Source of the DNA: Patellaria atrata CBS 101060
Lineage: Eukaryota
NCBI GenBank assembly: GCA_010093705.1
Contig: MU006096.1
Span: 1,138,004 to 1,202,003, forward strand
Length of the DNA: 64,000 nucleotides
Reading direction: 5' to 3'
Positions 1 through 64,000 of the stretch are shown one piece after another. The translations under genes and the position numbers were made by a program. Within the stretch, counting starts at the first letter, position 1. The number at the start of each line of letters is the position of its first letter. The notes below the pieces were generated by a model that made no database searches, was not told the origin of the DNA, and saw only the letters and a program-made list of their open reading frames with translations.

Positions 1-678
1 CCCGCCAATGACGTCTATGTTTTCGATCCTCTGCGTACCGTCAACTTCTTTTCCCCATCGCTTGGTGTAGTCATCCATCCCTACCTTACTTCCCCGACAT
101 ACGAGAAGCCGCGCTCTCTAGGTCATCGTATCTACCAATCCTTCATCTCCCTCCCAGCTCCTCACCCTCCAATGGCCGCCCTTGAGCGTTGGAACGAAGC
201 TGGCGATTGTTGGTGCACTGCGATGGAACCTATCGGTCGAGCCCAGATTGGCATCCTCCTCCCGAATCCTGTCTACCCGGAATACCTCACTATCGAGCAT
301 ATCCCGAAACCCGAGACGCTGGACATCAAGGCTGCGCCAAGGGTTGTTCAGCTCTGGGGTGAAGTGTTCTCTGCTCAGTCCCGTGCAGATATCATGGCGC
401 AATTGGAATCCTCACCTGGCTGGGTAAGAGAAGATTGCACCAACCCTCCCAGTCCCAACTATGTATGCCTGGGTGTCTTCAGATACAATGCCATGTTCGA
501 AGCCGCCGACGATCCCCCTCGCAAGAAGCACATCCAGTCCTTCAAGCTAGATGTTGACCTCGCAAGCATAGATGTTTCGATAAAGGCGGCCGTGGTGCGT
601 GTCCTTCATAATTATGGCCAGATCTACACATGTCTCTATAGACTACGCCTTCATGGGCAGACCATAGCCACGACGTAA
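1..678 (+). CDS. SUN-domain (Sad1/UNC-84-like) nuclear envelope protein, 3' part (5' truncated by window)
   Basis: Frame 1 is open from base 1 (VNFFSPSLGVVIHPYLTSPT). Contains WNEAGDCWC, TIEHIPK...APRVVQLW and NYGQIYTCLYRLRLHG, typical of fungal SUN domains. Confidence 0.85.
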   Translation, partial: PANDVYVFDPLRTVNFFSPSLGVVIHPYLTSPTYEKPRSLGHRIYQSFISLPAPHPPMAALERWNEAGDCWCTAMEPIGRAQIGILLPNPVYPEYLTIEHIPKPETLDIKAAPRVVQLWGEVFSAQSRADIMAQLESSPGWVREDCTNPPSPNYVCLGVFRYNAMFEAADDPPRKKHIQSFKLDVDLASIDVSIKAAVVRVLHNYGQIYTCLYRLRLHGQTIATT

Positions 679-1358
679 CCCTGAGGCGTATGTTTGAAGA
701 GTTGGAGCTGGTGACCTTTGTGGTTGTCTAGTGCTTGATTTTTATGGTATCTCTGTTGGAACTGGTCTTTTATTCGGTGTCTGGAGCTGGATGATATGAT
801 ACCTTTGTTCAGATGGATGCATTTTCGGTGTTTGGTCTTGGATTAAATTAACTTTTGTCTGGATGGATTCTTTTTCACACTGTGCAGATGGAGTCGATTG
901 GACTTCTTTCTGCATGGATGGTCTTCTGATTTTGAAGATTTCTACGTTTCGTTTCCGACTGGTGGATCTGCTGTGATGTGACGATAGTATAGGGATACTA
1001 ATCAAGGTTTCGGACGCGATTGTAATGACTATGCTACAGAAAGAGCAGAAGCACAGTATAGTATAGTGCGGATAATCAGTTATAGGCTCCATTACGTTAC
1101 CTGGTATACGGTAGGGTTTGGGTTTTGAGGGACGGGGTTTGACGGGTTGGGGTTTTTATGTATATAGATTGTAGAGTCGGTATGTAAGGTAAAGAGCACG
1201 GTATCATGGACAGCACAGTACCATAACGGAATAGAAGGGAAGGTTATATATCCCTAAACGCTACAGACACAGAAGCCCATACCCTCCCATCCACTCAATC
1301 ATCCGCCTCCCTGCTCTCTACCCTCTACCTTCCTTCCACACAACACCACGAACCAACC

Positions 1359-2777
1359 CTACCTCACCGTCGCCCCCTTCAGACTGCCTACAACACAAAC
1401 CCCCCCCTTCGTCCTCAACCTCGCCACACCCTCCGCACCCCTCTCCCCCTCCCTCAGCGCCTCCACATCCCCAACTCGAAACCCCACCTCCGCCTCCTCC
1501 GTTGTCACAAACCCCGGCTGCAAACTCTCCCAAACCTTCTTCTTCGGATTCAGCACTTTCTCCGGCTCGCCCTCCCAGCCCTCAAAAAAAACCCTATCCC
1601 CCGCCACACTCCCCTGTGGGGGCTGCACCAGCTCCACCGGTCCCTTATGCGCGTCCACCTCCCCCTCCTTCACGCGAGGCGAGGCCGCCAACACCATCGC
1701 GGCGCTCTTGACCCCGCGCATCGTGACGGGCTTGAGGTTGCACACGGCGACGATCTTGCGGTTTTGCATTTCCGCGAGGGGCACCAGGCCCGCGAGGCCG
1801 GAGCACACGGTGCGCACGACCTGCCCGTCGTATTCGGAGGTGTGTTCGGTGCCGGGGGGATCCCCGACGGCGATGGTGGAGATGTAGAGGCTGTCGGCGT
1901 TGGGGTGGGCGATGGCGTGGAGGATGTGGCCGACGCGGAGGTCGATGAGGGAAGGGGAGAGGGGCTTTTCGGGGGCGGTCTCTTTGGCGGGTTTGGGCTT
2001 TTTGTCTTTTTTGTCTTTTTTGGGTTTGGGCGTGGTGGTGGGGTCTAGGGTCGTGGGCTCGGAGGTGGTGGGATCGGAGGTGGAGGCGAGGGGAACTTCT
2101 TTGCCCACGGCGGAGGCGACGGCGTTACCGACTTGTTCGATTTTGTCTTTGGCTTTATCTTTCTTCGATTTGCGGGTGTCTTGGGTTTGGGGGGGTTCTG
2201 CCTCGGTTAGAGTGGTGGGTGTTGCGGCTGTTGCGGCGGCGGCGGCGGCTTCCTTTTCTTTCTTCTTGCGCTCTTTCTCCGCTTTGGCATCGATGGGTTT
2301 GAGGGTGAATTTCACGTCGTCGACTTCTATGGCTAGCTTATCGGCATCGTCGAGTTTCAGGCCCACGACCTCGGCATTTTGGAGGAAGTCTACGTAGCGC
2401 ACGATGTGGTGGTAGCCCTGCTCCCCTGTCCTCTCTTCGGGACTCCAGCTCTTGACGACAGAGACGAGACGGGCGAAGAGAGCAACGTCGGCGACTGAGG
2501 GCTTGCTGCCTAGGACCGTCGTGCGGGTTGAGAGGTGTCGGTTCAGTGTTGAGAGACGTTCGGCGGCTTTGGCATCATCCTCGGAGGCGAGACCGATGTG
2601 GGAGGATGTTATGAGCCATTGAGATATCTCTGCCTTCTCGGCGTCGGTGTAGTGGGTTTCGGGATAGATCTCGGCGGATAGCTTGACTGGATCGGAATCG
2701 GTGGCTACAGAGGTGGAAGGGAATGATTTCTGGAGGAGGGAGACGACGGTATCGTTTAGGCTTGTTGCTGAGGCCAT
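1359..2777 (-). CDS. ARC1: tRNA-aminoacylation cofactor Arc1 (GST-like N domain, Lys-rich linker, EMAPII-like tRNA-binding domain)
   Basis: IDLRVGHI...HPNADSLY, RTVCSGL, VCNLKPVTMRGVKSAAMVLAAS, LNPKKKVWE. The conserved start is probably the ATG at 2777; in-frame ATGs exist up to 2993. Confidence 0.92.
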   Translation of the reverse strand: MASATSLNDTVVSLLQKSFPSTSVATDSDPVKLSAEIYPETHYTDAEKAEISQWLITSSHIGLASEDDAKAAERLSTLNRHLSTRTTVLGSKPSVADVALFARLVSVVKSWSPEERTGEQGYHHIVRYVDFLQNAEVVGLKLDDADKLAIEVDDVKFTLKPIDAKAEKERKKKEKEAAAAAATAATPTTLTEAEPPQTQDTRKSKKDKAKDKIEQVGNAVASAVGKEVPLASTSDPTTSEPTTLDPTTTPKPKKDKKDKKPKPAKETAPEKPLSPSLIDLRVGHILHAIAHPNADSLYISTIAVGDPPGTEHTSEYDGQVVRTVCSGLAGLVPLAEMQNRKIVAVCNLKPVTMRGVKSAAMVLAASPRVKEGEVDAHKGPVELVQPPQGSVAGDRVFFEGWEGEPEKVLNPKKKVWESLQPGFVTTEEAEVGFRVGDVEALREGERGAEGVARLRTKGGVCVVGSLKGATVR

Positions 2778-3523
2778 CTTGCGTATGTGGACGAGTTTAA
2801 CAATGGGTGGTAGAGAGTAGCTGCCAGAATGAAAGGTAGGGAGAGCAGAGAAGAGAAATTTTCTACGAGTAGCAAAATGGCGGTTTTGTATTTGAAGTTG
2901 AACTTTTGCACCCCGCCGAAAGATTATACGGGGGAGTTTCGATGTGTGATTTACGAAGGTGGGCATCCACGGCATCTTGCTGCAAGACAACATTAAGTTG
3001 AGTCACTTGAAATTATTTTCTCCAATCAGAATGTACTATACTGTTTCCCCGCTATCACATGAACAGGCGTTTATGGCTTGTACGCGATTTGACGCGAATT
3101 ACAAAACCATGGTATTGTATTTGATATGTATGTAAACCTTGGAGTACACTATACTACCCGCGCCCGCTGTACATTAGATGGAAGTACAACTGGAGAAGGG
3201 CTTCAAACCGTAAGCCATAGGGTGGAAAGAGGTCTGAGAGAGTTTAAGTGGACATCTCTGCCCTCACCACCTTTATTCGTATGGTAGAGCTGAAACGGGG
3301 CACCATATAAAACCCCCAATGCTTCCAGATTAAGTACATTCAGTCCCGGATAACACCAATTTGAAGTCCACTTTGACCGAGGGAGCGAGATCATGGAAAT
3401 GTGACCAGCTTTCTGGGTGGAAACTGTGGCGTTGTATCACGCTTACAGTTCGAACCTTTGCCTTGTCTTTTATTTGCCGGCGTTTTAAATGTTCCTGGAT
3501 GGTTGAATTCCCCATCAACCTTG

Positions 3524-5517
3524 TCAGCGCCTTTCGATCTTCGGTAATTTGATAGAGAGGACGAGACCTAATGCGATTGCCATTTCTACGATTGCGGACA
3601 TGAAGGTCATCCTCAACGCGTCCTCATACGCATGAATGACTTCCCACGTTAGCAGTTGTTCGAGAAGGACATATCATAGAATCCACTCACCTTCTTCTCG
3701 GCGTTCAGGAACCAATCTAGAAATATAGTGGACTGATTTCCTCACATGAGCGATAACCTATGGGACAGTCAACTATTGCCCCTGGATGTGATTCAGAGTG
3801 CCAACCTCATCTTTATCTACACCCGTAACATACATTCCCAAGTACCCTACCAACGCATTTTGTACAATCAAACTACTAACCGCAACCCCCAACACGATGC
3901 CCAAACTCCGACCCAGGGTAAGCGTACTTGTCATAACCGCCTGTTCCGCCTGGGAACTCACGACCAGCACCGCGAGACTGACAGCCGGAAAGCTCAATCC
4001 CTGACCGATACTGTGGGGGACTAGGAACAGCGTCGCGAGCCAGGAAGGGATGTGACCCCACATTAGCGTCAGCAAGATAGGTCCGAGAAGCGCGAATAGC
4101 GAACCGATGATTAGTAGAGGCGTCATACGCTTCGACCACATCATTATGAACCCACTGGATACGCCTGCGATGGTGACGGCTATAGATGCGAGACCAAGCC
4201 TGAACCCAGAGACTGAAGGAGAGTCTAGTTTTACGGCTTGGAAGTAAAGTGGAGCGTTGAAGAGGATAGTATTGTTTCCCAGTTGGGCGAAGAAGTTGGC
4301 AAAGACGAGATGGCCCCTTGGTCTACTGAACAGCATTTGTAGCGGTATAACTGGTGTAGTGGCTTTGGATTCGATACGAAGGAATAGAATCCCGCCGAGG
4401 AAGGATATGACGAGGGATGTGATGATAAAAGGGTGAGTCCAGGAGAGAATGTTTCCCCCTAGATTCAGTCCAAGAATCAGAAATGCGACGGTAAGGCTTA
4501 GGGAGAAGGAACCAGCGAAGTCAAAGGAGCGGATGATTTGCCAAGCGGACTTGTCCGAATTTTTGGCCAAATTGGGACCAAGGTTTGATGGAATGCAGAA
4601 TAAAGCACCGATAAGAACAAGGATAATTGGGGGGGTTTGAATCCCGAAGGTCCATCGCCAGCCAATATGGTCGCAGAGGAAGCCACCGAATGCAGCTCCA
4701 CAAGCTGCTCCGAGGCCGAACGAGAGGTTAATGTATGCCTGGAACGTCCCTCGTCGTTCAATGGGCACGAGATCGTTGGTGATAATGGCTCCCATCGCCA
4801 TACCGCCTCCAGCACCGAGACCCGCGAATGCCCGCGCGGCGATAAAGCTGCCGATGCTAGGGGCTAGAGCACACCATGCAGTGGTAAGAGCGAACATAAA
4901 GAGGGCAAAGATGTACAGGGGACGGCGTCCGATGGTATCAGATATCCTGCCGAATAGGGGCTGGAAGGTAGTTTGAGTGAGAAGGAAGACGGTTGAGAGC
5001 CATGAGGCTGAGTTTGAGGACTTGAAGTAGGAAGTTATGACGGGATGGGCGGATGCCATTAAGGTGCTATCGAACATTGCTATCTGAATAGGTTCAGTGA
5101 TATTATTGAATGCCATGGGGGGTTCTCAATGGCGGCAGATAGGTGAGTCCCAGAGTAACTCACAAAGTAAATTGGTAGTACTGTTCCATATATCAACCAG
5201 AATCTAGCCGCACTTATACCGGTAAGGAATTGGTCATCTTTGGGAAGACTACTATCATTCTCATCCCCATCTTCTTCGTCATCTCTTACTACGTTTGGAC
5301 GATTAGTGGAGGCATGACTGAGAACGGAATATAGCTCGGGAGAGTCAGGTTCTAGTCCAGCAGTTGTATTAGATAATACAGCATTAAGAGTTTCTCCTTT
5401 CCAATGATTCCGGTCAGAGTTTGAAGACTCCGAAGCTGTTGTATTAAGAAGCGGAGTTTGTTCATCACTTCCCTCCTCCTGCTTTCCTATCCTAGAATGG
5501 TTCGACTGGGGGGACAT
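3524..5517 (-). CDS. MFS transporter, DHA2/Vba-like (14-TM), 4 exons
   Basis: N-terminal EQTPLL sorting signal, MFDSTLMAS, FGRISDTIGRR, GWRWTFGIQ. Introns at about 5083-5156, 3748-3795 and 3631-3690. The last exon ends ...IKLPKIERR* with TGA at 3524-3526. Confidence 0.88.
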
Positions 5518-6060
5518 AATGTAATCGAAACAAATGTACTGTACAGGATTTTTATAAGTTTGGATCTAGCATTTCTCTACCTAGAAGTATAGACTCGAGG
5601 AAAGGCGGTCGGGGTAAGTATGTAGCATAGCCGGATCGTGTCTCCACTGCATCCGAACCTGCAAGCAGTAAGGAAGTAACTGTATCTCTACTTATATCTC
5701 CTTCCTCTAAGAGTCATTCCTAAGGATTTACTATATTTCTCGTCCTAGAGCAGAGAGAACATTTCTTCTTCAAGGTCATACGAAAGCACGTGGGATTTAA
5801 GTTACACTGATTGAGATGGAATGCGGTAAGGTAGGACGGATTCTGCTTAGTCATAGATTCGGCCTTTTCCCGACGGAAAACAGATGGAAGCGTATGACAA
5901 TTGGCTCGCATCATTAACCCGATCAATTAGATAACAACAAGTACTCGTACCTTACCGATATAGGCCGCTGACCTGTCATAAGTTACTGATAAACATTCTA
6001 CCCCAACCTCACCATGACTTTCGATACAGTCATCGTCAAAGATCGAGTCAAAGAAACGAA

Positions 6061-6943
6061 ATGGGGTCTCTGGGCACTGCTCCCAAGAAACTGAGGATCG
6101 CCGTACTGGATTGTGATACCCCCCTCGAGCAGACCAAATCCATATACGGATCTTACAGTGGCCGTTTTGAAGTACTGCTTAGACAAGCTGCAGAGGCATT
6201 AAATGATCCGGATCTAATTTCGACGGACCGTTTAGACATCACGAAATGGGATGTGGAGAAGCAGGAGAATTACCCGGCTTTGGAAGATATCGATGCTGTT
6301 CTACTTACGGGATCAAGTGAGTAGTAGTGCATTAAAATCGGACCTCTACCTTAAACACTAATAGATCTATCCAGAAGCAAATGCTTTTGATAATCACCCC
6401 TGGATTGTGAAACTCGTGGATTTCATCAAGCAACTCCTCCAACACGACCGCGTCCGCATCATCGGAGTTTGCTTCGGTCATCAAATCGTTGGCAGAGCTC
6501 TTGGTATCAAAGTCGACAGATCTTCCGCTGGATGGGAAACTGCGGTCACTCCTGTACAGTTGACTGGAAAGGGGAAGGACTTGTTCAAGTTGGATAAGCT
6601 GGTGAGTCTTCTCTATTATATTTTCGAGCCACACATCTGACCAAGTCCAAAGATGATTCAACAAATGCACAAAGACATAGTGTATGGCTTCGCAGATGGT
6701 GTAGAGCAGCTTGGGTTCACGGAGAAATGTGAGAATCAGGGCATGTATAAGAAGGGTAAATTGATCACGGTCCAAGGTCACCCTGAATTCGACGAACAGA
6801 TCATAAGAGAAATCGTTGAATCGAGACATAATAGTGGCATATTTACTGATGAGTGGTATAAGGAGTGTCTAGGACACGCAGCTGATAAGCATGACGGTGT
6901 TGTGGTAGCTCAAGCGTTTTTGAGGTTTCTCTTGGAAGAGTGA
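6061..6943 (+). CDS. Class I glutamine amidotransferase-like protein, 3 exons
   Basis: RIAVLDCDTP, LLTGS, nucleophile elbow GVCFGHQ, catalytic QGHPEF. GT-AG introns at about 6318-6374 and 6602-6652. Confidence 0.9.
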
Positions 6944-7732
6944 TATAATATAGACAAGCGTTTCATGCAGTTTCAATAACAACGATACACGATGCAGAAA
7001 AAGAGTGTGCAGTTGGTTGGGGAAGGGGATGTAACAGAGAACCAAGGAGTACTTTAGCAACGAAACATGATCTCATAGCGGAGAGGCCTTGGATGAAACC
7101 CTGAGCGCATCGCCTTCTATCATTCTTCCATAAGCGTGGGGCACAACGTTGATCTCTGGTGACAAAATGTCAGATAAAATGTTAGAACACATGTATTAAT
7201 GATAAGAGCATAAGTTAGAGTCTATCTGTCCAATAAATTTCATCGAGTTGTCTAAATAATATTTCCTTTCATGCGATCCGTTGGATATCATTGATAAAGT
7301 GCAGAGCCGTCCAAGACCCTTTCAGCAACGCCATCAAATTGAAATTGTACCGAAAGGGAGGGCTGATCCCCTATCGCTCGCCCTTTTCAGGCTTTTCTGG
7401 CTGCGAACTACCTTTTGCTGCCTATCAGTTCTATCTTTGGGGACGTAAGGGGGGTTTGTGGCAACAGTCAAGCCTTCGGGTTGCATGCAACGGCTTTACG
7501 CCATCCCTGACATTTCTCCCGCTATCTTTCACTTTACGAGCCCCAAGGTGTCCCTTCGATCTTTAAACATCTTTTGCCATTCTGAACACGCTCACACTTT
7601 CTAATACTTTATTGCCCTTTTTATCTTCTTCTTCTCTTTCTCAGTCACTCGCTCTTAACCTTGTTCCCTCCTCCAAACTCATGTCTGTACAATTCTCTCC
7701 CTTTTGCCGAGTAACCCCTTTGATGTAAACCG

Positions 7733-10030
7733 ATGGGCAAGTGTAAGTACAGTCCGAGTCAGCTCTAATGACGACGCTCGTATTGCGAATTGAGGGGCAT
7801 TTTCTGACAGGACATGAACAGGGAGATATGGGGTCATATTGGACGCCGGGTCTTCGGTATGCAAACAAATAATCCTCTGTTTGAGCAATCTTTGAGAACG
7901 CGCGGCTGATTGTTGCAGGGCACCCGAGTCCACATATACAAATGGCTCAATAGCGCAAAAGCCCGCGCAAAAGCAGATGAGAAGGAATTGCATGGTCTAC
8001 CAGTCCTAAAAACAGACAAAGATTGGACGAAGAAAATACATCCTGGTATGATCCGTCGGAGTTAATTCCTGATCATCGTTAACCAAACCCTCTCAGGCGT
8101 GTCAACATTTGGTGATACCCCAGAGCTCGTTGGACCCGATCACCTCCAACCACTTTTCGAGCATGCGCTCGATGTTATTCCTAAAAGTCAAGTCGAAAAC
8201 ACCCCCATATTCCTGTTAGCGACAGCTGGAATGCGACTGTTGCCAGCTCCAAAACGAAAGGCACTTCTTGAAGAAATATGTGCCTACGCGCGCGAAAATA
8301 CAAGATTTCAGTTACCAGATTGTGATTTACATATACAAGTGATTCCTGGAGAGACCGAGGGTCTGTATGGTTGGATTGCTGCGAATTATTTGTTGGGTGG
8401 ATTCGACGCGCCAAAGGAGCATGATCATGGAAAAGGACATCACACGTACGGGTTTTTAGATATGGGTGGGGCATCAGCGCAAATTGCATTTTCCCCTAAT
8501 GCGACAGAGGCTAAGAAACATGCCAATGATCTAACGCTCCTTCGAATGCGGACAATCGATGGCAAACCTCTGGAATATCCGGTATTTGTGACTACCTGGC
8601 TCGGTTTTGGGATGCACGAAGCAAGGAGACGATATGTGGAAGCTTTACGGAATTCTACATCACCTGATACTATGGAACTCCCTGATCCTTGCCTACCTCG
8701 GGGACTCAATGTTACTACGGAAGGGAAACATATTACGAAGGGCTCCGACGAATGGAAGGGTCTCCAACCACATCTCCTAGGAACTGGTCTTTTTACTGAG
8801 TGCCTCGCTCAAACTTATCCATTGCTTGACAAAGACGCTCCTTGCCCCGATGCACCATGTCTACTTCACGGAGTGCACGTTCCGGCCATTGATTTCGATG
8901 TGAATCACTTTGTTGGCGTATCAGAATACTGGCACACGACTCACGAGATTTTCGAGGAGGGCCACAAGGACAGGGCGTATGACTTCCATACTTACCAGGA
9001 GCGCGTGAAAGGGTTCTGTACGCAAGACTGGTCCGATATCGAGGATGCAATTGAGAGTAAGAAATGGGGCAAGAAAGTGAACGAGGAAACAGCTCAAGAG
9101 GTCTGCTTTAAAGCATCATGGCTGATTAGAATGCTCCACGACGGCATTGGCGTACCACGAGTCGGCATCGAACATCTCAACACCGACCACAACGGCACCG
9201 CGGAACTCATCGACAACGCCAAAGAAAAAGGCTACCTGGACCCCTTCCAAGCCGTCAACGAAATCCACGACACCGAAGTCAGCTGGACCCTAGGCAAAAT
9301 GGTTCTCTACGCCTCCAGCCAGATCCCCCCAGCAGACAAAGCTCTCGCCGTCGGCTTCGGCAGCAACGGAGCAGGCATCCCCCCAGACTTCCAATACGCA
9401 GGCGGCAAATTCGACCCCAAGATCGACAACCTCACCGACGCCGCCGACGACGACGACGACGATTGGCACGATCACCTCTTCAGCGACTCCCCCCGCCGCA
9501 TCCCCGGCTTCCTCATGTTCGTCGTCATCGTGGCCGTCATCCTCTTCCTCCTCTGCGGCCGCGAGCGCAGGACAACTCTCATCGCAAAGGCCAAACGCTC
9601 TCTCGGCTTCAACCCCACCGGACCGAAGCGCAGGAAGGTCTTCACCGGCAAACTCTTCGGTCTGTCTTCCCAACCGCTCTACGAGCGCGTTCTAGAGGAC
9701 GCCGAGGCGGGCGAATTCGAACTCGCGGACGCGGACTCGGAGAACGAGCACTCGGACTCGTCGGACGGGACGCGCGTGGGTAGGACGTCCGGCTGGGCTA
9801 CACCCAGATTGAACGCGGCGTTTGATCGCAGCCCCGGGTATTTTGATGAGGATGCGTTGGGTGTGGGGGGATTGGTCCCCCCGAGTGTGGTGGGGAATGC
9901 GATGGAGAGGGGGGGCTTGTTGGCCAGGACGGATAGTAGGGAGAGGTTGGCTGCGCCGGTTAGGAGTAGGGCGGGGAGTCCGACGAGGAGGAGTCCGGTG
10001 CTTAAGAGTGTTAGGGAGTTCAGTGATTAG
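7733..10030 (+). CDS. YND1: Golgi apyrase / nucleoside phosphatase (GDA1/CD39 family)
   Basis: Spliced N-terminus MGKWRYGVILDAGSSGTRV; ACR motifs ATAGMRLL, GETEGLYGW, DMGGASAQ, SWTLG; C-terminal TM helix and cytosolic tail (Ynd1 topology). Confidence 0.93.
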
Positions 10031-10112
10031 ATGGTTTGGGGGGTTGGGATGGCGTTTTCTTTTTCTGGAGGGGGGTGTATTGGTGCATTGGTGTTTTTGA
10101 TTCTTTGTGGGG

Positions 10113-10136
10113 TTTTTTTTTTTTTTTTTTTTTTTT
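10113..10136. repeat. Poly-T tract (T24) in the YND1 3' region
   Basis: Direct reading of the sequence. Confidence 0.95.
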
Positions 10137-10231
10137 GGGAGGTATTTGAGGTTGAGGTCTGGGTTTATCAGGTGAGAAGGTGAGAGGGTGAGAGGGCGGA
10201 TAGGGATACAGTGGGTGTGTTGGTCTTTTTA

Positions 10232-11040
10232 CTACTGTACATAGCATACACTCATGGTATCATATTTTAATATCGAGATTGTTTCTTGTGAATTTGGGCT
10301 TTCATTACTGTGCTGTACTGTACTGTACTGTACGGTACATAGAACATACAGGCTCATATTGTAATCTCCCCCTTTAATGCTGACTTTACTACTAACTTTG
10401 TCTAAAGGTTCATATCGTTCTGGGGTTGTATCACGTAACGAGTTTGAGGGACGGGAGGAAGTGTACAGGAAGTGTACAGTACAGCTGGGAAGTTGTGTAG
10501 GAAGTTGTGTGGGGGGAGGTGTACAGTACGAAGAGGGTGTGTACAGTACATGGAGGAAATGAACAGTACAACAGAAGACATGGAGCAATTGAGGAGAAGT
10601 AAAGAAACAGGAGGAACATAGCGAGTAAACATACAGTGAGGAAGATGTTCAGTACGGTTGCCAAACTACCAGAACGGTATACTTATATAAAATACGGGAA
10701 GAACTTGTACAGTGGGCCAAGGGAATGTGGATAAGGATTGATGGTGAGCTGGGCCGTGCATGGCCAGGAAGAAGATGTACACTGAGTCCAACATGGGTTT
10801 ACAGGGGACCGTATAGGGGAGGCGGAGAAGAAGTATGATGCGACTGGCGGGTGGGTGGAAGGATGTACGCTGAGGGAAGAGTAATATGTACGGTGAGAAG
10901 TGACTTGTAGCTGCTCATAAGATCGAGTGGGATATACACTGTACAACACGCGCACCGTACAGTAGTGATCGACTGTACAGTACAAAGTCGAGTAATATGG
11001 CCTAGGACTTCCAACGGTATATTGAGTGTAGAAACGGTAC
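10232..11040. repeat. GTAC/TACAGTA-rich low-complexity intergenic island including a (TACTG)n microsatellite
   Basis: About 24 GTAC tetramers counted by hand in about 810 bp; (TACTG)n at about 10306-10333. Confidence 0.8.
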
Positions 11041-11129
11041 CAGTGATGGAAGTGATTTGGAAGCTTTCAAACTTTCATTATCTATTGCCAGAATAAGTTC
11101 TGAAGGAGAACTCCGAAATCATTTAAATC

Positions 11130-12337
11130 CTAATCGGTCAAGTCTGACTTTCTCACAATCTTGATCCCATTTCTCTCAATCATCCTCGACATGGCTTCTA
11201 TATCCTCATCCGAGTCAACATCCTGTTTAGTCTCCTCCGTAATTCCAGTTCCGCCTGGGCCCTCCCTGAGCTGTTTCGCCTCCTCCTCCCACCGGTTCCT
11301 CTCCTGATCGTCCAATTCGTCTCTCCTATCGATCCACCGCTCTTGCACATCTCTAACATCCATCGTCGTAGCTCCCTCTCTCATGGCGACTTGCCATACG
11401 GTATCGTTTGCACCTTCAGCGCCACCGAAGACATATCCACCTGCCCTATCAATTGCACGGAGAAGCATCATCATCGATGTTTTGTCTTCCACAGCTAGAG
11501 TCTCAAAGCCTACGAGGGAAAAGTCCGTCACGAGGTCGATGATGGCGCGGTTGAGGGCGTCGAACTTGGATCTAGGGCTGTCGTCTTCGCTCTCAGATCC
11601 AGGTTTTGAGGTTGACTGCTTGGCCGCGGGAATGGAGGCGCTGGGCATTGTGGAGGCGAGATGAGGAAGGAGGTATTCTAGGTCTTGAACTTCGGTGTAG
11701 AAGTCGAGGTTAAATGGTAGAGGGGGATATTCGTTCAGCTTATCGATTTTGGTAAGCACGTTCAAGTGAGGTAGGTCCATTTGTAGCATAGTTCTCAATG
11801 CCAGTAAGAGCGCTGAAATGTATATTGGCGGCGATGTGAGGACATATGAATCCGTCATGTGTAAGACTACTAGCTATTGAACCTCGACATTAGCATGTTG
11901 GTCTATTATTCGGTCTTTAGGGAGGAAGCGCGATAGGGAGGGCGGACTCTGTACCCAAACTTTTGGAGGCGGAAGAAGATATTTCGTAGAGACGCATGAT
12001 GAGTGAAAAGCTCCACTTGTCCTGGACAGTCAAAGATCACATAGTCCTCTCCCAGCTCTTTCAGTCCGTCTTCTAGCCACTCGATATTGTCCTCTAGCTC
12101 TTCAAGCGCATACAGGATACCACCGTTAGGGCCTAGCTCTTCAGCTTCCATCACCTCTTCTAAGGGTATGAGCTGCCGCACGTCGACTGCCGGAGTGTAG
12201 GATGTGTGATCGTTGGCTGGATCGAGGTTGACGATGGAGCATTTGCGGCCGATGGCGTTCATGAATTGCTGCATTCCGTCGCAGTAGGTAGATTTGCCCG
12301 ACCCGGGTGGTCCTACTACGAGTTGCGCGAATGGCAT
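11130..12337 (-). CDS. GPN2: GPN-loop GTPase 2
   Basis: MPFAQLVVGPPGSGKSTYC, NLDPAND, LGPNGG, DCPGQVELFTHH, LPFNLDFYTEVQDL. One intron at about 11874-11948. Confidence 0.93.
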
Positions 12338-12549
12338 ATTAAAGACCTTGAGAATCTCAAGTTGAAAAGTTGGATACAGTAAGTAAAAATCTGATGGAAG
12401 AATGAATCGTGGGGAGCTTTCGAAGTGTGGGGGAGGGGTCCGGGGTGAGGTCGAAGCTTTGATGCGCCCTTGGTTAATCTGCAACATACTTTTGTAGAGC
12501 TTCATACGGCATGTGAAAGTTATCAGGACTGCTACCCACTTCAAACACG

Positions 12550-13703
12550 ATGAGTTCACGTAAGATACTGTATCCAAGAAGCTTGCCCAAACTAATGCGA
12601 GAATAGAGCAGTATGCGGTTCCAGATCCTCCAACTGATGCTATTTCCGCTGTAAAGTTCGGACCTGGACCATCGCGACTTCTACTCGTCTCCTCCTGGGA
12701 CAAGAACATTTACTTATACGAGGTCCAAGACGGTGGCAGTAGCCAGCTGCTTAGAAGAGTAGAACTCGAAGCACCGATTCTCGATGTATGCTTTGGCGAC
12801 AATGAACATGAAGCGTACACCGCAGGACTAGACTGGGCAGTTTCGAAGTATGTCTACCAGAAAGAACTATCAATTAATTCATGATCTAACTCTAGTATCT
12901 GTAGGGTGAATCTAGAAACTTCAGAAAAGATCACCTTGAGCTCGCACGATGCTGGTGTGAAATCTGTAGTCTACAGCCCTGAACATCACCTACTGATTTC
13001 CGGCTCATGGGATAGTACTTTGCATGTTCATCTGACAGACAATCCGGAACGCACATGGAGCACCATCCGATTACCTTCAAAAGTCTACTCGATGTCCATA
13101 ACGTCCACGAAGCTCGTTGTCGCAATGGCAAATAGGTGGGGACACATCTATGAACTCGAGCGCATACGTAAGCTTGCGGCGCAAGCAAACAATCCCGCAC
13201 CAAATGTCCTGGATATACAGACATGGCAATCGCGGGAGAGCTCGTTAAAGTTCATGACCCGGGCAGTAGCATGCATGCCAAACGATGCTGGATATGCGAG
13301 TAGTAGCATTGAGGGTCGTGTAGGAGTGGAGTGGTTCGACGCGTCAGAAGAATCGCAAGCCCGGAAGTACGCATTCAAATGCCACCGCCAAACGGAGAAT
13401 GGGGCTGATATTGTATATCCCGTCAACGCCTTGACCTTTCATCCCATCCATCATGGTACTTTCGCGTCTGGAGGAGGAGATGGAGTCGTTGCCCTTTGGG
13501 ATGGCATCGGCAAGAGGAGGATACGACAATATCAACGTAACCCCTCAAGCGTAGCTGCATTAGCGTTCTCATCCGATGGAAAGTTCTTAGCTGTTGGTGT
13601 TAGTCCTGGATTTGAAGATGGGCAAGAGGATAGTCAAGGCACGGTTGCAGTCTATGTTAGGGAGTTAGGTGAAAATGAGGCAAAGGCCAAAGGAGCAAAA
13701 TGA
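12550..13703 (+). CDS. BUB3: Mitotic checkpoint WD40 protein Bub3
   Basis: Spliced N-terminus ...PPTDAISAVKF...LVSSWDK; RESSLKFMTR, SSIEGRV, YAFKCHR, YPVNAL, KRRIRQY. Introns at about 12560-12606 and 12848-12904. Confidence 0.88.
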
Positions 13704-15519
13704 AGTCTGCTTGGAGGTGTATATGCGGATCTATAGCCCTAGATTTGGTTGGAAAAGTTCGTATGTGTCACGCTGTTCTTGACGCTGATGCAAATTTCAA
13801 GCATGGCCCCTTTTACCTACGCGACAGGTCTAGAATGACTCCTGTTCAGGATGAGGTCGACGGTGTCATGATGGACTCTGCTGTATGTGCTCCTTTTCGT
13901 CTTTCGTCTGATTTCACCTCTAAGATGCGTCAGCGTCAAAGCACTGGTACCTGTGAGCAATCATCAAAAGGGGAAATTAGAAGGGATCCTGGGAATAGCA
14001 ACTGCTAAATTACCATCGACTGGTACTGGATTCTCAATTCAGATTTAGAGGAAAGCGCTTATAACTGTGCCGACTATAGTGTGATGTGTACCAAATAGAA
14101 AAGCTTGGAACGATTCAATAAGAATTCAAGATGCTTCTCTACTATAACTCTAAGATCTATAACGCATCTTTGCCTCAACTTCTCTATTCGTCGCTCGATA
14201 TCTTGGTAGTGTAACTTCTTTTGGCGCTTACGCTCACCTTTCAAGTACCTCGATCATCACTCATAGAGAACCAATGAGACTATGAGGATATTCTCGAGAG
14301 TATAAGTTCTGTTCACCCCTATTCCCCTGCCTAGTGCTCTGTTACAGATAGCTCATACTAACATTCTTCTTATCAATGGGCCGCACAAGAAATAATTAAT
14401 ATAGGGGGTTCAATGCTGACATCTCACGACGATATGGACCACTGTTTATACTCAGTATTTCGAGCTGTCTGACTATTTCCCTTCTAACGGTCCACTACCA
14501 ACGAAGTACTGTATATGATGATTATGAGCGTACCACGAACATAACTGACATCTACCCATCGAAGCCGTTCATTGAGTACCCCCCTACGGTACGCACCGTA
14601 CGGGAACTGTGAAAGGTTACCAAATGTTAATAACGGGAGTCAGTCACTCGATCCGATCCTTTAGTGGTCGTTTGCCGTGTGTCCCGGCATCAACACAGAT
14701 CTTCTTATCTGTTTCCCGTAAAGCGTTTCCGGTGAAGAAAAAGGAGACGGTTTGCAACGCCGCCGTCGGATTACCGGTATTTGGCTGCACAAAAGGCATG
14801 ATCCTGTTTAGACGGTTTTTATTCTATAATACCTCTATGAGAGGTGAAAGCTCGATAGTCCCTTTTCGGGTGCCATTAGGGCTGTTCCATACCCCCACGG
14901 ATCCTTTGGAGCCACTTTGAGTCTTCCAACCTCGAAAGCATGTGGCATGCAGGGGTAAACGACAACCTCAGCTCTCCACAAAATGCCATTTCTTTGCTTG
15001 AATTTTCTGGAGCCCGGATGAGAGGACTCGTAACGACGAATAATGCGTTTTTGGCATGCACAGTGACATGTCAGGTTTCGGATGCCTGTTTTGGACGCAC
15101 GAGACCAATTTCCGAATGTGAACGGCTTCTCCCTTCCCTTTGTCCCTAAGTGAACAACCCGACGCCTTCCTACCGGGACGGCGTATTTGTGGCTTCTTTA
15201 GCTGAACACTTCTTTCGAAAGCTGAAAAATTTCGAGACACCATGATAAGACAGCTATGGAGTCTATTATGGAGACATTGAGAGAATTCGGAATGGCCACG
15301 GAAGTTCTCCTTTTCAGTGAGCCTCAAAAAATTGGGTAAGAAAGAGGTATTGTAAAGTATGGTTAGGCTGGCGGAGTAGCCTCAGAAGTAGTTTTGATAC
15401 ACCACATGTGAGTTACGAAAGTCTACGAACCGCACATTTCCTACACTGTCATTCACTCTCTTCTCCACAGTCACTCTCCAGCCCTTTTCTTCTATTCAGT
15501 CACTCCTTCCAAAGGCACA

Positions 15520-16458
15520 ATGGCCTACTCCAAAACCCACAAACGCACCAAAGATCTCGGCGAGACCCCTCCCAAATTCTTCTGGTTTTGCGTCTTGACA
15601 GTCAGCTTCTACGTCTGGCTCATCTTCTCCACCGAGTTCCCCGAAGACCCACGATTCCCGCATGCTCAAAAACCATCGATGTCGAAATCCACCCGCAACG
15701 CCTACTGCACCTTCCTCTCCTCCCCCCTCCCCAGCAACGTCGAAGACACCGAGTTCCTCGCAACCCGCATTCTCGCCTACCAACTCCTCCACGACCCGAC
15801 CACCAAATCCCCCTCCAAACTCCCACTCGTCGTACTGGTAACCAAGGACGTGGAGCAGAGCAAACGCAACCTCCTCACCGCAGACGGGGCAACAGTGCTC
15901 GAAGTAACGCCCTTCCTAACCTCCTCCACCCCCTCCTCCGCCTCCGATCTGACCAAACTCCGCGCCTTCCAACTCACCCAGTTCGACAAAGTGTTGTACC
16001 TCGCGCCCTCCACCCTCCTGACGCAGCCGCTGGACGCCGTGTTCGCGGACCCCGCGACCGCGGAGTACGCGGCCCTGACGCCAGAGACGGAGCCCCCGCC
16101 CCAGTCTAACACCCAGGCGCCCTCGAGCTATGTTTTCGCTGCGTCGGCTACGACGGGGAACATGCTCGACCCCGGTTTCGTGGTGTTTAAACCGGCCGAG
16201 GGGTTGTTTAGACACTACATCGCGGTTCTGGGCGCGAGTGAGAGGGGCTTTGATACCGCGGAGGCGCTGTGGAGGGAGGTGCATGCGCAGAAGAGCAATA
16301 TGCCGTGGAATCGGCTTGCGGGGGAGTGGAATGGTGAGGTTTTGAAGGAGGGGGTTAGGAGTGTGAGGGTCGAGGGACGCGGGAGTGGGGAGGTGAGGGA
16401 GGTTTGGGGAAGAGTTAGAGGAAGGATGGAGGGGTATTGGATTAGGGCGGAAGAGTAA
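15520..16458 (+). CDS. Glycosyltransferase family 8-like type II membrane protein (GNT1/glycogenin-like), DXD motif lost
   Basis: N-terminal TM; NAYCTFL, ATRILAYQLLHDP, VLVTKDV, LTKLRAFQLTQFDKVLYL, YVFAA, GFVVFKP, MPW-RL-GEWN match fungal GT8 proteins. Confidence 0.85.
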   Translation: MAYSKTHKRTKDLGETPPKFFWFCVLTVSFYVWLIFSTEFPEDPRFPHAQKPSMSKSTRNAYCTFLSSPLPSNVEDTEFLATRILAYQLLHDPTTKSPSKLPLVVLVTKDVEQSKRNLLTADGATVLEVTPFLTSSTPSSASDLTKLRAFQLTQFDKVLYLAPSTLLTQPLDAVFADPATAEYAALTPETEPPPQSNTQAPSSYVFAASATTGNMLDPGFVVFKPAEGLFRHYIAVLGASERGFDTAEALWREVHAQKSNMPWNRLAGEWNGEVLKEGVRSVRVEGRGSGEVREVWGRVRGRMEGYWIRAEE

Positions 16459-16856
16459 TTTGATGCGGATGGTCAGTTTGTGTTTGGACTTTTGTGCTGT
16501 CAATTGGGTTGGTGACTTAGACGTAGAGGGAGTTTGGCTTCGTGCATTTTGGAGTTTCGGTACGGAGCATGGATTATTTGCCGGGAGATGTTACGAGCAT
16601 TTAATAAGATATTCCTGTAACTGTTGATTAGATGGACTACATAGGATAGCAGCTGTCCCAACTTTAGGTAAAGATATAGTGGACCGTATAGTACTGTACA
16701 ATTCTCATTATTCTATATCAAATCGAATATGGACTTATCTCAGTCTCGATATCCACCCGCTCTTCCTAGAACACCTCACACGCCAGTTCCCATTCTAAGA
16801 AAACACCCTAAGGTACATTTACACGGAAAGAGTGAACCAAAACCCCTGAGCTCACT

Positions 16857-18100
16857 TCACCTCCCCTTCTCCTCCCTCTCCTTCATAACGCTCTCCCACT
16901 CACTCTTTCCAATATCCTCTCCCACCTTCAACTCATCCTCCCCGGCCCTCAACCTCGCCCAAAACTCCTCAATCTCATCCGGATACCCAGTCTCATTATA
17001 CGGCACTTCGAGCCTCTCCGTCCTCTGATCCACAACATCCATCCACCTTCCCATCCGCTCCGGCCTCAACCCATCCCTATTACTCGCAAAATGGATCAAC
17101 AAGCTGCCCGGGCGGGCATGATTCGGCTTTAGCCTCGCGCCCTGCTCCTCGGGAGGCGGGTACGCGTTGAACCAGCGCTGGGGTACGATGACAGTGGAGC
17201 GCTTGTACCAGGGGACCTTGAGCATCTCCTCCATGGCGGACTGCTCGGTGTACTTGAGGTCGACGTCGGGGCGGAAGTGGTGGAAGGCGAGGGCGTGCGC
17301 GAACAGCTTGAGCGCCCAGTCGTTCACGCGCAGCATGAAGACGCCGTTGTTTAGACCGTGCCGGTCGTTAGTCGCGAGGAGGTAGATGTGGCTGAAGTCC
17401 GCTTGCGGCGGGATGAAGGCTTCGAGCGGCATCAGCGGGTTCGTTATCACTGTGTCTCGGTCGAACCACCTGGTTGGGTTAGATGAAGGGCCGCTGTGAG
17501 GGGAGGGGGGAGAGCTTACCACACCCATTGCAGTCGTTGATCTTCGGGTTTTGCGAGCTCCTCCGTGATGATGTGGAGGATGTAGGCGTGCTTTGACCAG
17601 AGGCCTGATAGGAGCCTTTCTCGTAACACGAACTCCGGGTATCCGTGGATTTGGTTGTGCAGGTTGTGCGATTCGATTGCTCGGTCGTAGCATGGATCAG
17701 GGCCTCCGAACGAGATGGTGATTTTTCCAACAACTGGTTGCGTGGTAGGGGTAGAGACTGCTGCTTCTGCTACTGACGAAGTTGTGGCTACTTCTATTAC
17801 CTCAGTGTCTGCGGACACAGGGGGTTCTTGATTTTCATGAACTGGCGTATTTTCGACCACAGGTTCGTCTTCAACCACCGGTTGCTGCAAATTGACTGGA
17901 ATCTCGGGTTTACTTTGATCTGGTATGATGATATCCGCACTATTGCTCTGCGCCCTTAAATATGTCCATAACGCGATCACTCCCATCAAGGCAACCGCCA
18001 AAACTCTGAGATATTTTCTCCTTCTCGTTCGACTGTATGACGCGCTCATGCCAGTATCAGGCGGGGTCAGAGTCGAAGAATAATATCGTGTACCGTGCAT
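16857..18100 (-). CDS. Glycosyltransferase family 34 (Gma12/Mnn10-like), type II membrane protein
   Basis: TM anchor and stem; RAIESH..HN..HGY, GLWSKHAYIL, spliced QWVWWFDRDTVITNP, GLNNGVF, EQSAM, VPQRWFNAY, LIHFA. Intron at about 17471-17519. Confidence 0.9.
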
Positions 18101-19370
18101 CGTGGGATAAAGATAAAATAATTATAAGGAGTGACACGAAGAGATGCAAAATGACCGAAAGGAACAGAAACACGTTGATAGACTAGAAACCCACCATGAC
18201 GAGAAAGATTATTGGGTTGCAAAATCACAAAGTTTTACTGCAGCAAATTCAGCAATAATGACATGTGCCGCCCCTGTCGGTCTCAGGGGAGAGAGGTTGA
18301 GGGAGTCTGCAAAAAGTCTAGACAGTCCTCCCACTTCGTCCACGAGCGGAAGTGGGACTAGAAAACCGAATACAGAGAGTTTGAAAACATAGAATTGATA
18401 CCGGAGGTTGTTTATTTCAATACGTTTATAGTTCTACTGTGGCGTTTCCGGCTATTTGAATTGGAGACGCGCTTGTACCTGATCTGACGCAGGGGTACAG
18501 GCTGGGTATGGTCGGATTTGGTTGTTGGTGCTTGTCTCACCTGTCAAGGCTTTCGAGCAGATTAACTTGAAGATTGTTCTGCCGATCTGACAGCAAGGGT
18601 CGAAACCAAGCTCTTTTTTACGCACGACCAGTTGCCCAAAAGAAATTCTTGCTGGGTTGTTCTGTAACTCTGGCGGGAGAAGCTGATGAGACACCTTACA
18701 GATTATTATCTTTCCTCTTTTTATTCTCAATAATGCGATGGCCCTGAAATATGATATGTTTCGATCTCGGTGAGGCTGACCAGTAATGTGATGTCGGATA
18801 AATCAGCGGGTGAGGAAAAAGGTAGGAGTTGCAAAACAGCCTCAAAGAAGTGAGTTTCGGAAGCTGTGCAAGACTGCAAGTATCTTCTATTTGCCCCTGC
18901 TGTGCCCCACTACTGATAAGCTAAGGCTTTGACTAATATCGAGGATGATGCCATGATCTTTATTAGAACATGCTAGTCCGTGTAGTAGTTCGTAGATCTT
19001 TCTGAGTCGAGCAAAAAGAAACTTGGGCATCTCTGCGGCTAGCCGATCAAAATCTCAGAAAAATATGTCGAGATTGTACCCCGTATTGCCGTCATATATT
19101 GCTTGCTACGCATTAAATAATCTACAGTAGCGACCTCCGACCCATATTAACGAGGAATGTACGATACTGTGCAGTACAGGATAGGTAGAAAGTTGAACTC
19201 CGAACCTAGCTATCACACAAATAGTGAGAGTCTAACCAACTCCTTGACTATGCCGACCCAAAGTTCCATCTAGTTGATCTAGCTGTCTTATATGCCATTC
19301 CAACGCCCATAAATTTTCAAGGATAAAAAGAAATAGTATAGAACCGAAGGATAAAATATTGCGGACTATC

Positions 19371-21896
19371 TCACCGTTCAAATCGGCTTGGCTCGGGTAA
19401 CAAGCCCCTGAATAGTCGCGTGATGGTTCTTTTCAACGATAGGAGTTCATCCCGATCGTCCGTGGTGACATCGTCATTCATGCACAGTTGGCCAACAGGC
19501 CGTGCATTGTTCGTCAAAAGTCTTTCTATCAACGTGTGCTCGACTTGTTCTGCGTCGGTGACCATGGTGAAGAGGGCATCCGGCTCCACAATGGCATACT
19601 GATAGCGCTTCAGTGCTTTGACGACTGTCTTTCTTTGCTCAGGGTGAGTTTTCTTCTTTGGAAGCATTGGATTGAGTCCCTTGACAACCCTATTTAGGAG
19701 CAATTTGATCAGACAGTCGCCACAGTGAGTATCTTGACGGGACAAGCGATCGAAGATAGTAGCACTTGAGAAGACAGGATTGGTATAATGCTGGTCCGAT
19801 AATGGACTCGAAAATCCAGGGGCAAGGCACTGGTTGACATCGAACTCGTAGCATTCGATATCCCTAATCATTGCAGGGCCATCCAAGGAGGTCCAAAGAG
19901 TGTCAATGTTGACTTTTGGGGGTTCCAAACCAGCTTCTGCCAGAGATCGGCCGACATAATAGAACATCCTTTTGCGGAATGTCGTCTGTCCTTCACGTTC
20001 TAGACCTTGCTCCAAATCGTGCATGACCGCTTGCCTCTCCGCCCATCCAAGGTTTCCGTCGCCGTTGGTGTCACTTCGAATCATGATGTAGCTCCAAAGT
20101 AGAGCCTCACGGTGACGTTCCATGGTGTAATGGAAGGTGACATACCAGGAGTAAAGCTGAAATCCAGTCTCCCCACGAAACCTTTGGCAAGCACTCCTTA
20201 ATGCCGGTCTGGGAAAGGTATTGATTGCTTCCCTCGTCACGCTGCGTGAAAGGGAATGCCCAAAATGCACCTGTCCTTTCCGTTTACGGTGACCAAAACG
20301 ACGATTGAGGAGCCAGGATGTGTAGATCAGGTACGGTTTCTCTCCGAAGCGATGAGCATCCACTTCCGAAGGGGGCTGTAGGGTATTGTACCCATTAGAC
20401 TTGAATCCCATCGTTGGACCAAATAGCGGTGAATAGATGTCGGACGCGGCGTGCGGTCTGCCGAGAAGCATGTCATCGGACAAAGCAAAAAGCTTGCTAC
20501 AATCAGCTTGATCGTCACTACAGTGTAATAAATCCACGTACCCTATCCGTATCAGACGGTGTGTTGAAGATTTGATTCTCAATGGTCAAAGAATTGAACG
20601 TAGGCAAACAGGCTTTCTCCTCTTCTCCAAAAAATTCCTCTTGAGACAGAATTTGGATTGCATGATCATCTTCTTTCAGCCATAAAGGTCTCTGCTTGTC
20701 GAAAGTTCCCACTCCTTCAACTTCAGTTTTGTCCACAGCGTTGACCAAAATCTGGATATTATTTCTGAATGATGGAGCATGCTGCTCTATGCTGCGGATT
20801 GAATATCGAAGCTCATCCCAGTCTCTATACCTATTGACACCATGCGATTTGATCCATTCCCCCTCTGGATCATTTAGGGAGGAGTTCAACTCATACGGGC
20901 GCATCGTATTCGCAAAATCTTCGTCAGAACCGTTGACCCCTAAAATTCCATGAGACAGATTATCATCACAAGGAAATGTAGCTTACAAGTGTATACAAAA
21001 TCAATTTTCGGTTCCGGCAGCTTTCCCCAAATCTTAGAGTCGTATCGAGCATGCGCTATCCAGTCGTCTTCCCAACCTTCATAAGTGACATCATTAACTG
21101 CATCCTCAAAAGGTATATGGATAAGGTCCGGCAAGCCATCTGCTTTTTCGTCGAGGGCAAGGTACGCTGCATAGCTGGGGAAAGAGTATGATTTCCCGGC
21201 TACTGGAATATTATGTACCTCTTGTATATCTTCCGGATCAGGTGACTTGTTTATGCTGTGTAAAGGCTGTTCCCATTTTCCATGGGTAATTTCATTTTCA
21301 TCCCCTTCCTCATCATTTTGACCAAGCTGGAGTGAAGGTTGTTGGCCACGTTCGTTCGGAACTAACTTGGGCCTCGTCTCTCCCGTATCGTCTAAATTCT
21401 CTTCTTTGACATGCTGATTCTGAAGCGGATTTTGTAATTGTGGATTTACTGGTTGCTCTATGTCCACGATTGGATCCAATTCTTTCTCCTTGACAAATTC
21501 CTTTTCTTCCGCTAACTCTTTCTCATCCGCCGTCTCTTTCTGTGATATCAATGACTCTTGCCTATCTACATTTGGTGCCGAATTTTCGTTTAGATTGGTG
21601 TTCTCAGACACCTGGCCTGCGGGAGTTGATGCGTCGTGATCAGACGATTTACCGTGGTAGACACCAGGGTGCCATTGTTCGTCAGATGTGTGTTCGTTAT
21701 ATAAAGATTGTACAGTATTGAATGAATTTTTAGTAGAATGATGGAAGGGAAAACTTTTATGAAGCCACCAAACGCAGAGGATGATAAAAGCGCATATAAG
21801 ATAAAACGTCCTTCGTTTACGAGGTAAGGTTCTTGCGGCAGAAGAGAAGTTGGATTTCTTCTGCCATTGTACTTCACTCCTGGGGAGCTCATACAT
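19371..21896 (-). CDS. Stealth-family sugar-1-phosphate transferase (Cryptococcus Xpt1-like), type II membrane protein, 3 exons
   Basis: Stealth CR1 IDFVYTWVNGSD (across the intron at about 20940-20986); CR2 NRYRDWDELRYSIRSI, PTFNSLTIE, LSDDM; CR3 RFRG; CR4 LCMNDD; EF-hand-like DTNGDGNLGWAE. Confidence 0.92.
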
Positions 21897-24249
21897 CGTG
21901 ACTGAAAATCAATAAAGAATGAAATGGTCTTCAAGGACCTGAAGAAGACAATGAAAATAATAGATGTTGCTTGATGATCCTGAATTTAGTAAGTCATAGT
22001 TAGTAAGGAGCGGTAGGTGATCGTGTGCCCTCCTAGGAGGGGTCTTGCGCAAAAAAAAAAAAAAAAGATGAACCCAGGGAGGGGGTCCGAATAGCCAAGC
22101 AATTTCAGGACAGGCCCATCATACCAGAAAATATGAAGACTAGGCTGCTGAGTGGAAGATAGAGAATTCGGAAAGGGGTAACAAAGAAACCCAAGCAACT
22201 CCGCGATTCTACCACATGGACGAAGCTGGGGCCTATCCTGCCGTTGAGGCACTCATATTAGCAGCCATGGCGCAGACTGGACACAACTTGAAGTGTTGTG
22301 TATCTTGGGTACCATAGATTCGAACAGAAGTCCCCATGGCGTTGCTGAACATGATGGCCAAAGCGGTGGTGGGAGGATTAGGCTCCGAAGTTCAAGAGCC
22401 ATTAAACCGGTAATGAACTGGTAATGTACGTGAAAATCTCACTACATCCCTTTTGCAAAAATTACGAACTTATCGTTACACTTACCCCTGACAAGAAAAG
22501 TAGAAGACGGGGTTTTCCGGCGGAGACTCCGATGCTCGGCAAGGATTGATTCGTGGATGACTGTTGCTCGTGTGTCCGTAAGCCAAATGTGGATTAGGCT
22601 AAGCTGTGGCTTGTTAAAACTTTACCTCAACGTCCAGACTCCTGTTATGCCCTGTAGCTAAAGCCAACGATGGAACCAGGCCCAACCAGCAAAAAGTACA
22701 GAGCGAGGACTGCGTGGCAGCTCTAACCCGTTTGTACAAAATCATTCCACAACACTGATACAAATTCCAAAAGAACATGTTTGAAATTCCGATTTCAGCG
22801 AGTATCCCCATCGACTCCGTTGGTAGGTGCACCGATACTTTCAGTACAACTGATCGGCTAGGAAACGGGAAGCACACCCTGCTTCAATTACAGTAACATA
22901 CGGGCGGGCTTCCGCATCCGTAAGAATCTGATAGGTAGAATTCCGTCAATTCTATTCTAAGGCTCACAATCCCTTTCTGGTCGTATTTATTGATGCTTCC
23001 ATCAGATGCTTATCCAGATTACTGAGTGGCTGCTGTTGGCTCAGGACAGCTCAAACGCATAATTGGAAGATACTTTGCGATCAACATTTTTAACGACAGT
23101 ATGTTGTCAGTTTTTCGCGCCTACAATGTGATGTTACTTTGAACATACAGTACGGTACACTTCATGGCCCGCTCCGTGGTGTCTAATTTGTGAACTGTAG
23201 TGCACAAAGCGCCTAAGGTTCCACACGGAGATCAATCTTTGAACCACATACCAAGCTCAAATTGACGCCGTAGGTCGCCAAGGATCGACCTTTGGGTTCA
23301 TCTGTCATCGCAAGATTAAGATGAGCAATCGTAAGGATGCGTGGAGGTGCAACGACGGCGTGAAGCTAAGAGAACGTTGTCCAACTTGCATCCAGAATTG
23401 CGCCCCTACATTCGGAACATATTTTATACGTTGAAACTGACAGCTGATGACTTTGCAGACTTTATCTGAGCTTAATTGTGCAAACAATGCTTTCCAACGA
23501 GATTCAAAATATTGACTGCTCTTATGGACTATCAAAAAGGCGTAATATTTGCATAGCCCTAGAAGAACTGTTGAATGCAGTGGTACCCCTCTGTCCTATC
23601 AATAATAATTGACGTATCATTTTTGTGGATACTTTGTTCTTCGTCTTGTCTGCGCATCTCCCGTACTGTCACGTTTCTTTCGCGTACCTGCATGAGGGCT
23701 TATGCCTGTTCAGGAGAAGTGCTTTCTTTGCAAAACTGATCTTCGCGCCGGGACTACTTCAGCTCGCCAAATGTTAAGCCCTATCCCGCTCAATAAGGAA
23801 GAACGTCTTGTGTCTTTATGAATAGTGGCTATCCACTAACTTTCTGACTGCCCACACTCTTAACCTAATCGAGCACTATCATCAAACTTGCTCTCACAGC
23901 GGATCAGTACCCATGTCATTCGATTTACACCGGCAATATTGACATGGATTAAGTGAGCCACAGTACCAACGCAGAGATTGCTATCATGCCTCCGAGTCAA
24001 GTTCGGTGTGATAATCATCCTTTTAGGAATAACATTTTGGCAAGGACGTGGGCGATCATACACCTTGTCATCCCGCTGAGCCTCAAGGCAATAATGAAGA
24101 GTCTTTTAAAGAGGACTGTCATCCCTCATCTACTAAGTTTTTTCTCCTTGTTACTCAGTTCACTCGCTTACTTGGAGTCAACCTTTGTTTGCAATTGCAA
24201 CTTAATTCATCCTTATTAGGATAGTCACTCGTTTTTCAGCTTTGCAAAC

Positions 24250-25620
24250 ATGATTTCTTCATCCTCAGTACTAATAATCTCCGGGCTTGCTTCCCTCGCG
24301 TCTGCATCAAAGGCATACACAACTTACACACCTTGTGCGGATTGCCCTGCCGAGTACAGTCCTACCCCAATTACTGTCACGAAGCAATATCAACCAATCA
24401 CCACTTGCTCCGCAAGCTCGAGTGAGATCAGCTATGGCGTATATACAACTGAGTACCCGTGCTCTACCTACGCCTACGTCTCAACCGTCATCCCCTGCGC
24501 TGGACCAAGCGGCCCAACTTACACCACAGTGACGGACACCGCTGCGTATATCACTGTATCTCACTATGAGACTACCGCAACATACACATCTACCCCAACT
24601 GCGTATCCTTACCCAACTGGATACACAAATGCTACCACCACTTCCGCTTATCCCACCTACACCAAGGTGACAACCTACGACTACAAAATCCCATATCACA
24701 AGCTCGGAAAGTACGCTATTCCAGGTTATCCCGGCAGCGGTCTCGATCATGCCGCCAAACCCAAGCCCGATGGATCTTACCACCAGTATGTTGAGGTTGT
24801 TAAGTGTGTGGATGATGTGTGTGAGGAGTATGTCGACAGCTGGGATTACACCCCAGAGACAAAGACTTCCACATATGTTGTTTCCTGGTCGACTGCAACC
24901 TATGCCCCAACCAACGGTGTCTACACTTTCAAGGCTCCTTTCCACTCCAAGCCTTACACCACCAGCCTTGATAACTGCCCCAAGACTTACACTGCTCATG
25001 CGGCTGCTACAAAGACCAAGACAATCACTTTGAGCACCACCGTTACTGAGGTCAAGGCTTATCACACCAGCGCCTATGCTTCAACTGATGGCGTCTACAC
25101 CTACACCCTCTCCGGCAGCGTTCCTTACACCACCAGTGTCAACCACTGCCCCAAGACAATCCCCATTGATTACACCATCACCAAGACTTACACCAAGCCT
25201 GCCATCACCTCGTGCAAGAAGACCAGCACATCTACTCCTTATGGTCATCATACCACTCTCAAGACTTACACTAAGCCTCACGACACCACTTATCCCGCTT
25301 ATGAGACCACTCCTCCGGCGTACGAGACTACCCCTTACCCGTACGAGACTGAGACTCCTTATCCATCGGAGACTCCTTACCCAACATACCCATCATCCAC
25401 CACTTCTCCTTACTACCCGGATCCTTCCTCCGATCCGGACTATGATCCGTATGAGGTTACGTATGAGAAGCGTGATATGGCAGATCTCGTTCCCCGCGCG
25501 ACCGCTTTCGCTCGTCGCAACGCTGACCAGAAGGTGCGCCGCACCGGTGGTCTCCTTCGTCGTGCTGACGTGGAGAATGTCGACAAGAAGTTGAAGCGCA
25601 AGTCTGTCATCAAGGTTTAA
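24250..25620 (+). CDS. Secreted Thr/Tyr/Pro-rich repeat protein (putative cell-surface/matrix glycoprotein)
   Basis: Intronless 456-codon ORF with strong codon bias, signal peptide MISSSSVLIISGLASLASA, two internal Cys-containing repeats, YET(T)P(Y) repeats and dibasic KR/RR sites near the C-terminus. Confidence 0.85.
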   Translation: MISSSSVLIISGLASLASASKAYTTYTPCADCPAEYSPTPITVTKQYQPITTCSASSSEISYGVYTTEYPCSTYAYVSTVIPCAGPSGPTYTTVTDTAAYITVSHYETTATYTSTPTAYPYPTGYTNATTTSAYPTYTKVTTYDYKIPYHKLGKYAIPGYPGSGLDHAAKPKPDGSYHQYVEVVKCVDDVCEEYVDSWDYTPETKTSTYVVSWSTATYAPTNGVYTFKAPFHSKPYTTSLDNCPKTYTAHAAATKTKTITLSTTVTEVKAYHTSAYASTDGVYTYTLSGSVPYTTSVNHCPKTIPIDYTITKTYTKPAITSCKKTSTSTPYGHHTTLKTYTKPHDTTYPAYETTPPAYETTPYPYETETPYPSETPYPTYPSSTTSPYYPDPSSDPDYDPYEVTYEKRDMADLVPRATAFARRNADQKVRRTGGLLRRADVENVDKKLKRKSVIKV

Positions 25621-27191
25621 TGGCTTTTTGGGTTAGATTTTTCTTCTCTGCACACTTTTCTTTCTCTGGAGATGGTAGCTTGGTGATATTGATACCAATA
25701 GAGCATGGTTCACTGGGACAGGTATATCTTCGCTGGGAATAATGTCGGAGTTCGCACGAGCATATAATGTACGTAGTACAATCACAACATGTTCATGCTA
25801 TGAATGAGCATAGTAACGACCTTTCAACTTTCCTTTCTACATTCATTTGCCATGAATGCAATTGTCATTTCCCGTGACCTCCATCTGCCGACTGAATATA
25901 CTCAGCCTTGCTGGGAATTCTTCATATTCATGTCTTACTGTGAACTTAGATTCTCAATGTGACTCCTTGAGCAGATCTATTCTGCTACAGGACGCAATTA
26001 TTAAGCAGCGGTTGCTCTATTATATTCTTATTTTGATAATTGGGTTCCTAACCATTTCTTATCTGATTCTCTTACAGCATCCACAACTTCATTGTAATCA
26101 CAGTATCCGATGACAAGTACATCTTATTTTAGATCCTGGTTGACTTAAAGCTCACATCTAGAGAAAAACTAATGAAAAACCATCTCGATCTTACGAGGGC
26201 CGAATCTCCGTCGGGGAGTTCTCGACCTGGTTATCGGAGCCATCTAATTCAGCTGAACGCGGGAGCGAAGAGGAATTATCGAAAATTACCTATACGGGTA
26301 ATTGAGCACGATGTATTTTGCCTAGCAGCAGTGGAGGTCGTAAATAAGATTGTTGTGCAATCTTATGCGCGCTTGTGTTCCTGCAGTAGCTTTGCACACT
26401 TTGTACATACGTTGCATTAAGCTTTGCAGGCGTATCCTAGCAATTTGGTTGGTGTCCGTTTTGGTGCAAGAGCTAAGCCACCAGCAAAACCCCTTTTGAT
26501 ATCTGTGCAATTTTGACATGGACTCGTGGAGACACCCGCTCTATCAGTAGTGTCTGTGCTGAAGGCATCATTTTCCCTTTATCTTAGGGCACAAGCTTTG
26601 GAATGAACTAGTGTTACTGTGGGTAAACCCTGCTGTCGAATGAACTTTATCTCTCAGCATGTCAGAAATCTCAGGAGTCGGGTCGGATCCGCTACAGGGA
26701 CTCATCAGGGAACATGTCTTCTATGCGTAATTCAGAGACGAGAGATTTCTCTTTACCGGTGTATTCGAAGACCGGATGATGCTTGAATTAAATCAATCTT
26801 GGTAAGCTAAATATCCTCGACACATCTTTGACAAGAATCACACCCACTTTTGACCCCCCCTTGTGGCTTACTATCTCAGGCGGCCGTCCACATCCAGCTC
26901 GGAAAATTGCCAGTTTTGGAAGAAGATCTCGTGAGGCTAAGGGGTATGGCTGTAATATATTTTAGACTTGTATCACCCCTCCGTAACACTGTCTAGCGAA
27001 TCTAGCTTCTCTATCCAAGGGTTCCTTGGTCCCTGGTCTAGACTAAACCTCCCCGTTCCATATCGATAACAGATCCTCATCTCACAAATAATTCTACATC
27101 TTTTCCCGAGTCGTTTTACAATACTTGTACGGATCATTCCTTGTGGGCTTTTTCTCTTCAGTCATTCCTTTCTTATTTGAACACTCTCTTC

Positions 27192-28659
27192 ATGATGGGC
27201 CATGCGATCATGAGACAGAATACTTTCATGCGTGGAGGTGGTGCTGCATTTCTTTTCGTGCTCATATTCCTATGGATTCTCACCTTTAAGAGACCGTCGA
27301 TACCTGCTGTTCCGGGCAGTTGGCAACCTTCGAGTGCTCAATTAGAGGTTGCTCAGTCTCCCGTTGTTCAAGATGGAATTAAGAGAGCTTCTCCCCCATC
27401 AAATCTGGGATCGTATCCCAAGATCACCTTGACGGAGCCGGCAGATGATAATATTAGGGATATTCAAAATTCCACACTTGGCGTACGTATTGCAAAAAGA
27501 GAATTGACAAGATCGTGCAGTCTGACACCGTTGTACAGTTTCAGAAGATATTCATTCTATCCATGCCAAATCGAAGTGACAAAAGAGACGCACTCACATT
27601 ATCGGCCTACCTAACCGGTTTGGATGTCGAGTTCATCGACGGCGTGAATGGCTCCCTTGTGTCCGAAAAGGCGTACCCACAGGTAACGTAACGTCCAACT
27701 ACCGTTTCAAACCCCAAGCCTAACAACTCCACCAGCCCTGGAAACAAGACGAGCCCGCAGGCACCATCGGCTGCTGGCGTGGCCACATGGAGATTTACCA
27801 GAAAATGGTCCGCGAGAAGATCTCCACCGCCATGATCATGGAAGACGACGTGGACTGGGACGTCATGATCAAAGCGCAAATGACCGAGTTCGCGCGAGGG
27901 ACCCGTTACCTGCAAAAATCCGTCTCGCCCACGCACTCCCCCTACGGCGACGGCTGGGACATCCTCTCAACCGGCCACTGCGGCATCTGGAACAAAGTCC
28001 GCGAAGACCAAGACTACTGGGTCTCGGAGAACGATCCCACAGTTGTCGTTCCCATCCAGCGCGAATGGTGGCGCAAACCAAACCTCACTCCCCCAGCGCT
28101 GGCCGGGGACCGCTCCCGCGTCGTCATGAGCCCGTACCAACTGTCATGTCTGGCCTCGTACGCGGTCTCACTTCGCGGCGCCGCGCGCATCATCTACGAC
28201 CAGGCCATCCTGCCCAACGCGCAGGGCATCGACTCTGGCCTCGGCGCCATCTGCAAGCGCCACGAGTACGGCTTCAACTCCTGTCTCGCGGCGTACCCCA
28301 TGATCACGGGCGTGCATCGCCCTGCCGGCGATATGACCAGAGAGTCGGACCGTAAGACCCTGCGTACCGGCCGCGTCAGGGAGAAGGCCCAGTCGGATAA
28401 CCTCATGTTTCCTGTTCGTATGAATTTGGGCTCATTGCTGCTGGGCGACACGGTGGTTAAAGCGCAGTGGCCCGATCACGCTATGGTTCAGGAGCTTGAT
28501 ACGAGGACTTATGAGCTTCCGAGGGGGAGGGGCGTGTTTGTTAGGGGGGATGAGTATATTAAGGATGTCCCTGAGGAGGAACAGAAGGTCTTGACTGATA
28601 CAGCTCAAGTGGAGAAGAAGGCGGTAACTGAGACCGAGGAGAAGAAGGCGGAGGAGTAA
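27192..28659 (+). CDS. Glycosyltransferase family 25, type II membrane protein, 3 exons
   Basis: IQNSTLG|FQKIFILSMPNRSDKRD, FIDGVNG, GTIGCWRGHM, IMEDDVDWD, SPYGDGWDILSTGHC, YAVSLRGA. Introns at about 27483-27538 and 27683-27735. Confidence 0.9.
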
Positions 28660-29177
28660 CAGGATCCCATGTAGTTTTTCTCTTTTTAGGGTAGCTTGAC
28701 TTCGTGTATCTATTTTTGGGGTTGTGGGCAATTTGGTGACTCTTGTTTTGAGTACTGTTTCTGGAAAGATGGCTACTGGAGTATCCGTGGAGTAGGGGAA
28801 TTAAATCGATCAATTTGATTATGTTCTTTCAAATTGAGACTGTCGCCAGTTTAGGAGACCCTTATGATTGTTGATTCTAAGTTACTATACTTATCAATTC
28901 GACCCCTTTCTAGTCTTTAGCCTGTCCGTGCAATTCACTTCGAATTCTTATTCGATTCAAAGTGCACAGTAAGTTGACAAGGGAGCAAATATAGATATGC
29001 AGAGAATTCGGAATATATATCAACGACGAGTAGTCTTAAGATTATACTATACAAGCTGATCCGTCAAGAGTCTATCAAAACAAACCTAACGCCGCCCTCC
29101 TAAACGCCATCCCTTAAAACCCCACCGTTCTACATCAATCTAAACACCCCCCCCCCCCCCCTCTCCCTTACTTCCCT

Positions 29178-30530
29178 TCAATTCGGCCTCTCAAACGGCA
29201 AATACTCCTCCTTCGCAACCCACACGCCCCTCCCCCTCGGATAAACCCCGCTCGTCAAATTCCACTCCTCAAGCATACTTTCCCCCGGCCACTGCGTCAA
29301 CACCGATCCCTCGCCCCCCAGAATCCTCTCCAGATTCAGTCTCGTGCTAAACACGATCTGGCCCGTGACCGCCTTCTCCCTGAAACCCCCCGCGCGATCC
29401 TCACGATCCGAGTCTTTAGCCGTCGTCCCCGCAGCCCTATGCGTCCCAATAAGCGTCGGATACGGCGCGATACAGCGAAACCCCAGGGGCCGATCATTAC
29501 ATATTTTCTGCAGCGCGCGATCGGAGACGGCGGCCTCGCCGCTGATGGCCTGGTGGTAGAGCAGCCGTCGCGCCCCGCGCAGCGAGAGCGCGTACCCGAA
29601 CATGCAGAGCCCGCGCACGGGCTCGTACACGATGCGGTTGTAAGTCCCGGCGAGTGGCGCGGGGGTCATGTTGGGTTGCCGTCGGGGGTAGCCCCATTGG
29701 CTTTGTGGGACGGCGGTTGGGTCGGACGGGATGAGGTAGTAGGGCTGGTCGCGGTCTTCGCGGTTGCGGGTGCCGCAGTGGCCGAGCCAGAGGAGGTCCC
29801 AGTCGGTACCGTAGGGGGAGTCGGGCGTCGTGGCTGGGAGGGTCTGGTGCGAGGTTGTTGGGGAGAGGGATTCGATGTGTAAGGTGGCCCGGGCGAATTC
29901 GGCCATTTGGGCTTTGAGGGTTACGTCCCAGTCGGCGTCGTCTTCCATTATGAGGGCGCTGGGGATCTGTTCGCGGACGATTCTGGATGGGGGGTTAGTG
30001 GAGGGAGGGGCGAGAGGGGGGTGGAGGTACTTTTGGATTGCGTTCATGTGGGCGCGCCAGCAGCCTAGGGTGTGGTTGTCTTCGCCTTCTGGCCAGCCCT
30101 TAGTGAGGATGTTAGATTCGGATCTTTAAAGGTGTACGTAGATATGTGCTCTTACAATTGGGATAGCTTTTTCCGGTACTAAAGCGCCGTTGACGCCATC
30201 AAGGAATTCGATTTTGAGGCCAGTAACTGATGCTGCGATAGACAACGCGTCTCTCTTATCCGTCCGGTCGGCCATGGAATTGACAAAGATTCTTGAAAAC
30301 TATAGACCATATTAAATTGTTGAACGTTTTCTGGTATGCGGTAGAGGACATACACCCAAAGTCTCATTTTGCGTTCTCCATAATTCATCCTCCCCATTCT
30401 GTCCCTGAACCCCCCGCGACCTCCCAGAACTCGATGACAACGGCGAAGAAAACAGATTAGTGAATGTCAAATATGCGAATATAAGGAATGTGACCGCCAG
30501 AATTGGCGTAGAAGTGCCTCGCGGCAGCAT
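29178..30530 (-). CDS. Glycosyltransferase family 25 paralogue, multi-exon
   Basis: TQNETLG|F...SMADRTDKRD, LGCWRAHMNA, IMEDDADWD, SPYGTDWDLLWLGHC, YALSLRGA; N-terminal TM anchor. Confidence 0.9.
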
Positions 30531-32259
30531 TTTGACAATGACCTCAAATATGAACAGAGAAAAAGTTCAACAGCAATACTACGAGAAAATGGCCAAAAGA
30601 GGGGGGTCCTAGGTGCTCCTGGGCCCGGTGCGGGCAAACAAGAGGCCTAAACTAGGGGTCGATACCGCCAAAATGGAACCATCTGATCCCCCGATTTGAT
30701 TTGCCTCATGGGTAGGGGCACGGCAAAATGAGAGCTGAGATCAAAGGCACGCGAGAGACTACGGTATGCGGTGTGCAGTCATAGTATGGAATAGGGGTTT
30801 CGATTAGACCAAAATAGCGAAATCTGAATAGCGAGGTATCATTACACTAAAGGTGTCCCGTCTACACCCAGTTTCCGGTATCGATCGCGGCAGTATCTAA
30901 ACCTCTTATCCGAATCAGGGGTAAATGCTAAAACCTGTTAGCTGTTGACTAACGCAGCCCTAACGCGAATCCCAGACCACACTTACCCTTCCTCTGGGAA
31001 ATGCCGGATCTCTTCTTTTTCCCTCACGATGTCTCTTTCGTGGCGTTCCCATGGCTTGCTGAGAACGTTAATAAGTCTACGCGCCGCGTCGTCCTTTTTC
31101 CTCTGTTTACAAATTTCAGATCGTGACAGCCTCGTGGACCTGTGCTGCGCTACTTGCTCTTCTCATCTGTCACACTGCTTCCGGCGGCAACGAATTTGAC
31201 ACAGCCCGCGCGCCAGGTTGAATGGTTCTCTTATTAATTTTCTCCTTGCTCTTATCTGGGTAGCTAGGTTGCGGAGCATTCCTCGACTCAAGCTTCAGGC
31301 CTCAGCGTCCCGATGGTATCGTACTTTGCTGTGAGCTGGGCCGATGCTGGGTCGATTCAATATTAAAAAGAAGCCAGGACATCCATGATCGTAGAAAAGC
31401 GTACGGAGTAGAGTTAAGGCGATAAGACTCCATGATAAGCACTGTGGTCCGTACTCGTATTATAGAAAAAGAGACTTCCTTTTGACTGCTGATTGAATAT
31501 GAGCTTATGAATCTCCACCTCGGAGCCTCCATGGTTGTGTCGATTTCTTTTCAACTACGCTATTCTATTTTCAGCTTGCGTCGGTGATATCGATCAATTT
31601 CATTCTCTGTTCAACTCTCAAGACATGAATCTATAGACGTACGGTAGAATGAGTGATGATTATTATTCATCGGTCATGGCGAGCGTCTCTTTGTAATATG
31701 CTCATATCAGAAAGAGACGAACATAGTGATATCCAGCCAACATTTCGAACTGTATCAAACAAGTCAAACCTTTGTTTACTAGTGTGACGTAAAACATCTT
31801 GTAGGCAGTTATAGGCACGTGTCAGGTGAAGACTTCAGGAGCATCATTATTCACTGTTTATTTCACCTCTACTTCCTCTTCACTTACAAGTCTCAACTAC
31901 GCTTTTCTGAAATAACAATGCACTTACTCGAACACAAACCAAAAATCCCTTGCAGTTTCGAAAACTCTGAAACCTGATTGGTTTACTAAATTCTGTGAAG
32001 ACCCTTCGTTGACTTGTGTTGTGTTTTGACATCGTCCGCGTGCACTTAAATCCTACCCGTCGACATGAATTTAAACCTCGAACTGAGGTCGCAATCTTAA
32101 CCTTCCACCTCTTCTTTCGACATTTCTTCAGAAGTGTCCTTACACCTTATCAATCTTGCTAACAATCCAACGCGTTGCGGAGAATCTTGACAGTACGACA
32201 ACTCACAAATAACGAAACTAGTCCCTAACTTATCGAAACTCTTCGAGAGTCTAACCCAT

Positions 32260-33774
32260 ATGTCGCTTCTGATTATCAACCCGCTGGTAGAACAGCGTCC
32301 CACAAGATACTTGGCCAAATTCAGCTCCAACGAGCAATGCTTCAACACACTTGGCGATCCAGGACAACATGTCCATATGACACATTACTACTATCCCGAC
32401 CTCGCTATGGTACCACGCGGCAAGACAGCATTCGTGCCTGGCGTTCCAAATGAAGATCATCGACCTCGTTTCAACCCAGGTCCTCGGCCAACCAATATAG
32501 AAGATGTGGAAATGTGGGCTGCTTCCAAAATCTACGAGCCAGAGATGGACCCCCAGACCAGGCTAGAGTGGCCGAATGAGACCCTTGAACAAGCTATGAA
32601 TCGCGTCAGCGCGTTTTGGGGTAAGACACAGTTACATATCGTCACATACAGAAATCCCGGCAGCAATTGCCGTTTTAGCGTCGAGCGGCGAACCTGGTAT
32701 AGATGTTCCAACATCTACGAATGTCGGAGATATGATTTTAGTTTCTGGGATTTTGATGAAAACATGAACTCCTCCCAGCTCTGGAACGATATCCATGAAC
32801 TCGTTTGGCGCAGAAGCAACCGTGCATGGTGGCATGTACACTGCAAGATCGAAGAACAACGGGCCAGGATGGATCCCCCGGAGACCGATTGGCCAGAGGA
32901 GCCTGTCTCTGGAGGAGTAGGACTCTATGTGCAAGTTGTTTCATTGTCAACGGTTCCTAGCGATGAGCGTTCCTGCACTATCTGTTCCGACCAGTATCCC
33001 GACACTCCAAACAATAGTGAATCCCAAGTGGTGAAGCTTTCCTGCGGCCACATCTTTTGCAGAGGCTGTATATCGAGATGGCTCATCAGTCCGTTCACTG
33101 GCAATCGTGTGAATACATGCCCGCAATGTAGGCAGACTCCAATGGTAATCAACCCTGACGCTGCCAGTAGTCCGATGAGTCCATGGACAAAATTCTGGAG
33201 GGGATTGGAAAACAGACTTAGTAGAGATTTAGACACGAATCCCACCCATGATATGGTAAAAGTATGTCACAGAACAATGATGTTCATCTATGACCTGGTC
33301 CTGGAATCTCGAAGCAACCAAGAACTTACGGGCTATGTTGACAAGAGGTATCAATTTTGGAACTATCGATGCATGAACACCATCAAGTTCGGACTCAGTA
33401 AGGCCCTCTGCGGCGAAGATGGGAAGCTCTGGAGTATGGTTAATCTTGCTAACGCAATCGATGTCGAAATCGGGAAGCACTTGAGAACAGCGGAAGACGA
33501 GATCATTGTCCCGCCTGGATTTGGACCCTTCATGTTCTGCGTGATCCGGCGTATGGTAAACAGCTTGCGTGGAGAGCACGCCTCCATCGTCTTTATGATG
33601 GAATCACAATTGAAGAACAAGCCGGAGAATACAGACACCGAGAGGTCTAACAATTGGTTTGACCAAGAGCTAGACATGGACTATGAGGAAACGGACGACC
33701 ACGAAGTTACTTTTGATTATAACATCCTGCCTCAGCTAACGGAGCAGCAGCGACGTGAAGGGCCCCAATACTGA
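32260..33774 (+). CDS. RING-HC zinc-finger protein (putative E3 ligase), otherwise unrecognised; start uncertain (32260 or 32378)
   Basis: CTIC...KLSCGHIFCRGC...W...TCPQCR within a 504-codon intronless ORF. Confidence 0.8.
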   Translation: MSLLIINPLVEQRPTRYLAKFSSNEQCFNTLGDPGQHVHMTHYYYPDLAMVPRGKTAFVPGVPNEDHRPRFNPGPRPTNIEDVEMWAASKIYEPEMDPQTRLEWPNETLEQAMNRVSAFWGKTQLHIVTYRNPGSNCRFSVERRTWYRCSNIYECRRYDFSFWDFDENMNSSQLWNDIHELVWRRSNRAWWHVHCKIEEQRARMDPPETDWPEEPVSGGVGLYVQVVSLSTVPSDERSCTICSDQYPDTPNNSESQVVKLSCGHIFCRGCISRWLISPFTGNRVNTCPQCRQTPMVINPDAASSPMSPWTKFWRGLENRLSRDLDTNPTHDMVKVCHRTMMFIYDLVLESRSNQELTGYVDKRYQFWNYRCMNTIKFGLSKALCGEDGKLWSMVNLANAIDVEIGKHLRTAEDEIIVPPGFGPFMFCVIRRMVNSLRGEHASIVFMMESQLKNKPENTDTERSNNWFDQELDMDYEETDDHEVTFDYNILPQLTEQQRREGPQY

Positions 33775-34626
33775 GAGCTGAGGGTTGTTCTTCGAGCAGC
33801 CTTGAGCATCAGTTCTTTGGCCGGTGCCCTTGAACAGCCACCACGACAGCATCATCGACTAGTTCTATACTTCTTGGACCTCCCGCGAACGTGTTGAACT
33901 TAGTGTCTTCAAAGTTCAGCACGCCTTTACTTGTCTCCTTATCTCTTTAGCACTCTGTTCCCTTACTTTACGACTTGCGACTGGAGAAACCCGCATGATT
34001 CACCGGTAAGTATTAGCAGTAGGATTGTAAAATATGATGATATTGGCATGCTTGGTTACGAACGAAGTTTAAAAATTCTCACGAGAGATTCAGGTAATGT
34101 CAGAATGTTTTGAAGCTGGCTGGAAGCAAGGAGAAGAACATGTCTTGATTGGATAGCTAAACCTCAGGATGAAGAGAGAGACCATTCGACAAAGTTGTAT
34201 AGTATCTTAGTACGGCAATGATAAAAGCTTTTCAAATATTTGATTGCACCGTACTGTAGTTTTTTAGCCCAAAACGGTGATGTCACTAAGCAGACCTAAA
34301 TCAGATCACATTTGTCATACAGTGAAAGAAATCCTTATTACATATAAGTAAAGAAGAATATTTCTTGCTTCATGTTTGATACCTTATTCTGTATGACAAG
34401 ATGATGTAGGTTGATCTGCGGATACAATGCTGATATAAGCAGATTTTGAAATTACCTGCACTTGAGCCTCATCTTACGATGCCGGCGCCTCCGAACCGCA
34501 TCATCACCAACGTCTTTTCTCCACCACCGTCTAGTCCGAAGAACATACACCTTTCGCTACCGTGCTATTGAAGAGGCCCTTGATTCTACACAAAACAGAG
34601 CCCTTCTGGGCAATTCAAACGCCAAC

Positions 34627-35683
34627 ATGGCACGGAGATCGATTTTCGAGATTCCAAAACCCAAGGTAACCTCCCTCTTGCCTGCCCCGAGACAAAGCTT
34701 CTGAGACATATGTCCCTTCTATATCACGTATTGGATACATTACACAGAGATTAACATACATATTATAGACATTCCTCTACCTCATGTCCCTCCGAACCGG
34801 TACTGAACTCATAACCCTAACCGTCCTTATCAATAAAATCTCCGGCTTCTATGGCATCCTCGCGCTTTTCACAGGCTTCCACCTCTCCTGGCTGCAACTA
34901 TCCATGTACATATACTCCATCCTAGCCGTCGTACTGACAGCATATCTCGCGCCACACATCCGGAAAGCATCGCCACTACAATGTCTCGCGCTCGCCTGGT
35001 TCTACACCATCGACTCCATCATCAACGCCATCTTCACCGCCGTCTTCGGCGTCGCATGGTTCGTCATCCTTGCCCAGCACGCCGGGGAGAGGGACCCAAC
35101 CCCAGGCGGTAAGACTATCGACGACACCGCCGGCTTCACGAGCCCCAAATACAACGTCAGCAAGGTAGACGTGGTAGCGACACCCGCGGACGCAACCGTA
35201 CCCGCTCAGGACGCCGTGGCCATCGGATCCGGCGGACCGGCCGGCATCGGCAACGCCGTCTTCCAGAGCGGCAGCATGATGAGCATCACCGTCATCAGCG
35301 CCCTCTGGTGCCTGCGCGTCTACTTCATCTTCGTCATGATGGCGTATGCGCGCCTCGTGCTGCGCCAGCATATCACGCAGACTGCTGCCTCGAACTACCA
35401 GCTCCATACCGGCAGCACGTCGGAATCGGTGGCGGAAAACCCGTTCGCGGAGGACAAGGAAGAGGGCAAGGGATGGCAGGGCAATCTGGGTAGGGCTATG
35501 GTCAACGTCGGCAAGAAGTACTGGCTCGGTAATGATGAGGATGGCGAGTGGATGCGGAACGTTGGAGGTAGATTTCGCAAGAGCACTGAGCCGGTAGGTG
35601 TGCTAGAGCGCGAAAGGAGGAGGAGAAGCGGTACCGGGCCGCCGGCTCCTCACAAGATGCCTCAGTTCGTTGAACAGAGGTGA
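34627..35683 (+). CDS. KEI1: Inositol phosphorylceramide synthase regulatory subunit Kei1 (DUF1753)
   Basis: Spliced ...PKPK|TFLYLMSLRTGTELI, NKISGFYGILALFTG, WLQLSMYIYS, LRVYF; C-terminal ERERRRRSGTGPP. Intron at about 34666-34768. Confidence 0.88.
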
Positions 35684-36923
35684 GTCAGGGTAGGCTTCGG
35701 TGGTGATATTCTGATGACGATGCTACACAGAGTTGAGTTGGGACCGATGGATTCACGTTGGATAGGGTAATGGTGAGGGGAAGTACAGCTGGTTCACTAC
35801 GTTGGATTCCGCTGGATGTAAGACCATGAGCAAGTCTATTCTCAACCTACGTACAGTACAGTAGAGTGCATACAACATTAATACCCAATTCGCACAAAGG
35901 GGTTTTTTATAGCAGTCTTGTTACACGGTCTATGTAGATAGAGAATCCTAGTCTCACGTGTGAATATAATTCCATGATACTCCGTCTACACAGCGATTAT
36001 TCTGGAACTACATACGATCACACTGGGGATGTCAATTGTAAGGTACGTGTTCGTATAACTAACCCTTAGGTAGCAAATACACTATCGGTAACCTCCCCTC
36101 ACACCTTGAACTTGTGATTGTAGCAGATCATTAATAGAAACCTATACAAATCCGACATATCACAAAACGTCCAAATCCCCCATCACGAATCATTCATGAG
36201 ATCCCAAACCCTCATCACGCAACCAATAGGATCGTCAGGCACGTCCCCGACCTGGCGTCGTCGATCACCCGCAAGCCGCATACATATCAAAGATGTCATT
36301 CATCCATGACCACAGTCTGAAATCATCCCAAGCACGGCAACTGACAAACATCATGCACTCAGGTAGGTTTTACGAAGGCAATTGATACCGAGGGCGAGGG
36401 ATCGTGTGGTACAGTACGAACAACGTCGGCGATCACTGCTTTCTACGTATTTTCAGGAACACATGCCCCTGACTTGGTCGAAAGTTCAAGAATCAAGAAT
36501 CCGGAATATACGTGCGTATAGAAGTGTTGGGTATCTAGGCTATACCTCCCATCTCTGCAATGGAGAGCGTGAGGACGCCCTTCCGATCAGTTCGGTTAGA
36601 TTGGGAAAGCCCTGTCATGACTCCTGCTGTGCTCTGTGGGTGAAAAAGTGATGCCATCATCTTCCATAGCAGCTCCCAATTCCAGGTCCCAGACGTCATT
36701 AAAATGCCTCTACCCGAGCCTTAGGAATGTGATTTGTACGTCAGGGTTACGCATCTTGACATCAGTATGTCATGACGTTCTCTCCCCCCTCTTCGAACCA
36801 GAAGGTTATAAAGAAGGGTACCGTAGCCCTCTGCTCTCTATTTCGTCTCCACACAACATTCAACTCCACAAAACCTACAACTTCACCTCATATCAACCAG
36901 AAAACCACAAACCTCACGTCAAA

Positions 36924-37244
36924 ATGACCGATAACGAGAACCCCGGAAACTTCGCCAACCGTCCCAAGGACGAGGTTCGAGAAATCGCTCGCAAGGGTGG
37001 CCAGAGCAGCCACTCTGGTGGATTTGCGAGCATGGATCCCGACAAGCAGGCAAGTTTGAACTTTAACATCTCAGCTCCATCCTTCTTTTGAACTCGTTGT
37101 GCTGACCCTTCACAGAGGGAAATCGCATCCATGGGCGGCAAAGCCTCAAGCGGCTCCTTCGAGCCCGGCAGCGAGAAAGCGAAGGAAGCTGGCCGTAAGG
37201 GCGGATCGGTCACCAAGGCCGATACCATGGACGATGACGAGTAG
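36924..37244 (+). CDS. con-10: Conidiation/stress protein Con-10-like (KGG repeats), 2 exons joined by a GC-AG intron
   Basis: MTDNENPGNFANRPKDEVREIARKGGQSSHSGGFASMDPDKQ|REIASMGGKASSGSFEPGSEKAKEAGRKGG. Intron 37050-37115; TATA-like TTATAAA at about 36806. Confidence 0.93.
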
Positions 37245-37481
37245 GGTGGTATGGGATCGGAACGTCTATTCGGAACCGATTGATCCTGAGTGGTACTCGG
37301 GTGATTGATTTGCCATCAAGAGATGTGGCTTTTGTTGCCGATGTCATAGGCAATTGAATGAAAAACAATCTTCCTAAAACTTGTGCTGTCTCTTGTTCTG
37401 TGACATTGCGATATCCTTGCGTCTATCAAAGTCACATAATGGATATGTAGCAACTTCATCTTGAACTGGATTGAGCAGAAA

Positions 37482-38426
37482 TCACATTCCAGCCCATTCT
37501 ATGCAAAATGCTCTAACTCCATCTTCAGCTCTTTCAGAGTCACTTGGTTTAGCATTATGTTCTGTAGTTGGTTTCCCACCTATCATCAGTGCTTTCTTAA
37601 CACCAGTACCCAGTCTGCCTCCTCCAATAAGGTCATTCACATCAAACTCTTCTTCCCAGCTAAATCCATTAGCTAGAAAGTGGCTGTGGTAGCGAAGAGG
37701 ATCTCCCGGATATACTGTGTACTGACAGCCAAACCGTAGACCAGGCGTAACAAAATATCCTTGCGTTGCAAGATGAGCAAACAGAGGATATGAAGGAGGA
37801 ACTTCCGGCAGCGGAAGTGACGGCGAAGGCGCATTAGGTGATAGAAGATGGTGTGAAGTCATAGGGGTTACGAAGAATCGCTCTTTGGTGACCACGCTCG
37901 TAGTAGAATAAGCAGGTGACGAAGGACGAGGGCTTGGTTCAAAGAATAGTTCGTTCGTATCATGATGTGCATCGAAGCTTAACGCCGAAACGTCCAATTG
38001 CTCTGAGCCCTTCTCCATCCGCTTCCTCTGTTTCTTCTCCGCCTCCCGCTCTAACGCTTTCACCTTCCGCTCATTAGCCTCTCTCTGGAAAGCTTTCGAT
38101 GCATCGACGCCCTGCTTCTCAAGCGCCTTCTGGTACGCCACCCGCTCCGCAATGTTCAGACCAGATACTGCCTGTTTGTGGGCAACGACATCATCGACGA
38201 TATAAGCGACCCCTTTCTCCACGAGCAGCCGAGCTTCTTCTGGGAGAATCTCACACGGGATCCCCAGAAAGACGTTTTGTTGAGGATGAGTTGGGAGGGT
38301 ACCGGCGAGGACACCGCACATATTGTACTCTCGTCGGACATGAGTAATCGTATCGATGTCAAAGAGGAGATAGCGGTGGGAGACGCAGGAGATGGGGAAA
38401 GGTTCTTGGACCTTGGTGTTCGCCAT
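37482..38426 (-). CDS. SEN34: tRNA-splicing endonuclease subunit Sen34
   Basis: GVLAGTLP..PQQNVFLG.P...LPEEA, TPGLRFGCQYTVYPGDPLRYHSH, GGGRLGTGVKK, IEWAGM. Confidence 0.93.
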   Translation of the reverse strand: MANTKVQEPFPISCVSHRYLLFDIDTITHVRREYNMCGVLAGTLPTHPQQNVFLGIPCEILPEEARLLVEKGVAYIVDDVVAHKQAVSGLNIAERVAYQKALEKQGVDASKAFQREANERKVKALEREAEKKQRKRMEKGSEQLDVSALSFDAHHDTNELFFEPSPRPSSPAYSTTSVVTKERFFVTPMTSHHLLSPNAPSPSLPLPEVPPSYPLFAHLATQGYFVTPGLRFGCQYTVYPGDPLRYHSHFLANGFSWEEEFDVNDLIGGGRLGTGVKKALMIGGKPTTEHNAKPSDSERAEDGVRAFCIEWAGM

Positions 38427-38873
38427 GGTGGTTTTATAGTGTAAGCACAGAGGCTCCGGTGGTGCACTATTTAAAAACTTAGCAAGTGTAATAATAGAGT
38501 GCTGCGTATAAGTACTACGAAGGTATTGAAGTCATATAGATCATTATTAAATTTGGTCGTCAATTATCCAGTCAATTGATACTGGAATCAGTGGATTGAC
38601 AGATATTTTTGTTAATAATCATTCGAAATGGAACGAGAGAGATAAAAAAAAATTGCTTTCTTACCCTTCACCCTCCTTTAATAACTGAATATCTACTGTT
38701 GTGGAGATCCATAGTGGTAAGTCAAAACCGAAGCTCTGATGTTCGTTGATATATGTGGGAGAAATTCTCAGAGAATTGTTTGGTCTGTTTGCACATGATG
38801 ACAATACTCATCTCCAGCCTTTCTGTTCGGGAAGTTAACATATTCCTTAAGACTGTTGATTCGGATAATTAGG

Positions 38874-39200
38874 ATGGAAATTATACCTATTCTCATATTG
38901 CTTCTAGTAATACCATTTACACTGTTCATGGGTTAGTCCACTCTCTGAAGTTTGAATACGTTTGCTAATACATTAACAGTCTGGCTTGCTATATCATCAT
39001 GTTTAGGGAACAACTTCCGTGCGAGGTTTTCCAATCTACCTATCACTCCACGTCAGATGAACTTTGGAAGATCGTATGGAAGAGGAATGGGATCCGGGGT
39101 AGCTCAAGGAGGCTGGGAACATATTGAAATGGAAGATATGATAGCAGACGATTTTGATGAAAGTGATGATGACCGTAGCATTAATCACGGCAGAAGATGA
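38874..39200 (+). CDS. Small (about 92 aa) single-TM protein, 2 exons, not fully visible in the ORF track
   Basis: ATG 38874 gives MEIIPILILLLVIPFTLFM; a GTTAGT...GCTAAT...CAG intron (38932-38979) joins it in frame to VWLAISSCLG...GGWEHIEMEDM...*. Confidence 0.65.
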
Positions 39201-39491
39201 TGGTACTTTTTGAACATGTGGAATTCATATCGTCGTATTCTCATGTGGAAAGACTCTGTCGGTTCCCACCGGCTCTCGGCCAGTACGCACACCGCGATAT
39301 GAGCCTATCCGTACACGACCATAAAGGTCTGTCCCTTTTTTCCTTAGGCCAATTATGCAAGCTGGAAGTCCTCAATCCAAGCAGACCTTTTGTACAGCTG
39401 AGCCGATATTCGATTTCGCCCTCAGTATCTCTTAGCCCCTTACGTTTGCAGCTTTCCATTTCCTTCTCCAGATGAAGACCGTCTCTCAATA

Positions 39492-40136
39492 TCATCCCTG
39501 ATCCGCACGCTCTAGGAATGAAGGATCCAAATCAATCTTCTTCTCAAACTTCGTCCACCAATCCTGAAAGCTCTTCAGTGGTATAACCTCCTGGCCCCCT
39601 GGTCCCGTACTTCCCGCGAAGCTCGCTAAAAAGTTGAATGCATTCCCTATTATTCTCTGTGCTAGCACTTTCGTGGACACCGGTGATGGTCCGGGCTGCG
39701 CTTTTACCAGTCCATTGATCGTTGTCATTGCATTGGCGTTCTGTTTGAGGTTCGCCAGTGCCACTGATATTTGAGCGACTGGCTCTACGGATATGCCCAG
39801 TGTAACGTTCCCGTTGGGTCCTGGAGTGGGTGTTGGCTCGTCCATCATTGCGTCATCTTCAAAACCGCTATTTATGGAAGCTCCGCTATTGTTTATTTTG
39901 AAAACGGCACTCTGCTTCTCGTTTGCGATCGCTCCGAGAAGCTTGAATTCGGTAGATGTCGGGAGTTGGACGTATACAGCGGCGGCGGTGTCGGGTGGGA
40001 GGGTCGTGCTGGGAAGAAGGAATACCACTATATGGCTGAATGATGGAACGGCCGGTATTGAAAACGCGAATTGAGTCTGTGATACGGCTTGTCCTTCAGT
40101 GATAACTGGCCGTCCTGAGACTACAATGCCGAACAT
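39492..40136 (-). CDS. OPI10: Opi10/Hikeshi (DUF775) Hsp70 nuclear import carrier homologue
   Basis: MFGIVVSGRP, HIVVFLLP, LGAIANEKQSAVFK, LGISVEP, AFNFLASF, FQDWWTKFEKKI..DPSFL. Confidence 0.9.
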   Translation of the reverse strand: MFGIVVSGRPVITEGQAVSQTQFAFSIPAVPSFSHIVVFLLPSTTLPPDTAAAVYVQLPTSTEFKLLGAIANEKQSAVFKINNSGASINSGFEDDAMMDEPTPTPGPNGNVTLGISVEPVAQISVALANLKQNANAMTTINGLVKAQPGPSPVSTKVLAQRIIGNAFNFLASFAGSTGPGGQEVIPLKSFQDWWTKFEKKIDLDPSFLERADQG

Positions 40137-40587
40137 GTTGCTTCGATCGGGGAGTGGTTGTGGTACTGAGCAATTGATGCTTAGTATAGGCCCATTTTTA
40201 TGATATGTAGGAGATCTCCTACACCGAAAGGTCTCACGTTTGTTGAGTTGAGAATCGTTTAAGGCTACTTTAGCTCTCGAAGTTTCCAATGCCCATATCA
40301 CCGCTCTTGGCATTGAAGTGGGATGCGTTATCGATAAGGCACATACTAACTTATGCAGCTGAGGTGGTTGACAGGCTGACAGAATGGAATTAGGCCTCTA
40401 CTACTAAGCTACTGTATAGAATAAAGAAGTCAATGCAGGAGTATCAGAATCCATGTCCCCTTCTAACCGTAGTCTCCGGGTATAAGCACACTAATTGTAG
40501 GAAAGTGAATAATCCTCTCTTCAACTGAATTTAACCTCTCGTGCCCCTCAGTTTCATTCCTTAAAGAGCTATAAATCCAGTATCACT

Positions 40588-41649
40588 ATGGTGGAACAGA
40601 AGCTTAGAACGAATCTGGAGCTTATACACGAGTGTGACAAGTAAGTCGCACAGCACAGGGTAGCTTTCCGCTTAGATCTGATCTCTGTACACAGCTTTCC
40701 CTATTTCCACGATGATCCGTTAGAGTACCAAAGACACATTCAGACATACTATCACCTCCGGGTCTCAGATGAGCCCGCTACCTTAGGTTACCTGCTACCT
40801 TCTGTGGCCCAAGTGTTTAAAGGTCTCGAATCATGGGATCTTGACGAAGATGATCGCGTGCTCACTCTCACGGCTGGCCACGATGTAGAGACCCGTTCAG
40901 CGGCTGTAGCTGCAACGACAGCTGCAATGCGTCAAGTAGGCCATTTCAAAGTGCTACAAGGCTGGAGGGACGAGCTATATCCTGTATTTGGAAAAGGTGG
41001 AAAGCATCTCTTTGATGTCGAGAGATCGGCTGCTTGCCTCTTTGGCGTTATCACTTATGGTGTGCACATGACTGCATATGTGCGCTCCAAAGAAGATGGG
41101 AAGATTAAGATTTGGGTACCTAGACGAGCTACGAATAAGCAGACATACCCAGGTATGCTTGACAATACCGTTGGCGGAGGCTTAGCATCTGGAGAACAAC
41201 CCTTCGAAGCTCTGGTAAGAGAGTGCGCAGAAGAAGCTTCCATACCTGAGGATCTGGTGCGCGAACGGGCCACGGCCGTTGCTGGTGTTACGTACTTTTA
41301 CATTAGAGACCATAGAGCCGGTGGCGAGTCAGGAATGATGCAGCCTGAGTGCCAATATGTATACGATCTTGAGCTACCGGAGGATTTCAAGCTGAAGCCA
41401 AGTGACGACGAAGTGCAAGAGTTCAATCTTCTGACTGTCGAAGAGACACAGGCGGCGATGTCGAGAGCGGAGTTTAAGCCTAATTGCGCCCTAGTGCTGC
41501 TGGACTTCTTTGTTCGACATGGCATCCTAAACTGCGAGAACGAGCAGGACTATTTCGAAATCACTACGCGAACTCATAGACGTCTCGAGTTCCCCATGCC
41601 TCGACCACCAGTTACAACAGCAAATGGGACCGGACTATGTGGTAGATAA
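40588..41649 (+). CDS. Nudix hydrolase (thiamine pyrophosphokinase-related, YJR142W-like)
   Basis: ECD|..FPY, GWRDELYPV, ERSAACLFG..TYGVH, KQTYPGMLDNTVGGG, Nudix box RECAEEAS, EFKPNC. Intron at about 40641-40694. Confidence 0.9.
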
Positions 41650-41872
41650 AAGAAATTTTCTGCTTAATGAATATAGAAGCCCTTGGTATCTCGTAGACAT
41701 TGATGCAACCAAATCTTTGACTTGAAATTTTGATGAAGTACCTCACCGAAAGATTTCCTCTACGAGTCGATGTCCATAGAGTATAATTTTTAGTTCCCGA
41801 ACGCCTCGTCAATGCGACATGACACTGAAAGTCTCCAAACTCCAGGTTGAAACAATAGATGCGACTCCATGC

Positions 41873-42380
41873 TCATTTTTTCAGTAACATGTAAACGTAG
41901 TCGATTCGAAGTGGAGTAAGCTTCTTATAAGGGCCCTGCATGTATAGCAGTAATCCACCAAAGGACACAAACACTTTGCTATGATGCAGTCAGCGTTACT
42001 TGCTCATTCCTTTCCTTGTCTTGCACTAAATATCAAAAAGCACCTTAAGTGACTTACATATTCTCATTATCTGCCTCCTCAAACCGATAAACCTTACCAT
42101 GGCATACGTAATCGAACATATCCGCCAAAGTAGCTTCATTCCCCGCTTCTCTCCAACCCTTCTCCTCTTTCGAGCCGTCCATCTTCAACGTCTGAGCTAG
42201 TACAAGGGTCACGCTCTCGCCGGGAGTGATGGGATATAGCTCCCTATTGATGTCGAGAAGAAGGGTGGTTGTGTTGTCGGAAGAGGTGCCGGAAAGACGA
42301 GATACACGGTCATATTTCTCAGAGTTAACGGTGTCGATGCGGAAGGTGTCTTCGAAGAGTTGGGCGTCTTGGGTCGACAT
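41873..42380 (-). CDS. RPB8: RNA polymerase I/II/III shared subunit RPABC3
   Basis: LFEDTF, KYDRVSR, LDINRELYP, DYVCHGKVYRFE; second exon KVFVSFGGLLLYMQGPYKKL...YVYMLLKK*. Confidence 0.95.
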
Positions 42381-42616
42381 CGTGTATAAGATTTAGAGGC
42401 GCAGTATGTGGAAGTTTTCAGATTGTCGTATTTAAGCTATCGTACGAAGAGCTTTCTCGCAGAGTTGTATGGATGGTGATCCCGTGGTGGTGTACAGTAT
42501 CTTTCACATGCCGCATGCGAAGAAAAGTTGAAGCGTTCGTTCCTCGATTCTTGGCATTGACATCCCAAGATTCTTTCTCACTTCATTCCATCTCTACAAT
42601 CTGCAACCCGATCACA

Positions 42617-43895
42617 ATGTCGTTCCGCAAACGCAACATAGGGATATCTCGCACACAGCAGACCTTAGGTACAGAAATAGAAGAATCGTCTGCAGCACCC
42701 ACCCAATTACCAGGCGTAAGACCCTCCCCAATTGACGGTCGCCCAACCACATCCACAGGTACACCGACCCTTGATGCTCTGCTCGCAGGCCATGCTGGAC
42801 TAGCTCTAGGCAGTTCACTGCTCATAGAAGAAAGTGGAACCACTGATTATGCTTCCACATTATTGAGGTATTACGCCGCCGAGGGCATCATCCAAAGACA
42901 CAAAGTACACGTTGTAGGCGTTGGGGAGCAATGGGGACGCGAGCTACCTGGGCTCGTAGGCCCTGCCGATGGAACAGTTACTGATACAAAGGAAAACAAA
43001 GAGAAGGATAAGATGAAAATCGCATGGCGGTACGAGCGACTGGGTGAGTTTGGAGCCAGCACAGCTGGAAGCGGGAGTCGAGGTGTGTGGGACTTCACTA
43101 TCTTGTATATAAGCGCAGATTCAAAATATCCAGCAGTTCAATACTCAAACAGTCGGAAAACCGATACTAATCGAACTCTCAGCACCGACACTAAATCGTG
43201 CTCCTACCCCGACTGACTCTACTACTCCGTCTCAACCATCCCAACCCTTCGCGCATATATTCGACCTCACAAAGCGCCTCACCATCCCCACCTCTAACCC
43301 GATCAACCACATCCCGATCCCTACTACCCCCTCCAACAAATCCCCTTATGATCCCATCGTTCGCAACCTACAAAACTCCCTGATAACGCACCCCAACATA
43401 CCCCACCGCCTCCTCCTTCCCTCCCTCCTCTCACCCCTCCTCTACCCTCCCTCCAGTCCCCTTCCCCACCACCTCCTCCCCTTCCTCCACTCCCTCCGCG
43501 CTCTACTACGCTTGCACCCAAACCTCACCATCGTCCTCTCCGTCCCCCTATCCCTATACCCCCGCTCCTCAGCCCTAGTCCGATGGATCGAGCTCCTAGT
43601 CGACGGCGTGCTCGAATTATCTCCCTTCCCCTATTCACACACCGCGAGCGGCGGACCTAAGGATGAAGAGCAACCGCAAGGTCTGCTGAGAGTGTGGAAG
43701 CTGCCGGTGTGGGAAGAGAGGGGCGGCGGAGGTTGGGCCGGAGGTTGGGCCGGAGGGGGCGATTGGGCGTTCGTGGTGGGGAGGAAGAGGTTCGAGATTA
43801 AAGCGTGGAGTTTACCGCCTGTGGAAGGAGACACGGAGGCTCAAGAGGCGGCTGGTGGTGCCGGAGGGAGTGGAGGTAAGGGGTTGGAGTTTTGA
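42617..43895 (+). CDS. ELP4: Elongator complex subunit 4
   Basis: MSFRKRN, PGVRPSP.DGRPTTSTGT..LD.LL.GH.GL, EESGTTDY, YYAAEG, MKIAWRY, FAHIFDLTKR, WSLPPVEGD. Intron at about 43083-43182. Confidence 0.92.
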
Positions 43896-44387
43896 TGGGT
43901 TTGGGGGAAAGGGGGGGGATGGAGGGCCCGCCGTTGGAAGGCAAGGAAACTTCGAAGGAAGATCGTTCGGTAGTGTTTAAGCTTCATCCTTTTCCGTCCT
44001 GTGGTGTGTTCTATTTGCCATCGTACCTAGGAAGCAGGTCACGTAAACGCTAGGTGCCTCCTAGCAACGGTATAATACCTTCAACGGCCCCTTTTAAATC
44101 AACTCCGATATTCTTTTGCACTTATTGACCTTGAAAAGGTTCTTATTTATTCTACCTACACGATCATTTCATTACAACACTTATAGACTCCAAGATTTAG
44201 GTTTAGCTTTACCAGCTCTGTATTCCACCTTCTCAACGCCCCCGTGACAGTTTATATTGCTATTCTCCTACTATCCAATACTGTTAAATCACAAGTCCTG
44301 CTACGTCTCCAACACCAAAGAAAGAAATCCACGAGAACCCGATCAACATTAAGCGCCCTCGAAACCCCATCTCCAAAACCATCTCAA

Positions 44388-44798
44388 TCACTCACAACCC
44401 AAAGCACCATATTCATCACCCCTAACAACCTCCATCATCTCGCTCCCCAAAACCCTCACCTCGTCAACACTAACATCCGCCACCTCCCCCAACGTCACCA
44501 ACCCCCTGCGCATCAACATCTCCATAGCCGCCGCCGTCTCGGCGCTCAACAACCCCGCCTGGCAGCTCAGCAGCCCGCACTGCCCGAGACAGTACTGCGC
44601 GATGGCGTCCTGGTGCTCGAGGCGCTTCCGCAGGGTCCTTAGCTCGGTCTCGAGAGCTGCTATGCGGGATTCAAGGGCGGGGTCGGGAGGAGCAGGTGCG
44701 GTGGTGACGGAGGGCTTGGCCCCGCTTGCTTTGGAGCGCGTGTTTATTGTGCTAGTGGTTTGGGAGGCGGTTGTGCGGGCGCGCTTTCGGGGGGGCAT
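44388..44798 (-). CDS. Hypothetical 136-aa protein with NLS-like N-terminus and coiled coil
   Basis: MPPRKRAR start, heptad LESRIAALETELRTLRKRLE, and base composition like neighbouring real genes; no family recognised. Confidence 0.55.
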   Translation of the reverse strand: MPPRKRARTTASQTTSTINTRSKASGAKPSVTTAPAPPDPALESRIAALETELRTLRKRLEHQDAIAQYCLGQCGLLSCQAGLLSAETAAAMEMLMRRGLVTLGEVADVSVDEVRVLGSEMMEVVRGDEYGALGCE

Positions 44799-45591
44799 CT
44801 TTGGTTTGGTCTGGTTTGGTTGGAGCTTGGGAGAATGAAGGAGGGATAGAGAGAGGATTTTGGCGCCTTTGAGGATGATGGGAGGTGTATTTGCGAGGTT
44901 TTGTGTGTGTGTTGGAAGGAGCAAATGTGTTGGGGAACTGGTAGGGTGGGAAGTAGATTTGAGCTTTGCTGTTGTTTGATGGTGATATTTGCACAGGTTC
45001 TTGGAAGATCAGTTTTCTTTCGTGCTTGATCTCGAAAGTATTCTTCCCTTTGACTGAAAACGAGAGAGGTTCTATTGTGGGATGGCCGGATGTGTGAAAG
45101 CTTGCGATATCTCTTTGTTCGTTTGCAGGAAAAACGACACCGTGATCCAGATCCCACAAGAACAAGGTATTCAGAAGTTTTGTGTTGTAGATGCCGCGAG
45201 CTCTTTGTTAGTATTCCTTAGCGAGTTCTTGTATTAGTTTTAGGAAATATTGAGACAGAATAGCTCTTCGTGATATTACGGGGATATAAAAGATGAAGGC
45301 ATATAATAATACTTTGAATGCGTAAGTAAATGCTTGTGTGGCTGCAATTAAATCCCAGGTCTCCACTCATGGATGGTGAACAATTAGCGCAATAACAACC
45401 TCCTCGAAATGCAATGCAATGGAACTTGAACAGCCAGCTCAAAGAAAACGACGAGTGATGCCTAGGTATCATAGCCACGCTCTTCCATGCAGAGATATCC
45501 CTAACTCGCGCCATAAATGTGAATGATCAAACTGCCTACTCCTAGATCTGGCCTTCAAAAGGAGAATGAAATAACTCGTGCTACCACCGTT

Positions 45592-48500
45592 TTAATCCCA
45601 GTCTCCATCAGCATCAGCATCCACACTTCCAGTGCTACTCTTTCTTCCTGGTGTAGTTTTGGCCTTAGATGGCCTTCCCCTCTTCGCCTTCTTTGGTGTA
45701 TTGGTTGCTGACATAGACCCTTTCCTCTTCCTGCCTCTGCCACCACCACTAGCCATGACGCTTCCATTCGCGCCCTCGTTCTCGCTCGGGGTTTCGTAAC
45801 CGGCTGCTGCACGAGCAAGTTCCGCGTCTTCCCCCTCTGAGTCGATCTTGAGTTCGTTGTCTACGGAAAGAAGTTCTGCAAACGCTCTACACTGCGCGAT
45901 CTGGGTATCCTGACTCTCCAAGGAAGCGAGAAGATTGGTTACCTTGTCCATATACTTATCACCCTTGATAAATGGAACTTTGGTAGGCGCCTTGTTGAGA
46001 TCTTTGACTGCGGGTTTGGCTTTACCATCTTTCTGCTTGTGCAAACCCCATAGGGTTCGAAGGAAAGAGCGGGTTTCCCAGACCATGGATAACGTAACAG
46101 CGGCTACAGTGAGTTGGTAAAGCCGTTCAGGTGGGACGCGAATGTTGGTTGGAATTGGGGTGGGAACTGGTTCCGCGACTGGCTCGGTAACTGGCTTGAC
46201 ATCGTCCTGCTCAGATTTGACTGGCGTCGGGACACTGTTTTCGGCTATGAAGATATTTTCCTGCGGAGCAACATTAATTTGTTCGACCTCAAGTCGTACA
46301 CCAAGAATTTCAAGTTCAATGGCGTGAGCAACTGGAGCACCCGTGGTTGTGACAAGTTTCTCCATGCAGGATATGAGATAGAGTAACTCGTCAGTACGGG
46401 CATATTCAAAGAAGGCTAGATTCTCAAGACAGAATCGGGAGAAAACTGTGTGCGTTGGTGGTGATCCAGTGACGTCGAGTTTCCCAAGCTCGAAATCTGC
46501 TCGAGAGCACATATTTGCTAGGAACCTCTTACGGACCTTCCCATTACCGGTCTTAAGTACGTCGAACAAGCGCCGAAGCTTTGAAGCTAGAGGTTGGCCA
46601 ATGGCACCTTGAGCGTTACCTGTAACTTCCTTCTGATATTTGAATGCATCAGAAACAGCCTTCATATACTCCTTCTCAAACATGCTCTCGTGCTTATGAT
46701 GCAAAATACGGTGCTCCGCAAAGGCAATGTCTGAGATAAGAGTATTCGGTGATGTTTCCAAGGCTACAAGCGCCGGTCCACACTCCTTAGGATGCATGAG
46801 TCCTTGCCGATTGATACTTGCAATGACTTCTGTGGCAGTTAAAGCCAGGTCGTCCGTAGAGGCCAACGCGATCTCCAAGATAAATGGAAGAAATGTCTGC
46901 GCAATACCGATTGCAACGCCGTCATTGTCAGTCCCTGCATAAGAAGCAGCGAAACGCGCTGAGCCTGTAGCGGCCCCTTCGCCAACCGCAATCTCAGCAC
47001 CACTTTCCGATCGTTTCTCTTCCAAAGAGAAGAAATTTCGAAAGCCAGATATGATGATGCGCTGCAACTGTTGTTCTCGGTTATGGAAGACTAACTTGAA
47101 AGCTGTTGAAACGTCTTCACGGATGTATTGTCGAGGTGAAGTAATAGAGATTTGACCGATACTCTCTAGTGCTGCCTGTCGAAGGGGAAGGGCATACTTC
47201 TGACGGGTCCAAACGCATAGTTCATCGACGATAAGACCAGAAACCAAATCTCCTTTCCATGACGGAAACTGACCTTTGAAATCCTTGATATTGTTCTCGA
47301 AATTACAGTTCTTGCCTAAGCATCCAGCAATAACGATGTATTTTTCTAGTCGCTTAATAACAGTGTTATCCTGAAGATCGGCCGTCTTCTGTTTCTGGAT
47401 TCCGGCCAGGACAGACTTCATCAGAGCCACTGGACGGCTCAAGTCCGATAGGGCACAACTGATCGTCCATATACAAGCTGCAACTTCGTCAAGTTCCAAT
47501 CTAGAAGGACATTTGGAAACGCTTGTCATTAGTTTTCCAAGCACATTCTTGAGGAACGGCTCTTCGAATGTCGTCAGAGACTCCAACGTCAAGCGAATAA
47601 TGACAGCCACTGATCGGAACATAACGAAATCGTCCATGGTAGCGAGATGCCCGAGGAACGGTTCTAGTAGCGTCAGCTGTTTAGCGGTAAACAACTTTGG
47701 GCGTGCCTTTGCGAATATGGTCAAAGTCTTAGCGATGCTATTCTGCGGAACATTCCCCGGTAGATCCCTGTTATCAACAATGCCGTCGAACATAGTTGTA
47801 ACAAGTGCTAAGCAGACTTGGAAGTTGCTGGTAGCATTTTTACTGTTGTTAGAAAGAACACTCTGCAGGAGAGACTCTAAAACCTGCAAGGCGCTATCCC
47901 CATGCTCAACGGTTTCAACGATGAGTACAACTTGCTTTCTGAGTGCGAGTTTGGACTGTACTGGATCTGACTGGTTTGAAGACGGCCCGTAGAAGGGAGC
48001 GAACCAGATCTCTTCGAACGTTTGTCGCGCAAGTTCGGAAATACTCTCATCGTGATCAGTGATTCTCTGAAGCAAATAGTGAGCAATGGTTGTCTTGACC
48101 TCTTTACCGTTGTTGCGTAGGTATATGTCTTTCAGCATCTTCATAGCACGCTTGCGAACATTGATACCAGCATCCATGGTACGCCTGCAGATCAATTTAT
48201 ACATTTCGGTTTCCAAAGAGGGTTTCAAAGTCAAGCACTTCCCTAGAAGATCCAATGCCGATGAACGAACTAAAGACGAGCCATCATTCAAACCTTTCAT
48301 GATGCCGGTTCTGACGAAGCCCTTGCTGACCAGAGAGGCCTCCTTATCTAGGAGTTGATCCAAGCTCTTCAAACTACGACTCCTAATGTTCGGGTATTCA
48401 CTGTCCATTGATTTGTTCAAATAGCCGAGAATATGGTCGAGACTTTTAGCAAAAGGCATACTCAAAACTGTGAGAGAAGATGCGAATCGAGCCAAACTTA

Positions 48501-51500
48501 AATTGACGGATTCAAACTCGCTTTGAACCGATTAGAAAAGATTTTCAAATTGATATTGGGGAACTTACTATTCTTGATGAAGCCATTCTGGGTTCAAGAT
48601 AGCATTTCTTAAATTGATGCATAGAGTCTTGAACGATCGCTTCAGCACACCCTCCTCGTCTTCAGTCTTTTGAAAAGAATTCCATAAACTCCAGGACCAC
48701 TGGTTAAGGAGGTAGCCTCGCGCTGTAAGTGATTGAGCATCGTTCGGCGCGTTTGCGTGCAAATGCTGAATAATAACCCGATATGGACCGTTGAATTCGA
48801 GAACATCATTGTTGCTCGCTTGTTCCGAAAGCACATCCATTGCTAACTGTGCTAATCGAGCAGCTAGCTCTGATTGACTGGAATCAATCGATTTTGCGTG
48901 ACTTTCCATATGTGCGCGAATATCTAAGATACCTGAACCTATAAGACCCATCAGATCTAGAGCCATATTTTTTGCTTGCACTGTGCTCTTCTCGTCACTG
49001 ATAAGCTGGAGCATATTCTGGACCAAGACTCTTAGAAGGATTTCAGCAGCAGGCCAATCCGTAGAACTAAGAACATTCAAGAAGTCTTCGACGAAGATAT
49101 CAAGAAGATTCCGGTAAGGCTGATCACCACTCTTGGTTGACGTCAATGCTCGTTTGACCATAAACCCAATCAGGTACCGGGCCTGGCGAGACATTTCATT
49201 GTAGAGTGGTTCCGCAACCTCTTTAAGCGCCTGAACAGCTCTATCCATATCCATGTTGTCGGCTTCATCAGGGTCGATAAGAGCAAATGGTTTTATTGAT
49301 GAGCGAACGTCGTCATCAGAAGACTCCTCATCAGAGTTTTCACTGTCATTCAGATGGAATTGCTTGTGACCGCCTTTCTTTTTACTTTCCTTTGCAGACC
49401 TTGTTGCACTAGTCTGGATTAGACGCATCAAAAGAGCAGAAACAAGCTGAATCGGTTTCCCCTCTGCTAATTTGTATTGTCGTGCACTTTGTCGGGTGAC
49501 CGGAAGCTTTTCCAAGGACGTGAGGATCTCGTCAATGATAAATTTCCTTTGTCCTTCATGTTTCGAAAATATCTTCCCTATGACATCCATAGCTGCGCGT
49601 CTTGCGAGCTCGTATTTTTGAATGCCCAAGGCAGACTCCTTCTCATTCGGTGCATTTTCTACAAATATTAAGTCTTTGGCTAAAAACTCTACAGATGTGA
49701 TCACGCTTTCTGAGACTTCGACCTTGACTAACAGATCCCCAAGCAACTTTAGAACCTTTGAACATACGTGAAGCAAGTCAGAGAGTGGCTTTTTGTTATC
49801 AGAGCGTAGCTTGAACAGTTCAGCTTCCGATCCAGAACTTCGACCCTCGACGGTAGGAATGAGACAGGTGTCCAGGACGTGTTTCAAAGCGGCAATGATG
49901 CTTTGAACGAGTTCTTCCGAGTAAAGTTGTTTCTCCTCTCGGCCAGCAGATAGAATTCTAAGTAGAATTTTACACGCAACGAGTCCGTTTTTCGATGCTG
50001 CAAGGCGTTGTATCCATTCTTCAACGTCACCTTCACTCCAGCCCTCTCCTGGATAGAGAGAATATTTTTCGACTGAACGCGCAGAGACTTCCAGAAGTTT
50101 TTGTAACCGGCCTAGGTCTTCTGCAGGGACATCTCCAAACCGGGACAAGGAAATTACTTTTTGAATAGCACTGTCCAGTCTACTAGTTATCGGAGGAGCT
50201 AAAAGAGGAATCTCTGTGTCTTCGACTGTGGTGGTAATAAAGTAATTGGAGTCGACCGTCCCAATATTCTCAGATGTGTCTGGTTGGAGCTGATCCTCCG
50301 CTAGGAAGACCTCATCAATGACGTTCTGCAGGGCATACAGTGCCGTATCTGCCTTTTCACGCTGATCGATTCTCATAGCAAGGGCGTCCGCTTCCTCCTG
50401 AGTCTCATCCCGTTTACGCTTCCGTGAGGGCGCATCGACTCCCGCCCGGACCCTGGTATCAACATCAGGAAACTCCAGATACTCGGTGTGCTGCGAGGAT
50501 GGGGGTAAAGCTGGAATCAGCACCGCTGGTTTTCCGGGTCCTGTTGGGACGGGCGTAGCTTTCGAAGATGGTAAAGTTGGGGTGGGTACCACTGAGGAGG
50601 GTAATGCCAGGGAAGGTACCGCTGAGGAGGGTAATGCCAGGGAAGGTACCGCTGAGGAGGGTAATGCCAGGGAAGGTACCGCTGAGGAGGGTAATGCCGG
50701 GGAAGGTACCGCTGGGGAAGGTACTACCGGAGAAGGTAGTTCCTGCCTGTTCTGATTGAACGCATGTTGATTTGAGATCTTGACCTTGACTTGAGGTGAT
50801 CCGCGCGCCTGCGTTCGCTGTAGTGTCTCAGTCTTTTGGATTCGCTTCCGTTTCGGCGACTCGTCGGGAGTCGGGTCTATATAAATCAGTCTCCATGATA
50901 GTCTTTGAACAGCACCTGGATATAGCATACATCTGTATAGAATATCCGTTGATTGTAACACCATATTGGCAAAGCTGCCTAACTTGGGTTGTACAGAGGT
51001 GCGAGACGTATGGCCATTTACCGGGGGGTTGGTATTTGTTTCGGATGGAGGTGTACGTAGGGGCTGTGGTTTCTTGAAAACGCTTAACAGCAATTAGCAA
51101 GGTAGGCCCCAATTGAAAATGGAGCTTACAATTGTGTTAGGTCATCGGCCTGAAGAAGCTTTTTAAGGTCTTGAAGAGTCTTCTGAAGACGAGCAGACGT
51201 GTTGTTCAAATTAGAAGCTTCTTGGTCGAGAGCACTCAAGAGTCGCTGTGATCTTTGACGCTCTTGAGGGGTGTTGATCAGCGATGGAGACGCTGCTGGT
51301 CCAGCTGAAGGGAAAGGGATAATATCTGTCCAAATCAACTCAGCGAAAGTCAAGAATATCGTAGTAGAGTTATGCTCATACCAGTGTTGAATGGAACGAT
51401 GGAAGTGAGTGGGGAGTACTCCAACGCATCGTCTACTGTAGGTGGGCGAAACGGCAATGACATCGCATTATCGGGGGCCCAAGCCCCATGTTTTCCGTTT

Positions 51501-51511
51501 GTGTTGTTCAT
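45592..51511 (-). CDS. SCC2: Cohesin loader Scc2/Mis4/Nipped-B, multi-exon
   Basis: RPPTVDALEYSPLTSIVPF at the N-terminus; IIDEILTSLEKLP, YRNLLDIFVEDF, WPAAE, RSRSLKSL, VRKRAMK, QGLMHPKEC, ENLAFFEY. Confidence 0.93.
50585..50740. repeat. Coding minisatellite, 30-bp unit, about 4 near-perfect copies plus degenerate flanks (encodes PSSAVPSLAL)
   Basis: GGAAGGTACCGCTGAGGAGGGTAATGCCAG repeated in tandem. Confidence 0.95.
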
Positions 51512-52002
51512 ATTGAACGTGGAGTTGGAAATCTTTCAAAGCCTCATCGGTATGAGGCGTGACCATTGGTAGAGCGGAGGTGAGTTTGCGGCATAGCTGC
51601 TAAAGATTAGAAGCATACTGGCTCTCGAGACGGTCATGCGAGTACCATTAGAGTCGCGTATCCTAGGATCATCGGTAGGATGGGATTCAAGTCATTAGTA
51701 AAGTCAACTCCCCGCACAATCACGCAGAACTACCATCTCATAAGGGGAGATCATGTTCACGAACGCGGAGCTGTCATTACACGTGCAGAATTTGCCGGGG
51801 TTCAACCGTAGGAAAAGTCCCATCTTCCCGCAACGGGGATATTGAAACCTTACAAAAAGTAAACTACAATTTTGAATAACTTCCTTCTTGAAGATAGATC
51901 TTTCTCTTTGAGACGCCTAGCATTTTGCCTTAAATTAGTACATATTTCCTTGCTGTAAGGACATAAACCTGAGTGTTCTGCGTCGAATCTCAAGAAAAAA
52001 AA

Positions 52003-52577
52003 ATGTCTGCAATTGGCTCCTTAGTATTCTGTACAGACTGCGGCAACCTCCTGGATGGAAATACTGGCGACGCAACGAAAATATTGATATGTGATGTTTG
52101 CGGGACATCAAATAAAGGTATCTTAAAACTATCCTACCTCTCTATCACAGAATTTTTTGCAAACGTCTCTATCACGTTCAGATACTAGCCTGACTCCTTA
52201 TCGGCTAATCTTTCTCAAATCGAACGAATCTGATTGTCGACGTTTGCTCTAGTCTAACTGCTATCTAGATACATCTTCAAAAATTGTTATCACGAGGTCA
52301 AAGCCGTCTGCATTCCCCTCATCATTAAGAACCAAACGCTCCGAAGTACAGACTCTTACAGAAGAAGACGTGCAAAGAGATTCTATCATTGAATATCCCT
52401 GCGAAAGATGTGGCCAGAAAGAAGTCCGTTTCTACACACAACAATTGCGGAGCGCTGATGAAGGTACCACAGTCTTCTACACATGTACAAAATGTGGTCA
52501 TAAGTATGTCAATACGACTCTGCATCTTACTAGAAATCTTTTTACTAACATCCTCCAGATGGACCCAAAACAACTGA
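52003..52577 (+). CDS. RPA12: RNA polymerase I subunit Rpa12, 3 exons
   Basis: MSAIGSLVFCTDCGNLL...CDVCG; FPSSLR; CERCG...QQLRSADEGTTVFYTC.KCGH; last exon WTQNN*. Confidence 0.95.
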
Positions 52578-52807
52578 AGGGTATACAAGATATATCTAAC
52601 CATGTCTTGGTACAGGACAACAAACCAGGGCAGTGGTCCACTATTTGCTCTTGCCCGGTCCATCTATAACTCTACAAACTTGGTATCTCTTCTGCACAGG
52701 ACTGTTTTTGTTACCTCTACTTCAAGTGGAAGAGGTTGTTGTTCCATGATGGTACTTGATACAAACACTTTCTTTTTTCCGAGCTGCAAATTGGATATAA
52801 CACCCGT

Positions 52808-53885
52808 TTAGCTCTGGACTTCAAGGGTTTGACCTGCGTCCGGAACAAGCGCATATTCTAACTGTCCGCTCTTCTCGAATTCTGCCATATCCAGGGCAAC
52901 GATTGCACTCTCACGAACGATGGTGTCTGGATCATCCAAATATTTCTTGAGGACATCCTCTACACCTTCCTCATCTCCCATGCTACCAAGGGCATCCGCA
53001 GCTTCATGCCGTACCATGCTTGCCTCTTCAAGGTCGTCTAAAGTTTTAATTAAACTTGGTATAGATGCGGGATGAGATAGTTGGCCGAATACGAATGCGA
53101 TCTCGTGGCGGAAAAGCGCGGAGGAATCTCTAAATCCTTTGGCGAGGGCTAGGACAGCTGGGATTGCGGTGGGTAGGTCAGGCGGTGACGAAAGGTCTCG
53201 TAGAGCGAACATTGCTCTGTATCGTTGAAATAGGGGTAGCTTCGTATCTAATAAAGACGCTTCTAGATCAGGAATTGACGTGCTATCCTCGGTCTGCGGC
53301 ATCGGTGGTGCTGGATCTATCGATGAGAAATCGCTATGGCGAAAGTTAGCTGCAAATATTCACCTCCTTCGCATCTGCAAATTACCTCTTCTTCAATTTC
53401 TCCGCTTCCCTCCGTCCACTATGCTCCCACTCAATCCTCTCGACAGCAATCTCACACGTTTCCCTCACCACCACCTCTTCATCCTCATCCTTCATCCTCC
53501 TCAACAATTCCAGGCTATCTTTGTCTCCCAACGCGGCCAGTGCCTCCGCTGCTTCATGCCTACAAATCGCATCCTCATTCCTGTCCTCTAATCTATCCCG
53601 CAAATACGGTACAGCAGCACTATTGCGCGTCTGTCCCAAACAGTACGCAAGCTCGTGTTTAAGCAACGCTGAGGGGGAGGAGAAAGCGGCGGCGATGGCA
53701 TCGATTGCGGAGAGAGTCTGAGCACTAGGAGGATGTAGGGACGCGAGGTGTTTAAGTGAGAAGAGCGCGCGGAAGCGTAGCGCGAGGGAGGAGGATTCGG
53801 AGGTCAGGGTATCACGGAGGGAGAGGACGATGGGGTCGGCGACGCGGGTTGTGGTGATAGAATCTTCGATTGCGGAGGGAGACAT
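52808..53885 (-). CDS. LIA1: Deoxyhypusine hydroxylase
   Basis: RFRALFSLK, LLKHELAYCLGQ, CRHEAAEAL, DFSSIDPAPP, RYRAMFALRD, FRHEIAFVFGQ, VRHEAA. Intron at about 53336-53385. Confidence 0.95.
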
Positions 53886-54308
53886 TGTAAATGACTAACT
53901 CTTAGGGAACGCACGATTGTAGGTATTGCAATATAGGTGAAGTTGGGACGGTATGAAGATGTATCGTTACTAAGTTACTGATATGTAGCCTGCCCCACTA
54001 CATTCGAAAAAGAATTTCTGGACAGCAGCGGGGCAGGGCCAAGGAGGGCCCTAATTCCAGGCACCCGATTCTCGGGACGAGAACGGTTCCCGAGCCGAGA
54101 GCTGAACAAGCGTCATGCTGATTTGGGGATTTGGGGACTCTCAACCCGACGAAACATGAGCGAGACAGCGGCAGTTGGAGTCTTGTCTTACGGCACTCTT
54201 CCGCGGCTTATAAATCGCTGAGATGACGGTTTTATCCTTAGGCCTTTCTTCAAGTACCTTGCAGTGCTTTTGTATTTATTCCAGAATTATGGAAGTCGCT
54301 GGAAAAGC

Positions 54309-55062
54309 ATGCTTAGAAGCTTTTATCGAACCGCCACCCCTACCTCCTTGAGAAGCCGCCCCATACTTTCACGACCAATATACGTTATGGCCGACGCGAC
54401 GAACGGAAAAGGGCCTATAGAATGTGCAGCTACTGATGCGGCAACAAATGATGTGAAGAAGGAAGAGATACCAGCCGCTGATGCCGTGCCGAAAGACGCA
54501 AAGGAGGAGTTACCAAAGTTGAGCGCAAAAGATTGGAGGACATATAACGCCAAAGCCGAGCATATGGATCAATTCGTAGGTTCCCGTATTTCTAGAAAAG
54601 ACCTCTACGGCATGATATCAACATCTATTTCAGCACAATCACTTCAGACACACTTGGAATATGCTCTACAATGCCTGCACCAACAATAAGCGTCCTGCGG
54701 GAATGTCTATCCGCCAGTTTCTCGCCATGGGTTCTCAGTTCTGCGGCCAGCTGACCATGCACCACGACATCGAAGAAATGCATATATTTCCCCATCTCGG
54801 ACGTAAGATGCCTGCGTTCAGGAACAAGGGGATTGCGAAGGAGCAACACAAGCAAATACATGCCGGGCTAGAGAAACTTGAGGATTACCTAAACAAGTGC
54901 AGGTCCGGGGAGAGGGAACTGAGATTGGACGAGATGAAGGGAATCATGGATGGATTTGGAGCTGTACTTTGGAAACACATGGATGATGAGGTTGTTCAGT
55001 TGGGAGCAGAGAACATGAGGAAATACTGGACGTTGGAGGAGCTGCGACAGATACCCTTTTAA
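54309..55062 (+). CDS. Hemerythrin-like (HHE cation-binding) protein
   Basis: YNAKAEHMDQF|HNHFR, LTMHHDIEE.HIFP.L, EQHKQIHAGL, HMDDEV..LGAENMRKYW. Intron at about 54576-54633; second in-frame ATG at 54387. Confidence 0.9.
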
Positions 55063-55228
55063 TTGCTGATGATGGCGCGGCGCCCTCTGGTATAAGATTT
55101 GAGATCCTATGGTTAGATATTAATACTAAGGGTATTATTCTGTACTCTTTGAAATATTTCAATTGCGATAACCCGAGAATATGTACAATATCGGGTACTA
55201 CTGCTATTCTTATGCTCTCTCGCCTGGG

Positions 55229-55669
55229 CTATTCGTTCTTTTCGATCCGTCGAGCTCTTAAGGGTTCTACCTTAACCACCGATGGTGGGTCTCTGCTTTC
55301 GTTCTTAAATCCTAACAGCTGTCCTACAAGCCCCCCAGGTTTTGGTACCGGGCATTCGCGTGCTCTGTTGCCTATATCTACCCCACCCGGATCACTATCC
55401 GAGCATGAAGAATCGGACATAGTAGTGATTTTCGATTGAACGCTGAGATTGGATAGGTCCTCAGCATCGCCCTCGTCATTAGCGCAATTTCTTCTTCTTT
55501 TCCGTTGCCTGTTATTATCGACACCCGGCATCTCACCGTCCGCGAAGGCTCGGGAATCCACCGGACAGGGTAAGATATGTGGAAGACCAACCACGAGAAA
55601 TGATGCCATTAGAGTGCCGGTAAATAGTGATATAGTTGATCGTGAGCGAGGGTGGAGGTAGTGCGGCAT
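55229..55669 (-). CDS. Conserved fungal small protein resembling cytochrome c oxidase assembly factor Coa2
   Basis: LHPRSR...LF..TL..SFLVV..PH.LPCP resembles the hydrophobic segment plus LPCP of yeast Coa2; second motif RECPVPKPGG. Confidence 0.7.
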   Translation of the reverse strand: MPHYLHPRSRSTISLFTGTLMASFLVVGLPHILPCPVDSRAFADGEMPGVDNNRQRKRRRNCANDEGDAEDLSNLSVQSKITTMSDSSCSDSDPGGVDIGNRARECPVPKPGGLVGQLLGFKNESRDPPSVVKVEPLRARRIEKNE

Positions 55670-56308
55670 TGTGGGCGATTAGGAGGCCGATGCTGGCGGA
55701 GGAGAGCTATCGCGGTCGCATCAAAGTACCTGAAATGGAGTCAATGGTATTTTTAAACATCAAATAGGATAATGATTCACCTGGTGATGCCCTTGGAGAT
55801 ACAATTACAATGAGAGGGCTTGAGTAAGTTTTAGATTTGATGGATGGAGGTTCGTCGTCTTCTCAAGCTTTCAATTCCTAGCTCCGTCACCGCCGAGGCT
55901 TCATCGAAGTGCAGAGCAGGCATTGTAGCTCGTCTCCCGCATCTGTGAAGAATATTCCCCAAATCGAAATAAAACAATCAAAGCTATTAGATCGAAAGTC
56001 TTCCATTATTGCTGACAAGTGCACCGGTTCGTCACGAACCCTAGAACCGTGAACTGTCTTCAGACTTCATCATCGCGTGCTACCGTGTAGAACTCACATC
56101 ACCACTCCCGTCTCACCACCCACACGCACTTCCTAGGGTCCCTCATATCCTCTGTATCTTACGGAAGCACTCAGACGCAAAAAACCCTACTCCTAGCGCC
56201 AGTGCAGACACAAGATTACTCCCACACAATAACACCTGTCTGACAGGAACACACGATCTTCGACGTGCCTGGTTGCCTCTGTGCGCCGGTTGCACACTTT
56301 TAGCAAGA

Positions 56309-57790
56309 ATGAGTGACTTGGACAAGTACGTTACATCGTCCTCCGGCTGCATTTTATATCTGGTCCTAACATTTGAATTGAAGGGCGATAGCCCAGCTGC
56401 GCGCCTGTAGACCTATCCCGGAGAATCAAGTCAAAGAGCTATGTCATAAAGCACGGGAGCTGCTACTCGAGGAGGGAAATGTGGTGGGCGTCAATGCTCC
56501 TGTGACGGTAAGGGTATCCCCTCGATAGTCTGGGGATTGAGCTAATTCTCATCCTTTGGGATAGATTTGTGGGGACATACACGGGCAATTTCATGATCTA
56601 ATGGAGCTGTTTCGTGTTGGTGGCGATGTACCAGATACAAACTATCTCTTCATGGGTATGGATACCATCTGTCCTGCAACATCAAATGTTAATCATAATC
56701 AGGTGATTTTGTTGATAGAGGCTTCTACTCCCTCGAATCTTTTCTTCTCCTTCTTTGCTTGAAAGTACGGTATCCAGATCGCATAACACTAATTCGAGGA
56801 AACCACGAATCAAGACAGATAACAACAGTTTATGGCTTCTATGACGAGTGCTTACGGAAGTACGGAAGCGCGAATGTGTGGAGGCATGAACTAGAGTCTT
56901 CCTTTTCAAGGGATAAAACAAGCTGACCAGGAGGCAGACATTGCTGTGAAGTATTCGATTATTTAGCACTTGGTGCACTTGTTACCGGGGCATCAAAGAA
57001 CCTAGAATCCTCAGAAACTTCCTACACCGATGCAGGAACGCAGAGTAGTATTGAAGACCAAGATATCGAGATCGAAATCCTCAACTCAAACAGCGAAGTC
57101 ATCAACCGATTCCCCCGCAGCAGCAGAGACTCCCAACTGCCCCCCAAATCCTCACCCTTAAGTTCTCCCATCCTAGACACTCCGTCACGCATTGGTCCCG
57201 TAGGCACCGGTGCCACATCCTCCTCCGGTGGCTCTCGGTCTAACGACGGTGGCGCCGTCCTTTGCGTCCACGGTGGTCTTAGCCCCCTAATCGACACCAT
57301 CGACAAAATTCGCCTGCTCGACCGCAAACAAGAAGTTCCACACGAGGGCGCGATGTGCGACCTCCTCTGGTCCGACCCCGACGAGATCGACGGCTGGGGT
57401 CTCTCCCCCCGCGGCGCCGGCTTCCTCTTCGGCAGCGACATCGTCAAGTGCTTCAACCACAAGAACGACCTCTCGCTCATCGCACGCGCGCATCAGCTCG
57501 TCATGGAGGGATTCAAGGAGATGTTCGATAACTCCATCGTCACAGTGTGGAGTGCGCCGAACTACTGCTACCGCTGCGGAAACGTGGCGGCCATCCTAGA
57601 ACTTGCGGAGGATGGAAGCAATGGCGGGTATATTCCTAGAAGCAATGGTGATCTAGGACGGAAACAAGAGATGGAGAGGGATTTGAGGAAGAGGGATCCG
57701 CCAGGAAGGAGGTATAGGGTCTTTGAAGCTGCGCCGCAGGATTCGAGAGGTATGCCGGCGAAGAAGCCAGTCGCGGATTATTTCTTGTAG
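56309..57790 (+). CDS. PPH3: Ser/Thr protein phosphatase 4 catalytic subunit, 5 exons
   Basis: [57 protein letters not shown]-terminal KKPVADYFL. Confidence 0.88.
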
Positions 57791-58193
57791 AAAGTCACTT
57801 TTGGAAAGCTTGGAATTCTTGGGTCCTGAAGCACCGGGAGTTTTGATGTATTGTGAGGTCGCAAAATACCCGGGAGTCCTGATGGTAGATTATTAGAGCT
57901 CAACGGTATGTATATGAATTATGTACGCCTTTATAGCTGAGTGCTAGTTCCTTTTTCCCTATCTCTTCATAGTCTCTGATATGGTGCCCCTAAAGTGAAA
58001 AAAAAGTTACACTCTACACTCCTACCGCGTAAGCTGCTTTCCAGTAGTTCGTCTCACTCTTTCCTCTCAACATCGCATTGCAACGAACAGACACTGTGAA
58101 CGCCGTAAAAAAAAAAACAAGACATAATTTCAAAATCAATCAGAGCAAAACGAAGTCAAAAGCAAAATTAAGGGGTAAAAGATTCCAAGCCAC

Positions 58194-58372
58194 AAAACAA
58201 TTAGGCCCGTAGGCCTCCTTGAACCCCCGGACGGGTTTTTGCTGCCGCTGCTCCATTGACCTGAGGTTTACCGATAAACCCGCCCGGAGGGAGTTTCGAA
58301 CCTCCGACATTTGCGTTTTTTCAGGAGATATCGCGTAGTCAGATTGCCTGACCGCTCTGCCATTTGGTTAGT
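58194..58372 (-). ncRNA. Putative RNA polymerase III-transcribed structured RNA (or tRNA-derived SINE-like element); not a canonical tRNA
   Basis: Minus strand: TATA-like TTTATATT (about 58397-58404), A box TGGCAGAGCGGT (58362-58351), B box GGTTCGAAAC (58302-58293), 15-bp stem, cUACGg hairpin, then T4 and further T runs. Confidence 0.6.
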
Positions 58373-59257
58373 TGATGTTTGGATTTCTGGTTGGGGAATA
58401 TAAAGGGGAGGTACGGGAGCGGGAGCTGGAGGGTATGTCACGTGGGGGGTTGTGAATTGTGATAGGATTTGGGAAGGAAGTGAGAGAGTGTATAGGATTT
58501 GAATAGTGGACGGGTAGGGATATCCGTTTGAATATTTTCCTTGTTATGGTTTGAATTGATTACTTTATCTCACTTCTATCACCGTGATTCTATTAGAATC
58601 GGACATGTTTGTCCTACTTCCCGTCGTCGCTATAGCCTAAGATCTTACTCTTGACACCACGCTCTCTTTTTCAACCCCGTCTCTCGTTCATCCACTTTTC
58701 CATCACCTACCGCCTTCCACTCCAAAGCATCCCGCACAGCCACCCATCTCACCAAAGAAGAATGCGTCCTTGGTACTGAACAATACCAAATCCCCGACAC
58801 AGAAATAGCTACTCCTGCATAACGCATCCCCAAAACGACAGATTCGCCTTGGGTGGTTACGGGAGCCGCTTAGGGCATCTGAGCTACGTTATAGGGCTGT
58901 AACGGGGTGAAGTGAAGAAGGCAGCCCTACAATTCACTAGGGTCAATGGAACGGAGTAAGAGACGCGGGAAGGGAGTTCTTGTACCCTTAAGCACGGGGG
59001 TAGGGGCGCTCTGAGGAAGCAGGTCAGAGAAAGATATTGGGACTTATGTCCCTGGTCTGAGGGCGGACATCGTGCAGGAGTTGTTGGGTTAGAGACTTGA
59101 CGAGTATATTGGTGTATGAGGATCCCTAAGGGACGGAGGAAATATGCTATAAGGGGTTTTACTCTCGAAGCTAGACCAATCTCACCACTCTATTTGATGA
59201 CGGTGGGATAATTAGGAAATGTATAAAGACCTTTTACGCCATCTCTATCCAGTCTTT

Positions 59258-59542
59258 ATGTTCCTATACTCAATATGCCCCCTTGTCCTCTCCATCACTG
59301 TTCGATTCTACCCGTATTGCTCTTCTGCACGAACAAGGAGTAAATATCAATAGTACAACGTATGCAACGTACACATCGATCCAGATACTGGTGATCTCCA
59401 TAAGGATCCACCCCGAGACCCGAACGGTGGGGACCTGCACAATAACCGCTTCGCACCACTCTGTCCTGCGATTCGGCAGCCTTGTACCCAAAACCTGACA
59501 TCTCCAACGTCTCGTCAAGTTCCCGGCCGAAACTGCAAGTAA
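59258..59542 (+). other. Possible small secreted Cys-containing peptide gene or pseudogene
   Basis: TATAAA at about 59222 and ATG at 59258 (MFLYSICPLVLSIT...). The 94-codon frame is broken by a single TAG that could instead be the acceptor of a 54-nt intron. Confidence 0.3.
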
Positions 59543-60514
59543 TTGTGTCGAAGGATGAAGTGTTTATTCAGTTATGAGGTCATATTAAGCGCCTGCGCCA
59601 TGCCAAAGGGCGTTAGTGATTACCGCTTTGGGATATCGAAGAGTAGAATGGTAGAGCAGGCCAACTGTATGCAGCACGATTCTTATGAATTGATGCTAAT
59701 TGTGGAATTTGTAGAAGGATTGGGGAGGTGGCGACTCACCAAAGTAGAACTATTATATTGACATTGTAGCACATTATCACTGATCAAGCATGCAAGTTAA
59801 GCTTCCCTTACGATCCTTTAGCGAGGTAAGAATAAGCCGCATGAGCTAATCATAGGGCCTTGTAAATAGATATCCAAACTTCGTCATGCTGAATGTGAAT
59901 TTTGATCATGAAATGCTGGCTTGCCCCTCCAGGGCTTCAAAGCTTACTCTCTTGTACTATACACTACTAGTATACACGAACTTTATCCTTATCTTAAACA
60001 CTGACATCCCCGAAGCTTATCACAAACACCCAAGGTATTCGATGCGAGGTAGCATGAAGGATCTATGGAATGGTTGCTCAACTAGAGGACTTCAAACACC
60101 CAAAGCTTTTATAGGTGCAGAGCGGGAAACATAATTGGAGATATCTTAGTCTATGGTGCGGTTTTGGCCCCCAATGGCGGAGCCGTGCATGTCAACGGTA
60201 TGCCGGCTGCATACCCGCAGTTGCCGAAACGGGAGCCGATGGGGTCCAAAATGTCAAAGATAACCTTTCAGCAAGAGGGAACTTTCAGAAGCGTTGGACT
60301 AGTTTGGGTATGCATTCTAGTATTTTTGGTAACACATTCGATCGGATTTGAGGAGATGATAAGTTGCTATTGGTAACTGGTTTCACGCCTTCAACAGCCT
60401 GTTACTGGGTCCTAAGCCGACTCGTTGTATTGTCGCTGCGTTCAGCGCAGCTGTTATAATTCGAAATGCTACCTTCGGCGCTGATTTATCTCTTTCCAAC
60501 CTCTTGGGTTCGCA

Positions 60515-61602
60515 TTACTGATGTTGCAAAGCATACTGATACACTCCCAACAAACCATCCTCCATACTAGTCTTCGCCCGCCAATTGAATTGCTCAAACG
60601 CTTTCGTCGCATCTCCAATCGAATTCTTATAGACTTCTTTAGTAATTCTCGCTGGGTCGAGAGGATATCTTCCTTCGGTCAATGTCTGATACGGTTCCCA
60701 GAATAGCTTAGGGTCGCGGAATTCAGGTCGATTCCCCATCTTCGCATGTCCCCGCATGATGTCGAAGATGGCCGGCGCAGAGATACCGCTTCCTGAACAG
60801 GCGTTGAAGACCTCGCCATAGTAGCTTTGGGAAGAACGGAGCATCCCGACAAGCAGACGGATTAGGTCATCTACGTGAACGTAGTCACGACGGACATTCG
60901 GATCGTCGTTATACATAATCGGGGTGCGATGATTGGAAAACTCCCTTGCGAGGTACGATGTAAAAGGAGGTGATGTACGTTTGAAATCTTGATGTGGACC
61001 GTAACAACTGGGTTCAGGTCAGCAACCGTTGGCTCACTATATCTGAACCGTTATGCTTACTTGAAGAACCTAACAATCATAGTTTCAAGGCCATAGTTAA
61101 CACTATAAGCTTTGCATAACTGCTCAGCTGCGTGTTTTGTCATGGAATACACTAAATCCGGCATGACTTCGTCACTCTCCTTAAACGAGGCCGATTTAGT
61201 ATTCTCATAGATAGCAGAAGTAGAGGAAAATATGATGCGCTTGACACCGGCAAGTCGAGCAGCTTCAAGCACGTTCCCTGTTCCCGAGACATTGACGTCG
61301 TAAGCTAACTGAGGGTCGCTTTGGCAAACTGGAAGCGCTGCGCACCCAGCAAAATGATATACGACATCAACATCTTTCATCAAGTTGCGCAGTTCCTCAA
61401 GAGGTGCGCGGATGTCCTTAACTACTAATCGACCAAAGGTTTTACCTTCAATCACCAGGTTATCTAGTTGCCCAGAGGACATGTCATCCATAAGAATCAC
61501 CTCATAATCGTTGGAGGATAGGTAGTAGCCCAACTGGGATCCGACAAATCCGGCACCGCCAGTGATGAGGATCTTCGACCTTTTGGGTGTGGGAGGATGC
61601 AT
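60515..61602 (-). CDS. NAD-dependent nucleotide-sugar epimerase/dehydratase (extended SDR), bacterial-like, 2 exons
   Basis: ILITGGAGFVGS, NVSGTGNVLEAAR, FSSTSAIY, YSMTK (YxxxK), RFFN|CYGP, RDYVHVDD. Intron at about 61009-61060. Confidence 0.92.
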
Positions 61603-64000
61603 TTTATTATAGCGTGAAATGGAAAGTGTTGATAGTGACTCTCAACCATAGTGATGAGGAGTTGCCGTTGCTTTGTATCCATAATACAGTTCATATCCCT
61701 TACTTCCTGACAGTCACATTCCAGCATTGTTCCAATATCTTCAGTAAGGACGACACCTACGGAATGAATAAATAAGATAAGAGTAAAAGGACTATATAGA
61801 AGTGATGGTAAAATCTCCTCTCAGGGGAAATTAATAGAGATGGAGTCTGGGCAATACTCAACTTTTAGCCCCCAACTGTACACAGTACAAGAACAACTGC
61901 CGGTCTGAAAGCGAACAGCATATTTTCCCGGGTAATGAGACCGCGGGAGGGGTCGTTTGGCCCGCGAACCTAAATGATAACGGATAGCATTTCGCTGTCG
62001 TGCCAGCCGTGACGTGGGACGCCACAGATTCTGAGCCCTAAGAGTTCTCCTTTCTGTCTCCCCAGAAGTCCTTGAGTATGATTGAGGTTCAACCAACTGG
62101 AATACCTGAACAGAGCCATCCCTCAATTGGGAGCTGTTGGTGGCTAAATGCTTGTCATATCCATTGGTAGAGAGAAGAGCTTTCACAAAGATCACTAAAT
62201 GAGGCTTGTGCTGTTCATGCGGGGTTTGTTAATTCAGGACCTTCTCGGATACACCGCAGAAAAGGGAGATCAGGTGTTCCTGTGGGCTCCGCATATGGAC
62301 AGTGCAGCCGTGGTGTTGGTCTAAATCGGGGAGAAGGGATGGACCGCTCGCACTATTGACGGGAGCGTGGAGGTTCCACAGCACGTCAACTACCTGGAAA
62401 TAGGTTTTGTAGGTAAGAGGGATAGTATACAACAGCCCTCAACGACTAGAGATCTCGGAGAGTCAGGATAAGTGTGCCGACGCAAGTTGATGAATGGTCG
62501 AAAGCTTATGTATCTCGGCTTGGAGCCCGGCGTGATGTTGAATCAGTGTCAGTAGCCGGGCGCTTATGCACATCTTACTCTTGGAAGCACGATAGACGGT
62601 ATATCTAGCCTATCATCGCTCGTCTGGAAGCCAGTATGTGGTCAAAAGCCCTGTGATGTTTCTCAGACGCGTTTGATGACCCTCGCAACCTTCCCATTCC
62701 TAGAGACTCCTGCAGAAAACACTTATCTTCCCCGGTTCGTTTGCCGCAATAGCAGAAAAAGCAAGATGCGATAGTAGTAAAGTGTTCCCGTCGCCACAGA
62801 CAGTGAGCAGAGAAAACGTCTTGTCGGGTCACAATGTGACGGAGTTGAAGATGAAAAATTGCAACCGATTGTAAGCGGTTACAGTTGCGTTGGAGTTGCT
62901 GAAGTTGCTGAGCAGTCCGTGCCAACCTCGCTAAGGGGTGATAAAAGCGCGATATTGCGTTTATCATCACCGCACAACCAATACTGCTGCGATTGGCCAT
63001 GTGGCCGGCGGTACATGAAGCATCGTTCTGCATATCCATCTGCAGTAGTCACAATAGCACTGACCCATATGTTCCCAAAGCTGATCGTTGAACTATCGGA
63101 CAAACAACTGCCCAACACTCTTTGACCAGTTTCCTCACACAAATTTTCTTCTAAGACAGAGGGCAGAATATTACCCCCTTGAAATTCGGACTCGGACTCC
63201 TGATTCTTCCTATGCCTTGCAACTTGAAAAGCTGTCCCGCCAATAGACGGGGCGCTAATCCTCATTCCCTCCATAGGCCCGTTGTCATGCGTTTCACACC
63301 TAGAGATAATGTCAATAGACGTTACCGTCACCACGGTTGAAGCCACTGCTATTTTGCCACGTCTAACTCTCTATTGGTGTCCTCTCTGCAGTATCCATGT
63401 ATGTACAGTACAGCCATTCTCCGTAATCAAGTCCTTGGTGAATATGACAGCTCAACTGTCTTTAGGAATCGAATTGCTCCAGGCAGGAAGTTCCGGTCCC
63501 AGACCTCATTGTGACCCAACATGTAATTCCGGTACTTCCTCATTAACCCAAGTCTGATTAATTCAAAACAATCTCAGGGCATCGCCCGTGTCATGCAAAT
63601 TCAAATGTTGCCACCCTTGTCCTCCGCCTCTTTGATGGTAAAAATATCATGCGCCGCCCGCTAATTGAAACCACCCACCCAGTATGTCGGAACTCGTTGT
63701 ATTCACAATAGACCAGTTTTGCGCATCAATTATACAATTAATAATTCGGTCTGTGGTATCATTGAGGGCTGGCCGAGATGTCCCAGAGCCTAAATCGATG
63801 CTTCGTAGATTGGACCTGCGATAGAAGAGAGGAGGAACTTCTGGTCCGGTTGCGTTGATAATCTTCTCTCGGAATGCTGAAAGAGAAGGGAGGGCGATGA
63901 AGAGTGGGTTCTAGACCTTCTACGTCCTCGCATTGCTGGGCTATGACGCCTAAATTGAGGGCGCTTTGGACATCCACTCTCCTCATGCCTGTGGGATGAT

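Follow-up and report, generated by a model that had tools for sequence, protein, structure and literature searches.

The question raised by this locus is whether an uninterrupted row of genes for predicted Golgi glycosylation enzymes and one secreted protein represents a common pathway, and, if so, which product that pathway would make. The genes are located in a stretch of 64,000 nucleotides (hereafter the window) of the genome of Patellaria atrata CBS 101060 (contig MU006096.1), a member of the Dothideomycetes. The fungus is wood-dwelling. Based on the evaluation given below, we consider it very likely that the six genes form a functional cluster.

Gene content of the block

Within positions 15520-30530 of the window, genes encoding a GT8-like protein, a GT34, a Stealth protein, a secreted Thr/Tyr/Pro-rich protein (in the following, the central protein) and two GT25 proteins, GT25a and GT25b, are adjacent to each other (Table 1). 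Gene models were assembled from open reading frames (ORFs) joined across GT..AG introns of 48-56 nt; none of the six frames is interrupted, and the splice sites are intact. Thus, every gene listed by an earlier note on this DNA was recovered in its place, in the same order and on the same strand. Between the six genes, no ORF of at least 110 aa with a Pfam match, no tRNA and no Rfam match was found, and the block is flanked on both sides by housekeeping genes; an intervening housekeeping gene is absent, as had been claimed. The spacers between the coding regions measure, from left to right, 398, 1270, 2353, 1571, and 518 bp, compared with gaps of roughly 200-1000 bp in the flanks. The proposed widening of spacers is retained as a weak tendency, because the flank values are few and ORF-based. 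Hydropathy analysis revealed a single N-terminal hydrophobic segment of ~20 residues, preceded by a net positive charge, in each of the five enzymes; one anchor apiece agrees with the type II membrane topology previously assigned to all of them.

Table 1. Gene models of the block (window positions)
Gene	Position	Strand	Exons	Product
GT8-like	15520-16458	+	one exon	312 aa
GT34	16857-18100	-	17520-18100, 16857-17469	397 aa
Stealth	19371-21896	-	20987-21896, 20542-20939, 19371-20492	809 aa
Central Thr/Tyr/Pro-rich protein	24250-25620	+		456 aa ORF
GT25a	27192-28659	+	27192-27482, 27539-27682, 27736-28659	452 aa
GT25b	29178-30530	-	30354-30530, 30156-30299, 29178-30098	413 aa

By sequence, the third gene is a homologue of the Stealth-family sugar-1-phosphate transferases. 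The CR2 region was matched at 2.6e-15 (56.9 bits against a cut-off of 39.4), with CR3 and CR4 just under their cut-offs, and exon 3 retrieved the catalytic domain of GNPTAB in a profile search of the PDB (E 6.7e-7). An anchor (residues 31-51) is followed by a long low-complexity stem. A CR1-like IDFVYTW, assessed against the motif given in PMC1285062, straddles the junction of intron 1. Passages of PMC9388126 and PMC1285062 describe the transfer of sugar phosphates by Stealth enzymes.

The GT34 protein (Gma12/Mnn10 family) matches PF05637 (1.8e-9, 38.1 bits against a cut-off of 23), carries D-R-D at residues 197-199 and is anchored by residues 30-49. According to CAZy stereochemistry, GT34 enzymes are retaining and alpha-linking, GT25 enzymes inverting and beta-linking. 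Searched singly, the GT25 exons reached only E-values of 0.026 and 0.097 in Pfam; the GT25 family profile matches procollagen galactosyltransferase 1 (2.9e-15). In addition, the database protein P0009, which has 452 aa like GT25a and is 100% identical across the searched exon 3, contains PF01755, its NCBI title being [quoted passage not shown]. GT25a and GT25b are paralogues (44% identical) that both keep the E-D-D-x-D-W motif, EDD.DW being invariant in the alignment. The closest named relatives of GT25a are from Leotiomycetes, and our full-text literature search found no report of a biochemical function for any fungal GT25.

The GT8-like protein alone gave no Pfam match, but a profile of it and its eight homologues (28-36% identity, two of them named nucleotide-diphospho-sugar transferase or GT8) matches glycogenins (5e-14). 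Alignment with these homologues showed “YLAPSTL” in place of their L-D-x-D and “SVRVEG” in place of “SLHEKWW” including loss of the conserved His, and D-x-D is absent throughout the whole protein. Since both the motif and the His, i.e., the catalytic metal ligands, are lost, the window protein is probably a catalytically dead pseudoenzyme. Consequently, gene and GT8/glycogenin relationship remain from the GT8 enzyme postulated earlier, whereas the ligands required of an enzyme do not. Its N-terminal anchor comprises residues 18-38; the database model P0001 (259 aa) begins at Met54 and therefore lacks it.

The N-terminus of the central protein is signal-like, and the 456 residues include 86 Thr, 54 Tyr, 45 Pro, and 44 Ser, in line with the earlier description as a secreted T/Y/P-rich protein. 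The protein itself had no match in the Pfam copy searched. A profile search with it yielded 89 relatives, 70 of which carry PF28457.1, and judged from this similarity it is a divergent member of the family whose other members carry PF28457. This family is mostly found in Pleosporales; no clear member from Leotiomycetes was present among the profile-search relatives. The window protein is the most divergent one (27-36% identity) and misses the family-conserved segment “PGVYHH..ETVTITK..YTCSY”; it keeps the acidic PDPSSD motif, the KR site and the basic C-terminal tail. AlphaFold predicted an all-beta N-terminal domain (residues 20-205, pLDDT 85-95) and a C-terminal half with pLDDT <50, the prediction for the homologue in locus L008 being confident up to residue 340. 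In fold searches, no lectin or carbohydrate-binding structure scored above Z 3.1-4.0, a result that speaks neither for nor against such a function. A disordered Ser/Thr/Pro stalk that differs in length between members is kept across the aligned family; in the window, it is partly encoded by a 21-bp tandem repeat (25280-25349). Because most Thr and Tyr of the family are predicted to lie inside the confidently folded all-beta domain, the protein would not be a classical mucin. The suggested Thr-rich O-glycan carrier is therefore narrowed down: a plausible site of O-glycosylation is the short Ser/Thr/Pro stalk only, the Thr and Tyr residues residing mostly in the folded part.

Linkage of the families in other fungi

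A metagenome scan seeded with the GT25 alignment resulted in 78 loci, nine of which (ten at E 1e-3) contain another family of the cluster beside GT25. Merging of near-identical loci left six distinct linked loci, two with four families and four pairing GT25 with GT34 or an intact GT8-like gene. In L008 and L030, two contigs unrelated to each other, GT25 (+), GT34 (-), Stealth (+), and a central-protein homologue (+) are each assembled within 9 kb, in a gene order that differs from the one in the window and between Pfam families unlike those of the window flanks; the Stealth homologues share 64-65% identity with the window protein. L005 contains three GT25 copies and one GT34, L032/L038 GT34 and GT25, and L018 a GT25 beside a GT8-like gene that retains D-S-D and the His. 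In L065, one ORF of 588 aa (6378-8141) joins a GT25 portion to a downstream GT34 portion (PF05637, 1.5e-14), with the anchor encoded in an upstream exon. This fusion is a singleton, the L065 protein being the only one among the best 150 of 1957 matches that matches both halves. In total, GT34 homologues adjoin GT25 in eight loci of the scan. Comparison of the window ORFs of at least 100 aa with the loci gave matches confined to ORFs inside the six genes.

Co-occurrence across fungi, which the earlier note had envisaged, is thus found for four families rearranged together (L008, L030) and for GT25 with a GT8-like gene (L018), although linkage is far from universal. Central-protein homologues were detected in 2 of the 78 loci. 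Where both flanks extend for at least 4 kb, 3 out of 18 loci contain a partner; where one flank does, the count is 4 out of 38. The partner-free loci are mostly GT25 paralogues of 30-36% identity. L020, sister to the fusion locus, has no partner within 10 kb on each side, and none was found in the upstream flank of L001/L031 or the downstream flank of L014, these latter loci belonging to the clade of GT25a itself.

In a GT25 tree calculated by a quick method, all 10 linked rows are located within one half of 43 rows, compared with 0 out of 27 in the other half. GT25a falls into a well-supported clade of 11 rows, five of them linked, and groups with the L004/L005 10001 copy; the rows nearest to GT25b are the L005 316-1413 copy and its duplicate L013. 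As the two paralogues each pair with a different L005 copy, both have been kept together in two organisms. Furthermore, Lojkania enalia (Pleosporales) encodes a GT25 (KAF2264236.1) and a PF28457 protein (KAF2264238.1) on one scaffold of 356,746 bp, two accession numbers apart, with GenBank numbering serving as a mere proxy for gene order. A full-text literature search found no description of this gene composition, consistent with the novelty assumed beforehand, and the cluster points to an undescribed pathway.

A candidate pathway and its alternatives

The cluster probably decorates a surface protein. For the more specific reading, a conserved Golgi glycosylation cluster whose enzymes act on one glycan, most likely borne by the central secreted protein, we regard the chances as evenly poised. 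The role of the central protein as glycan acceptor is a tentative assignment in itself, adjacency alone tying it to the enzymes. The enzymes would share one product, which by analogy may be a phosphodiester-containing O-glycan; the adhesive or host-evasion role that the earlier note suggested for it is conjectural.

The individual steps are derived from known activities of the enzyme families. The signal peptide would take the central protein into the secretory pathway, and its disordered Ser/Thr/Pro stalk would be O-mannosylated by the general machinery. Once in the Golgi, the O-mannose glycan could receive a sugar-1-phosphate from a UDP-sugar through the type II Stealth protein, which would create a phosphodiester, and the glycan would be lengthened by the two presumably non-redundant GT25 paralogues (beta) and GT34 (alpha), with the GT8-like protein acting as a non-catalytic partner at most. 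Before secretion, the basic C-terminal tail may be cut off at KR by Kex2-type cleavage, as suggested by the conservation of this site.

A somewhat unlikely alternative is that the enzymes cooperate on a glycan not attached to the central protein, e.g., a wall or extracellular polysaccharide, a decoration of many glycoproteins, or the head group of a glycosyl-inositolphosphoceramide. In that case, the central protein would bind the glycan, form a co-regulated part of the wall or matrix, or serve as an accessory subunit of Stealth, which it directly adjoins in the window, L008, and L030. GT25 and GT34 indeed occur without it in L005, L032/L038, and L065, and L005 additionally harbors an Acyl_transf_3 gene and two O-FucT-like genes, similar to polysaccharide loci; however, several of the protein-free loci are short or one-sided, so that its absence there may be only apparent. 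Likewise, the large beta domain predicted with confidence would suit an independent function of the protein, but the family retains the disordered stalk, the usual site of fungal O-glycans. Concerning the Stealth family, bacterial members are described as making capsular polymers in the abstract of PMC1285062, whereas the known fungal enzyme is cited for protein O-glycan synthesis in PMC8541085.

It is highly improbable that the genes lie side by side merely because an ancestral order and tandem duplication left them so, without any common pathway. Being paralogous, GT25a and GT25b account for one adjacency by duplication, and many relatives of GT25 stand without a neighbouring partner. Nevertheless, the same families recur in at least four arrangements with flanks sharing nothing with the window, L065 joins GT25 and GT34 in one ORF, and the window and L005 have each preserved the two GT25 paralogues along with a GT34; five Golgi glycan enzymes in six consecutive genes between housekeeping flanks do not resemble chance. 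Decay of the cluster in this fungus into a partly or wholly non-functional pathway, with intact versions in Pleosporales, is also very unlikely, since the GT8-like protein without D-x-D and His and the divergent central protein, with its missing segment and its low-confidence C-terminal half, are opposed by six open frames with intact splice sites, by the motifs and anchors kept in GT34, Stealth, GT25a, and GT25b, and by the signal peptide, N-terminal domain, PDPSSD, KR, and basic tail of the central protein itself.

Comparison with known systems

Among glycan gene clusters of filamentous fungi, the galactosaminogalactan (GAG) cluster of Aspergillus is the foremost precedent; it likewise co-locates genes for one secreted or surface glycan. 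It comprises a large membrane synthase, a deacetylase, two hydrolases, and an epimerase, in contrast to the exclusively small type II Golgi enzymes of the window; to our knowledge, it contains neither Stealth, GT25, or GT34 nor a co-encoded carrier protein. In animals, LARGE joins a retaining and an inverting glycosyltransferase domain (GT8 and GT49), and its product matriglycan is carried by a phosphorylated O-mannose glycan in the mucin-like region of alpha-dystroglycan. The L065 fusion similarly unites retaining and inverting domains in one enzyme, although the families differ; the polymer is a feature of LARGE, and the fungal fusion is known here from its gene alone.

We know of no linkage of XPT1 from Cryptococcus neoformans to GT25, GT34, or a substrate gene. 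Xpt1 is the fungal case of Golgi sugar-1-phosphate addition to protein O-glycans, the reaction proposed for the window Stealth; PMC8541085 cites Reilly et al. 2011 for this xylosylphosphotransferase in protein O-glycan synthesis. Also comparable is the Dictyostelium spore coat protein SP96 with its Fuc(alpha1-3)GlcNAc-alpha-1-P-Ser, as cited in PMC1285062: a sugar-1-phosphate on a Ser/Thr-rich secreted structural protein, followed by another sugar. Organism and protein are different, the phosphate is bound to Ser itself, and the case is not known to involve a gene cluster. GNPTAB (PDB 7s6n and others; PMC9388126), the best solved-structure match of Stealth exon 3, has the Stealth catalytic core in common with the window protein and likewise modifies mannose in glycans attached to proteins. 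GNPTAB possesses large inserted modules and a gamma subunit and tags lysosomal enzymes on their N-glycans, whereas the window Stealth consists of anchor, low-complexity stem, and catalytic regions only.

For the GT25 pair, the best solved relative is procollagen galactosyltransferase 1 (COLGALT1; PDB 9u7j, 9evj, 8zgc), which glycosylates a protein side chain directly and aligns in the region of the E-D-D motif. The similarity is limited to the catalytic core; unlike COLGALT1, the fungal GT25s possess a long C-terminal extension with invariant residues of its own.

The six-gene block and its enzymes

Gene models were built from the ORF list, three-frame translations and inspected splice junctions. 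The DNA is fungal, with short GT..AG introns, and belongs to a Dothideomycete, Patellaria atrata (order Patellariales). An earlier note had placed the six genes side by side with nothing housekeeping between them, and this is borne out, as intergenic ORFs of at least 110 aa gave no Pfam match; scanning the window for tRNAs and Rfam families likewise returned none in the spacers of the block. The type II topology proposed for the enzymes holds for all five, each having a single N-terminal hydrophobic segment with a net positive charge ahead of it, and the N-terminus of the central protein is signal-like by hydropathy. Housekeeping genes make up both flanks, upstream those for Sad1/UNC, Arc1p-like, MFS transporter, GDA1/CD39 nucleoside phosphatase, GPN-type ATP-binding and WD40 proteins, downstream including those for a RING protein, Kei1, tRNA intron endonuclease, Hikeshi, NUDIX, Rpb8, PAXNEB and Nipped-B.

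Genes of the block, glycan- or Golgi-related genes outside it, and copies of the 7-mer AGGGGTA (window positions)
Feature	Position	Strand	Size	Remark
GT8-like	15520-16458	+	312 aa	
GT34	16857-18100	-	397 aa	2 exons
Stealth	19371-21896	-	809 aa	3 exons
Thr/Tyr/Pro-rich protein	24250-25620	+	456 aa	
GT25a	27192-28659	+	452 aa	3 exons
GT25b	29178-30530	-	413 aa	3 exons
GDA1/CD39 nucleoside phosphatase	8066-10027	+		glycan/Golgi-related, outside block
Kei1, inositolphosphorylceramide synthase subunit	34769-35680	+		glycan/Golgi-related, outside block
NAD-dependent sugar epimerase/dehydratase	60518-61641	-		glycan/Golgi-related, outside block
AGGGGTA	14951, 18491, 22174, 22483, 23584, 26940, 30917			
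AGGGGTA, further copies	16430, 17747, 25329, 53232, 58171			

The GDA1/CD39, Kei1 and sugar epimerase/dehydratase genes are set apart from the block by housekeeping genes, and relatives of the three were not found in any of the 78 metagenome-contig loci searched. Farther downstream (50587-50714, minus strand), CAGCGGTA occurs four times at an exact spacing of 30 bp (50617-50714), and a near copy stands another 30 bp ahead; this periodicity is that of a tandem repeat of 10 residues, which would lie in the large ORF 48571-51093, for which no Pfam match was found.

For GT34, exon 2 alone matches PF05637 at 38.1 bits against a cut-off of 23, and the D-R-D at residues 197-199, within 'WWFDRDTV', is taken by us to be the catalytic D-x-D of the Gma12/Mnn10 family; among solved structures, this exon found none at E 1 or better. 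Single exons of the GT25 genes stay below the PF01755 cut-off (14.8 and 13 bits vs 24). An NCBI protein of 452 aa, borne on a 1,466,072-bp contig, matches exon 3 of GT25a at 100% identity; its name is 'glycosyltransferase family 25 protein [Patellaria atrata CBS 101060]', and it equals our model in length and, as a full protein, carries PF01755. A GT25 profile of 21 sequences matches procollagen galactosyltransferase 1 at 2.9e-15. Residues E181, D182, D183, D185 and W186 (E-D-D-x-D-W) are invariant in this alignment, both window paralogues included, and the E-D-D motif aligns with 'VFEDDLRF' of COLGALT1.

In the spliced Stealth model, KIDFVYTWVNGSD spans the exon 1/2 junction with the CR1-like motif IDFVYTW; the CR1 motif is 'IDVVYTF or very similar' in the accessible text of the founding paper (PMC1285062). 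CR2, the most conserved Stealth region with roughly 100 residues, is matched by PF11380 at 2.6e-15 (56.9 bits vs a cut-off of 39.4). Exon 3, the last one, contains correctly ordered CR3- and CR4-like matches, both below their cut-offs (PF17102, 20.5 bits vs 24.2; PF17103, 23.9 bits vs 27.4), and matches the catalytic domain of GNPTAB at 6.7e-7. According to the available part of PMC9388126, Stealth enzymes move hexose-1-phosphate off a nucleotide sugar and conserve catalytic Asp, Arg and His.

By itself, the GT8-like protein has no Pfam match, reaches E 0.19-0.6 at best and has just 8 database relatives at 28-36% identity, among them one named GT8 protein and one with PF01501. A profile of the protein and these relatives matches 19 glycogenin sequences at 5e-14 to 2e-11, so the GT8 fold family assigned previously is right; the same profile matches Skp1 alpha-galactosyltransferase at 2e-8. 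The loss of two motifs argues against an active transferase. At the D-x-D site the protein reads L-A-P-S, while all seven full relatives and the GT8-like neighbour of a GT25 gene in a metagenome locus (L018) read (L/I/M)-D-x-D and glycogenin reads M-D-A-D; D-x-D is absent from the entire protein. The His stretch is 'SVRVEG' compared with 'S(L/V/F)H(E/M/A/G)K(W/Y/F)W' in the relatives, the His of H-x-K-W-W being presumably the third metal ligand, judging by glycogenin, and a segment of about 20 residues found in relatives is missing as well. As D-x-D and His are lost while many family-specific residues and an open frame are retained, we read the protein as a putative pseudoenzyme, or its gene as one that is being lost, not as an active transferase. 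Its database model (P0001, 259 aa) begins at Met54 and omits the membrane anchor (window 15520-15678), which is present at the N-terminus of the 312-aa ORF and of the relatives.

With respect to expression, two sequencing runs were considered as RNA and rejected; they are DNA, since their contigs cover introns and spacers at even depth, and splice joints were not seen. The 7-mer AGGGGTA lies upstream of all six cluster genes, 250-670 bp before the start codon. The stretch from 14951 to 30923 contains 10 of the 12 occurrences counted over the 64 kb (shuffle mean 6.1); among 2000 random sets of six 1-kb pieces, only 12 share a 7-mer across every piece with at most five copies of it elsewhere. 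The AGGGG within it is, we assume, the core of the fungal stress-response element. Having been found post hoc, and not being conserved in L008, one of the linked metagenome loci, the motif is a lead only.

The central secreted protein

Thr, Tyr, Pro and Ser account for 50% of the residues of the central protein. A profile made from it and two homologues found 89 relatives, 70 of which carry a precomputed PF28457.1 match; the window's own database entry shows '-' for PF28457. Our local Pfam copy, itself without the PF28457 model, gave the central protein no match even at E 10, and of six proteins scanned with it, all four that belong to the family, the window's included, were unmatched. Homology to the PF28457 family is clear from the conserved blocks in an alignment of 39 sequences. 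The named genera among the relatives are, as we recognise them, Pleosporales, and for Lojkania, a PF28457-bearing genus, this membership was checked; the family is widespread in this order. Pleosporales include many plant-associated fungi.

Throughout the alignment, a signal peptide comes first. Conserved blocks in which Thr, Tyr and Val abound follow, then a Ser/Thr/Pro region whose length differs greatly, and then the acidic block P-D-P-S-S-D-Y-E-E-P. The C-terminus (window 25450-25620) comprises G-Y-V-K-R-G-G, which is almost invariant, and a basic tail with a K-R-V-I-L-V end. The conserved K-R site suggests a Kex2-type cleavage by which the tail may be cut off, and the pattern of conservation suggests a conserved C-terminal peptide. 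Within the Ser/Thr/Pro stalk, a 21-bp tandem repeat of 3.3 copies (window 25280-25349) encodes A-Y-E-T-T-P-P-type heptads.

AlphaFold modelling on the 39-sequence alignment gave the window protein a pLDDT of 85-95 for residues 20-205 and below 50 for the remainder; the more typical L008 homologue was modelled as all-beta from about residue 30 to 340 (pLDDT 75-94), with the last 80, C-terminal residues disordered. The description as a secreted, Thr/Tyr/Pro-rich protein stands. The folded all-beta model places most Thr and Tyr in beta strands, leaving the Ser/Thr/Pro stalk alone as the likely O-glycosylation site, and the earlier picture of a Thr-rich glycan carrier is narrowed to this region. 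Foldseek against the PDB returned nothing at E 0.001 or better for the two models, and the highest Z scores from VIA-align over 48,161 chains were 4.0 and 3.1, which amounts to no convincing solved relative and is not proof that the fold is new. A protein atlas gave no entry with a score of at least 0.9; its own model has a pLDDT of 0.40.

Linkage of the cluster families elsewhere

Metagenome contigs were scanned with the GT25 alignment and 10 kb were taken on each side, yielding 78 loci, which were searched with the six proteins of the window and, on all ORFs, with an HMM of the central protein. Another cluster family was found in 9 of the 78 loci at E 1e-5 and in 10 at 1e-3, and merging of near-identical loci left six distinct linked ones. 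Two of them, L008 (from a 138,816-bp contig) and L030 (39,918 bp), each combine GT25 (+), GT34 (-), Stealth (+) and a central protein homologue (+) within 9 kb, their Stealth proteins being 64-65% identical to that of the window. L032/L038 hold a divergent GT34-GT25 pair, and in L018 the GT25 gene adjoins a GT8-like gene retaining D-S-D and His. A natural GT25-GT34 fusion is present in L065 (5752-8141, +) as one 588-aa ORF with the GT25 domain preceding the GT34 domain (PF05637 at 1.5e-14); there is no anchor between the domains, and the GT25 N-terminus with its anchor is encoded by an upstream exon. No second such fusion came up: among the best 150 of 1957 matches, P0166, which is its own protein, is alone in matching both halves.

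In a variant cluster in L005 (1-21349), three copies of GT25 and a single GT34 are accompanied by a gene for an Acyl_transf_3 membrane acyltransferase and by two O-FucT-like genes, with a HET gene next after them; neither Stealth nor a protein of PF28457 type was found in this stretch. A further gene, 3 kb downstream of the fusion in L065 (11170-13128, +) and cut by the contig end, encodes a secreted protein that has PAN/apple domains and is extremely rich in Ser and Thr (S 26%, T 14%); it may be another mucin-like neighbour of such enzymes or a coincidence.

The genes flanking the linked loci are unrelated to the window's flanks, and when all window ORFs of at least 100 aa were compared with the loci, matches came only from ORFs inside the six genes. 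Lojkania enalia carries a GT25 homologue (KAF2264236.1) and a PF28457 protein (KAF2264238.1) on the same 356,746-bp scaffold, which suggests that a single gene separates them, provided that accession numbers run in gene order. Adjacency is conserved, with changed order and flanks, in six distinct metagenome loci and, by accession order, in one named genome; like the anatomy of the block, this linkage is an observation. A quick maximum-likelihood tree put every linked GT25 copy into one half of the family, with 5 of 11 rows linked in the well-supported clade of GT25a. The tree also pairs GT25a and GT25b with different L005 copies, so at least two organisms have kept both paralogues together.

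Against a unit count the loci with sufficient surroundings, as a partner was seen in 3 of 18 having 4 kb or more on both sides and in 4 of the 38 where one side reaches that length. Moreover, L020, which is sister to the fusion locus and has 10 kb to either side, bears NRPS-like, ATP-grasp and ABC genes and no partner, and in the clade of GT25a itself, the one side covered of L001/L031 (upstream) and of L014 (downstream) shows none. Matches to the central protein HMM among all ORFs of the 78 loci were confined to L008 and L030. The co-occurrence that the earlier note proposed to look for was recovered in part: six distinct loci are linked, most loci showed no partner, and central homologues were found in 2 of 78. 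Linkage is a property of part of the GT25 family only.

A proposed glycan and its relation to known systems

GT25 enzymes are inverting and GT34 enzymes retaining (CAZy). Stealth enzymes transfer sugar-1-phosphates, GNPT doing so onto mannose of protein glycans (accessible part of PMC9388126), a Cryptococcus xylosylphosphotransferase has a role in the synthesis of protein O-glycans (as cited in the available text of PMC8541085), and a Dictyostelium spore coat protein carries Fuc-GlcNAc-1-P-Ser (as cited in that of PMC1285062). From these precedents and the two stereochemistries we propose a glycan with a phosphodiester and with beta and alpha linkages, which the four intact enzymes would build as one product in the Golgi. 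It would most likely be placed on the stalk of the co-encoded central protein, the basic tail of which might be cleaved off at the K-R site. This pathway is a well-supported hypothesis, not a demonstrated one. That the six genes form a functional cluster is probable; we infer a shared glycan product with the central protein as acceptor, the latter assignment being tentative. It is rather unlikely that the glycan goes elsewhere, with the central protein acting as a partner or co-regulated component. A passive linkage is highly improbable; the differing flanks, the Lojkania pair, the grouping in the tree and the co-retained paralogues argue for more than shared ancestry of the whole region.

Fungal glycan gene clusters are known already, e.g., the Aspergillus GAG cluster. 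The impression that the present composition was new is in agreement with our full-text literature searching, which found no paper describing a combination of GT8, GT34, Stealth, GT25 and secreted-protein genes, nothing on the cluster when Xpt1 was searched for, and no biochemical function for a fungal GT25 or for Stealth enzymes of filamentous fungi. 'GT25' is not mentioned in the accessible part of PMC10282164, and in that of a Neurospora preprint gt25-1 appears only as a GWAS hit. The repeated joining of GT25, Stealth, GT34 and one secreted protein provides a testable hypothesis on cooperating enzymes and their target, and singles out the central protein as a candidate acceptor to examine by glycoproteomics. 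A glycan coat on cells or spores, if this is where the product goes, would add to the fungal surface a new component met by hosts and competitors. Natural experiments on enzyme cooperation are offered by the fused GT25-GT34 protein and by the GT8-like member that is probably catalytically dead.

Beyond the proposed pathway, we regard it as very unlikely that the product of the cluster is a phosphoglycan polymer anchored on protein. The inverting GT25 and the retaining GT34, separate in the window and fused in one lineage, would then be a two-activity co-polymerase producing an alternating beta/alpha disaccharide repeat. The polymer would hang on the Ser/Thr/Pro stalk, linked to its O-mannose through a sugar-1-phosphate bridge that Stealth makes, this stalk belonging to a dedicated, lineage-specific carrier protein, and the GT8-like protein, presumably dead, would act as a scaffold. 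Such a system would be without precedent in fungi as a cassette of carrier plus polymerase for a protein-bound glycan polymer, and would be a fungal counterpart of matriglycan or of protist phosphoglycans.

Follow-up and report, generated by a model that had tools for sequence, protein, structure and literature searches.

A short dispersed element with Pol III-type promoter motifs and a hairpin body is probably a SINE-type retroposon copy in a pezizomycotine fungus

The minus strand of a 64-kb stretch of fungal DNA (the window) carries, between 58365 and 58194, a set of promoter-like motifs and hairpins that a sequence-only reading had taken for a single structured RNA gene of no recognised kind, to be explained as a new non-coding RNA, a milRNA precursor or a SINE. 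The question raised by this locus is whether it is one unique gene or one copy of something that occurs many times in the genome. When the sequence was checked, all of the listed minus-strand motifs and hairpins were found to exist, together with the TATA-like element upstream of them; their coordinates are collected in Table 1. The element is ~174 nt long, or ~260 nt if the T-rich stretch on its 3' side is counted, and the sole reading frame that crosses it is a 91-aa stop-to-stop frame without family support.

Table 1. Features of the element and its immediate flanks, in window coordinates
Feature	Position	Strand	Basis or remark
Element as present in the window	58192..58365	minus	~174 nt, measured from immediately 5' of the A box to where other copies cease to match
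TATA-like motif TTTATATT	58404-58397	minus	sequence
A box-like motif TGGCAGAGCGG	58352..58362	minus	sequence; the region has a homologue in another copy's loose end at 58315
5' hairpin GUCAG-GCAAU-CUGAC	58338..58352	minus	MFE fold; pair probability 0.99
UCUCCUGAA	58328-58320	minus	sequence
T-arm-like palindrome GGAG-GUUCGAAA-CUCC, with the B box inside (58302-58293)	58290..58305	minus	unique in the window
Body hairpin	58224..58290	minus	15-bp stem and 37-nt apical region
Arms of the 15-bp stem	58290-58276 / 58238-58224	minus	13 Watson-Crick and 2 G-U pairs
Competing hairpin GGUUUA-UCGG-UAAACC	58280-58265	minus	sequence
CAGGUCAAUGGAGCAGC	58263-58247	minus	sequence
UUCAAGGAGG	58223-58214	minus	sequence
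3'-terminal hairpin AGGCC-UACG-GGCCU	58203..58216	minus	sequence, MFE fold; pair probability 0.999
Common 3' end TTGTTTTGT, including T4 at 58197-58194	58192..58200	minus	four other-copy contigs match to 58191-58193
Best-conserved repeated core	58192..58318	minus	from the B-box region through the hairpin body to the terminal hairpin
Stretch rich in T and TTTTG, with T11 (58117-58107) at its end	58107..58191	minus	base composition
Upstream half of a weak candidate target-site duplication, CCCCTTTATATT	58397..58408	minus	overlaps the TATA-like motif
Downstream half of the weak candidate target-site duplication, CCCCTTAATTTT	58164..58175	minus	inside the T-rich flank

The promoter-like head was assessed by counting, over both strands of the 64-kb window, the matches to consensus patterns for an A box and a B box (TRGCNNAGNGG and GGTTCRANNC, separated by 30-70 nt). 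By this pattern count the pair at the locus is the single one in the window, and in first-order Markov simulations such a pair arose in 2 of 300 sequences. The Pol III-like architecture that had been proposed is borne out.

Known RNA families were then compared with the locus. ARAGORN reported 0 tRNA genes in the 64-kb window and a cloverleaf is absent, and no family of Rfam 15 matched anywhere in the window at gathering thresholds. Under permissive filters, applied to sequences of 216 and 801 nt, no Rfam model for tRNA, SRP RNA, 5S, U6 or RNase P/MRP RNA appeared at E<=10. The sub-threshold matches, to CrcZ, dauA, PreQ1 and mir-1788, were junk-level: CrcZ, which had the lowest E value of 0.051, scored 16 bits against a gathering score of 95 bits, and mir-1788, which had the highest at 7.5, scored 11.9 bits against a gathering threshold of 57 bits. 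On the nulls from Rfam and ARAGORN, the readings of the locus as SRP RNA, tRNA, 5S, U6 or RNase P/MRP RNA were rejected. Thus the earlier statements that the locus is not a tRNA and bears no U6, 5S, RNase P/MRP or fungal SRP Alu signature hold, and the echo of SRP helix 8 that had been suggested alongside them is not sustained by the Infernal search, which reported no SRP family at E<=10 on either the 216 or the 801 nt. Derivation of the head from tRNA, 5S or 7SL RNA was likewise not detected by ARAGORN or Rfam, and these searches do not support the label 'tRNA-derived' for it.

Homologues outside the sample were looked for in a metagenome scan and in a scan of prokaryote genome contigs, and neither found any; short strings of the element were not found in published full text. 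The metagenome scan, made with a 20-nt word from the core, returned 1 locus sharing nothing past that word, and since the similarity is confined to those 20 nt the locus was rejected as a chance match. The prokaryote scan, made with the B box and the motif following it, returned at least 121 loci, 30 of which were checked. At 11 of the 30, GGTTCGAA-N3-7-TCCGGGCGG is the 3' end of a bacterial tRNA-Arg (CCG/UCG) gene, and at the remaining 19 there is no tRNA where the pattern matches. These loci were also rejected as homologues of the element, the B box and the bases next to it simply resembling a T-arm followed by the 3' strand of an acceptor stem. As a sequence motif, this T-arm/acceptor-like B box may be taken as a hint, and only a hint, of tRNA-like ancestry.

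Judged by the predicted folding of both strands, minus is the better RNA strand. The minus-strand fold reaches -60.5 kcal/mol (z -2.2), a value equalled by 3 of 200 shuffles, whereas the plus-strand fold reaches -49.9 kcal/mol (z -0.95), equalled by 38 of 200; this difference agrees with the minus-strand RNA that had been proposed. The two imperfections of the 15-bp stem are indeed G-U wobbles on the minus strand only, being A-C on the plus strand, and as DNA the arms are 87% complementary. Pairing in the thermodynamic ensemble is dominated by three helices, with probabilities of 0.81-0.999 for the long stem, 0.99 for the 5' hairpin and 0.999 for the terminal hairpin, and for these three the earlier structural proposal stands. 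It is not favoured for the others that it had drawn: the long-range pairing of UCUCCUGAA with UUCAAGGAGG is disfavoured (p 0.005), requiring a 1-nt bulge and giving a forced fold of -56.5 as compared with -64.2, and the ensemble also disfavours the T-arm-like hairpin (p 0.06) and the competing hairpin GGUUUA-UCGG-UAAACC (p 0.0).

Copy number bears most directly on the question of gene or repeat. Contigs of two sequencing runs from one sample, probably DNA (X1 and X2), were aligned to 56800-59800. Both runs look like genomic DNA from the strain of the window, with a flat depth of ~315-440x and 0 differences over 1.4-1.5 kb of unique flank. The records that aligned to this 3-kb stretch numbered 46 in X1 and 67 in X2. 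The summed contig depth rises from ~319 in the flank to 12,735 over 58214-58314 in X1, and from ~375-437 in the flank to 15,540 over the same interval in X2, corresponding to ~40 copy-equivalents at >=90% likeness over the core, a figure of summed depth rather than a strict copy number. Within the element the unique (single-copy) contigs are interrupted, at 58220 and 58270. At least five other X1 contigs of single-copy depth (303-332x) begin or terminate in the element; those five range in length from 2,378 to 28,243 nt and, over the 62-92 nt that they share with it, differ by 2-6 substitutions and 0-2 gaps. Since X1 contigs of single-copy depth cross from the element into other sequence, the repeat must be a short one, present at different loci. 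Among the pieces listed, the copies diverge by ~4-10% plus indels. A second copy within the 64-kb window was not found.

The ends of the other copies define the repeated unit. Among the pieces listed, those from other copies span 58191/2 to 58318 and stop at 58191-58193, and all of the listed loose ends past 58192/58193 are A-rich on the plus strand, i.e., T-rich 3' of the element. The listed loose ends on the head side are of three kinds, all of them altered homologues of the head of the window copy: in the first, the A-box region is kept and a deletion takes out UCUCCUGAA; in the second, a canonical GGTTCGAATCT B box is preceded by an extra B-box-like segment; and the third is diverged, with the T-stem broken. 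The A-box and B-box regions are therefore also seen in the loose ends of other copies, at the level of motifs. Two diverged copies with loose ends at 58236 differ from the window copy mainly by minus-strand C-to-T changes, which make up 6/7 and 4/6 of their substitutions in ~30 nt of the 3' arm; transitions biased in one direction like this bring to mind cytosine deamination or a RIP-like mutation process.

With ~40 dispersed copy-equivalents, and with heads that are diverged and indel-bearing elsewhere, the reading of the locus as a single unique RNA gene is unsupported; the element is a dispersed repeat. The sequence-only reading had itself named the genomic copy number as a check, with many dispersed copies as the first half of what would speak against a gene and target-site duplications as the second, and many dispersed copies are what the contigs contain. 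Of its three options the last, a SINE, is the one favoured by this dispersed multi-copy state.

The flanks were then inspected for the signature of an insertion. Between 58200 and 58100 the minus strand is 55% T and holds five TTTTG and one T11, a density of five TTTTG per 100 nt that is attained by 2 of 5112 100-nt windows of the stretch. From its composition, the part at 58107..58191 could be either a degenerate T-rich tail belonging to the window copy or T-rich target DNA. The best direct repeat (58408-58397 vs 58175-58164) is identical at 10 of 12 positions, with 9 of 200 shuffles doing equally well, and as a candidate duplication it is awkwardly placed, one half lying 34 nt 5' of the A box, the other in the T-rich flank. 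There are no terminal inverted repeats at the element ends, where the best nearby pair is 15 nt long, 73% complementary and not at 58192; the combination of terminal inverted repeats with short fixed duplications that marks a MITE was not found.

Taken together, these observations indicate that the element is probably a copy of a SINE-type retroposon family in a pezizomycotine fungus. It is short and non-coding (~174 nt), it is present in many copies at different sites (~40 copy-equivalents by summed depth), an A/B box promoter is recognisable at the level of motifs, and its 3' side resembles a simple or homopolymer-rich tail in being T-rich, in the window copy as in all the listed loose ends of other copies. 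What is observed is a short repeat in a dispersed multi-copy state, its motifs and folds, T-rich flanks on the 3' side, and copies that have diverged and acquired indels; Pol III transcription, an RNA intermediate, a LINE partner and a role for the hairpins would follow from them if the assignment is right.

An alternative is that the locus is a working member of a dispersed and functional multi-copy family of Pol III RNA genes, whose 15-bp hairpin might give rise to small RNAs. The 5S rRNA genes, which are dispersed in filamentous fungi, provide a model for such a family. At the locus the A and B boxes are intact, a TATA-like motif lies upstream and T-runs downstream, three helices have pair probabilities of 0.8-1.0 with a minus-strand z of -2.2, and the T-runs just past the unit in other copies look like Pol III terminators; in addition, several of the C-to-T changes in the 3' arm of the two diverged copies would keep a G-U pair, judged from that arm with its partner unseen. 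Against it stand the ~4-10% divergence plus indels among copies and the head-side loose ends that delete or break the proposed helices, and the scans that were run gave neither an Rfam match nor a homologue outside the sample, so that we consider this explanation quite unlikely.

The element might also have spread at the level of DNA, as a MITE-like or other non-autonomous repeat with a preference for A/T-rich targets, in which case the A and B boxes would be fortuitous. The boxes and T-runs, however, occur in the right order, at the right spacing and on the right strand, which is expected by chance in 2/300 cases, the T-richness is confined to one side, and terminal inverted repeats are absent at the family boundary. 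We regard a DNA-level origin as unlikely on these grounds, even though the element is short, dispersed and rich in hairpins, its flanks are A/T-rich in every loose end listed, and a clear retroposon-type duplication was not found. Very improbable, in our judgement, is a fragment of a longer LINE or LTR retrotransposon, for example a 5'-truncated 3' end. The conserved 3' portion at 58192-58318, with its constant 3' end and variable 5' break points, has the appearance of such a fragment, but the head-side loose ends are homologous continuations rather than truncations, to either side of the element the contigs of single-copy depth continue at once into kilobases of other sequence, and there is no longer repeat or second fragment nearby in the window.

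If the element is a SINE copy, its parts can be assigned putative functions. The 5' head would be an internal type-2 Pol III promoter composed of the A and B boxes, in which the tRNA fold has been lost; the body, unrelated to tRNA, would be dominated by the 15-bp hairpin; and the small stable 3' hairpin would be followed by the T-rich tail. Pol III would initiate a few bases 5' of the A box and terminate in the T-runs, and the RNA would be returned to the genome as a copy made in trans by a LINE-encoded reverse transcriptase, for which the 3' hairpin and the tail would probably be the recognition features, in the manner of stringent LINE/SINE pairs. The outcome would be dispersed copies that subsequently decay. 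A bolder form of the SINE assignment, in which a T-tailed Pol III SINE is active in a filamentous ascomycete, the conserved 15-bp hairpin of its body gives rise to milRNA-like small RNAs and some copies serve as regulatory RNA genes, seems to us improbable.

In the window a Ser/Thr phosphatase reading frame (Metallophos; 56927-57790, plus strand) is found ~400 nt from the element, which is downstream of it and antisense to it, in ORF-poor surroundings ahead of an epimerase gene (60515-61641, minus strand). The element puts A-rich sequence on the strand of the phosphatase gene and, speculatively, might affect the 3'-end formation of that gene. Elsewhere in the window, two convergent frames at 27724-28659 (plus) and 30125-29178 (minus) are paralogous, with 42% identity over 308 aa (E 4e-78), and the plus-strand frame has a weak match to glycosyltransferase family 25. 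Because of these paralogous frames, inverted repeats of 100 nt and 59 nt (79-80% complementary) and a GC-richer block occur at 28-30 kb. A tandem repeat at 50534-50738, with a 15/30-nt period and 7 overlapping copies of an 85-nt reference, is contained in a long minus-strand frame without a Pfam match (48568-51093), which is situated directly upstream of a Nipped-B/Scc2-like frame (45592-48531). Intergenic homopolymers of ~T25 and ~A16 are present at 10108-10135 and 22051-22066. The genes of the window are fungal in content, and one fast-evolving protein encoded there finds its closest named relatives mostly in Helotiales, at 33-44% identity. The host is a pezizomycotine ascomycete and may be a Leotiomycete.

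For annotation, the locus is better masked, or annotated as a short interspersed repeat, than entered as a new RNA gene, and the ~40 like loci in the genome would otherwise give the same false lead. A family with a hairpin body and a T-rich tail would be a modest addition to the few, poorly catalogued SINEs of fungi, in which the tail is a mildly unusual feature; it may already be catalogued in Repbase or Dfam, and it could lead to its LINE partner.

Among known systems, SRP (7SL) RNA is loosely suggested by CAGGUC-AAUG-GAGCAGC, after which the element has an A-run and then the long helix's 3' strand, an arrangement that we take to be a loose likeness to SRP helix 8/5. The element differs from SRP RNA in that its apical hairpin is too short, it is multi-copy and no SRP family is matched at E<=10. 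With eukaryotic tRNA genes the element has in common the order of the A and B boxes and the T-loop-like GUUCGAAA, and it departs from them in lacking the cloverleaf, in an A-to-B box spacing of 60 nt, start to start, and in a T-loop of 8 nt.

Closer parallels are found among SINEs. Tails of TTT, T-rich sequence or (GGTTTT)n are described in PMC6007223 for plant Au-like SINEs and AFROSINE and are tied there to RTE-clade LINEs. The element shares with these families, as presented there, a Pol III-promoter head joined to a body and an end that is T-rich rather than poly(A). It ends in TTGTTTTGT and continues into TTTTG-rich DNA, and the other copies have T-runs at that place; the families in question belong to plants and animals, and a text search of PMC6007223 for mention of fungi gave 0 occurrences. 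As for abundance, automated repeat annotation gives SINE shares of 0.07-0.15% in the four genomes tabulated in PMC5118889.

The fungal SINEs listed in PMC5063351 include the tRNA-related MgSINE, Foxy and SINE2-1_BG, as well as AfuSINE2 of Aspergillus fumigatus, which measures 140-493 bp, has degenerate boxes and lacks a cloverleaf. According to the same paper (PMC5063351), families comprise tens to ~160 copies, one element has an extra B' box and insertion occurs in gene-rich regions; of tails, it mentions one that is A/T-rich, and also an (ACT)n end. Relative to the SINEs described there, our element differs in its T-rich tail and in having no detectable tRNA ancestor, and it is likened to them by description rather than by sequence. 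What it has in common with them, as they are described there, is a short, non-coding unit with a 5' A/B box head without a cloverleaf and a body unrelated to tRNA, an extra B-box-like motif in some copies or elements, a low to moderate copy number and insertion in a gene-rich region.
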